Positions 1 through 61,305 of a DNA stretch of 61,305 nt are shown here, piece after piece. Below the pieces are notes generated by a model, which was not told the DNA's origin, did not search any database, and was given only the letters and a program-made list of their open reading frames with translations. How positions within the stretch are numbered: position 1 is the first letter of the stretch; the number at the start of each line of letters is the position of its first letter. A program made the translations under genes and the position numbers. Origin of the DNA: Trichoplax sp. H2 (taxonomy: Eukaryota); the NCBI GenBank assembly GCA_003344405.1, contig NOWV01000112.1, positions 186,001-247,305 of the forward strand, written 5' to 3'.

Positions 1-1150
1 ATTATGTTCGGCCCGGTCATAGGACATCCCAACAGCTTCGAAAAGATTATGCAACTAAAAGGAGATTTATCTGGATGTTAATATGGATAACTGTATGCTC
101 TGCTTTTATAACTTGGCCTTCGTTTGGAACTGTTACCGCAATAGCAGTTACTCAAAAATCGATTTCTCAACTTACTTCCGGGAACGCAGTAATTTATTTC
201 TTAATTTTTACTGGCTATATTATTACATTATCATTGAATATTCTAAACCCACTCATAATTTTAACATTCGATCAACATCTAAGACGGGCGGTGTGGCTCA
301 AATTTGGAAGCAACTTATACCAAAAAGTTATAATGTTTACATCTAAATCCTGAAATGGACTCAAGATCTAATCAATCCCGCTAATCATATGCAATTGACT
401 TAAGTTTTTCATTATATCTATCCAGATAATTTACCGGTATCATCAGGTGGTAATAGAGGTACTGTATATAGTTTAATAAGACCCGGGAAAAGTCCAATTA
501 GTATCATTAACTATAATATTGCAAATATATCTTATTGTACCGTGTACGAAATATTATTATTGACTCTATATAGCTTAATAGTAGTTGCTATTGTTTCTCT
601 TAATACGAATTTCTAGCCTCTTGATTCGGTTTATAATAATGGGGATGGAATAATATCCACTGTATTTTATGACTAAATTTTTTATATTATAGCATAGAAA
701 CTACTTAATACATCTAAGTATCCATTAAAATGCTAGTTCCTGTACCACTTTTATAGGTAGTATCCTATTTTTCCATTTACAGATATTTGAATTAACATGT
801 GCATTGCATAACTTTACCGGCCAGGTGATGTACCTATTATCTAAATCGAATAGCTGATTGTCTAGTATTATTTTGACGCTGTAGTGAGTGGAAATTTTAA
901 ATAATATAAATGCTAGTAGATATTCTATGATTATGTTGTATTCAATTTAAGTAGGACGTTATCATTATTGTATCGCTATCAACATTTGACCCTATCTTTA
1001 AAATTAACTCCAGGAAGTACAAATAAAAAGTATACGCCTTATATTGAATATAACTTCATAGTTTTCTTTCATTACGGAATTAAAAATTGATATGAATTCC
1101 AAAGTCTTGATATTTCTTACTTGAATCAAGGATACCTCTGTTTTGGATAT
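1..1150. repeat. Old segmental duplication: GPCR 3' end plus flank, paralogous to about 8363-9790
   Basis: Colinear matches continue past the stop codon, e.g. aatggactcaagatctaatcaatc vs aatagattcaaaatgtaaccaatc, tgctagtt(c/t), aaaattaactc and tacttgaa. Boundaries are approximate. Confidence 0.75.
3..353 (+). CDS. Class A (rhodopsin-like) GPCR, 3' part only (ICL3, TM6, TM7, helix 8); 5' end outside the window
   Basis: Open frame from base 3: YVRPGHRTSQQLRKDYATKRRFIWMLIWITVCSAFITWP...LNILNPLIILTFDQHLRR. It aligns to the C-terminal third of the intact GPCR at 14179-15138 (YVRPG...RFIKML...LNVLNPVLYLIFDRQIR). Confidence 0.85.
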   Translation, partial: YVRPGHRTSQQLRKDYATKRRFIWMLIWITVCSAFITWPSFGTVTAIAVTQKSISQLTSGNAVIYFLIFTGYIITLSLNILNPLIILTFDQHLRRAVWLKFGSNLYQKVIMFTSKS

Positions 1151-4100
1151 TATGAATAGATTTTTGATTTAGAAATGTATCATTTCATTATGTATTATTA
1201 CTTTTATGGAACTGAAGCCTAACTCTGATACTATATATTTTATACTGATTGAAAATCTGGAATACCTTTATACTTTCGTACAGCATTTAAAGCATTAACA
1301 TTTAAATGTTGTAATTATAATATTCTATGATCTATTAGCTCACAATATAAAATTAAAAATCAAACATTATACTGACTGCCTTCAATTTATTTGATTTTTA
1401 TTTTACGGTTTATCTAAATTATGTTACGAAGAATTAATTTTGTACAACACATGCACAATTTTAAAATGAATAGACACATTAAGAATGGAAAATGCTCAGA
1501 TGACCCTTGATAATTACTCATTCAATTCTCAAATAAAGCGTAGTATTTATATTCATTTAATGACGAGTTTTAAGATAATTTTTTTTTTTAATTTACGTCT
1601 AGCATTTTAATTAATTATTTTGTCTTGAATTTACCGTATTTTCAATTTATCACCATAAAATAGACTCGGTGAGATTATTCAGCTATTCCCTGATTACATG
1701 CATGAGTTGTTGTGTTGTGAAAGTAGAAGTGTAATATATTGTAAAATGACTAATACTTTGGTAGTATGACATATGAATAAACCTGAGTAATTCAAATTAC
1801 GGAAAATAAAATAATTATCATGAATGATACAAAATTAAGTAAAAATGATGATTTTTGATTAGTTATTTATTGACAATGAAGTCGGCATCGTAATAAATTC
1901 AGTAATTCTGGGCTGTTAAGCTTCTATTCTAAGTCTTGTCAACATTAGGAGATTATGCAAATTTCAGTGCTCTTACGGATTTAAGTTTAATTTCAAATGA
2001 AGATATGATAAAATTCTATTTAAAGTATGGTAATGATTTGAACTGAGTCGTACGATTCTGACATGATTACTATTGCAGTATTTCATATAGTTATTGTATT
2101 AGCGGGACAAGTAGGAAATATTAAAAGTGTAATACTATGACAGCATTTATTACGAGATTTAGATTCGGAATATCCTGATTAGTAAACGTTTAATTCCTAT
2201 ATTTTAAAAGATAATGTCATTATTACTATGGTATAAGAAACATTTTAATAAAGTTTAAATTGTTACTCTTTAATTAATCCGGATTTTGTTTTTAATTGTA
2301 GAAATTAAGTTAGTAGGTCTTGTGGTGTGAAAATCAGGATCTACTCTACAGTATTAAGCACTCAGTTACAATACCTGTTCCTTAGGATAATCCGAATTTT
2401 ATAATAATCGCATAATCGCTAATCCAAAAATTTTATATGACGACTATGACTACTTTTCTGACGTTAGTATTGACAATTGGTGTTTCAGTACGAAGTTGTA
2501 CAGTAACTTCACGATTATATTATAGGGTACATTACAGTACTTTACTATCACATTATAAATCCCCTTTCTCTATGTATAGGGGTTTCTTACTGAGCCAAAT
2601 TCATTTACAACCCCAACAGACTATCGAATGCCCTTTCTTCAGATTAGGCGATCGCTCTTAAATTATTCTTATAGTAATCTATGTATAAACCTTGCAAACT
2701 AGTGAAGAAGAAAAGATGGCGACAATATGATTTAGCAGGGTAAAACTTAAAGATACTATCACTTTCTGGCTACTTTCTATAGTAAAGTAACAATAGTTTC
2801 ATATTAAAAGTTATAAAGGACTCCGCTTTTAGTCTTTTGCTACAATATTTTCCAGTCCTCTATAGTGTTACATAACGCAACATATTTAATGTCTCTTAAC
2901 TCTTCAACGTAAAGAAGAAGTAAAAAGTTATTTATCTTATGCAGATAAATCTTTAGATTACTTCGACAGACCCTGAATTTACTTAAACATTACCAATAAT
3001 GAGCTTAATTTTCATACGCCTGCTTTATGTAGAATATGATAGTGATAGTTTGTAAGATGTTTTGCATCGATCCTAATGTTCTAGGGTCTATGAGCGGATT
3101 AGTCTTAATGTTGAGCACGTACATTATACTTTTAGTAAACCTAAAATATTCTCCTCATTGTTGTTCTACAAAAAGAGCCTGTTTAGCTATTTTAAAGGAA
3201 TCATGATGCTGTTTTTAGGTAAACAAAGCTAGAATATGCTATAAAAATAACTAGGAATAAGATGTCAGGATAATTATTTGTGTGACCAATAAATGCTAGT
3301 AAGTAAAGTAAGCTCATAAGCTGTTGGAAGTGGTTGAAAAAGCTCAATTACATCATTAGGAACGTTTTTCCCCAAATACGTGATCAAGTTATCTTACCTT
3401 ACCAAATTATCTGCTTGAGATATGATTAATTTTCATAGCTATAGTACATCAATTCAGCTAGAGCACATAACTTTCGTAGAACTTGACTGTAATCAGTCAT
3501 TATAACTAGCATTAAATAAGTTAGTAAGAGGCCATTTTTAAAATATCAGCAACTACTGAAATCTAATATTGGTAACTCGATTATATCAAATACAGCTATC
3601 AGCATCATAAAATACGACGTAGGTTACCATAGTTTTGTTTGTTATTAATTAATTTCCGTTTAAGGAAGAGATAAATAAGAAATTTTTGCAACATAAATGT
3701 CTTTAAGTTTCGTCAGTCATAAGCACGAGTATACCTAGATTAATATTTTAATAATGAGTCCGTTTATCAGCTAACGGCTTTAAGCATAATATAGCCATGA
3801 TAACTTTGCTCACATTTCTGTAACAGTTCTGCTATGGGAGTAGATGGAACTAGACCCACCAACTGCATCTACATATTACTCTTATTAGTCGATTGTTATG
3901 TTATGATTCTACATATTTGTACGTGTAATTAATTTATTTACTTATCTCTATCATTTTATAGAATTCTTATATTATAGAAACACTAACTATTACGTTACAG
4001 GTATAACTGATACTATTCCAACATTATCATGATTTGAACCGTCTTGTATATATAATAGGTCCTACCTAAACAAACGCCTTCAAATTAGTGCACCGCTAGT

Positions 4101-5974
4101 CTTGCTATTTATTGTATTAATTTTCTTAGTGCAAATTTTTAAGAAGAATATTGAAATAACTGACTATCCGATCGATTGACAAGATAAAATAAAGTTATTG
4201 TAACTTTACCTAAATGCCATTCACATACTGTACACATAATATCATAATACTGTAATCAGCTGATAAAGTATTTATGAAAATTCGGTAAATAACAAAATTT
4301 GCGAGAATTAATAAATACCAGATAAAAAAAGCGTAATAGAACTGATAACGCATAAATGATGATTAGCTAATATAAAAGAAATCTTTATGCTATTTCACGA
4401 AATGAAGATGATTATATCCGACTCAAAAAGTCAGTGGCAGTAATATTTAACGTCGTGAATCGCGCTTACACAGTAAATGTCAATCAAATTTAAAACGAAA
4501 ATGAATTACCAGGCTAAATTATACTTCGATTACTGTATAATAAATTAAGGCTTACTCTTACTTTGTCACTGTCCATGCAGCGCTTATGGTATAAGGGTAC
4601 TTGTATAATAACGGTACTGGTAACGTTTGCGTATAAATGTCAATCCAGTTTATAGCTCATACTATTATGCAAGCCAAAGCTGATGCAATAGCGATCAATT
4701 AAAACTTATTCTTATTTCGTTTAATACTAGCAATGATATTAGAATAGTTGTCTGGGCAGCATTAAAGGTATAGCGCCATTTATAATGAATGAAGATCAGT
4801 ACTTATCCTCTATTAGGCAAAATACGATACTGAGAAGAATTGATCTGACTAAAAATTAGACTATTAATTTTTAAGTTTTACCTTGTACAAGATGCTTTAC
4901 AAAAAAATTCTGCATATCGGCATTATGCTGCGACTTATTCATTATATTGCTATCGCTAATTTCACGCCTGTAGAAGTGCTGGCCAATCTTTAAAAAAAAG
5001 GTTTTGGTTTCATCTTGAATTATTCAGCTTTTTGTATTTACAATATAGTATGCAATAAAAATGGTAAAACTAATATGATTATATTATCGATTATTGTCAA
5101 TAGCCTAGATCAATGAACATAAGAGCTGATGTTTTTAACTGATTTTTACGACTTTATATTTAAAAATGGCGTTAGCATAAGATGATCTATAGTGAATTTC
5201 ACGCATAGTATCACGAACTGAAAGCTTCACAAACTAAAAGTATCCCAAATGCTAATTTATCCGCGGTGCTATGATTAGGCCGCAGTCAGATTCTAATTTT
5301 CATGACTTTAGATCGATTGCAGCTATCCACTATTTCATACTAACGGCTTCTGTAATCTAATTTAAGGTTTTACCGAAGATAGAGACAACTCTGATTCCAC
5401 CTATCACTATTTTAGAGTCAAATGATACGGCAAAAAGTAGCTACTCTTTTACATTGTATAATTGGTACTGCATTCTTTATAATTTTAAAGACTTATGGAT
5501 ATTAAATATTGTAAATTATCCAAAATAATCGGGCTAGATAATTAAAATCATGATATTAACAGTAACTTAGAGAAGAATTTTAGCCTTAAATTCGCCAGTA
5601 TTGTTCTTAACGCCGCCCATATTGTTCCTACGTAATCCAATTTATTAGGAAATTATTACACTCTACTCGATGCTGGACAATTCACGCTAATTAGATTTTC
5701 TTGATGATTCTAATTTATTTTCTCTTACACTCTTCTACTATAAATTTACGAACATTAAAATCTGCCTATTAATACGGTTTACTCCTATTAGACTGAAGGC
5801 CTCATAGGATATTGGTAGAGGGATCAGAACACCGCGATATTGAAGAGCTACTTCTGCAACTTTGTTAATTCCGTCTTTCGCTTCAGAAATTACCTTAAGT
5901 ATTATATTTCAAATTTTATCTTGTTTTTAAAAAATCCAACTATCTATTAAATATACCGTCCAAGCCTGGAAGAA

Positions 5975-6172
5975 ATGAATACTACAAATACTACGGATCA
6001 GTTTCTCTTGATTTCGTTAGCAATTTATTACTTTGGTTCCTTATCAGGTATTCCAGGGTGTCTACTGGGAATAATATTAAACATTATTATGATCAGAGTA
6101 CTTTTTACTGATCCAAATTTCCAAAAAACTACTTATCGTCTAATCCAAATAGCTGTAATATCAGATATTTCT
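5975..6172 (+). pseudogene. 5' fragment of a GPCR (N-terminus, TM1, ICL1, start of TM2)
   Basis: MNTTNTT...GIILNIIMIRVLFTDPNFQKTTYRLIQIAVISDI matches GLIINIAIVELLLTDRDFFKTTYRLLCISAISDI of the intact gene. Homology stops abruptly after ISDI. Confidence 0.8.
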
Positions 6173-7874
6173 TGCATACAAAGAAGTATTTGCCTTGATA
6201 AAAGAAACTGCTTTTTGTTTCTATTCGGTTAATTAGAGAAAATATGATTTATCAATCTGTTCCGCATACTTCACAAATTATACGTCAACTTGTAGGCGTG
6301 TACGCAAATAGTTAATAATAATATTATTAATCTGTTAGCTATTCATAGCAAAGATAGTTAATAATACAGTGCTTATAGTTAGCTTTTTTACGAAAGTGCT
6401 GACGGGAATGAAAATAGCTTTAATATTGGTCAAATAAAAGCAGGACAATTCGATTAGAATGGAAAGAAAATAATTTCTTTGATTAGCTGAATTTCATTGA
6501 ACATTTTACTGATGCGTTATGATAACAATCATAGCGATTTTTCTGTTAGTTGGATACAAAGACCAAATAGAATGGTATTAATTTAGGTCAAAGAAAGGAG
6601 TAAAATTCGATTAGAGTATAACAAAAAATGATCCTTTTCGTAGCCAAAGACTAATTTACTGATTGTCATTAAATTTTTTGTTGTTATTTAGAGACAGTGA
6701 TTGTCTCAGATCTTGTATTAAATTTTAGAGAGATCCAACATGATAATATAGAGGCAAAATATACATCGGGTTGCGAAATCTGCTGCAAAGAAAATTTAAA
6801 CTAAAAAGGAAGGCTACTCAGTCCGAAATTTTTGTCAAGTATCATTGGATCTACATTAGTATTGTAATACTTATTTTTCATTTTCAGTCCAGTATTTCAT
6901 TTTATTTAAATGTCACATACTGGTAATAAATAATAATAAAGTGAAAGGATTGATAACCAAAAAATTAAGCATCAATGAAATATTTGTCATTATATATTGT
7001 CAATTTTGTATTTGCAAGATATATTTGTAGTGGCTATTAGTAAATATATTAAACATAGGTTATTAACACATGTTATTTATCTTCATGCGCGTCGTTAATC
7101 TACCGTTATGATTAAAGTTTTGTATACGATTAGTGATTATAATCATTGTTTAATGATAAATATATAGGTATATTTTGCACAACTAAGGAATTACTGAGCT
7201 ATTGTCCGCCTCAATAACAGGAGCAATGCGAACCTTTTCATTGCTTTTACTCTACCTACCTCCTATTTAGTATTTCTGACGTTCCCGAAACTTAATTTAG
7301 CTTCTGATGATAAATAATGATCTATGCGATATTTGACCTTTGTCATAAACTTTCTATTCATTAGTCAAATATAATGCAAAAAAAAGTTGGTATATGATCC
7401 TTGCTAACAGTAAATAATGCAGGTAAGGCAATAAACAAATTTTTTGTATTCAAAAAGTTAATTGAACTTTGTTTGAAAAATAACAAAGAAAGTCTGCTAC
7501 GATCATGTACACATTCTAAAGCTTAATGTATGAAACAATTAGTAATAATCATTACCTGTACGTCTCTAGGTGTAAAGGGTTTATTATTTAACATTTAGTT
7601 TACTTTGACATTTATTTAATGAATGAATGTAAATTCCAGCTCTAATTTCCATTAAGAAAATTCGAGCCAAAATTATGAATAAATAGTATAAAAACCGTCT
7701 ATTCTGGTCAGCTAGCCTCGGTATACAGCTTTGATGTTTTAATAATGGTCTGCCGTTTATTTGTTTTACTCAGTTGGAAATAAAATCTGGAGGTTATCGT
7801 TTTAGATATAATATTTGATATCCACTCCTATTACATGAATTAAGAAAGCATCATGGGCTTTTCTTAACAAAAAA

Positions 7875-8708
7875 ACGAATTCAAAAGACTAACTATCGCC
7901 TATTGGGCATGTCAATGCTTTCCGACATTATTGCCTCAGTGAAATCGATCATTGGTTATATCATTGTAACCTTTGATAGAGTAGATCATAGCGGTAGTGT
8001 AACGTAGTGTGCTATATCTATGACCGTCTGAGGTATATCATATGGGAATTTTTAAGATGAATCTAGCTGCAATTGCAATTGATCGCTATTTCGTTTTTAT
8101 CTGACCACTTTTACCTTTCTATCGAGTTTGCCAGAAGAAATTTTTAATCACTTCTGAGATATTAATCTGTGTATCAGTTATAGGAGTAACCTTAACACTT
8201 GCAGTTTATATCACTAGCTATCGCGAAACATCTTTATTTTGCGATTTAATAAACATAATTTTCGCTATATTAGTGTATCTGTTAATTCTAACATCAACAA
8301 TTTATATCATTCCTGTATTCTTCACTGCCATAGCCTACATTAGAATTATTAATTTTCAGAGGCATTACGTTCGGCCTGGTCATCGCACATCACAGCAAAT
8401 TCAAAATGATTAAGCAACTAAAAAGAGACTTATTTGGATGCTAATATGGATTACAATATGTTCTACTTTTATAACTTGGCCTTTGGTTGGAACTCTAGCC
8501 GCAATAGTAGTTACTCAACGATCGGTTTCTCAACTTGAACCTTGTAATTTATTTCTTAATTTTTACTAGCTACATTATTACATTATCATTAAATATTCTA
8601 AATCCACTCTTAATTCTAACATTCCATCTACATCTCAGATGGGTAGAATGGTCCAATATTAAAAGCAGTTTATACCGAGCAACTTTAATTTTTGCAAATA
8701 AATCGTGA
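7875..8708 (+). pseudogene. GPCR pseudogene (TM2-TM7) with multiple stops and frameshifts
   Basis: NYRLLGMSMLSDIIASVKSIIGY...T*C...V*GISYG(fs)...MNLAAIAIDRYFVFI*PL (DRY codons at 8081-8089) ...HYVRPGHRTSQQIQND*ATKKRLIWMLIWITICSTFITWP...LNILNPL. Closest paralogue is the gene at 3-353. Confidence 0.9.
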
Positions 8709-10857
8709 AATAGATTCAAAATGTAACCAATCTAGCTTATTTATATATAATTAATCTGATGTTTTCATTATTCCTACAGTATTTAAACATGCCACGAGTA
8801 TCATCACATGGCAATATACAGACTTTAATAAGAACCGAGAAATTTCCAACTCGTGTTATTAATTACAGAACTGCTACACTACTGGTTGTATCGTATAATA
8901 TTATTATTATTGATTCTATCGAACAGTAGCTGCTATAGATTTCCTGGATACAAATTTCTAGCCCCTTGATTTCTTGTTATACGCGTATGGTTATTATAGA
9001 TTTGACTTTAAGATCCTTTGTGTTTGTGATTAAATACGAGTATTATTTTGTAGTGTAAAATCTTGACCGCTTAAGCATTGATATACGGTGTGGTGAAATA
9101 ACTATCATGACCGAAGCTATGATACAAAAGATAATTTAAAGCATGTTTACTCTTTTTTTTCACTAGTAAATCTACCTCGCAACTTGCTATAGATTAGAAC
9201 TACCCTTCTAATGCTAGTTTTTGTACTACATTAGTTGTTGTTGTATGTTTTTACTTACAGATATTGGAACATGTACGAATTTGCGAGCTTAGTTGGGTGC
9301 TGATCATTTGAATCAAACAATTAATTTGGCGAGTATTACCTTAACACGATAGTATGAGTAGATTTTAGTAAAATAGATGATAGCAGATAGTCTATGATCG
9401 TAGCATATTAATTTCAAGTACTACCTTATCACCATTGTTTCGCTATTATTGGTAGACTTGATCTCCAAAATTAACTCTCAAGAAGTGACAGTAAAATTTA
9501 CATGTGTTCTAAGAAATGCAACATCATTACATATTAAATATCCACAATAGTAATAGCGTACCCACTTGAATAAACTTTGAGCTGTAATTGATAAATAAAT
9601 ACAATTGTTTAACTGACCTAAATTTACTGTGCAGTGATATCGAATTGGTATACTATGACTAAATATTGACTCAACGTTATTGATTTAAGATGTGTTCTTT
9701 CCTTCTATTACTGAAACGAAATCAATTTTAATAGGAAAATGTCGATGATTCCTACTTGAACATGATTAATTCTGTGTTACGGAGCCATACTCCGAAATAT
9801 TAATTGCTATGTTAATTAAAATATCTCATTTAAATTATTGTTTGCTCCAGTAGCTTATTAGATATAAATGTTTATTAATAAGTACTTGTTATTGCCAAGG
9901 TATCAGAAAGTTCAATATTGTTGACGTGTTGGAGCTAACACCTTAGTCAGTAAACGTTAATTAATAACGCCTTAAGTGTAAGGTACAATTACTTTGCAGA
10001 GCCTTGAGGCTCTAGTTGCTATACTAGGATATGTATACTGTACCGTATAAGTCGCTATGTCAAGAATATTCACAAGTGTACCATCGGCGAGACTATAAAA
10101 AGCGGAGCACTAGCTTAGCTTCTCAGTTCCAGTTAGTCATTTGCAGGATCTTTTGACTATTATTGCTAAGAATATTCTTACGTTTTTCTTTAGTACATTT
10201 TACGACTAAGGTTAACGAAAATAAAGTAAAGTATTTAAACCTATTACTCATTAGTAGCTTATTTGTGTAGCTGATAGTTAGTTCAACTACGATAGGTCCC
10301 TAAGTTAGTTGGGAACACAAGTACTAGTGAAGATAGTGTTTTAAGACCCGGTTTCTTGTTACAAAGGAGATTTGTAACATTCTGTCTACGAATATCGCAA
10401 ATAAATTAATGATTTAAATATATTATTCCATTCTTTATTGATACTTGTATTGACATCAAGTTTAAATCCGGCTCTTCTTTAGCAAAACCTTCTGTCATTT
10501 AATTTGCCGTCAGAATATTATAATTATAACTAAATAATTTTTATTTAATTTGCATTGGGTACGAAGGTGTTGATGGTTGCAGGATCAAGCTATAATATTT
10601 ACAGGTTTTAATAATTTTCTTTTTTTAAATTTCAGCTATCAGTAATTATAAATATGATTTATGTAGTTTAAAAATCTGGAATATACTATAGAAGGGTAGG
10701 CAAGGTAATTAATATTCAAAATATTGCATATAAAATAATCTGTGCATTAGCAGTTCACATTGCAAAACTAGCAATAAGAATCCTTGCTGTTGTGTTCAAT
10801 TTCTTTGGAGCAGAAGTTCTGCTTTACTTTCTAATGTTTTTTTTACTGACTTAAAAC

Positions 10858-11157
10858 CTTAGGCATGTCAAGTAATGCTTACGATATCAGACTATTAACA
10901 AGATAAAAAAGCACAGAAGAGTTTTCAATTATTTAATTTTCCCTTACATTAAATCATGAGTAACAGTAAGCAATGTATCATTCAGAAGTTAATTAGATTA
11001 GATAAAAACTGATCTTATTGTTACACCCTGTCGGATTCAGTTATCAAATGAATAGATACAGCTATTATAAAGAAATTGTTATACCTTTAAAGGAATAGAA
11101 GACCGTCTATATTTTGTACAAATAGCCAACGCATATACTGTTATCGGAACTATTGTA
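10858..11157. repeat. Duplicated GPCR 3'-flank segment, paralogous to about 13528-13820
   Basis: cttaggcatgtcaagtaatgcttacgatatcag... vs cttaggcatgtcaagcaatactcacgatatcaa..., colinear through aaatagcca(a/g)cgcat and ctgttatcgg. Confidence 0.85.
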
Positions 11158-11164
11158 CCGAAGC

Positions 11165-11884
11165 TTTTATAAAGTCCTGTAGCCGAGTCGAGTATATTTT
11201 CTTTGAAAAACTATGATTTTCACATAATAAATCATAACAGACGCCAGGAAAACGTATAAGAATAAACCAATAATAACACCATCGATAGCTTTAACGGAAT
11301 TCATACCTACAAAATCATACATTAAAGGTACCTCTCGAAAGAATCTCTAGGCACGGCGTGTCGAAACGGCAGCAGCAACCATATTGTGATTGTTGCAGAT
11401 GTTATTGTTGTTATTCAAATAATAATTCTCGATATCAATAGAAACTTCTTTTTACAGTATGGATAAAATGACGATAGGGCTCTGATAATGACAAAATAGA
11501 GATCGATATCAGTTAGTGCTAGGATTATCACAGAAATCTAAATTGATAAAAATTTAGTTCATATAGTAAGTATACAGTATATTGTACCGGCGTGATAGTT
11601 TAAAGCTATGAAGATCACAAAATAATATCCTGTCATTTGATTTACTTGAAGATACAAAATGAGATATAGCCGATAACAGATATCAAATGATGAGCTCTCT
11701 AACAGAACTCTAACAGAAATCTTGACCGCTAAAAAATAATTTTATCAACCAAATTTTATCATTAATCCGAACGAAAGTGTTTATAGGGAAAATTCTTGTC
11801 GCAATTTACAGTAGCAAGCAATACAGTACATAATCTCGGTTAAACAGATATTTACTGTATATTCGTATTATTTGAGGCAATCAT
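11165..11884 (-). pseudogene. Degenerate GPCR pseudogene (N-terminus to ICL3; TM6-7 deleted)
   Basis: Minus strand reads MIASNNTNIQ*...MTGYYFVIFIALNYHAGTIYCIL...ILALTDIDLYFVIIRALSSFYPYCKKKFLLISRIII*...VPLMYDFVGMNSVKAI...IIVFQRKYTRLGYRT, colinear with 14179-15138. It then joins directly to the duplicated 3' flank. Confidence 0.8.
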
Positions 11885-14178
11885 TATTCTTAAACTATAG
11901 CAGATTATTAGTAGATAATTAATAAGCGATAAATTCTTTATCTAGTGTACAGAAATACGATATAAAGTTTAGAGTAAACTAAGCCTAAGATTTTTCAATT
12001 CAGTATTCGTATGACACGGTAGTTTTCAGTTGGGTTTTCTTTAGGGCTAGCTTAGCACATAATAAAAATTTATGTTTTTCTTACTTTAAACTGATAAATA
12101 AATCAATCTTTGCTAAAATATATGCTGGAAAACCCAAGTAACATGATAGAGAAATAATAATGCTGTTTGTATTATTAGTGCATATAAACAAAAGAAATAC
12201 TTTCGGTAGTACAGTGTTTGTAACGTGAAGGATTATTATCGTATTTTCTGGATTTTAGCCATTGCTAAATGTTCTATTTGTATATAGAGTTTAGTGAGAA
12301 AAATACTCATTAACAATACAATTAAAAGATATTACCTGCTGTTTAGTTTAAATTTATCACCAGCAAGATTCTTGATCGAGAATGGAAGAGTTATCTTGTA
12401 GTTTTATTTAAAGTTCACGAAATACAGTGTTAGCTAATTTCTGTGATCCTTTATTGCACTTTAATATTAATTAACAATGAGAAAACAGCGCATTCTTGAT
12501 ATAATGCTAACATGTAAAAAACATGTTTATTGTAAACCAACCCAGAAATTATAATGACAGAAATTTCAAAATTTTTGGATATCGTAATCAACGAAACTCG
12601 CATACATCCCATTACTAACAGTAGAATTAGTATAGATTCTAAATCGAAATAGTTCATTAGCATGTGTTATGTTCATGTGTGGTATTTATTGCTGATGCGA
12701 TGACTAATGTTAGTATTATTAAACGGAGAGTAAGACGGATTATAAAACTATACACTCATTAATTAAAATATATAAAACGTAGTCGTTAAATTAATAACAG
12801 CACATTCCTAGATAAATAATCTTAAAGAACTATGTTCTATCAGCTATGCAAAGTTACTCTGTAATGCATTTATTTCGTAGCTGAGAAGTCAAAGCCAAAT
12901 AATTCACTATTGTTAACCCTAATTTCATGCGTGTGAAAATACTGGCCTACTTTCTAATTAGATTTTACCTGATTACCAAAATCATTTAGCTCTACCGTTG
13001 TGTTTCTTTATTTATTCATTAGTTCTCATTCATCTGGGCGCTATAGTTTATTTCTTATTTTGCCAAGGTTACATTTACAAGATAACATATCTGTATAAAA
13101 GTGAAACTAATTTAATAGTCATCGTTGTCGATAGTCTACGTCGACAAACGCAGTCCTAATAACTTTTTAACGAATTTTTACATCTGCAGTATTAGAGTTG
13201 AAATCTCGTCAGCATGAGATAGCTAGCAAAATGTTCGGTTAAATGTTGATAAAGTCGCGAAATTTAATTATTTACCTGATTCAACAGGAATAAATATGTT
13301 ATTGCTTATTAATATATTACCATATAGGAAGCATGTATGGTATGATAATTTAGCTGCAAATTTTCTTTTAATGTTTTGTTTTGTGTAGAATGTGTTTCCG
13401 TTTAAATTGAAAGGGAAATTTACTTGTATTTCTAATGAACGTTAGGGTGACTAAAAGCCTTCAAAGCTTAGTTCCAGAGACGATCAGGAGGTAGGTATTT
13501 ATAAATATATTTTTATAGACTTATAATCTTAGGCATGTCAAGCAATACTCACGATATCAAGCTACTATCAAGATAAGAAACCACAAAGGAGCTTTCAATT
13601 ATATATTTAATGTATTAAATCATGAGTAACACTAAGCCAAGTAACATTCGGAAGTCAACTAGATAAAAGTTAATCTTATTATTATACTTTAGTGGATACA
13701 GTTATCAAATGAATAGGTGCAACTATTGTAACGAAATCGTTATGCCTTTGAAGGAATAGAAAACCGTTTATATTATGCGCAAATAGCCAGCGCATGTGCT
13801 GTTATCGGTGCTATTGTAGTAAACGGACAGAAGTTACGTAACAGTTATCAAATTATATGGATGATAAATTCTAGCAGAATGTCGAAGTAGTATTAGTAAG
13901 TAAATTGAAGCTTATTTTAAGTATATTAAAGATTAGGAGATATCGACACCAATTCAGTTATACGTTTATCGTTAACAGGTCACACAAAACTTCTGATATA
14001 ACTTTATCTTAATATTGTCGCCTTGAAATTTAAGTTATGTCAATATAATGCATAAACAGCCAATACAACTACCGTTTAGGCTTAATATCAACTACACTCA
14101 AACTGTAGTGCATTTATGACGCGAATAAATATATCTAATAATTTAATTTTACCACTAAGTTTACGTATGACATGTGCA

Positions 14179-15138
14179 TTAGCTAAGCAAACTGAATTTA
14201 CTTTTGGTCTGTAACCATAATTTACTTCGAATTTGTCTATCAAATATTAAATAAAGGACTGGATTAAGAACGTTCAATGCTGTTGTAACTATATTACCAA
14301 TATAAAAGAAGAGAAAGAGCACTAAGTTATCTAATGCGGTTTGACGTATACTTTTAGTACGAAATCCTATGAGAATTGCAGAAATAAAATTTGGCGTTAC
14401 TATAAGGGCGTAACATATGGCTAGGCTAATTAACATCTTAATAAATCTCATTTTCTTCTGGTGATCTTGCTCAAGTTGATCCGATGTCCAAAAGCCAGGG
14501 CGAACGTATTTCTTTTGAGAAACTGATATGCTAATATATGAAGTTGTGATGATCGTAACAGGTATTAAAAACAGGAATACACCAAGTGTCGCAACAACGA
14601 TAGCTTTCTTAGAATCCATATTTACGAGATCACACAGTAAGGGTGCGTCTGGGTACCCGATAAAATATGATCCAAATAGTAATGATAGTATTGTTGCTAC
14701 TATCCAAATAAGAATTTCACTTATTACTAGAAATTTTACTTTATGGTAACGATAAAATAATGACAGAGGTCGCACAATAGCAAAATAACGATCAACCGCG
14801 ATTAAAGCTAAATTCATTAGAGAAATTCCGTTTGATATGGGTCCAATGCTCATAGCTATGAAGCACCATGCCGCACCACTTTGATAATCTAGGCTATCAA
14901 ATACTACAAAATAATATCCAATGATTGATTTTAGCGACGATACAATATCAGATATCGCTGATATACATAACAGGCGATAAGTAGTCTTAAAGAAATCACG
15001 ATCGGTAAGAAGTAATTCGACTATTGCAATATTTATAATCAATCCAGCCGTAGTGATAGGAAGAACGCCAATAATAACATCATGGTAAATTCTTGATGCA
15101 AGTTTCAAGTTTATTGTTGTATTATTGTAAGCGTCCAT
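14179..15138 (-). CDS. Intact intronless class A GPCR, 319 aa, orphan
   Basis: Seven hydrophobic segments; N-glycosylation sequons (NNTT); TM1 Asn; TM2 SAISD; TM3 Cys (WC) and VDRY; TM4 Trp; ECL2 Cys (LLCD); TM7 LNPVLY (NPxxY). A pyrimidine-rich AG at 15162-15163 suggests a 5'UTR intron. Confidence 0.95.
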   Translation of the reverse strand: MDAYNNTTINLKLASRIYHDVIIGVLPITTAGLIINIAIVELLLTDRDFFKTTYRLLCISAISDIVSSLKSIIGYYFVVFDSLDYQSGAAWCFIAMSIGPISNGISLMNLALIAVDRYFAIVRPLSLFYRYHKVKFLVISEILIWIVATILSLLFGSYFIGYPDAPLLCDLVNMDSKKAIVVATLGVFLFLIPVTIITTSYISISVSQKKYVRPGFWTSDQLEQDHQKKMRFIKMLISLAICYALIVTPNFISAILIGFRTKSIRQTALDNLVLFLFFYIGNIVTTALNVLNPVLYLIFDRQIRSKLWLQTKSKFSLLS

Positions 15139-16329
15139 CGTTTACGAATTTGAGCTATATTCTGAAAGACAAACAGATAGAAACAGTAAATCTATTTTGT
15201 TCCGGTAGAAATATGATAATACAATTTCGAGAGGTAGAGAAATTGGGATCTTTTGGAGGCAATATTCGGTTCAATCCAATAGCTAATAGGACGAATTTAT
15301 TATCTGTGGGTGATATTTGCTAATTCGTCGCGTAAATTAGAAAAGAATTAATCCTAGCTAAAAACGTGTTTGCTTATAAACCTTCGTGAGCATAGTAAAA
15401 CAAAAGAGATAATACTTGTGTAATGAATATAATGTTTATTGTTTATAGTCAGTCGTTCAATGCAGATATAAAACTCAAAAGCATATTTAGACGTAGATGC
15501 CTTTTATGTCTTGGGTTCTTTTAAGCGAATGAATCACTAGGCATGGTACTAGCATTAAACAGTAAATTTCAAACAATAAATTACAAACTAAAGGTATCAA
15601 CCTATTAATCGAAAGAAAAATTAATATATATAATGTGTTTGTAAAGCTAATTCATTTGTATTTATAAAATGAATTAATAAATTGTCCCAGTTGCATCACA
15701 CTGAAACCAAACTTTATCCTCACGCATTAGCTCTGACCCCCTTTGTTATATATTGAAACTAATTGATTTGATTGATGGAAAACGTATTATAAGAAAAGTA
15801 ATTGAGCATTTATTAGAATTATCCTCAGAAGAGGACTAGAATGATGACTTATACAGTTTTTGTAAAACTGATTATAATGGCAATGAAGGGGTCGATTGGA
15901 TTTAGAGTAAACTGCTCGGTATATAAGCATACCAAATGGATTTTCGAAAAGTGCAAATAAGAATAGTATTGATCCTTTTTTCAGGTGATGTTTATACCGT
16001 TAATTTAATAAGCTGCTTATAAATTCTAATGTCGTTTCCTTACGGAAATAACAGTCGGTTGAGTGAATAATGAGGTATTTGCTTTATGTACTAATATACG
16101 TTGAATTACCCAAGGGTTAAAGTATGTTCATTTTAAAGATATAAAAAATTAGGTTCAAGTAAATGAGAAATTTTTGATAAATTCCTGAATGAACTGGTAC
16201 CGAGTAATATCGAATGGCCAATTAAAATACTTGTTGTAGTTGCTGCAAAAAATTTCAAATTTTTATCATAAAATTTTAAATAAAAACGAATAAGCTAATT
16301 AACTTCATAAGTCAATGTTTATTCCTTAT

Positions 16330-18170
16330 AAGTTACTGCTTAGAAATCTTAAGCATTAATCTATACAAACATCAATCTTTGATTGATTTCATAGTCTATC
16401 TAAACAATATCTCCTTTTATCGGTCTGCAACAATGTATCACTCTTGTTATCACTTACTTAAAATGAATATACTAACGAGTTATTCAGTATACGTAGCACA
16501 ATTGCAATCATGAATAGTTTAATGATCCTCATATGAGTAAGTTTTATAGCTATGGCACAGTTACATATTTCTCATGCATAATTGTACGTTATATTTGTAC
16601 AAAGAATCACGATTTTTGCAAATAATTTGTCCAAAGATATATAATAGTATGCACGTATCATGGTATACTATTAATATAAACTAGAGCTCTCAATCTGAAA
16701 TTATTAGTCTGGACATATAGGGAGCTAAATTGATGGTTCTTAGTTCAAGATTTAATTTTCTATCAATAATACTAAAAGAGAAAAATCATGCAATGCAGCT
16801 GCATGACATATTAAAATGTTTCACATGTGCATTAAAACCGAACGTATTTCATTTAATTAGCTTATTGGCAAAATTTAATTATGGATAGTGTCAACAAATT
16901 ATTTGTAAATATACTATTCAAATGAATACATTTTGATGATAATCAAACTCAACTATTCAGTATGAAAGATTTTTAAAATTATTTTCATTTATTCATAAAG
17001 CTCAGTCTATTTTACATAAATATTATTACATTGCAAGTAGTCTCGCAGAAATAAAGTTATTGCAATTTAAATTTATATGAATGTTATAACCCGATATTAC
17101 AGAAATTTTTTGATTTAAAAATAGACATCAAAACATACTAAAGCTGTAGCCGTGAATAAAATGGGTTTATTTTATTTTGTAACTGTAAAATAAAAAAATT
17201 GTTATTAGACTGCAGCAAAGTACATTAGTTATCCTTTGTTACCATTTCAGGAGCTTTCCTTTATTATTTGAGAGAAAACCGCCCTGTTTACCTTGTATTA
17301 GTGATACAAATTAAAAAATGCGGGCATTCTCTTTCATTCGTATAACCTATAATAACGAATTTTAATAATTGTGATTAGTTGTGTGGTCATTAATGTAATC
17401 TGGTAATTAATAAAAGATTCAATAGCTTTTGAAATCATTTTTCCTCGAACAAGAAATTGGAGAGACGAATATCAAAATTGGATCATTCATTAAGACTATA
17501 GCACCAAAGATTGATATTCATTTACTGGAAACATCCCTCAGTGTGTCGTGATATTATTAGTTGACTACAGTTTATTTCAAATAATGAATTTTATTTTTCT
17601 CAGGTTTTTTCAAGCATGTTGTTAAGCCTTTACTATGACCTAAAGCTGAAGAGATTGTAAGAGTAAAGCTGTCCAAATTCTTCTTCTTTTTTGATTACTG
17701 AGTGCGGAAATACTGTCAATACTAGTAATGCGTTTTCGATCTGCAGGAGCAATGCTATTGTTTTATGTTATTTTAAAAGAAATTCAGTTTTAATAAGTAA
17801 TGTTTTATCAGTTTCAACACAATTGATATTCATACTTATAATATCTAAATTGTAAATTTCTTCTAACTTTATCACTATTTTCATCCTTTGGTCTATCCCA
17901 CTATTATCAATAAGCGCCTCAAAATCAGATGATCTCATTTCGAACAATTATTATAATTTCCGCTATAAATGGTTCCGAAGATTAACAGATATTGAATCTC
18001 AGTGCTGACTCTGGTATTTTCTTTTGTAATTTAAAGTATAAAGTATTCGGAAAGGATGCAGTTCTACTAGGAAAGGCTTACTTCAGGGTATCCTTGATAT
18101 CATCCCTAATTTAATTATATAATAATTAATTATAATAAGAGATTACACATGATAGAAATATTTGCCACTC
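16330..18170. repeat. Older ~1.9-kb duplication, paralogous to about 19210-21190
   Basis: Colinear blocks such as tcatgaatagtttaatgatcctca(t/c)atgagtaa, attgatggtt(c/g)ttagttcaa, tagtgatacaaattaaaaa and atcattcattaagact. Visibly more diverged than the 14929/18490 pair. Confidence 0.9.
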
Positions 18171-18483
18171 GATGGAATGGCAATCACTTAATATCAGGTC
18201 TCATTTTACTTTCAACTTAATTAACTTCCGTTTTTATTTCAAATTGCTTTTATAAATTTGTGAGTATAAACACCTGCCATTTATACTGTATTCGATTATT
18301 ATATTACATTTTTTTGGAAATCGCAAACTCATCCAAATCAAATCATGAGACGCATTCTTTGTAGCACTAAATTCAGTCCTAACTATCCTTCTGCGCAATC
18401 AATCTTGAACTTATTGTTATCTTATTATTGGTCATGAGCAACTCCATTATTAAACTTGTTATATATGTAGACAAATGGAGGCT

Positions 18484-18699
18484 CTAAGTTTTTAGCGACG
18501 ATACAATATCAGATATCGCTGATATACATAACAGGCGATAAGTAGTCTTAAAGAAATCACGATCGGTAAGAAGTAATTCGACTATTGCAATATTTAAAAT
18601 CAATCCAGCCGTAGTGATAGGAAGAATGCCAATAATAACATCATTGTAAATTCTTGATGCAAGTTTCAAGTTTATTGTTGTATTATTGTAAGCGTCCAT
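18484..18699 (-). pseudogene. Truncated copy of the 14179-15138 GPCR (first 70 codons)
   Basis: MDAYNNTTINLKLASRIYNDVIIGILPITTAGLILNIAIVELLLTDRDFFKTTYRLLCISAISDIVSSLK, then T* in unrelated sequence; three amino-acid differences from the parent. Confidence 0.92.
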
Positions 18700-19043
18700 C
18701 GTTTACGAATTTGAGCTATATTCTGAAAGACAAACAGATAGAAACAGTAAATCTATTTTGTTCCGGCAGGAGTATGATAATACAATTTCGAGAGGTAGAG
18801 AAATTGGGATCTTTTGGAGGCAATATTCGGTTCAATCCAATAGCTAATAGGACGAATTTATTATCTGTGGGCGATATTTGCTAATTCGCCGCGTAAATTA
18901 GAAAAGAATTAATCCTAGCTAAAAACGTGTTTGCTTATAAACCTTCGTGAGCATAGCGTAACAAAAGAGATAATACTTGTGTAATGAATATAATGTTTAT
19001 TGTTTATAGTCAGTCGTTCAATGCAGGTATAAAACTCAAAAGC
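18490..19043. repeat. Recent near-identical duplicate of 14929-15482 (GPCR 5' end plus upstream region)
   Basis: Constant offset of 3561 bp, with about a dozen substitutions over ~554 bp by eye. Confidence 0.95.
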
Positions 19044-19954
19044 TTATTAAGGTATAGATGTCTCTGATTAGTTCAATCTTTTCAAACCTGAGAGTGATTA
19101 AGTATAGGCATTTACTCAAAAGAATATCAATTTATTTAATGAAATTATAAAGTTAATTGATCAGAATATAAAGGATGATTTTAAATTAGAGAAATTAATA
19201 GTTACATATATTCTTGGAAATCTTCACCATCAAGCTGTAAAAATATCTACTGTACATTTATTTGATTTCATAATGCAGCTAAACATTAGCACCTTTTATC
19301 AATCTGCAACAAATATGTCACGGTCAGTCTAATTAAAAGAGATGAATATAATATCGTAAACTGGTTATCCTATACACATCGAACAATAATGATCATGAAT
19401 AGTTTAATGATCCTCACATGAGTAAATTTTATAGTTATGAACTAAAATTCTTAATCTGAAATTGCTAATCTTGACATACAAGGAGCTGAATTGATGGTTG
19501 TTAGTTCAAAATTTAACTTTCTACCTACAATCCTAAAATACGAAAATATGCAATGCAGCTACGTGATATAATGACATGTTTCTCGTGTGAATTAGCGGAG
19601 GGAGTATTCAATTTATTTAACTTATTATTGAAAGTTCATCACGGATATAATAAACAAATCATTTACAAATTTTCTGTTCAAATTAACGCTTTTTAATGCT
19701 AACCAAAATCAGCTATTCAACATAAGAGATTTTTAAAATCATTTTATACATTTATAAAGTTCAGCTGATTTACGTAAATACCGTTACACTACAAATAATC
19801 TTGTAGAAATAAAGCCACTACAATTTAGATTTATATGAGTGTTTTACAATCTGATACTGTAGAGATCTTTTCAGTTAAAAGTAGACGTTAACATATTAAA
19901 GCTTTAGCTGTGAATAATAAAATGAGATTGTTTTGTATAAATATTTAAAGAGAA

Positions 19955-20237
19955 CCATTATTAAAACAGTTGTATATGAGTCAGTCGTATATTTCCTTCC
20001 GGCTAGGCTTGATTGACAAGAAGGAAACAATTCCTATCAGATCCAAATAAAGTTTATTAGTTGATCTTTGTTATCTTTTCATAAGCTTTCCGTTATTAAA
20101 AACAGTTATTGTATATGAGTCAGTCCTATATTCCCTTCCGGCTAGGCTTGATTGAGTAAAATGAAACAATTCCTATCAGATCAAAATAAAGTATATTAGT
20201 TGATCTTTGTTATCTTTTCATAAGCTTTCCATTATTA
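19955..20237. repeat. Tandem duplication, two units of about 135-139 bp
   Basis: ttattaaaa(a)cag...gtatatgagtcagtc.tatatt.ccttccggctaggcttgattga...ttagttgatctttgttatcttttcataagctttcc occurs twice head-to-tail. Confidence 0.95.
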
Positions 20238-23200
20238 TTTGGGCGCAAACAGCCATGGCGACATTATACTAGTGATACAAATTAAAAATTACAGATGTTT
20301 AATTTAGTGGTATAATCTATAATAATGAACTTTCATAACGGTGACTTGTAGTGTAATCAGTCATATAGCCTAATAATCAATACAAGATTTAATAGTTTTT
20401 AAAACCGTTTATTCTCGAATAAGTAATTATCAAGGAACAAATGTTTAAATGCATTTAAGAGACAAATATTGAAGTTGAATCATTCATTAAGACTGTACTG
20501 TAGCTCCTACGATTGGTACACATTTGCTAAAAATCTAATTCAGTGTGGTGGGATATTACTATTTAGCTATAGTTTATTTCAAGTAATTATTTCTTTTATT
20601 GCATCACCGTCTTTTCTTTCAAACATCTTGTCCACTATTTGCTGTAGCCTAAAGCCGAAGGGATTATGAGATTAAAACTGCCCGAATTATTCTTCAAATT
20701 TTGATTCTGCGTATGAAAGTACTTCAATGCTAATAATACATTTTCGATTTGCTGTAGCGATGTTATTGTTTGTACATTTACAATAATGTTGATATTGTTT
20801 TAGAAGAAATCAGTTAATAAGTAATCTTTATCTTTTTTAACACAATTTATTTTTTATGCTCACAATGTCTAAGTAGTAAATTTTTTCCTTACTTTAAGAC
20901 TATTCTTATTCTGTCATCTATTTAATAATAATCGATAGGCGCTTCAAAATTATACGCCTCTTATTTCGATAAATTATTACAATTTCCATATAAATGTGAT
21001 TCTGGAGATTAGTAGATATTGAAATTCGGTGCTGACTTTGACATTTCATTTTACAATTTAAACTATAACATTATTAGGAAGAACTCAATTCTATTAAGAA
21101 AGGCTCTCCTCAGGATATTCTCAATATCGTTGCTAATTTAATTATACTGTTTAGTAATAAGGGATTATACATAGTAGCGATACTTCCCCACTCAACAGCT
21201 TTTCGGCATTTTAATGCCTACATTCAAAAATATATCGTTTATTCAAATTTATTATAGTTTTTCAGATTAATCACCTAATCTTTATTGACCTTGTCACAGA
21301 CACTGTGTAGTGGTTTTAGCTGATTACAATAATAACATGAAGTGCTATAGCTCTTGAAAGTAGAATAGTCTACTACGCTTAGCGAAGTAATTATATGATG
21401 ACTAAAATGATGAAACAGTGCGCTTGTGCTATTCGTACTATATAGGTAAAGGACATAGATAACAGCCTCATAAGTGTTTTTATGTAATATATTTATGTAA
21501 TCATTAATTTATATGGAATTGATGACGTCGCAGAAGTCGATTATCCTGTTCATTTTAAGCGTTTTTCAATTATTACTATGAGGGAAAGAAAAGTGTTTTC
21601 TTCTCCTTCTAGTAAGCTGTTATTAAATGATACTTTTAAGGTTATCAAACACGATGTTGGTCTTATTGTGTCGCTTTAAATAAGACAAGAATGAGAATAA
21701 GAAATATGAAATAAGAATTCGAGATTTGCTCACTTTTATTAACTTAAAGTTCGAGTTATTAGATTAGCATGCTTTATTCGTCATAGGCTCCTGTATCAAT
21801 ATGTAGGAAAGTTCAAAGATATAGATTTATATGTATGGTAGATATATACCACTTAGCACTACATGTTAAGGTGTATATGGCGTTTTACTCAATTCAAATT
21901 CAATCACTACAGATGACAGAGACCAATGATAAAACTTTACTATATTTATATCCTCTTGTTTCATTAATCAAATCATGTTCTTATATTATAACTTTATGGC
22001 CACAGATGCTCAACTGTAATTAAGCATTTAAAGATAGATTATTAGAGAGATTGCAAAGATAATGGTAGCAAATGGATCATGATGTAAGAATCATAAGGGC
22101 TGAAATAAAAGGATAGTCAGAATTCGTGTAAGATATCTAAGCTAGTTACGCAGCATGTGTTCATACTATAATTTTATTTCTGTCTATTTATTAGACTATC
22201 ATTATAGTAATAAGATTTTTAAAGAGTAATTTGTCATGGTGATATTGATACTGATAATTAATTGCATCAGTCATTGGAGTGACTATCGTCAAACGTTCGC
22301 ATAAATATGGCTGCACTTTCACACAGAATATAGCTCATATAATTGTGTCATAGATCTCTTACTCTTGCTGGATATAAGAATGCTAACAATAATAAAGTAC
22401 TAACTTATTAATCATTGGCAATCTTGAAATAAATTTTTATTATATTTTATAAACTATTTATAGTCGTAGACAGACGAAATATTAAGATACCAACCGCAAC
22501 AGCAAGAAATTGAGGCAGCGAAATTTTTTCCTCTGTTAAAGCTTATTCTGTTTATACAGATAGCTTTTATAATTATAATTAAAGTTATCACAAATAAGTT
22601 ACTGTAATTAAGCCTTGACCAACTTCCTATCTGATATCGATCTATAGTCACTTAGTCCCAAATACTTAGTATTAGAAACTCCATTACAGGCAAAAATAGC
22701 GCTCATACTATCCTATTAACATACAGTACCTATGGCGTTTATAGTTCCACTGGTAGTTGCACTTGAAACTCAATAATTTTTAATAAATGCTGATAAAGCA
22801 AAATCTAGCTCGGCCTCATTTAGTGTTCAATAAAGTTTTAGTATATTTCTTGTTTCGACTGAAAGTAGGATAATCAACAAATAGGTTTAATTCCATAAGG
22901 TTAATTTCGAAGAAGAATTATTAGGATTGCTTCAGATCAAATAGAAATTAGTTGCCTAATTTGATTAGGGTATAAAGTTTTAAAGGTTAAAGGATACTTT
23001 TAGCACCCCTGGTATTCGATATCTTAACTCCCAGTACTTGAATTTAATATTTAATATTAACCATGTCGATTTATTTTACTTCATTCTAGCTTTAAGCTTA
23101 TTATATACTTTGATATCTTTATTGTATCTTCTATACTATTGGCACCATAGATGCTGTATAATATTATCTTCAATAATTATGTAGTCACTTGCGTTAGACT

Positions 23201-25699
23201 TTCAAAAATTTAAGATATTACATCCGGCTAGACATAAATTATGTATAGCTTCGATTCGGATCATTAGTTGAGTATAAGTGGTGGTTTTGTTCGCTCATTG
23301 CATTGCACATCTATGTCCTATTAATTAAATAAAATTGTTGAAAGTAAAATTGATAGGTTTGAAGTAGATGGATAAATTAAATATTTTGGCGAATTTTTAA
23401 CTAATAATTCACTTTTTTCCTATATCCTATCCAATTGGGTATACTAGTTGTTATTTACGTTTTACTTATTTATTTATCGACTTCATTTTACTTAATTCTA
23501 CTTTGAAAATTGGACTGTTCCAGAAGTTGTGTTTAATTATTCTTTGATGTGTGGTATCGAGTAAGTTTACAATTTATTACATTCTCAGCTATTTCAGTAC
23601 AATTCACCTCGGCGTCCTTAAAATATTATTCGTACATTGTTGGGGATAAATGACTAAAAGCGAAGCATTTAATCCAATGGTCTACCGTTTTTTAATCAAG
23701 CCACTGTAATGCCGATGTAGTCTAGGAATAAGATGAAAGAGAAAACTATCAATTCAAGTATATTTATTGGTTTACAGTGAATAGAAACTGTCAAACTTTG
23801 AAAAAATACGGTAATAAACAACGCAGATTACAACTACATATTTACCGTATTTGATAATTTTACATATTATCTCAGTAACTGTGTTTATGTAGGAATGGAT
23901 ACGTGCAGGAAGTTCACAGTATTCTAATTACAAATTCATAAGAGGGTTTGATGATAAAGAATTAATGTATGACCTTATGATCGTGTATGAAATACTCCTA
24001 TAATTGGATTTATTTAGGCGTATATATATAATTTTAATATTGTAATTATGATATTAATTTAGCAGTAAGCAAGAAAATAGATTGTTCTAGTATGGTTTAA
24101 TGCTTTAAATGCATTTAAAAAGTATTCCAGTAGATATTCTCTAATATCATTGGAATATCGAAATTTCGGTAGTAAATAGGTAAAATTATAGTTGAATGAT
24201 GTTAACATAGGCGAAAGGCGATAAATATGGTATACTATTATTGATAGCCGTAGATTTCCTTTACGGTGCTTTAAGATTGAATTATTGACGCGCAAATAAG
24301 CGAATAGCACCGCTATTTCAACACTGGAAATGAAACGACCTAATTTTAGGTTTTCATACCATATCGAAATAAGCAGTTACAGTTAAGTAAAAATTTAACT
24401 AAAGCAAGTGTCTTAATCGTGTAAATAATTCGCCAATATTCCGTATGCGCTAATAAGAAAAAAATTAGTGTGACGGTCTAGTGACGAAATCTTCTCTTGT
24501 TTCAGATAACAAAATCGAGGAGATCCTTACTGATAGGTATTTTTGGAAATTATCCTAGTTCATCTAAAATTATAACAACGAATAGCAATATACAATTCGG
24601 AAAGTTTTCGAGTATTTGTAAATAAATTTAAAAGCAAGAGAACAAGTATTTTACAACTTAAAATCCGCTAATAGAAACAGTAATATTTCGCGGAAAAGTA
24701 AATCTTAACCACCAGTGTTTACTGGCATATACTTTAGTTGAATGAAATTGAGCTGAAATAATAAATGAACTTAGGACTTGAAGCAATTCCTGTACAAGTT
24801 TTTATTTCTTCCTTAATTGATAGAATATTCATTCCCAATATTCTCTATACTCTTACTACCATACATTTGTATACAGTATACGTAAAATAGCCAAGAGTTC
24901 AGCATATTTCTACTGCTTTTTAAATTAATCATAACTACCGTATTTCTGGGAATTATTTTTATTAGCTGTTAAGTCAACAGTTTTCGTTGGTCTGTTATGT
25001 GCTAAGCATATATACTGTATGGTATGATAGTAGCTAAAAATATCTTACAACTAGTAACGATAAAACTGAAAGTTTTAATATTTGATTCTTGACGAGTTCA
25101 CCTTCCGCTTATATAGATGAATATCGCTAGTAGCAAAAGAAAAATTGCCAATTTTAAAGATAGATATAGCTTTACGGAGTAGAAGAAGCTATTAAAGTAC
25201 GTAGACAAAATTGGTTTATATACTATAACATTAGGGGATTTTGGATTAGCTACCTTCCATTTTAATATACATAACAATATAGAGTAAATTAAAATTTTAC
25301 ACGTGATTAGCTACCAGGATATGTACATTGTACAAGAGGTTTATTTTCCCTGTATGACATGGCTTTTGGACTACCTATTTCCTATTAGCTTTTAACACTG
25401 TGGCTGTTTTTTGAGGATTCCAATAAATAAAAACAGAATATACAAAGCGGAAAGAGTATTAAAATCAACTTGAGGTCACTAGTCAAAGATCAGAGTGTCA
25501 TTGGATAGCAATGAAACCCATTCATTATATACGAGGTGCTCAAAATTTAAAGGAAGCCTTTTAAAATAAAGTAGTAGAAGAAGCCGTAACATAGGCATTC
25601 AAGATACTTTACTCCTATTGTTATATTATGACTTATGAAAATTACCTTTAACCCATATTGTTAAAAGCGGGTCTCAGCAAATCGGATAAATACTCACTA

Positions 25700-26350
25700 C
25701 TGGATTATAATTTGCTTTGATCTCAATGACACAATTTCAAGTTGTAGTTTACATTTTTACATATGATTTACCCACAACCAAATATGGTATCTAATTTTAA
25801 TGATTTAGACTTCATTTATAATTTATAGTTATTTTTTTTTAATTCAATTTAACAGTCAATATCATCTTTGTTGATCAAGAATGGTACCATAGCGTTTTTA
25901 CCCAATCGATTTCGTATTCTGTATTTTATTTACTGGATTGATGATGTTTTTTTATTAATTGCTTATTATGCGATATTTTGATATGATGCCATAGGTCTCG
26001 TGCAACGTAGTTAACAATATACTAACAACTAATGCAGAAGGTCAAACAAGTAATGACAGCCATTATTCAATTTTCATCATTTCTGTATATCCCCACCTCC
26101 CACTCCATAATTATAGATCATTTTTCTATTCCCCTTTGGAAAGTTCATGTATCATGCGATTGTTTTAAAATTCACTTTAATACTAAGATTTCGGCTATGA
26201 CCATTAATTAGTATTCCTGCTAGGTAGGATTTATTATGCCATGCTATAATTAAATGATACCATTACAGTTAAATGGAATATTTTTATGTAGTGGTATTTT
26301 TTATTAAGAACAAATCCTTACGCACTAAACTTGCGAAATCATTTCTGTAG
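25700..26350 (+). pseudogene. Possible highly decayed GPCR remnant
   Basis: Only two short pieces support it: TGL*FALISMTQFQVVVYIF (TM3/ICL2-like) and FYVVVFFIKNKSLRTKLAKSFL* (TM7/helix 8-like), at roughly the expected spacing. Confidence 0.3.
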
Positions 26351-27369
26351 CGATTACTGTAGATCGCCTAGCAGCAACATTAAGTCAAGCTAATATAACT
26401 GCAGCTGAAATCATCTGCCATAAGACGGAGATATTTTAGGTGAAGGAATGAATTCAAATTGCTCAGGGTATACTTGCCATATTGCTACAGTATCTTAACG
26501 CTTGCTAATAATCTAATTAGGCAATGACCATGGTCTAGTGTACGGGTTGTTAGCTCTAGACAAAACTACTGTAATTAGCTGAAATCACTACACATGGGTA
26601 CACTAGTCTACCATCCAATAATTCGTATCATCTCTAGTATCCAACCACCATAATAAGGACTTTCCTAATCAAAGCTACTACATTTACTGTAGCCACAGTA
26701 TTTAGCACTTACACTCGCTCAACACCATTTTAAGGCTCCAGTTAATCTACAATCTCGCACATACAGCATCAACCTACACTTTCTACATATCACTTAGTGA
26801 TTTCCTACAATTTCTTAAGCTATTTTGGGGTCTGCATTGCAGAGGATATAAATAAAAGCGATCCATTTATAACTATTTAACATCGGCCATTGACCAACGT
26901 CATGACTGCAAGTGCTACGAGTAATATCGTTAATTTTGTATCATATTTACGAATTGAAATTTTAAAGCCCACTAGTCATTACAGCATCTAAAGGTGCTTT
27001 CAACGATGCTATCAAATTGATGATTTAATACTATTTCGCCCTTAATTAATATTGCAAATTGTCGGCATTCATTTTGCGTCGTAAAGATTTGTGGTCTATA
27101 GTTTGGCTACCCAAACAGTACTACGTGTTAGTCAGTTCCTACATTTATCTGAGCGTCGTTTTGAACAGCCCTACTGGACTATACCAAATGTAGCATACAT
27201 TACCAAGATGAGTTGAATGTATGGAAAGCTAACTTTGTGCAGAATTTTTGTCCTGTAATACCATACAAACTGCCTTATGTTAGCAGATCAGAGTTCTACA
27301 CAGTGTCCATTCGCCGGTCACTCGACGTTACCACTGAAGCAGCAACGAACTTCGCAGTCTAGCGTAGGA

Positions 27370-27472
27370 TACAGCACGTGATCTCTATACGATTCTGTAT
27401 GACGTATTATGGTGATACGATACCCTCGATCGCCTCACTACTCATAGTCTGTTGGGCGCATGCGTGATGGCT
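27370..27472 (+). promoter_or_regulatory. Probable BRF1 proximal promoter
   Basis: Locally CpG-richer, with CACGTG (E-box), TGACGT (CRE-like) and GCGCATGCG (NRF1-like, 27456-27464), about 140-230 bp upstream of the ATG. Motif resemblance only. Confidence 0.4.
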
Positions 27473-27602
27473 TGTGGAGGTGGAAAAATGTTTAGTAGAC
27501 TGTCTATTTGTTTTCCATGAGAGGCTTTATTATTATTGTTGGATGGTAAAGGAAGAAGGAAATCATCTTGAAAGTAAAGGAGATATCTTCAAAGTAATCA
27601 TC

Positions 27603-30600
27603 ATGCCGAGTTCTTGCCCTAAATGCGGTGGTACTGATATTGACTACGATCAAGCACGAGGAGATGCAGCTTGTACGTCGTGTGGTGCTGTTTTAGAGGA
27701 TAGTATTATCGTCTCGGAAATCAGCTTTAAGGAGAATGCTATGGGAGGTGCTAGTGTCATTGGACAGTATGTAGCTCCCGATGGTAAGTGCAATCAGTCA
27801 TAGTCATGACATGATTAGACGATCAATCGTTATTGATATCGTTAATCCCGACCATCAATTAGCTAGTTTACTTTAATATGTAATAACAACGTATAGAAAT
27901 GCAATAGCCAAAGTGATTAGTTATTGACTTGCACTTTTGATAAGGACAACGTATTGTTTCGTTGCAAAACAATCATGGAAACACGTTATATCGAAATGGT
28001 AGAATTGTCTTTAAATACTATTTTAAAGCTATTCCAATGCATGATTGTAATAGGATGGATGAACTCCTCTATACTTGTAGCTGTCTATTATAGATAATAT
28101 AATAATGACCACTGTAGAAACAGGAATGATCAGGAGATACTATACTTTTATTCTCAACATGAGACTTAGCGCATTATAAGCTTTGCTTATGGCAGTACAA
28201 AATATACAGCGTAATGTCATTTCTGTGACAAGGTATGACAGGATGAATCAACCTTTTTGCTACATTTGTTGCTATTTTTACCCATAACTTGTATTTCTTA
28301 TATTGTGATAGGTAAATCTCATGGATATGTTGACGGATTTCATGGTTTTAGCAAAGAATCGCGGGAAATAACGCTACAAAATGGTAAAACTATGTTTTTA
28401 TTACACTTGAAAATAGCATGTAAACACTGTATGCCATTACTGCGCCGTACGCAGTCCTAATAAGTGGCCGATAAGTTTATGCTGTAAAGTATTGCAAATA
28501 TTTTTCGACGTTATTCTAGAGATGTAGCTAAGTGTAACGAATAGCCAGAATAATCATACTACCTTTGCGTACTGCTGTTTATAAATTAATGAATAGAGAT
28601 AATGCTATCATTGAACTATAGGAAAGAAGAGATTGACTCAATTAGGGCAACAGCTAAAACTGAATCAGAATTGTATTGATATGGGTTATCGATTTTTTAA
28701 AATGGCTGTCAATAAGAGATTAACTAGGGGTAGAAAGACCTCTCATGTTGTTGCTGCTTGCTTATACATTGTATGTCGTGTAGAAGGTACTCCACGTATC
28801 CTTTGCCATGTTATCTTCCAGTACGATTTTCCTGAACGGAATCGATAATTATATTTTATTATATAATCTCTAGTGATTGATCTAATGAATTATCATCGTA
28901 ATCTGTTGCTTATCAATTCGTGTTGTAAACTAGCAATATAACACTGAAACTGCGTTATTGCTTTCGAGTGTTATCTCCTTAACAGTATTATTAAAATGCA
29001 TTTAGACATGCTGCTCGATTTCAGCGATATCTTACAGGTAAAGTCGATACACAAATTACAAGGACTATTTGTTAGATAACTTAGTTAATGATTGCATATG
29101 TTATAAAGTATTAAAAATATTATAAAACTAGGACCTGTCTCTGGGATTATTTTAATAATGATCTTTATTATACGCTATTTGAACCTTGGTATCATTATTG
29201 GAATTAGGTTAATGTGTACGTGCTGGGTAAAACTTACTTAAGGATCACCGCAGCCTTATCCATCAATATTCCAGCTATTGGTAAGATTGCATATTTTAGC
29301 ATAAACAAATACTCTAAATTATGTCAGTGCAATAAGATGCGAGTAGGGTCAATTAGCATGATGGTTATTTATGTTGTTTTCTTTACCTTGATTATTAAGC
29401 AATTGCTGTTACTGTTGAATACGCGTATATCTATTTGCTATTCTCATATATTAGAAATATCACATTAGTTCATATTATTATACGACGTATGAAAGCTCAT
29501 GACTAATAGTTTCGATTTTGTGACCACAGACCCTTGTTTATACATTCATCGTTTTGCAAACAAACTGGAATTTGGCGATAAAACACACGATGTATGTATG
29601 ATGGCGTTAAGATTAGTTGCTAGAATGAAACGTGATTGGATGCACCATGGTAGACGCCCATCGGGCTTATGCGGAGCTGGTAAGATATTTATAAACATAG
29701 TTTCTTTTTTACCTGCGAATGATTACTGATTCAAGATATCTTTGAATTGCGATTCCGCAAACATATGTATACTGGACAACATTAAGTGGATACAGTAGTA
29801 ACTTTACGTCTTTGGTATAATAGAATGGATGATGTTATAATAGTTGCTTTGAAAATATTGAACTACGTATATTAGCTACTTGGACTTATATTGTATCGTC
29901 AGGACTCTAAAATGATCAACTTTATTATACTTATCAGGTCTTTTAGTTTCTGCACGACTTCATGGTTATAATCGTACGAAAAAGCAGATAATCCGTGTAG
30001 TTCGAGTTTGTGAAGCTACACTTAGAAAAAGGTGATAGCCTTCTTCCCAATCATGGGCCTGTAAATTGTTCGCATATAAAGTGAAAACACTATATTGAAA
30101 GTTTGCGTATCATTTGTGCAGAGATTAGTAACTTCTGTATTCGAATTTTTCTGTAGCTTTCGTGTTTAGAAGTAACTATGCGATTATATTAAGTACTTCG
30201 TACACTTGCATTACAGACTTGGCGAGTTCGAAGAAACCCCATCGGCAAAGCTTACTATAGATGAATTTCAAAAGATAGATTTAGAAGAAGAGCAAGATCC
30301 TCCATCATTTACGCAAAGTAGAAAGCGTGCTAAACAGTTTCAGGTATAGCTTTCTATTATTGCACCAAACACCTTGTTATGGCTAGAGCGTGGCTTAGGA
30401 AGTTAAGTGTTGTAATAACAGTGCTACTTTGTTGTTTTTTCTAGGAAGATCCAGTGATATCAACGGATTTAGCAGGTACTCCATGATATTATTTACTATT
30501 TGATTATGCTAGAAATTTGAAGATATAAAATATGCGAATATAAATATGAACGTTAATTGTTTACAGGGGAAGTTCAAGCTATTCAAGAAGAGCTTGAGAA

Positions 30601-32068
30601 GGTGCTTGAAAAGAAGCGATTATTAGAAGGTTTGCAAATTTATATATTTGATATCATCGAATAACTATACTAATATTATCAAACCGATTGCCTTACTTTA
30701 TTTGTAAAGATATAGAACAGTCCAACCAAGAAGAAGAAAAGAGGGATAATATACCTGTCTTAAATTCTACTAACAGTTATTGTACAAGGCTATCAGGCCC
30801 ATTGCCAACCGTTGAAACAGTATGTGGCAGGACCCCATCTCTTGCTACACAAGAATTTAACGGTATGATACATCAAGATAATTTTTCTGTTGTCAAAAGA
30901 ATCTATAAATATGTTATTGCATATTTATAACACTGAAGTAAAATTAAATAGTATTTATTTCTAGATAAAGGCGTTGAGGAAGATCTTTCATATGTTGATG
31001 ATGATGAGATTAATGAGGTAAAATAAAAGTTGTATTAAAACATATTGGTCAAAACTTCCGATACACATTGTATTGTTAATTTAATATAATATTCTTATAA
31101 AATTCTTGTCATCAAAGTATTTGTTAGACGAAAAAGAAGTTGAAATTAAAACTAAAGTTTGGACTGAAGAAAATAAAGATTACCTAACTGCGCAATTAGG
31201 TTTGAATGCTTGCATGGCTTTATCACCTTAGGTAGCATTATGAAACTTAACTATATTGCTATTATTTGTGCTAACCTTTATAACGTAGAAAAAGCAAGTC
31301 GAATTGATAAAGATTCTAATGATAAACCTGAATCCAAAAAGGTAATTTTAAAATACTCATCAATAACGTTAAGATGACTTATTGATTGCTCGTATTTGTA
31401 AATCAAGTTATGGAATCTAGTTTTTGACCTATTACTTATTATAAATGTGAAAATTTTTGTCCTTCAGAGAAAGAGAAAATATAAAAGAAATCAACTTATT
31501 TCACCAGCAAATTCGGTTGGAGAAGCAATTGAGAAAATGCTCGCCGAGAAAAAGATATCTAGTAAAATCAATTATGAAGTATTGAGGGACTTAACGGAAA
31601 CTAACGCTTGCACCACTAGCAGCGTGGAAAAGAATTCGAACTCGGCTAACACTTCGAAAGATACAGTCAACCAGAGGTATAGTAAAAGAAATAAAATTGA
31701 TTGTTGCCTGACATTGTTTTTCTTATTTTCTATTTGTTTGTCTTCAGATCTACCTCTACTCCCGCATCATCTAGTAAGAAAATTTTAAAGGTAAGATCGT
31801 ACTTAGTGAGATTGCTAATTGATGAAGACATTTCCTGTTAATTAATCGTAGAAATGGTGAGTTTCCTGAGGAGGTCTTCTTACGCATTTATATCTAGACA
31901 ATACCTGAAGAAGTTTTGTCGAGCGATGTCACTGTAGAAACTGGACCGATTGCCTATGAAACTGGACCAATTGAATATGAAAGTGTACCTACAAATGATA
32001 ATGAAGCAACATTAACAAATGAAATTCTATATGAGTCTAACTCTGATGATTCAGATTACAGTAGTTAA
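27603..32068 (+). CDS. BRF1: TFIIIB 90-kDa subunit BRF1, 17 exons, about 586 aa
   Basis: Zn ribbon CPKC...CTSCG, cyclin folds ([62 protein letters not shown]), [11 protein letters not shown] and [12 protein letters not shown]. Exons: 27603-27783, 28312-28383, 28622-28795, 29006-29037, 29208-29280, 29530-29679, 29938-30031, 30217-30343, 30445-30475, 30567-30629, 30710-30862, 30965-31017, 31118-31199, 31289-31341, 31468-31676, 31748-31790, 31898-32068. All introns GT-AG; total 1761 nt, in frame. Confidence 0.96.
28796..29005 (+). other. U12-type (minor spliceosome) GT-AG intron, BRF1 intron 3
   Basis: 5' site GTATCCTTT; branch site TCCTTAAC at 28976-28983; no polypyrimidine tract; AG at 29004-29005. 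Splicing restores the conserved GTPH-MLLD. Confidence 0.93.
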
Positions 32069-35000
32069 CTAGCTGGTGTTTACGAATTTCGGGCAAGGTA
32101 TTTTATTTAACGTTGGTATTGTTTATTCTTGCCACCATTTTTTATCGTTCATTCGTACCTGTGTAGACAGTAATTGCAGAAAATTGCCAAGTTGGCTTAC
32201 TGCTGTTAGTTATGGAATATAGCTGTATGAAGCCATCGACTTTTAAATATTAACGACGTTTATGGATGGGTATATCTGCCTTATAGAGTTATGGTCTACC
32301 TAGCACCTTTATCTTCGTTTGATGAGGCTTCTATTGATATCCTGGTGCATCCGAAATATCGATACACGGCTCGGTCTATTTTATATTTTGTCTTTATTAC
32401 TACTAATTTTAATGAATGATTGTACAACGAAAATATTGCTCTTCCATAATGAAAAGAATGATAGTTAAAAAAAGTTTAATTTTATTAGCCGATTATATTT
32501 GTAATGTATATTATTCATATTGCAAGTTATATAATGCATGTACATCGAGTACGATTTGTATGCAATTGTAACTTTTTTATATACTGATTCTCTTTAGTAA
32601 TGATAAGAGATTTACCTGGGTCTATTTTTTTATTTTTGTACTATAGAGATATTGTATTAACTATTTTTAACAATTCAAAAGCAGCTTATATTGGAGATGT
32701 TTATTGGATATTAAACTTTAATGCCTATTTATTTCCTATTACTAAAATTATCACTTATGAGCAGTGCTGAATACGCTCGGTATTGTCTCATTAGTGAATT
32801 CTGTATAGTATCATTGCACTAACATTCTCAAGTACTTAAAATCTATCTTGAATATTACTGAATGTTCGATATCCTTTCTGATAATACCGATCATTGAGCG
32901 AAATTATTGGTATTTATGTCAAATTTGCCCTTGAAGTTGTTATTGATATGATTAAACTGGAAAATAAAGATCTTTCATAGAGAAGCTAGTTAAGAACGGA
33001 ATGTTCCTTCTAATGGTCATGTTATGTTTTCAGTTAAAGAATACAGTTGAAGTAAAGATGGGTCGAGAAAGTCCAATTAATATTATTTATAGTATTTGCT
33101 TATTATTATAAAATTATATATATATGTTTGAGTAAATACGCAAATTGTACTGCACAAATCACACGCCAATAATATACAGCAATTAATTAAGCTGTAGCTT
33201 TATTTTACGTCCGGTTTGAAATAGCACTATAGCATTTCAACTGCAGTATATGTAAGCGTTTTATTGTAGCATACTTATGAAGGTAAAATTGCATTAAATT
33301 ATATCCGATATTTTTTTATTCACGATGCCTGTATCTAAATACAGGCCATGTCTTTCTTATCCATATAGACAACCAGGGTTTCTTACGGCAGATGGATTCA
33401 TTCATACTTAGATGGTATAGTAGTATACCGGCTTATTTACTGAACAGTATATCAATACGTATACGAGTAAACAAGTAATTTCTAGTTATTTTTAACGAAT
33501 TGGCCACCAGCAGTGGATGTTTTCTGTCATGCAGGGCGTATATTTATATAATTAATCATTCATCAATTCTCCGTTGTAGTACATACGTTAAAAATACGTT
33601 AAAAATATTTTTGATTCGTTGGTTATTACCTTCAAAAGATACAGTAAACATTAGCTAGATTCGGCTTAGAAACCACATTAAATGGGAATTAGTTGTCCAT
33701 GATCCATTTTTGTCACTGTTTTCATTTTGATTTGATCAAATTTACTTATACTTTGTGAAATCAATAATGCTTAGATTTGAGTTAATCGAATGAACATAGC
33801 CAGTAGTACAGTACTGTACAGTTTAATTGCTATACAATCGTACGTACGAGTTGTTATGCCAGTATTGTAATTCGTATATGCATGCAATGATCAGTGAAGG
33901 CCTAAATCTTTACTAATTTCTTTATCGTTGGTAACATTACCCGTTGGAATCTATTTCGATGCATCGTATACGGCTGGAAAAGTTTGATAAATCCATTCAA
34001 GCCTTGCCATCTTGTATTTTAGGCTACTACTGTGTTACTATATTACTACTGACACCTTAAAACGAAACGCAATGCATTCCTAAATGTGCATGTTATTTTC
34101 AATGTTATAATGTAGATGGCATCAGCTATTTGCTTGCATAAGCGTATTTAGTTTGTTCGACAAATTTAGCTGATAGTGATCAATGTTTTCGCGTCCTGTG
34201 TAGATTTTATCCTTCGCTTATACTATACTCCTAACTGTACCGTAGGATAAAATAACAAAATTCAATAATGACGATACCGCCCCACACTCCACTCTCGGCA
34301 TCCCAGCGATGCCACCTGCAGTCGTGTGTACAACACTGTAAATAGTAAAGTGAGTCTGCTGTAAACTAGCAAGTATCACACTAAACTTTGTAATTCTGAT
34401 AGGCAAGCTCTATTCAGACTGCATACCAATGATGCCATGACCAGATTGAACGATATTAATTAGCTATCGCTGCTGTTGTTAATTAACTATCTGATCTATT
34501 AATCATTGCAAGATGATGAAAAAGGTCGGGATGCTGGAATGACAAGCAATTATAGAGCTGGTTACTAATGGGCCTGATGGAATTCCGCTGAGGGTCCAAT
34601 TTATAATCATTCATACGCCTTCCAGTATTGTGAAGATACTGCCTATTGTATTGATTTAACTCATGGAAACCAATCTTGTCAAGACGCTAAATTAGTCCTG
34701 TTTTCACTCCTGTACCACGTTGGAAAACTTTACTCTACTTTTAATTTCGGAGCAGACTGGAAAATGCTATGCATACTTTTAAGTATGCATGTGTCCGCTA
34801 TGTACTCTTGTACAGTGTCCATATTCAACTGTACTATACATGTATAGTTGACAACGACGGAATGACTACTGTATTATATACTCCGTGGATAGTGGATAGT
34901 GGATACGATAACGATGTCAGTGCCTCATTTTCACATGCTGATAATTCAGAATTTTATCAAGGGAGTGACACAGAGAGATCTGCATGTTAATGACTGCCTA

Positions 35001-35237
35001 CTAGCAGAGCAAGTGGAGTCATTTGTACTCATTTTCTACCAAAAATCTACTGTAGCAGGATTCTTGAATGGGATGAATGGAAGGCTATTAAGTTAACCAT
35101 GACGCAACTTTTCATCTTGTCGATCAATGAATCTTATTGTTTACTAAATTGATTAGCATCAGGATTTAATCCAAAGGAGGTGATAACATAATGAATGATC
35201 ATCAATTAGAGCGTAATTAAAAATGTCGCTTTGATTT

Positions 35238-35540
35238 AAAAGTGCAGACTACTTTAGTGATGAATACAAGATGTTCATCATGGTAAAATACCATGCAGCA
35301 AAGGACATGATGATCATGAACGATGGCCATCCAAGGAATCATCGCGTTAACGAAGCAACCATGACTATTTGGGACCGTATCGGCTCACTTACTTGACAAC
35401 GTTGTATTACTATATACTGCGCCATGGACTACCAACGAAGTAGTAGTCCATGACTGGACTTGAACATTATTCGACGAGACTCCCATTACTTGCCATAGTC
35501 ATAGGGTGCTCCGTGGGGAAACCGGTTCCGCCGGATTTGT
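35238..35540 (-). ncRNA. Candidate structured non-coding RNA, family not recognised
   Basis: Long closing stem 35350-35368/35495-35514, inner stem 35370-35374/35481-35485, and a perfect 10-bp hairpin 35423-35432/35443-35452. Some mismatches become G-U pairs on the minus strand. B-box-like GTTCAAGTCC (minus, 35456-35465) and T4 runs downstream. Confidence 0.4.
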
Positions 35541-37974
35541 TATTACTTATTATGATTGCCTTTTAACCGGTTATTACCGGTTATTGACGTCCAATCCACT
35601 ATTTCGTAGTAACCGTGGCACGCTCCAATACAGTACAGTACACACGCATTACCGACATAGCGTACAGTACTGTAGGCTCCAGTAGATTCTCTTCTGGTCT
35701 ACAGTACTAATACTGTATGACCGACTAGGATAGTACCAGTACTGTAACAGTATCAACGAATAATTGCTGCAGTATTTGTAAACATGGTGAATTATTTTGG
35801 GACACGAAAAGTAAACATGGTAGTAGAAGGACACAAATGGATGGATGACGATTTGGACAAGAGGGAAAAGATAAATCAATTAATCCAATGGCTTGAGATG
35901 ATGGCAGAGTGATAAATGGTATGACAGATCAGCATCAAAATCATAGACAAGCATCCAAAGTTGTATCCTCCACACCCTAGTGATGATAACACAGAACAAT
36001 CAATCATGTTCTAATTGCCATTAATCTCATCGATTGTCGCGAAGAGGCAGGAAAGCGCTATGATTCCCATTCAAATACAGCATTCTACTGGATTGCATTG
36101 AAATGATAATGAATTCATTCAAGCATCCGTACCCCGCAAGCTATTTCGCGTTGCTATTAAATGCTAAGCCAATCCAATAGTTATTGTTGTTTTGATCAAT
36201 CCGTTAGTTTTGCAGTATTGTCAAGGCGTTTAATCCATACTGTAGTAGAGTCCAGTATGTATAGGCATTTATTGGGCAATCGTCAATCCATTTTATTGCT
36301 ATGAATAATGTTGAATAGTTGTATCCCATTTATTTATTCTGCAATTATAAAGGATAAAGTGGTGTCGAAACGGGCGATGTTTATTATGTTAATGAAAGGG
36401 CTGATGGCAATCTAGCGCCTACAACTGTACTCTACACTAATAGCAGTAATATGTTACGGTTATGCACTACTTGCTGTAGTGGTGTGGTCTAGTTTATTGA
36501 ATTGTTCAAGTCCGTCCCCAGATCATGCTAGTCTATCTAGCCTTGGCAATTGTTCAAAACTCAGCGGTAGTGAAAATTAATCCAGTCCTCCTACCTTACC
36601 CATAACAGCATAACAGTGTTAATTCAATCATGACAATATTCAAAAGTCATGCAAGGCCTCCCAAAAGATGGATAAGCCAAAAATGTTAGGGTTACATAGG
36701 CACAGTGTGTCTTTCTCAGGCACAAGATCGCTTGATTTAAAATACATCCATGATCATGACTTGGGATTTTGAATCTATCTAAAGTAGAGTTCAAAGGGCG
36801 GCTGAATGGAGTCCATGCTACCTTTGTGGGTACAAACAACCGGTACACATGATACAGAGCAGTTTAATGTAAATATGGGATAGGCTAGAAGCCACTAAAA
36901 CATGAATTACTTGACTATACTGAATAGTCTAGAGCCGTCTACGTTCAGGAATGGATAGCGGTTTGCGCGCTGTCCAAGAATAGATTGCATCATCATTCAT
37001 TTTCCTCTCGAGTAGCACCGTACTGTTGTAAACTACCTGGAGAGAGATAGAGCTTTGTATCATTTACAAAGACTCCTATCCATACTAGAGTAACACGCAT
37101 GAGTCTATCCATGACTAAACATTTTTCCATTTGTTGACAGTGACAGTCGTTGCAAGTGAGAAAGAAGTATTGATTTTCGGCCTATACCGCTATATATCCA
37201 TTAATTTTTAGCCGTAGAAATCAAACGGTCCAATTCAATGTTCATCATGGACCATTGGCCACTGTAACGACAAGATTTTCAACTTGTCTTTGTTACTACA
37301 CCAACGTCCAATGTTGACGCTTGCAAAACGTCAGCATGAGTGACAAGGTGGCATGAACCTGTGTGTGGTGTTTATTTATTAATTTACGCATATTTATTTT
37401 TAATACGTGTTGTGTCCAGCCTTAGTGTTGCTCTGTATTACGCCGTCAATTGTGCAAAATAAGGCCTGAATAAGCAATCAAGGATGTCCAAGTTGATTTG
37501 TAATCCATCCTTGCTTTAGTCATTGATCGCCTATCATTACGATCGAGTAATTCACGTTCGTTTCCAGCAAGTTTTGCAGTATTGTCCATTGAATTCACCA
37601 GTTCGACACATTGCTCTTGCTACCCATCCAAGCAAGTACAATAGTCGACTGCTTAGAGGAAAAGCATGTGTATTCCACTGACTGTTTATAGTCCAATCAT
37701 GTCGATGCTTGTGTATTTTCCACATCGACTACTACGTAAAGTAAACTAATCCACTCCATCGTTCATCGTTGATGCGCTTGGAATGAACGCTACAGTATGG
37801 CAAGCCGTCATGATTGATTTCGTCAGCATGAGACACTCCTTCCATCCTTTCAGCCGGCGTACAGTACCCGCCAACATTGTACAGTACGCCTTGATGGATA
37901 GTACGGTACAGCATTGCGCCAAATGGAATGCACCAGTCAATGTACAATTTGGGGGCATTGTTGATCGGCAGGCA

Positions 37975-38160
37975 TCTAGCCAATAAGATTGTAGCTCAAG
38001 GTGGCTCTCGCCAGCTCTGATTGGTCTCTCATCGCCCTATTGTACGGCAGATGGTCGCTTGTGGTGAGTACACACTTCACTTTACCGCTACCGCTTGACC
38101 ATTATTAGAAAGGAAAAACGAATCCATACAACAACAAACGTCGCTGGCTCCTGGCACGAG
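37975..38160 (+). promoter_or_regulatory. Probable promoter and non-coding first exon of the SLC3 gene
   Basis: Two opposed CCAAT boxes (agCCAATa at about 37980, gATTGGt at about 38020) in GC-richer DNA; donor GAG|GTAATG at 38160/38161; candidate acceptor AG at 38738-38739, 42 nt before the ATG. Confidence 0.5.
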
Positions 38161-38713
38161 GTAATGGAATTTTCTTCGCCACTGTAAATCTTTGAATTTC
38201 AAGCCATTTTTTTCCTTCTTCTTATAGCGTGGATAAAGTCTTACTTCATTCTATATACAGTCATGATGAATAAGTGTTTAATGGTTATTTTATGTTGGTA
38301 GTGAGAGAGAGCAAAGGGTTGTTTTTTTATTGCAGATTGCTTATGTTGATACGCTACAGTAACTAAATCATCCTCGCCATTTTGAGTCCTCTTATTGTCT
38401 TTGACTGTACTGTATTTTTTTTCACTGTCGCTACTATTAGATTCACACGGTGTTTTGGGCGCGGAATTGTTTTTGTGGATTGTTATCACGGGTTTTTGTA
38501 AGTCCTTTGCATAGAATAGTGCTTTAAAAGCCAACTGGATACAGACCATGACAGGGTAGAGTAGAAAGTAGATAAATTGACGTTATCCTTTTTTTTCCCC
38601 CCTTGCTATTGGTATTATAGGAGAAGGATCTTCTTTCTTTCAACTGCCCTTTTAACTCAACGTTGATTGTAGACAAGTGAGTCAAGACCGGAAAAGTGTA
38701 AACTCCTTTTTTC

Positions 38714-38730
38714 GTGTGTGTGTGTGTGTG
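38714..38730. repeat. (GT)8 microsatellite
   Basis: gtgtgtgtgtgtgtgtg, immediately upstream of the candidate 3' splice site. Confidence 0.9.
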
Positions 38731-38781
38731 GTGTCTAAGACTGCGACTAACGTACAAGAGGAAAAGAAAAAAAAATCCAAA

Positions 38782-40563
38782 ATGGGAACTGAAGAAGATC
38801 ACAGAAATGGCGAATCCAATAACGTTGACAACCCAAGTGAAAAGGAAAAGATTGATTTTTATACGCCTGGGTTAGTTTTAACACGTAAAATTTTCTTATG
38901 GGCGTACGCATTGGGTACTATTGGTGTCTTGATTGCCGCCTTTGCCTTAATTGCTACCATGCCTAAACGATGCCCTAAAGAACGTACTTGGTATCAACAA
39001 AATGTCATGTACAAAGTTTATGTACCATCGTATAAAGATAGTGATGGCGACGGAATTGGCGACTTAAATGGCATTTTATCCAAGTTAGACTACATTGCTA
39101 GTTTAAATGTCAAAACACTCTGGTTAAGTTCATTGTATGAGGCACCGACTACTGGGATCAAACCCAACGGCATGGAATCGAATTTTACCGCTGTGGATTC
39201 TAAATTAGGCACAACTGCCGATTTATCTGCTTTAATTCGCGCTGTCCACAAGAAAAAAATGAAAATTATGCTCGACTTTTTACCTACCGCTACCAGCAAC
39301 AACAACAGTTGGTTTATTGAAAGTCGAAGCTCTCTTGATAATGCCAAAAGTAACTGGTATGTTTGGGAAAATCCATACAATGGTGGCCCACCACGAGTCA
39401 ATTGGAGTTCAACAGAGAATAACAATATCCATTGGCAATATGATAATCTCCGCCAACAATATTACATGTACTATGATATCAAGGAACGACCAGAGTTAAA
39501 TTTCAAGAGTAGTTCGTTGCGTGCTGAAATCAAAAGGATTTTCAGTTATTATCTTAAATTAGGTATTGATGCTTTCAATATCCATGGTATGGAATGGCAT
39601 TTCGGTAGTGGTTCAACTGTCAACGGCAATGTCAGACCATCATTTAGTGTCTTATCTGAATGGAATACTCAAGTTGCTGGCTATACTGACACCAAGTATA
39701 CCTTCTTGGTTGGTCAAGTGCCCAACGATGTCAATGCTATAACCGTTAGCCAATCGTGTAAATTCAATGCTCTCTACTTGTTAACCTATAGTCTACTACC
39801 CAACAATGGCCCATTAACTGGTACTGGTATTGCCAATGTTGTCTCCAATTGGATTGCTACTGTTAGCATGTCTTCACCCAATCGTTATCCACATTGGATG
39901 TTGCGTAACCAAGCTAAAACCCGAGTTGCTGCAAGTTTCGGTCGCCAATATATTGATGCTTTGAACTTTATTATGATGACTTTACCCGGTGTGCCCAGCA
40001 GTTATTACGGCGAAGAAATTGGTATGATTGATAGCACTGTTTCTTATGCACAAACTCGTGACCCATTAGCTCTACTCTACGGCCCTACCAACTATGCCAC
40101 TGTATCACAAGATAAAACAAGAGGACCAATGGCATGGAATTCAACCACCAATGCCGACTTTACTAATGGTACATCAACGTGGTTACCACTTGCAAGTGAT
40201 TACTCAACTGTTAATGTCGCTAGTCAAGTTGGCTCGGTCGATTCTAACCTAGAACGTTATAAAAATATCACAGCCTTTCGAGCTAGCGAAGATTTACTCA
40301 AAACGGGCAACTACAGTCGTGTTATGGCCACCAATGAAGTTTTCGCTTTCTTCCGTTACTCCAGTAGTAAAAGCTACGTTGTCATGACTGTTGCCAATGT
40401 TGGTGCAACTTCACAAAATGTTGACATCAAACAGTATTATGGTACATCTGCTACAACCGCTACTGTCAAAGCGGCTACTAGGTCTAGTGTTCATGGCACT
40501 ACCGTTCAATTGAACAACATACAGCTAGCCAGTGGTGAAGCCGTAGTAGTACAAATTGGTTAG
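38782..40563 (+). CDS. SLC3A: SLC3 heavy chain of heteromeric amino-acid transporters (rBAT/4F2hc family, GH13-like ectodomain), 593 aa, intronless CDS
   Basis: True start is probably the ATG at 38782 (the ORF-track start is a GTG). Short cytosolic N-terminus, single TM (IFLWAYALGTIGVLIAAFALIATMP), juxtamembrane Cys (PKRCP), then WYQQNVMYKVYVPSYKDSDGDGIGDLNGILSKLDYI, TLPGVPSSYYGEEIGM and RGPMAWN. Confidence 0.92.
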   Translation: MGTEEDHRNGESNNVDNPSEKEKIDFYTPGLVLTRKIFLWAYALGTIGVLIAAFALIATMPKRCPKERTWYQQNVMYKVYVPSYKDSDGDGIGDLNGILSKLDYIASLNVKTLWLSSLYEAPTTGIKPNGMESNFTAVDSKLGTTADLSALIRAVHKKKMKIMLDFLPTATSNNNSWFIESRSSLDNAKSNWYVWENPYNGGPPRVNWSSTENNNIHWQYDNLRQQYYMYYDIKERPELNFKSSSLRAEIKRIFSYYLKLGIDAFNIHGMEWHFGSGSTVNGNVRPSFSVLSEWNTQVAGYTDTKYTFLVGQVPNDVNAITVSQSCKFNALYLLTYSLLPNNGPLTGTGIANVVSNWIATVSMSSPNRYPHWMLRNQAKTRVAASFGRQYIDALNFIMMTLPGVPSSYYGEEIGMIDSTVSYAQTRDPLALLYGPTNYATVSQDKTRGPMAWNSTTNADFTNGTSTWLPLASDYSTVNVASQVGSVDSNLERYKNITAFRASEDLLKTGNYSRVMATNEVFAFFRYSSSKSYVVMTVANVGATSQNVDIKQYYGTSATTATVKAATRSSVHGTTVQLNNIQLASGEAVVVQIG

Positions 40564-43500
40564 TAAGTTGGGGTAGAAGTATTGCAACGTATCGCACGGA
40601 TACAATATTACGAAATCATAGCTGTCATCGGATCACTGGACAACATGAGTTATATGACCCAAAAAAATTAAGTAGTATAGTGAATGTCCTTTCATTGTTC
40701 TAGTTCTATCTATTTAATAAGTTATATGTAGTAATGTCTTGTGCATAGTAGATAGATTAAAATCTTATTCTGAATAAAAAAATATTTGTAGTTAATCACT
40801 GTTATTAGTAAAGGGTTAGCTTTTAACGTTTTGATTCATAAATCATTTCTATGGAATCGCCACTGCCATATAGGAATGACCCACACTGAGTGGATTTAGA
40901 TAGTTGGAGTTAACACCTTGAGAAAGATAAATCAATGCAGTTGTAAATAACAGCTATGAGCAGCTGTAAATCATATTGATAGTATTATGATAACGGTAAT
41001 AAGTCTTTCAATTGAGTACATCTCAGGAAGTTGGTACTGTCTCCTGTTGTATAGCAAAACAATTGTCATGTGGATAGTGCTTGGAAGTAATATTGAAATG
41101 CTTTATTTACTATTAAAATTGTAAGATGGTGTTGTTGTATTCTGGTTGATGCAATTACCTTGTTACCATTAATCCATCTTATACCATTTGAATGATAGCT
41201 TCTCGATGTGTTAACTTTAGTATTGCAAACACTTTATTTTCTCTTGTTACTGCTTAACTCTTAAAATTTAGCAATTATTACCAGCTATTTATAATCACAA
41301 TGGTTGTTATTTAACGGATTTTAGTATTAATTTGCTTATTGTTTTGTAATGTATGCGATTTCTCGCCAGTCAATAGATATATGATTTTCAATCTCATTCC
41401 TGCTAGAAAGTTGAATGAAAGCAGTGATGTTACTAAATAATATTATGCAGAAATTTTGCATTCTGGCTGAGCTGCGCACCCAAATATTAATATCTTATAT
41501 TGTACGTTGCCATAATATGTACTTAGTCTAATCTACGTACAATTTTAATTCATTTGGCAAGATAATAATATTATTGAAATTTTTACTTAACTGACGAGTA
41601 CTGTACGCCTAGATATTTTAAAATACAGGTTTCGATTGTTATAGTATTTAGTGCATTAAAGACTATTCTCGATCGATGTAAGGCTGATGGTAGTTTCAAT
41701 ATGGAGTGAATTAGTTTGTTCTTCAAGCATTTCTGTTTGAATTTTATAGTGAGCATCACAGTATTATAGATTAGAGAGGATAGGACCTACGGTACCATTT
41801 TATTTGCACTTGCGGTATAGCATAAGGAAATTTTGTTGATACTTCAATTGAACGTCTTTCTTGGAGATAAGGACAAAAGTTGATAATGGATTTTCATGCA
41901 GTGGTAGTATATATGAAAAAATTATACGTGCTACAACTAGATATAGGTAAATTCTTCAGGGGAATAATTCGTAAGATTTCATCCGGCAGTGAGCACGGTG
42001 GACGGTATAGTATACAGTACAGTAATCTTAGGACAGAAGATCCCGTTCTATTCCCAGGCCAAGCTGTATCCATTGCTATTTATTTTTATTTTTTAATCAA
42101 TAAATCCATTTCCTTTAGTTTACACACGATCATCATCAATTTACTGTACATGGCTTGATCGATTCTTATCTCAACGCAAATATACTACTGTACTATGTTA
42201 TCTTATATCGATAAATTCATTTCCTTCTGATAATTAATCGATTACCATCATTTCTAACGACCGCCATTATAATTATCAGTTGTTGGGGGTATCCTTTTCA
42301 ATCTAATTAACGTTTACAATCTGACAAAATAGAAGAAGGGGTAAGCACTATTAGAGTCTAATAAGACGAAATTTAATCTTTTCATTGTTGTTATAGGATG
42401 GAAAACGACTTTGTTATAGGGAACAGTTACACTAACAATAGAACAGCATATGTCGCATGCAAAAAAATCAATCTGTTAGATAAGTAATCTTTGAACTCTG
42501 GTTTCTACATTCTTAACACATAGATGATATCACGGATATCCACTATGACAATCGGATTCGATATATTCCTGATGATGACAATAAAATGATGCTACCATAG
42601 ATTGTAATTGCCTCGTCAATATCATAATATTAGTACAGTTGTTTATTACATAACATCGAGGAAATAGATTATCCCATAATCTATTCATCAAAAAGTAATG
42701 CTTCGTCCAAGAAATGACGGCTTGTTGGTACAAGAGTAGTTAATGGCAGCTGGCGAATTCTGTCACGTAATTTGGACAGTCAATATCCTTGTTTTTGAAT
42801 ATACTCCTACTTGATAATTCTAATTCCTAGCATAAATATAGCTTGGATTCATTGTATCATGAATAATAAATTTTCTAGTAGTTGTTCTACCAACAAATAG
42901 AAGAAATTCATAGTTGGTACTGCTTATGTAATCAAGGGCCATTCAATCGACCTCACGTGATGCTGAATTTAGTTTACCGCAGAGTAAATAAAGCCCAGCG
43001 TAATTGCTTCGTCATCATACTATAGTGCTAAGGTAAAGATATGCTCGGATGAGAATAACGTGAAAGTAGTCGATTTATTTATAGAAGAATTAATTTAACT
43101 ATGAATAGCAGCAGCCTGGCGTTACAAAATCTATAAAAGAAGTAACAGCTCTTCAAGACGAACAATCAATTCTTGATTCATCCATTCAATATTGTGATAC
43201 TCAGATACGCAATAATTTCAATGAACGATGCATAGCGTTCGGTACGTTGTGCTATAACTGTGCCACAACCAAGTAATTTCTAGATTACTTATATAGACAG
43301 AGATATGATAGTTATCTTCTCTTTTTAAAGATAATGACATCGTAGTGTTACCAAACTTAATTAATACAGCGTATAGAATAGCAAGTATAAATAGAATGTT
43401 CACAGAAGTTCAAGGTAGAATCATAATGTTGTTAATAATAAAAGTAGATACCTAGCCGGATTACAGGATCATTTTAAATGTACTGGTGAAGTATCATTGA

Positions 43501-43864
43501 TTACATTTGAAATAGCATAACGAAAATTCTGAATTTTGAACGCATTTTAATTCCACTAATGAATTATATGGCCGAAGATACGTAAGAGATTGATTATTTG
43601 ACATATTGCTACAGTAAAGATTCTCTGAATACCTCATTCACTTACTTGATTTGTCCATGAGACACTTCAATAGCCTAAAAATATCTAAGCAACTGGGTAG
43701 TATCGGCACAAAGAGAAATATTACTAATCATGCAGAACTCTTTATACTATAAGATTAATGTCATTGTTTGACAGAAACAGATTCGTCTTTTATTGCGGCT
43801 GTAATTTATCAATTCTGTATAGATAGAATATGTATTAAAATGGTAATAGGATCTCTCGTTGATT

Positions 43865-46800
43865 CTAGTTAAAAGTGTTCAAGAGTTCGTCAGGCAGATC
43901 TAGGGCTTTATGGAGGAATGCAATCTCAAAAGCAGCCTGCAGTATAAAGCAAATTTATTATGTTACCAACTGATACAATATTCAGTGAAGCAACGGAGCT
44001 ATTAATAAATTCGTACGCTTTCATGAAGCAAAGCATCAATAAAGCTAATAAAGTTGACTATTATAGAAGCAGTGTGTAAATATAGTCCAGAAAAATAATT
44101 GAATCTAGTCAATCAATTACGGAACATTAAATAGTATCTTTGTGTCCGCTAACCCCTAGGTTACCAATATCGTTCGTTTAACATAACTACAGCCGTTCCC
44201 AATTGGAATTGCATCTACGACTAGTATTACATAGATACTACTGTAGTTGGTAGAAGTTTCACAAATTCAGGCACATTAGGCATTACCTCTTTTAATCCTT
44301 CATCGCCAGCTGTACCATAATGACCGGATGACAGATTAGTTTTTAAGATGTGATAAATTTTATTATTCGTTGTGGCACCTTCATGTTGTGATTGATAGTC
44401 TCGTTGAGCTGCTCTCAATTTTGCCATAAAGCGAACTGGAGACCAATAAGGTACTCGATTGTCATTATAAGATGCAGTTAATAGCAAAGAAGGATAAAGC
44501 TAATAGTTGGCACAAAAAAATGAGACCAATACAAAAAAGTAACATGCATTCAGCAACAACAATTGCATACGTGTATTTAAATAACAAAATTAAACTATGT
44601 AGCAGAAACCTACATTGCGCTGAATATTGGTGTAAGGGCAGTAAGAACAAATATAGTCAAATACATGGCTGGAATTTAAATCACCCCATTCTTCATACTC
44701 TTCGACAGTCAACGGCAAGGACTGATCAAGCATCGTTCCCAAGATATCTACATGTGGTACCTAAAATGACAAGATCATAAATAGACGATAAACCTTGTAT
44801 TTAATTTCCAGTATGGTACATACTACAGGCCAATGCAATCGGCTACTCTAAGCTTACCTTCATAATTGCTGCAGCTATTTTATTCGGGTGATTGTTACAA
44901 AGATGAGCAACAATCAAACCTCCGGCACTAGTACCTTTGCAAGATGTCAATGTTGGCTTAGTGTAGCCTCGATCTTGTACCTCATTAATGCAAGCTAAGA
45001 AGTCATAGAATGAATTCATTTTATTAAGTTGACGACCTTGATAATACCAATGCCTTCCAAATTCACCACCACCCCTGTAAAATTAAAATGAAACATGTAA
45101 TTGCTGCATTTAATTTAATGGTAAAATATAGCAATTACAAAATAGAGTTATGCACATCTTCGGTTCAGTTTTTGGTAGCATTTATCAACTGTATCCTTGG
45201 TAATGTCGATTAATGCCTTACTGTACATATAAAGTTTAATCACCTGACATGACAGAAGGCAAGAACCCATCCAGCTTTCAACAAACACATATTTTGAACT
45301 GAAAACTGTCGGTTTAATTCCATTCCATAAGCACCATAAACTATAGCTAGCAAAGGAGTGCTGCTATTCAGAACGATATCTTTGCGATGACATAACGATA
45401 TTGGTATTTTACATCCATCCTGTAAATGATTTTGTAGTAATTGACTTTGAAATTCACACTTAAAATAATAATATCAAATAATAGACCTATATCATTTCAC
45501 GTAGCATCATAATATCTAGGTTAGTGTTACTTTGTCTAACCTTGCTAGTGGCATATGAAATATAGAATGAGTATTGATCACTATCCAAGCCAATCGTTGA
45601 TGGCGTCAAGTTGTTTAATGCCATAGTTCTCATATCCAACTCATAAAATGTATCAGCAATTAGAGGGGACGAATATGAAAACCTTACAGTATCTGCGGAG
45701 AAAGTAAAGTTAGAAGCAGAGGCAATGGTACCAATAGGAAGTTTAAAGGTTTGGCATTGGAGTGGTGAATGTAGGTTAACTATTGTTATCTGTGGTTCTA
45801 AGTTTTCTCTTTGGTAGAGAACACAATAATCTGCAAAGATATCCATATCATCTAAGAGAGTGTCAGTACTATCACTAGCAGAGTCCTTATCCATAGCTTG
45901 CAGTTCTTTCCAATTATCACGACCAGGATTTTGATCAGGTGCCATCATAACCTGTCCAAAAAGTATTACAAGCTTTCATTATGTACACCACACTCGTATC
46001 AAGATTCTGTGCCGATACATGACTGAGAATTAGTATAGCGATAATTTGGTTCTAAATAGTCTTGGTTGATACACATTCTATAACGTTATTAACTAGCATT
46101 TATTAGCGTAAAGCAGCTTGAATAGATTCAAAGTTTCATCATCCAAAACATACGATAAGCTGCTCAAGTGCTCATCCATTCCTGGCTGAAGAATAATAAT
46201 TATATAATTTATGTCTAACGCAAAAGCTGTTTACTTAAAATGTAGCCGTGTGTAGATTAAATATTCAATATAATCAATTACTATCAAAATCTGTTCTGTA
46301 AAGTTGCAATTCATTGGGCAATGACACACTGTAACTGATTCTTAATAAGCCATTAAAAGCATGACATGGAAAATGGCGTCGGTATGCAAAAGATAGTCGC
46401 ACGCATTTTCATTTACCTTATATTTTCCTGAAGATTTGTCATTAGTTAATATATAAAAATGATTGTTGCTATGATCGACATAACATTCACAGTCAAGTTC
46501 CCTTTCTTTAATAAGAACCGGTTTAGATTTCAATTTTTCTGTATCTAAAGCCCAAACCTGTTAGGGTAACAAATACATAGAAACTAGTCACGAAATGCTG
46601 ATAATTAAAGCAGAAAAATTGAATACGCACGTACCTCAGATGATGATTTTGAATTCAAGTTAATAGTAAGAAAGCGATGATTCTTTGTACATACAATATG
46701 TAGGAAATACTTTTCGTCATCTTCTTGGAAGAGTAGTCGATCCGTTAGTCTAGAATCGAACGCTCTTAACCATACTTGGTAGGGTCGACGTCTATAATTT

Positions 46801-47950
46801 TGTTTAGTATAGATAATACTATCTTCATTCGATGCAAATTCAACAGCGAACGCATCCCTGATTACGTCTATCACATTCGGTTGATTTCCACTTAGATCTA
46901 TTATATGTGCTTCATAATTTTCTTTTCCGTTAGTGTCAAAAGTGTAAGCAACTAGCTAGGTAAAATATTAGAAATAAGAAAGCAATTGCATTCTCTTTAA
47001 TATATACTACATGCGATTCATACAATCCATCAGTTCATTAACACGCAAATCTTAAACACCTCTAGGAGCAACTACGAGGTACAGTACAAGAAAAACTAAA
47101 CAGCAGCTAATGACTTTACCATAATATTTTTACGCTATAAAACTGATGATATGTGCAACACATACCCGGTGAGATGGAGAAACTTTCAGCTGACCGACAC
47201 AACAATGTTGATGTCTTTTCGACAAATCATTTAGATCTAAAATGACTTCTTCATTATTATCGACAAGATTGCTATCCAGCTTACGGCGACAATAAATAGG
47301 TAAAGATGCAGCCCTCTCTTCTTTCATATAATACTCATATTTTTCCAATATCTTTATAAAAGAAATATACGATAATCTTTAACATATAATATGTAATGAT
47401 AAGTCGATGAACTTAGTTATCTGCATTCTAATTATAGGCATACTGGAGATATTGTAATAAAATCGAATTGATTAGGACAATCATGGCAGAGGCTGACGGA
47501 AGCGTTTTCGCATTTATTATACTATTTGCAACCATTTGTTTTTAAATAGCTTACAAATACTGTAGGTACGAAGATTACCTCAGGAGGAACAGTTAGCTGA
47601 GCTTCTATGTCACTCATTGTTCGTACTAGCTTAGATTGGATTGATTTTGTATTTGTCATGACCTTCTTAGCATATGAATTTTCTTGCTGAAGATATTTCA
47701 TGACTGCTGCATTACCTTGATCTTTCAACCAGTGATAGGGATCTGAAATTGTTTTGCCATGCACACTAATAGTCCAAGGTTTGATAGCTGCTTTCGGAGT
47801 TGAAATATAATCTTTACGGTTGAAAGGCCAATTAAATTTTAATCTTCTTGACAGTAATTGGTACGGCAATGAGAACTTGTTGTGTATATTGCCTATCCAT
47901 TCGCTTGATATAAGCTTGGACATAGATCCTTTCAATATGACCGTCGCCAT
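43865..47950 (-). CDS. PREPL: Prolyl endopeptidase-like / oligopeptidase B-like S9A serine hydrolase, 10 exons, about 751 aa
   Basis: Exons (minus): 47950-47579, 47351-47166, 46955-46635, 46557-46417, 45951-45541, 45419-45244, 45074-44858, 44760-44614, 44499-44287, 43936-43865; total 2256 nt, in frame. PLLAIVYGAYGM and GWVLAFCHVRGGGEFG resemble vertebrate PREPL. Catalytic triad: GTSAGG (Ser), NDNRV (Asp), SGHYG (His). Confidence 0.92.
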
Positions 47951-50027
47951 TCCAGGTAAGACTAGCTGGTTATCACTCCAAAACGATATGCAGTATATCC
48001 ATAAATACAGTGCCGTGATTAAAATTAGAAATCATGCTATCGTTTAAAAGTCCACCGTGTACCATACATGAACACCATTGACATAATAGCCATTTATTAG
48101 AGGTTAGCGTTAAATATCGTTGCAGCTCCAACAGCTCGTTGTTGCAAAGCTTCCACCTATCAATACAGTAATAAGTTAGTAGTCGCCGATATTAAAAATG
48201 GTCAGGGGATTGTAGATTATTGATGTAAGCGATAGCAGCTACTCTTCACCCACTGCTCTATTAAAAATGCTTTCTTCTAGCTTCGATCGATTATACTATC
48301 ATCAATGCAATCATTGAGCAGTCTTAAAGTAGCAAGATGCTGGCTTGCAGTTTTCTGGCATTGCAGATACTGCTGGAATAAGATCGATTGGTTTCTGGCA
48401 GGTCCTTTTGCGCTTCGTGTCCAAGAGTCCATCCGTACTGCGTGCTATGCACAGTACCTGCGCAGTTGCACTCCCTTCTTGTAACACATATCGACATAGG
48501 CAATACAGTAGCCTATCCACTTTAGCTTATTTTATACACATACCCAATATAGTATGAAATCTCATACTAATCACTATTTTGTGACTCAAACGGTACTTTT
48601 AGCCTATATACTGCATTCTAAAGCAACAGGTGTGCAAGTGTAACAGGTTGTGCACTGTGCAGGAAATGTTGCTGATAGTTCAAACTTAATTGACTATGGC
48701 CTTCGAATGAAGACTCTCCTAGCCTTGTAGATTTAATACTTTATACTATTATTGGCAAGTATTGATGTAATTGAAGTTACGGATGCCCATTTAGTGTCCT
48801 ATAATAATAGTAATTAATATTTGCTAATTTCACCTATTGTACATTGAGTGTACAAATATAGATCTATTTTAGAGCTGGACTATATTTCCATGGTAACAAC
48901 ATTTCCTGTACATCATTCCACTATAGTTGCCATTTAGACCTCGAAATGCTAATTACTGTTAAAGTCAAGTTATGCATGCACATTAGTTACTTAATGCTGT
49001 GATTACTATATGCCTTATTAGCCATTAAACAACACTATCATTATAATTATAATGTAAGCTCAAACAAGATATTGCGAAACTAATTACACCTACAAGCTTT
49101 ATTACAAATGGCACTAATAAAATCTTAAATCTTAGTACCACCTAGTGCAAAGTAATATGAACAAACTTTAGTGCTTTCATTCAACCGATTAAACCCGTTT
49201 AGTAACAATCATTATGTGTACGTACATTTATTATAATCGCAAAAACGGATGAGATTATGACTGGGCTTACATTTCATATCGTCAAAGGGTATATCTGCAC
49301 GATCGTTCCACAGATTTGAAATTGAAATAAATTCACTCTAAAATAGACTCAATGTTTAGAAACATTAAAGTCTAAAAATAGCATGCTGATAGTTAATTTG
49401 GAAGTAGCTCGCAACTTCGGTTGCATGTATAATGTACACTATATATTAAATACTATTATATCGTGGAGGAATAAAAGTAACCAATTTTTTCTATGCATAC
49501 ACGGTAAATTATAGGTATAGGGGCAAGTGGTCCAACAGCTATAACTTGGTTGAGGAGGTAAATATTAATAAGCCTTTAGCCTGTATAGTTATGGACATCG
49601 TCTAATAAATGTTGATTACAATTCAAATAGTTAACGAACAAAGATTTATAAACAGAATATATATCATATACATTACAAATCGTATTCATTGACATAGTAA
49701 TTTCGTTCAATTTTATTTTCTCATAAACAGCCAAAAATTAAAGAGGCAGTATCATCTAGAACTTTAGTTCATCATATTAAGCACTTAGTAAATGCAAGTT
49801 TATATTCTCATCAGTATGAAAATAAATCAGTACGAAAATGATTGGATAAATAACAGACTTGCGTAGTCCACCTTCGCAATATTATTAAATATTGATTATA
49901 GATATTATTTACGAAATAATTTAGAGTCTGAGCTGCCTTGGAAATCATTAGTATTCAATAAGGAATAGCGTAGTAGACGATAATATTGTGAGGATTTCAA
50001 CTTGAAATATGCTTTCGGTGATGCAGT

Positions 50028-51727
50028 TTAAACTTCGTTTTCTTCAAAAAACTCAGCATCTATACCTAATTTGGTATGGCAATCATAAAACTATTTTCAG
50101 AAACAGTTTATCAGATAGAAATCTATCTTTTGTCTTATAGTATGCAATTTTAACAAAGCCTGATTGAGATGTATCATATGCTCATACCGTGAGTATCACC
50201 TAAAATAACAGGATTGACATCGTCAATAGAGTGCCCTCTCGGAAAATTATCTGGCCTAGAAGTAGTAAGAGAGCCAATAGTGATTGGAAGCCGCATTATC
50301 AAATTCTTCGCTTTTGGAACAAGCACAGTAACCTATATTGAACGAAATTAAGAACAGTTTCAGTTTAAAACATCAACTATGACAGCACAAGTACCGTATA
50401 TCCCATATTTCTCCAAAATTGAAAATAATTAAAATAAATCAGAACCTGAACACTGTACTCCGCTTTAATAATGCGTCTGTAACTGATTGCTGGTGGTATA
50501 TGCGGAATGTCGAACGATTCATCATTTAAGTTAAAAGTCTTTCCTCGATCGACTGGCTGATCAGATTCAAGTGCCACAATAGTATCGTAATATTTATAAA
50601 AATTGCCTATATGCATTGCCAAGTTTATAAAATGAATTAGTAAAATCCTTCAAAAACTATTACTTACAGTTTATCAACCCATTGAGATTGAGACTACCTT
50701 CTACACTAGCTAAAACTCGACGAACTAGTGCCACTTGAATCCCTTTTAGAACTACATTACTTGAGTTCTCACACTCAATATTTAATAACATTGTTTCGCC
50801 AGGAAGGTAACCAGAACGATCTGCTTTTATACTTAGTTTAACGGTTCCAAATTGGCATAAAAAACGATTTAAAGGCTGTTCGAGGCGCAATTGTGATGGC
50901 TGTTCCTATATTAGGATAAAATAAGACAATCACCCTTGTTAAATACTATCTATCTCAAAATTGTCAAAAATTTCTAGCTTTTTATAATTTAAACTGTCAA
51001 TATACTGTGAAATAATTTGGCTTCAGCCAGTCCCTATTCTCGTGAAATAGTTTACTGTTTTAACTCAGTTATTCCTAGTGCACCATAAATCATAAAGAGG
51101 GGATTATACTTACTCGTAATAAGGGGCGAGGTACATCCACTGTTTGAATATATGTAAATCCTGTTTCACAAGTGTAATTCTTAGATGGAGGCCTCTCAAA
51201 TTGAGCAACAATTCCATAAAATATGATACAGTAAGGTCTACTATCAAACGATGACGGCATGTCATCATCGGTATTTAATTGATTTGTAAACTTAAATTCA
51301 TGATAGCCAGCAGGCAATGAATGTCTGCTATCAAACACTTGATCAGATGCTATAATATATAGAGGGATAAGAATCAACGCAGATACACAGTTAGAAAGTT
51401 TCCATCAAAATTATTACTAGGGTTTATCTGTTATAGATAGTAAGTGCATAATTCATGGTATTCATACAGATTCGGCATGTTTTTAACAATAATTTCCTTA
51501 CCATCACCCCAAATAGTTTGCTTTTCATCAAGGAAGTAGTGATCGACATTACAACCATGTTTACTTCTAGAAGCAGCCGAAGCCCGTCCACGAAGGCGAA
51601 TACTCAAACCCAATGCTGGCATTGCAACTTGTATTTGGATTTTGATGGTGCCATTTATAATATCGCCTTTATAATAATTAGCTTTAGGATTTTCTAGCTG
51701 GATTTCGAAAAGAGTCAATTTTCCCAT
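50028..51727 (-). CDS. Alpha-arrestin (ARRDC/TXNIP family), about 337 aa; last exon uncertain
   Basis: MGKLTLFEIQL...YYKGDIINGTIKI, LPAGYHEFKF...MPSSFD...IFYGIVA, ADRSGYLPGE...ENSSN, IIKAEYSVQV...LPITIGS. Exons: 51727-51502, 51349-51114, 50905-50698, 50606-50446, 50332-50188, 50065-50028. Confidence 0.88.
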
Positions 51728-54700
51728 GTTAATTACTTCTATCTTCTAAGCTGGAACCAATAGGGTAAAAAGAAAGGATTGATTAGAGCTTTAAACTTTT
51801 GAAATCTCAGTTTAGGAAACACGTTCTAGTTCAATGGAAATACGAATAGTTTTTCAAATGGAGAGTACAGCAGCAGTTAGTAAAATTAAAGATAGCATTA
51901 GTAAATAATTTCATCTCGTAACTTGTCGTTGTCTTAATCTGATGTTAGAAAAGCAGATTTAAAAAATACAAATGGCTAATTAAAATTTATTATCTTACTA
52001 TAGTGTTAATATTAGTACGGCAATAATTTTAGCTTAAGCCAATTATATTCGATCTGATTGTGGTTTGTCACGCCTAATTAGTATATTGTATAATGTCTAT
52101 TTACCCATTCTGTAAACATAGCGAAAGTCTTGTTAAAGCATACGTTACATGTGTTGAGTAATGCACTTGGTTATGTATTCTCCTTCTTTTTGTAGCATGA
52201 GCACCAGAAAAACGTACACTGATGCCCAGAAGTATCTAATCAATGGATGCTGAAACAACATAAGCAGTATATTTACCAAGAAATATCCCCAAAAAACTTT
52301 ACCAGGAACTGTAAAAGACAAGGGTTCATTTTAAGTAATGAGTAAAACAAAAATCGGTCACAAGATGTATACTGATAGCTTCTGCTAGACATGAAGTGAA
52401 TATTATTTGGCAATCCTTTAACCTGAAGTGTCTTATTTGCTTAGTATGGTATCAAATCGCTTTAAAAATTTATGGTACATGTGTATATATACAGCTCATT
52501 ATAGCTAAGTAAATGCACATAGAAATCAAACTAGCTTGAATTTTATACTACGAGCTACCCTAGCATATCATTTAAAAGCTATTTTAAATGTATTACTTAA
52601 TACAGTACATTAAATTTGCTTAATTCGATGAACTGTATTTAGTAGCTTTCGGAAGACGATATAAGCTTAAAAAGTGGATATCTATTGTAGTCGATTCGAA
52701 TATATAAGATAATTGCCATATTAGATTGACGACGCTATAATTTATTTCAATTGCAGCTTCATCATCACCAGCTGAATCATTACTGATCACAAAGCAAGGC
52801 AGAAAATCTAAAAACTAACCTGCTCTAATAACTGTATATGCTTATTCCAGCGTTATATCTTATGATAGTGTTATAAGAAGATTACCTAATCAGCTTGCTG
52901 TTAAAGTTTTAATCGTGCAATATGAAATTATACAAATCTTGACTGGCATATCCTATATTAATTAATAATGAATTAGTTTAGATAATTTGAGACGTTGGAT
53001 CCATCATGATGTCATTGCTACTTTTTTCTCTAATTGCTCACCAGCACAAAAACATAATGAATTTAAGGATACGTAGGAATAGGATGTATATCATCATCTA
53101 TTTGTTATGCTTATCTTCTAAGCTTAGAATATTTTATATCATATTCAGCTCAAGACAGATCTTTCTGCTATCTTCTAATTCAGTAAAAGTGATTTAAGTT
53201 TTTCGATTTCTCGTTAGCTGTCAACGATTTGAGCGTGACATAATTGTTGAATCATCAGACAATATGTTAATAAAAGAACTGAATTAAATTCAAAATTGCT
53301 CCTCCCTAGGTTCTTCCTGAAAGGTCTTCAGAAACATTACTTTACATTGTAATATCATAAAAGCTACTTTAGGACTAGTGTTACAGTCATCAACTAATCT
53401 ATGTGCCAGAATAGATATAATAAATAATTCATTAATAATTGATGTGAGCATGTTAAAATGTCAATCGGTTTTTATAAATTGATGCTCATGTATGAACAAT
53501 CAAACTGGATTATTAATTCTCTTGTTCGTTGCTATTTTACGTCTGCTTTAATGCGAGTTCTCGTAGACCTCTAGTAGAGCTAACATCTTGATAGCGCAGT
53601 AACATTTAGTAATCTTAAAATGAAATCATCGAAACTGAGTAGAATTCAATTAAGTTGTGGTAATATAAACTTTCATATGAGGCAAAAGAAATAGTCGTTA
53701 AATAGATAAATCTGCTATATTTTTTCAAATTTAATTGCTGCTACTATTTTTGAATTGATGTTGTAGAGACGCGCATATCAGTGTCAAAATGTTAATAAAA
53801 AGAAAACAAGACTCGTAAATTAGCGAAGTAACAGCCATTATTTTGTTTAAATCAGTAATATGTCAGTACAGCGTAGTATATAAGCTTTGCAGGCACATTT
53901 GATATACTTTGTATATGCAAACTTAATTTTTTTATCATTATAGGTACACTATGATAGTAAATTAATTAATGATCGTAGTTCAAGGGTTCAAAATCTCCTT
54001 AAATTACAAAAAGAAGTTACTAACACATGTACTTCGAAAGAGTCGAAATCATCATATCCCTATAAGCTGTAAGGTTATATCTTGACAGCAAGACATTTTA
54101 TACGTCAAGACCTTGATACATTAACAATGTGTTTTTAAAAAAATGTGAGGCAATAACGATCAATGCGTTAGCGTCGATATCTAAAAGCTTCGCTAAATGG
54201 CAACAGCTGCATACAATGTCTTTAGAAAAGAGTTATCCTCAACTGTTTCATACAACAACTAATCTCAAAACCTAAAATCCACTCGATAATTTTTTCTGGC
54301 TACAGTAACTCTACAGTTAGTTGATATTACATACTTATAATTGATGAAGTAAATGATTTACTGGACTGTTTTTTATCATCCTTCTAAAATTCTTATTTTA
54401 GTTAGGGTTTATACTTTATCAATCGTTCGATATAACTATGCTGTGCATAAATCGAGCCATAGATACATTCCAAAAATATTGTCAAGAATGCGTGAAAACT
54501 TCCAATATTAATTGTCAACATACGTATAATTCAAGAGCAAAAGATGTTTTACCTGGTGTCAGGAGGGTGGTTTCTATTAAATTTTATGCCAAATACGATT
54601 TTTGTTTTAAGAAAATAAAACTGTTTTCAAGCATTTCTTAGCTTTTATTATATCAATTTACCGTTCTGTCTTCAATTTAATTGCTGTTGCTGTATCCAGT

Positions 54701-57700
54701 AATCTTAATTTGAAAAATTTCAGATATTTTTGTCTGCTATCTGATTGATATATATGACATAGACTAGCACTAGTGATGGCGTCCGTGTCCGATGATAAGA
54801 ATTGATCTATATAAAACTAGCAAGACTTTGATAACGACCGAATCAGTAATTGTTTACTCTCGCGGTATATATTGTTTAGTAAATATAATAGAAGTGTTAA
54901 TGCTTTCGTATGAATTTAGTCCATACTAAGGGGCTATGCAATGTGCCGATACATTCAGAAATAGTAAAAGGTTATACGATAAGAATAATCTTCTTAATCG
55001 GGAAGCTTCTGCACCCGATAGGGTATCTATTACTTTATAGTGCCCTTCCTATAATATTGTATATACAAGTTATTGTCTACGCTATAGCCAGGAACAGTAG
55101 CTTTATAATGTTATTTCACTACATAACATTATGTAGATAAGTAATACAGTATTATAACATGTAACGGTATGCATATATGTTATTTACTCTAATCAAGTAT
55201 ATATGTAACATATATAATACTTTGCTATTGATCATATTGAGGGCGGAAATTAATTTATATGTTTGGATCTATAGTTTAATATATGTAATTGATGAAGTAC
55301 AGTGACAGGCCAGACGTCATTCCATTGATGGATGGATGTTCTATCTTAGAATAAGCTGCTCACATATTGCATAACGACATCAAACGGTTCATTTTTAAAA
55401 AGAACTTGAAAGAGAACTTAATCTAAGTTCTAGACTAATTTAAATCATAAAATATCTACTTCTGCTATCGATTTAGAATATTAAATAGGGTATTCATCTC
55501 TCAACAAATACGTCCGTTAGTAATTAGGAATTACAAATATTTTAATAATATTCAACAAGTTAAAGAGCAGGCGAACTTTATCGATTTTTAGTTGCAGTTC
55601 TAGGTGATAGCCTTTAGTTAAAGGTATATCACCATAATGAGGGATAGCAAATTTGTTTTTGATTAGATGATAGAACTATAGCACTGAATATGTAGGAAAA
55701 AGCTTGTCCAAATTTTACAGTAATAGTCATCACTATGTAGTACGTATTATAAAACATAGAAATTTGTCATGCATAATATTAATGAGGACAATTTCTATTG
55801 CATCTTAACTATCATCAAAGACTCATTCTAAATAAAGCTGATAATGCTGAAATAGCCAGCCTAAACCGTTAATCGATACAATGAATTCAACTTAGTAATG
55901 AGATTAACCATGAGCAGAATTAAAGTTCTACTTGCAATGTATTTATTGATTCTAATTATTTATTGCAGTGCTACAAGGAAATATTATGATACGAATAAAT
56001 TGTACACAATTTATTAACACTGTACCTTTCAGAGTTTGGCTGCTGCGATGTCATAGTAAACATATGTAGAGTTTGTGTCTAAGCTGTATCAGTTGGTATT
56101 AGTAATATCTAGTGACTTTCTCTACACCTTGCATATATGCTTATAACTTAGATTATTCTAGTATTTTCTTTCTAGAAATCGCTAGTAGTTGTATTCGGCT
56201 AAAGTAGAGCTGTGCGTGAACTATCTTTTGGATAAAGATCTAATGAAGTTCGAATTTTCTACAAATCTTGGATTTTCCTGATCGGTCATATCACATGGAT
56301 ATACTCTACCCTACTCGTTCCTGTAAAAATAATTTATAACTTGATATAAAGTTGAATTGCTCTGCTAGGATTAGCCTTTGTACTAATATAATCGGTACTA
56401 CTCTGAATTTTATCCTACAGACAATTGTTATCGATATGTATACTATTCTACCGTACTATTGGCTTTTTTAGCTCAATTTTCACAATTTAGTACTACTCGT
56501 CTAACCGATTACTCAACTCGCTTTTTATATAGATGTTACGGAGCTTGATGCTCCTTGCGTATAACTAGTAGTAATTTACGATAGTAGAATAACTGTAATG
56601 ATATACTGTATTGCACAATTATATAATTTAACGTGAAAGATTAGCACCGGGGTTATTTGTGTGACATATGAAATTGTATATAAGCTTGATGTCACAAAAC
56701 AGCTTTGCAACAAGATAACGTAATGTACGATTAATAAGTCAATTCCTTGAACCACGTATCAAGGAATGATATCTGCACTATCAGAAACACTTTCGCTCTA
56801 CTAGCAGCCTACACAAAGACTTAAATGCCTCGTATTTTACGTTAAATACTAAGTTTGAGAATCCACTTTATTACACGATATACTGCATTTATATACTATT
56901 CCTCAATAGTTCATGAGTCATAGTTAATACGATTAACATTGGAATCATTTACTGAATTAGATATTAATTTTAGCTACTGCTCCCTTAATGCAGACAACAG
57001 TATTTACGAACATAGACATGTGATGACTAATACAGAATAGTCAGATTACGATATGTCCTATCACGGAACATTTCCACGATAATTTACAATCTACCAAAAG
57101 TAAGTTACAGTCACAATGATTTGAACTGCAAGTAGATGATTTGCATTCCCTATTGTAAGTATTAATTTCAGTATGTGTATATGTGTCACTGTCATAAAAA
57201 GTCAGTGCTATATTAAAATACAGTATATCCAAATTAGAAGTTAACTAAATAAGGATAGGATTATCCTAACATAGATACTTCTACTCTAATACAGTATTTA
57301 ACACTGTCACACTTGATTATTAATTTTTAATCTCAGTTCCACTGAGGTTAACGTAGAGTACACTGGTACTAACGTAAACGGGCTAGTAATAAATATATTT
57401 TATTAACCTAAACCTATCGTTTGACTCGATTACTATAGTATAGGAATAAGTAAGTTTTCCCTTACTGAGGATCTCCGGAGTTAGTTGGAGAACCATAAGA
57501 GTAGATAGATTAGTTTAGGTACGATTACCAAAGATGTTTTGTGACAACAGAACATACTTTAATAAAGTAATTAATTAATAAGGTTTACGCTTTGAGTTCG
57601 CCGTTGTCACACTCGCATTTACATTAATTAGTAACAGACTTATAAGTGTCTTCAGGTGTCGATTAAATCCAGTTAATTAGATAAAGTAGAAAATAATGCA

Positions 57701-58112
57701 AAAGTTAAAGTTATAGGAAATGCACCCAAATCCTCACTTCATTATTGCTTTCTTCTTGGCGAATAGAAAGAAAATTGGATAGAAAAATCAGCTATATGAA
57801 TGAGCTGACCGTTGTGAAACTTGTAATAATAGATAAATTTAATATTAACATAGTCAAAATTTTATTTTTTGCAATGTTACATCAATATCGTACGAAAAGA
57901 AATTAGTTTTGTCTGTTAATAAATTGTTACGATTAATTTATTTATTATAAAGATTGGACGGATTTATGAACACTAGAATATAGAAAATAGATTCCACTGC
58001 CGTGAACATTGATTGATATTAAGAAATCTCGAAAAATTCCTTATTTAGTCTTATCTAGCGTTTATAACAAATCACTAGCCGCTAGGTTGTGTTACACTTC
58101 TAGCCTTATTTT

Positions 58113-58440
58113 CTAGTTTAAGCCCAAACTCTTTAACAACTCTAGTCCTATTTTTTTTAGTAAATCACAAAGCTGTATAAAATCTTTGCCATCATGTCGA
58201 TTACTCAAGATATTTCAAAGATGGCTTGCTCGATTCTCTCGATGCGGAAGAGCTTTTATATTATTAACATCTCTTTCGCTCAATATAGCAGACGAAACTA
58301 ACGAGTGTAATAGATCATCCGTAGGTTCGACTTCAATAAATTCTTGGGCATAACTGCTAAACACGGAACGCAATTGTGATTTTGATATCTCTTCATTTGT
58401 TGTTGGTGAATCTACGTTTGGGTGGAATAAATCAATTGTA
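58113..58440 (-). pseudogene. CARD-like (death-fold) exon interrupted by an in-frame TGA
   Basis: QLRSVFSSYAQEFIEVEPTDDLLHSLVSSAILSERDVNNIKALPHRENRASHL*NILSNRHDGKDFIQLCDLLKK has the six-helix CARD hydrophobic pattern, which continues across the stop at 58215-58217. Confidence 0.65.
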
Positions 58441-60707
58441 TGATGAAGAAGGCTAAAATTAAATCTATTAAGAATAATCAGTCTAAATATCATCCCAGTA
58501 TATAAAATTTATTAACTGCATTTAAGAGCTTGTTACAGACTATAAATTAATTCGATATGACCCTTGCATTGCAGTAACATCCATAGTTTGATCAATTGAA
58601 CTACAATTTTAAATTTAGATGTGTTTAATTCAATTCTTCAGATTTTACTTGAGTTTATCTCCGAAAAAAATACGTACAAATTATCATTATATAACTGTGA
58701 TATGGTTAACGACGATATATTGTTAGTACTATCAGTAGATATAGACAGTAGATCTAATTTAATCTGATTATTGCGTTGGCTGCCACAATCTACTGTGGCT
58801 TTGCAATAAGATAACGTTAAATTCAAGCTCAATTACCAATCATATTACAAAGCATACTCTGTAAATATACATACTCTTTTGAAGTACTGTAGTTACAAAT
58901 ATTAGTATTAGTATCGCAAGAATGAAGTTATATTCTATTGCCTATTTCATTCAGGTGCATTTATAAGCGTGAGATCCTGATAGGACTATATTGATGTTTA
59001 ATCTAAATTACGGTATAAGTATACTAATTACGGCAATTAATAAATTTACCATGACATAATCATAATCTTGGCCATCATTACTTGTGTTTTTTTCTAGATC
59101 TGGTAAGCTCAGCTAAATTGCAAGCAAAATTTGTGGTTCTGGGTCATACTACAAATATCCGATCTCAATTATCCTATAAGAGTATTAAATTTATCTAACG
59201 TACTATTTCTAATTCGCCTTGGCTTGTGTCGTGATATTATATATGTTGTTGGAAGGTAAATGCTTTGAATATTTAGTACTAATACAAGTGCTGGTAACAG
59301 ACCAGTAACGAAAGCTTGAAAACTTTTCCACCACTTTGTTAAAGAAACAAATATAATGGCTACATTGCTACAAATGTTTGCTCTCATAATTTAGAATTGA
59401 AGAATAATTCAAAATCTAACAGTTTTTCAGTAAATTTCAGTTACTAACTGGCATTCTAATAAGAATAGTCTGCTCTTCTCAAACTAGTTACCTATCTAAT
59501 TTAATCATACGAAGAAACATACGAAGAATCACAGTTGTTATTAATCATGATGATTCATTAAATTAAATCAAATTGCTTCGTTTGCCATATTTACTATCTA
59601 TCACTGGGAAGCTTTTGCATATCAGCCGTTGCATAACTTTCATCAGATAACTCATCCAAAAGTGCTCTAAGTATAATGATTCATGTGTGATACTTTGCAA
59701 ACTTTTATCATACTTTCTAAGTATTAATAACTAATGTTTAAGTAGCAATACTATGTAAATTGATTGATTTTCAATAAATCTTGGATTCAGCCTTCAGTCT
59801 TGCCTAGAGAAAGACATATAGTTTACTACAACTACCTGGCGATAGCATTATTGTTAGTATTTGGATTTGTACTGAAGGAAAATGTTGGCGAATCAAACCT
59901 GACAACATGCTGGTGGTATTTGATCTACTATTTTTAGTTTAATTTCTTCGTTACAAGTTTCATTTGTGACATAATTAAGCAAAGTATAGCAGTGGCTAGT
60001 ATGTTAAGAATGTTGGCAAATTAACTACGATTAAATACGGTACTTATTAACATCATTTTCTGCAATACAGCATCTTGGGATTTTAAAGTAAAAGTAAACA
60101 CCTTAATCATTTAACGAGATATCTAGTAGATTAAATATCTTTCGTCAGTTTGAATGCGGATGGTCTATAGATACTGTATGAGATCCTTTAGCAGCTTTTA
60201 AATACCGCGGCTTTACTCCTTATTTTAGCCATTCAGTATAATAAGCCATTAACAGAGCAGTACTAAACGGTAGCGTATAAGCCGGATATTCCTCCACGTC
60301 GAACTATTTCGCTTATACAGCACTTTATCGTGAGTTAATCGATATCGAATTCAAATTACGAATAGTTAGAAACAGAAAATATATTATTGTTTGTCTCATA
60401 CGCTACTAAAAGCCAATAATGTTCTCAGTAACATGATATTGATTAGTTTTACTCTTTTAACCGTCGAAATTTCTGCTCTGTAGCATGTAAAGAATTCATC
60501 ATAGTGCAACAGATAAACATTAGTGTTCATTGATTAAGGATTTTAAATAAGTAAATATGCAAATACAGATTGAACGCTCGAAGATGCGATTTTCAATGTC
60601 CTTTGCAAGATTTATTATCTAGCTTACACTAATCATTAGTTGTTCAGATTGTACGACGATTGGATTAACATGACTTTAATGACTCAGATTTCTCTTTCTG
60701 ATATTTT

Positions 60708-60971
60708 TCACTCTTTCAATATTAATTCGATTTGATCTGCTATGTCGTTGACTCCAACCTTACGTAATGCTGAAATTACTTCCTTATGATCAGCATCTTG
60801 GCCTTTCTTTTGCTTCCACAACTCTAGTACTCGATATTTTTTTCGTAATCACTATCAATTTTAGTGCTTGATACAATTTCATTTATCTCATTATATGTTA
60901 AATGTAATGAAATTCCCAATTGAAATAATTTACTTATAGGAAGTTTCGTAGCGATCATGTCGAAGTACGTC
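60708..60971 (-). pseudogene. Death-domain exon with a 1-nt frameshift in an A7 run
   Basis: After acceptor tttttag: TYFDMIATKLPISKLFQLGISLHLTYNEINEIVSSTKIDSDYEK(fs at 60837-60843)YRVLELWKQKKGQDADHKEVISALRKVGVNDIADQIELILKE*. Typical DD pattern LG..L.L...EI..I / L..W...G..A....I.AL...G..D.A..IE. Absent from the ORF track. Confidence 0.8.
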
Positions 60972-61305
60972 CTAAAAAGTTCTTCTATATTAAAACACAG
61001 TTGATAGTATTAGTAAATTAGATCCATTTGATTCTCCCAGCTTATAATTAGGTCTAAATAGTATCATTGATAGTCATTATCTTCAACAATTTCACCTCAT
61101 CACAACCGTACATCAAACTGGTATGCTAGTTTATAAAGCAAACTGTTACTAATACTACCTGTTAACAAACGCTAATGTCAGTATGAAAATAAATTTACAT
61201 ACAATGAGCCATTATAATAAATCATTGGAAGTGTACATTAAAAGCTATTGCATACTGTATCATAAAATATTTATTTCTTGATAATGACAAAGTTTTACAT
61301 TTCTC

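What the first reader, a model, noticed from the sequence alone, without database searches (positions are those of the whole stretch)
38782..47950. SLC3 heavy chain and PREPL lie tail-to-tail, as human SLC3A1-PREPL do
Seen: the SLC3 gene (+) and PREPL (-) converge, with stop codons 3.3 kb apart and no recognisable gene between them. Established: human SLC3A1 and PREPL are convergent neighbours on 2p21 with abutting or overlapping 3' ends, co-deleted in hypotonia-cystinuria syndrome. Inference: if this is a placozoan-grade animal, the pair and its orientation predate bilaterians. That would suggest a constraint such as shared regulation or 3'-end interplay, and would mark this locus as the ancestral SLC3 position.
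Basis: partly seen in the sequence, partly recalled or inferred. Interest (0 to 1): 0.8.

Follow-up and report, generated by a model that had tools for sequence, protein, structure and literature searches.

The report
Ancient SLC3–PREPL gene pair in Trichoplax
In a very simple animal, the gene for an amino-acid-transporter helper subunit and the PREPL gene face each other tail to tail, as their human relatives do, so this neighbourhood is probably older than bilaterian animals, but nothing yet shows that it is kept for a reason.

Summary
Observation confirmed. The window is placozoan (Trichoplax). An SLC3-like gene (+, 38782-40563) and a 10-exon PREPL gene (-, 47950-43865) converge, with 3,301 bases and no recognised gene between the stops. 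PREPL orthology is good: it falls in the animal/holozoan clade, and a profile's best solved match is human PREPL. The partner looks like a heavy chain: type II helix, neck cysteine, all three glucosidase catalytic residues lost. Its tree position is unresolved, so it is an SLC3 family member, not a proven SLC3A1 orthologue. Published gene numbers put the pair side by side in 4 of 4 placozoans. In Hoilungia a THADA copy (vertebrate 2p21 block) lies three genes away and two further SLC3-named genes 7-9 genes away. Most likely this is old linkage kept passively. Against a constraint: amphioxus PREPL appears to be followed by a dynein gene, PREPL joins no expression module, and CAMKMT and PPM1B were not found beside the pair. 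A 3' overlap as in human could not be shown. No cnidarian, sponge or spiralian gene order was testable. Hundreds of such pairs are known. The scan had not noted this pair before.

The parts
38498..38620 (+). GT-AG intron in the 5' UTR of the SLC3-like gene
   Evidence: Joint in RNA contigs of 2 of 4 runs laid
38782..40563 (+). SLC3-like heavy chain CDS, 593 aa, no intron in the CDS; GH13 ectodomain with 7 N-glycosylation sequons
   Evidence: Pfam Alpha-amylase E 9e-74; best 4 PDB sequences are rBAT; sequons
38896..38973 (+). Single transmembrane helix (about residues 39-57) and neck Cys64
   Evidence: Hydropathy; Cys aligns with the rBAT and hemichordate neck Cys; N-terminal 83 aa give 12 of 12 PDB hits to SLC3A2/SLC3A1 at E 0.26-0.37
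39583..39915 (+). Dead GH13 catalytic site: His268 for the nucleophile Asp, Gln312 for the acid/base Glu, Ala378 for the stabiliser Asp; shortened beta4-alpha4 loop
   Evidence: Alignment A2; positions
40564..42122 (+). SLC3 3' UTR, at least to 42122 in one run; AATAAA at 42099
   Evidence: RNA contigs reach 41707 (a low-depth piece 41948), 41876 and 42122 in three runs; signal scan. Strand inferred from continuity with the CDS; contigs are unstranded
40564..43864 (.). Gap between the stop codons, 3,301 b, no gene recognised
43126..43864 (-). PREPL 3' UTR, at least to 43126 in one run
   Evidence: Spliced contigs continuous with the last exon reach 43126, 43463 and 43648
43865..47950 (-). PREPL CDS, 751 aa, exons 47950-47579, 47351-47166, 46955-46635, 46557-46417, 45951-45541, 45419-45244, 45074-44858, 44760-44614, 44499-44287, 43936-43865; triad Ser585, Asp670, His717 intact
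   Evidence: Pfam Peptidase_S9_N and Peptidase_S9; tree and profile
27468..31788 (+). BRF1 (TFIIB-related), the recognised gene upstream of SLC3; ends approximate
   Evidence: Pfam TFIIB, Zn ribbon, BRF1; numbered next to SLC3 in three placozoans
50177..51745 (-). Arrestin-domain gene, the recognised gene upstream of PREPL, where vertebrates have CAMKMT; ends approximate
   Evidence: Pfam Arrestin_N/C; numbered next to PREPL in 4 of 4 placozoans

Best explanation
An inherited gene pair kept mainly by slow rearrangement. In the common ancestor of placozoans and vertebrates, a membrane-anchored GH13 (SLC3-family) gene lay tail to tail with PREPL. Placozoans and jawed vertebrates kept this; amphioxus seems to have lost it. 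The two proteins do unrelated jobs. The + gene most likely encodes the placozoan heavy chain: a catalytically dead glucosidase fold that links through Cys64 to a LAT light chain and brings it to the cell surface. It would be a pro-orthologue of both SLC3A1 and SLC3A2. The - gene is a serine hydrolase with an intact triad, probably mitochondrial like human long PREPL. Shown: structure, orientation, PREPL clade, dead triad, neck Cys, presence of LAT genes. Taken from published gene numbers: adjacency across placozoans. Inferred: common descent of the adjacency, heavy-chain function, mitochondrial location, passive retention.
For: PREPL: holozoan clade SH 96 with sponge, coral, amphioxus, hemichordate and echinoderm proteins, apart from the OpdB-like clade (names). 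An IQ-TREE quick tree gives animals 80, holozoans 89, eukaryotic clade 100. Profile A1: human PREPL 571.6 bits, OpdB 539.1, human PREP 242.2. Two S9A loci were found in the genome; the other is PREP-like. SLC3: the rBAT match starts inside the membrane helix, residue 33, whereas the one paralogue tested matches only from residue 75, after its helix. A small SLC3 N-terminal profile scores this gene 12.2 bits and its orthologue 14.3, against 3.4-6.3 for 5 other type II GH13. Two LAT genes carry the loop Cys. Consecutive numbers in 4 of 4 placozoans. THADA three genes from PREPL in Hoilungia and Cladtertia; THADA is in the vertebrate block with SLC3A1. Placozoan gene order is about 74% collinear between genera, and the arrestin neighbour is as stable as SLC3 (PMC6067683). 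At least 378 conserved pairs date to the eumetazoan ancestor (PMC3514665).
Against: The GH13 tree does not place the gene: branch length 2.3. AU tests reject neither grouping with the two placozoan paralogues (p 0.172) nor with rBAT plus hemichordate SLC3 (p 0.167). The paralogue tested is closer to rBAT overall (435 vs 267 bits). Pfam SLC3A2_N reaches only 15.6 bits, cut-off 27. As a single sequence the peptidase scores OpdB slightly above human PREPL (316 vs 304 bits; the PREPL match covers only residues 147-740). No vertebrate PREPL or 4F2hc was in any tree. No intermediate lineage shows the pair, and amphioxus points to loss. Placozoans have two THADA-like genes, and the copy on C475 is at least as human-like as the one on C739 (20 vs 16 of 32 identical residues by my count). 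Gene numbers give no orientation.
Confidence: 0.55

Rival explanations
1. Hidden paralogy. The ancestor had an active, rBAT-like glucosidase near PREPL. The dead copy next to placozoan PREPL is a placozoan duplicate, and the triad-intact copies a few genes away are the closer kin of SLC3A1. The linkage is old at family level only.
For: rBAT keeps the D/E/D triad (PMC8537225), and so do both C173 genes. One scores 435 bits against rBAT. A placozoan-only clade is not rejected. Two SLC3A1-named genes lie 7 and 9 numbers from this gene in Hoilungia.
Against: Only the PREPL neighbour has the SLC3-like helix and short neck; the paralogues have about 19 extra residues before their Cys. Rooted on bacteria, the best tree puts it nearer the bilaterian group, support 83/79.
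Confidence: 0.18
2. The pair is held by selection, through interlocked 3' ends (shared terminator or antisense overlap) or SLC3 regulatory elements inside PREPL.
For: Human last exons overlap (PMC2257944). Orientation is the same, although only 15-25% of non-head-to-head conserved pairs keep orientation in all species (PMC3514665). Poly(A)-like hexamers occur on both strands within 42079-42104.
Against: A fused B. lanceolatum model joins PREPL (1-673) to a dynein heavy chain starting at residue 719, so the next gene 3' on that strand is a dynein. PREPL is in no placozoan expression module, while this SLC3 gene is listed in two species. In Jurkat cells PREPL is high and SLC3A1 undetectable. PREPL introns here are only 77-465 b. 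Such hexamers are common in this AT-rich gap: 13 on the - strand, 10 on +.
Confidence: 0.15
3. Coincidence within an old linkage group. Both genes stayed on the same ancestral chromosome segment and became neighbours twice by shuffling.
For: Chance per pair rises to about 0.001-0.004 in a pool of 400 genes, and thousands of human pairs could have been picked. The vertebrate flanks are absent: PP2C_C matches C257, and 0 of 5 Methyltransf_16 matches are on C136. No invertebrate row carries SLC3A1 or PREPL in the readable part of the block table of PMC8851819 (file cut, three-gene minimum).
Against: Same orientation, a THADA copy nearby and the other family members nearby. Inherited pairs number in the hundreds, against a few to tens expected by chance (my estimate).
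Confidence: 0.12

Closest known systems
Human and gnathostome SLC3A1-PREPL locus (2p21; coelacanth XP_005999616/617)
   Same: SLC3-family gene and PREPL adjacent and convergent; a THADA gene in the wider neighbourhood.
   Different: Stops 3.3 kb apart and no overlap shown; flanks are BRF1 and an arrestin-domain gene, not PPM1B and CAMKMT; the SLC3 CDS has no intron (human has 10 exons) and has lost the triad that rBAT keeps.
Conserved ancestral microsyntenic pairs (Irimia et al. 2012, PMC3514665)
   Same: Two unrelated genes adjacent in a placozoan and in vertebrates.
   Different: Tail-to-tail rather than the enriched head-to-head class; no long-intron bystander or developmental regulator; one clear lineage pair only. 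Their supplementary list could not be read, so the pair may already be in it.
SLC3 heavy chains rBAT (SLC3A1) and 4F2hc (SLC3A2)
   Same: Type II helix, neck Cys, glycosylated GH13 ectodomain.
   Different: A mosaic: helix and dead triad recall 4F2hc; the ectodomain is closest to rBAT and keeps the beta3-alpha3 loop; it lacks rBAT's C-terminal extension.
PREPL (S9A; PDB 7OBM, 8RFB) and oligopeptidase B
   Same: Propeller plus hydrolase domains, Ser-Asp-His triad; profile best hit is human PREPL.
   Different: Keeps the OpdB-like N-terminal segment (residues about 50-125) that the human short form lacks.

Membership tests
PREPL orthologues | Groups with animal PREPL, apart from OpdB and PREP | tested here: met
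   (invertebrate proteins named 'prolyl endopeptidase-like' or 'protease 2-like'; 146 of 151 rows used); for human PREPL. No vertebrate sequence in the trees.
PREPL orthologues | Ser-Asp-His triad (human S559, D645, H690; PMC8634043) | tested here: met
   S585, D670, H717, invariant in 9 of 9 aligned sequences
PREPL orthologues | (Thio)esterase activity and mitochondrial import of the long form | not testable with these tools
   Only an N-terminal extension of about 48 residues before the OpdB match is seen; no targeting predictor was run
SLC3 heavy chains | Type II membrane protein with GH13 ectodomain | tested here: met
SLC3 heavy chains | Neck cysteine just after the helix | tested here: met
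   Cys64, aligned with rBAT and hemichordate Cys, kept in the placozoan orthologue P0001
SLC3 heavy chains | SLC3-type helix region (Pfam SLC3A2_N) | tested here: inconclusive
   15.6 bits, E 0.013, cut-off 27; absent for both paralogues; fish rBAT also falls under the cut-off (17.5 bits in 1 of 3, none in 2); weak PDB hits, 12 of 12 SLC3
SLC3 heavy chains | Disulfide-linked heterodimer with an SLC7 LAT | not tested
   Two LAT genes with the loop Cys exist (motif recalled). Shares a module with a LAT in T. adhaerens but not in H2. No complex was folded: no whole light chain was at hand.
SLC3A1 (rBAT) one-to-one orthologue | Groups with rBAT in a GH13 tree | tested here: inconclusive
SLC3A1 (rBAT) one-to-one orthologue | Retained D/E/D residues, as in human rBAT (not kept in all putative orthologues, PMC8537225) | tested here: not met
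   H268, Q312, A378
Conserved ancestral microsyntenic pair | Orthologous genes adjacent in distant phyla | tested here: met
   Placozoa (window) and gnathostomes; orthology at family level for SLC3
Conserved ancestral microsyntenic pair | Presence in several independent lineages | tested here: inconclusive
   Amphioxus suggests loss; metagenome scan found no animal contig; other animal genomes are not held
Convergent overlapping (sense-antisense) pair | 3' UTRs overlap | tested here: inconclusive
   Only unstranded contigs; none listed joins the two genes

The most novel reading that the evidence does not exclude
This neighbourhood is where the amino-acid-transporter heavy chain arose. An active membrane-anchored glucosidase duplicated locally, one copy became the LAT chaperone, and that copy has been held tail to tail with PREPL since before bilaterians by a shared, bidirectional 3'-end element (candidate 42079-42104). 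The human overlap would be the extended form of that element.
Probability: 0.12. Interest if true: 0.65.

Novelty: new member of a known kind. Interest (0 to 1): 0.36.

Why it matters
It dates the adjacency behind hypotonia-cystinuria co-deletions to before bilaterians and marks 2p21, rather than the SLC3A2 locus, as the one that kept the old neighbour. The placozoan neighbourhood holds a dead heavy chain and two intact membrane glucosidases, a compact system for asking how a glucosidase became a transporter chaperone. As synteny alone it is one of several hundred such pairs.

Tried and rejected
RNA cover of the gap: in the 3 runs with splice joints no listed contig covers 42123-43125 and two bins have zero depth, while the joint-free, DNA-like run X9 covers them. 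The three runs stop at different places, PREPL depth is low, contigs are unstranded and 71 pieces were not shown, so this proves nothing about overlap. Depth was not used to rank the genes. Hidden gene, RNA or repeat in the gap: none found. Retrocopy idea for the intronless SLC3: rejected, because it has a 5' UTR intron and both paralogues are also single long frames. Homologue search with the whole peptidase returned almost only bacterial OpdB. Joining C136 to C173 or C739 by sequence overlap: no match. CAMKMT and PPM1B next to the pair: not found; CAMKMT itself was not located. Atlas search: S9 family only. Literature: 0 papers for PREPL+SLC3A1+synteny, PREPL+oligopeptidase B+invertebrate, SLC3A1+SLC3A2+ohnolog. 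Of 58 papers with PREPL+SLC3A1, 40 were listed and none concerns invertebrate linkage by title or abstract start. Searches gave nothing on placozoan SLC3. Supplement of PMC3514665 unreadable; PMC11108405 not held; PMC8809688 supplements hold none of the gene names. Careful trees of the peptidase did not finish. No structure or complex was predicted.

Full report
Observation. The + strand carries one 593-aa frame from ATG 38782 to TAG 40563 with a Pfam alpha-amylase domain. The - strand carries an S9A peptidase in ten exons, 47950 to 43865. Its nine introns are GT-AG and the spliced frame equals the stored 751-aa protein P0384. RNA contigs show all nine introns and a 5' UTR intron of the + gene, which fixes both strands. 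The stops are 3,301 bases apart. The gap holds no Pfam match (0 of 23 frames tested), no Rfam match and no second copy in the genome. The proteins are 97% and 99% identical to T. adhaerens TRIADDRAFT_51166 and 62068, and the identical peptidase record is labelled Trichoplax sp. H2. The window ends at the end of contig C136.

The peptidase is PREPL. As a single query it scores bacterial OpdB slightly higher than human PREPL (316 vs 304 bits), but the PREPL match spans only residues 147-740. The best hits among 50%-identity representatives are proteins from Porites, Branchiostoma, Creolimax, Ptychodera, Corticium and Patiria; 4 of the top 10 clusters carry 'prolyl endopeptidase-like' or 'Prolyl endopeptidase' names, and one hit, P0224, falls in the OpdB-like clade. 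FastTree on 146 of 151 rows (five over 1,100 aa left out) puts it in a holozoan clade, SH 96. An IQ-TREE quick tree of 20 rows gives animals 80 and holozoans 89. A profile of nine animal-clade sequences scores human PREPL 571.6 bits, OpdB 539.1 and human PREP 242.2. The triad is intact. The only other S9A locus found, on C277, has the PREP-type GGSNGG motif (motif recalled).

The partner is an SLC3-like pseudo-enzyme, but its exact orthology is open. Its best solved matches are rBAT, aligned from inside the helix. It has one helix, Cys64 in the neck, and His, Gln and Ala at the three catalytic positions; the placozoan orthologue P0001 (84% identical) keeps the Cys and the dead site. The first 83 residues retrieve only SLC3A2 and SLC3A1 from the PDB, 12 of 12, but at E 0.26-0.37, and Pfam SLC3A2_N stays under its cut-off. 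The genome has two more type II GH13 genes on C173 with intact triads and a longer neck. The one tested is closer to rBAT overall, but only from residue 75. In trees the window gene has a branch of 2.0-2.3 and no supported sister. AU tests reject neither a placozoan-only clade (p 0.172) nor a heavy-chain clade (p 0.167). Two LAT genes on C341 carry the loop cysteine. I read the gene as the placozoan heavy chain and a pro-orthologue of SLC3A1 and SLC3A2, in line with the 'primitive heavy subunit' of PMC8537225 (passages).

Gene order elsewhere could be read only through identifiers. T. adhaerens UniProt entries are B3SCR2 and B3SCR3, on one 478,585-base contig. In the orthology table of PMC10580291 (supplement rows, file cut) SLC3, PREPL and the arrestin gene are consecutive in H2 (008756-8), Hoilungia (g03091-89) and Cladtertia (009006-8) (species codes Hhon and HoiH23, genus names recalled). 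So the copy is not a recent insertion in one strain. The arrestin and BRF1 neighbours are just as stable, which fits the 74% collinearity between placozoan genera (PMC6067683, passages). In Hoilungia, THADA is g03087, a FERM gene g03085, and two more SLC3A1-named genes are g03084 and g03082. I infer that these match the C173 pair, since C173 ends in a FERM gene and a retinol dehydrogenase is numbered beside both sets. Cladtertia THADA is 009010. THADA belongs to the vertebrate block with PPM1B, SLC3A1, PREPL and CAMKMT in turtle and coelacanth (PMC8851819 supplement, 30 of 38 hits seen, file cut). The caveat is that this genome has two THADA-like genes, and the one I take to be the linked copy is not the more human-like. 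From recall, human BRF1, FRMD6, ZFPL1, RDH11-14 and SLC3A2 lie on the 2p/11q/14q/19q paralogon, so the region may be an unmixed piece of one ancestral linkage group. That favours a stable position and also raises the chance of accidental adjacency.

Against a constraint. A B. lanceolatum model fuses PREPL to a dynein heavy chain that starts at residue 719, so the next gene 3' on that strand is a dynein; an antisense gene between them is not excluded. PPM1-type and CAMKMT-type domains were not found on C136. In the placozoan single-cell modules PREPL has no row. The SLC3 gene shares the peptidergic-alpha module with a LAT in T. adhaerens but not in H2. In human the last exons overlap, yet PREPL is high and SLC3A1 undetectable in Jurkat cells (PMC2257944, passages). 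RNA contigs here extend the SLC3 3' UTR to at least 42122, 18 bases past an AATAAA, and the PREPL 3' UTR to at least 43126. Whether minor isoforms overlap cannot be told from contigs.

Mechanism and odds. Most likely the pair is inherited and survives in two slowly rearranging lineages without a functional tie (0.55). Alternatives are family-level linkage with hidden paralogy (0.18), linkage held by selection (0.15) and coincidence inside a linkage group (0.12). Together, old linkage of some kind is about 0.88.

Comparison and novelty. Irimia et al. (PMC3514665, passages) count at least 378 conserved pairs at the eumetazoan and 593 at the bilaterian origin, mostly head to head. This is a further member, tail to tail. 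My searches found no paper reporting it outside vertebrates, but their supplementary list could not be read and may hold it. PMC8634043 (passages) gave the human triad and localisation; PMC8809688 (supplement search only) gave nothing. The scan's own notes hold no record of this pair and one analogous pair in this genome. The more interesting by-product is that all three placozoan type II GH13 genes found, one dead and two intact, seem to lie within about ten genes of PREPL.

Noticed in passing
G000:C173:171795-173726 (L013:5796-7727) and C173:188613-190430 (L015:2613-4430): Two single-frame, membrane-anchored GH13 genes with intact catalytic triads and a Cys after a longer neck; probable surface alpha-glucosidases, each assigned to an expression module in all four placozoans (inferred from names).
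   Followed up: partly
G000:C739 (L151) and G000:C475:111500-122000 (L152, L153): Two THADA-like genes in one genome; the C475 copy lies next to a WASH1-like gene (name recalled from the sequence).
   Followed up: partly
G000:C341:337298-348693 (L022, L023): Tandem pair of LAT-type SLC7 genes with the loop cysteine, the likely light chains.
   Followed up: partly
P0003, P0048 (unnamed Logan proteins): Type II GH13 proteins with intact triads from unnamed sources; P0003 has a Cys directly after the helix, like an active form of a heavy chain.
   Followed up: partly
window 53000-61010 (-): Multi-exon gene with a Death domain (E 4e-7) and a weak CARD match, running to the contig end.
   Followed up: no
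window 34500-38250: GC about 0.39-0.42 against 0.31 around it, no Pfam or Rfam match, with splice-donor-like sites near 38070 and 38160; may be regulatory or non-coding exons upstream of SLC3.
   Followed up: no
window 48300-48560: Short GC-richer stretch upstream of PREPL with open frames of 55-74 aa on both strands and no Pfam match; one RNA contig runs from PREPL exon 1 to at least 48300.
   Followed up: no
window 46951-46956: Tandem acceptor sites 4 bases apart at PREPL intron 2; one contig joint is reported at the out-of-frame site.
   Followed up: no
window 14182-15141 (-): Intronless rhodopsin-family GPCR frame, 320 aa.
   Followed up: no
P0379 (CAH1261978.1): B. lanceolatum 'DNAH9' model is a probable mis-fusion of PREPL and a dynein heavy chain.
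   Followed up: yes
L016:2400-5200 and L145:9260-10000: Tandem repeats of about 175 b upstream of the window and about 233 b at the end of C173, the latter a likely cause of the assembly break.
   Followed up: no
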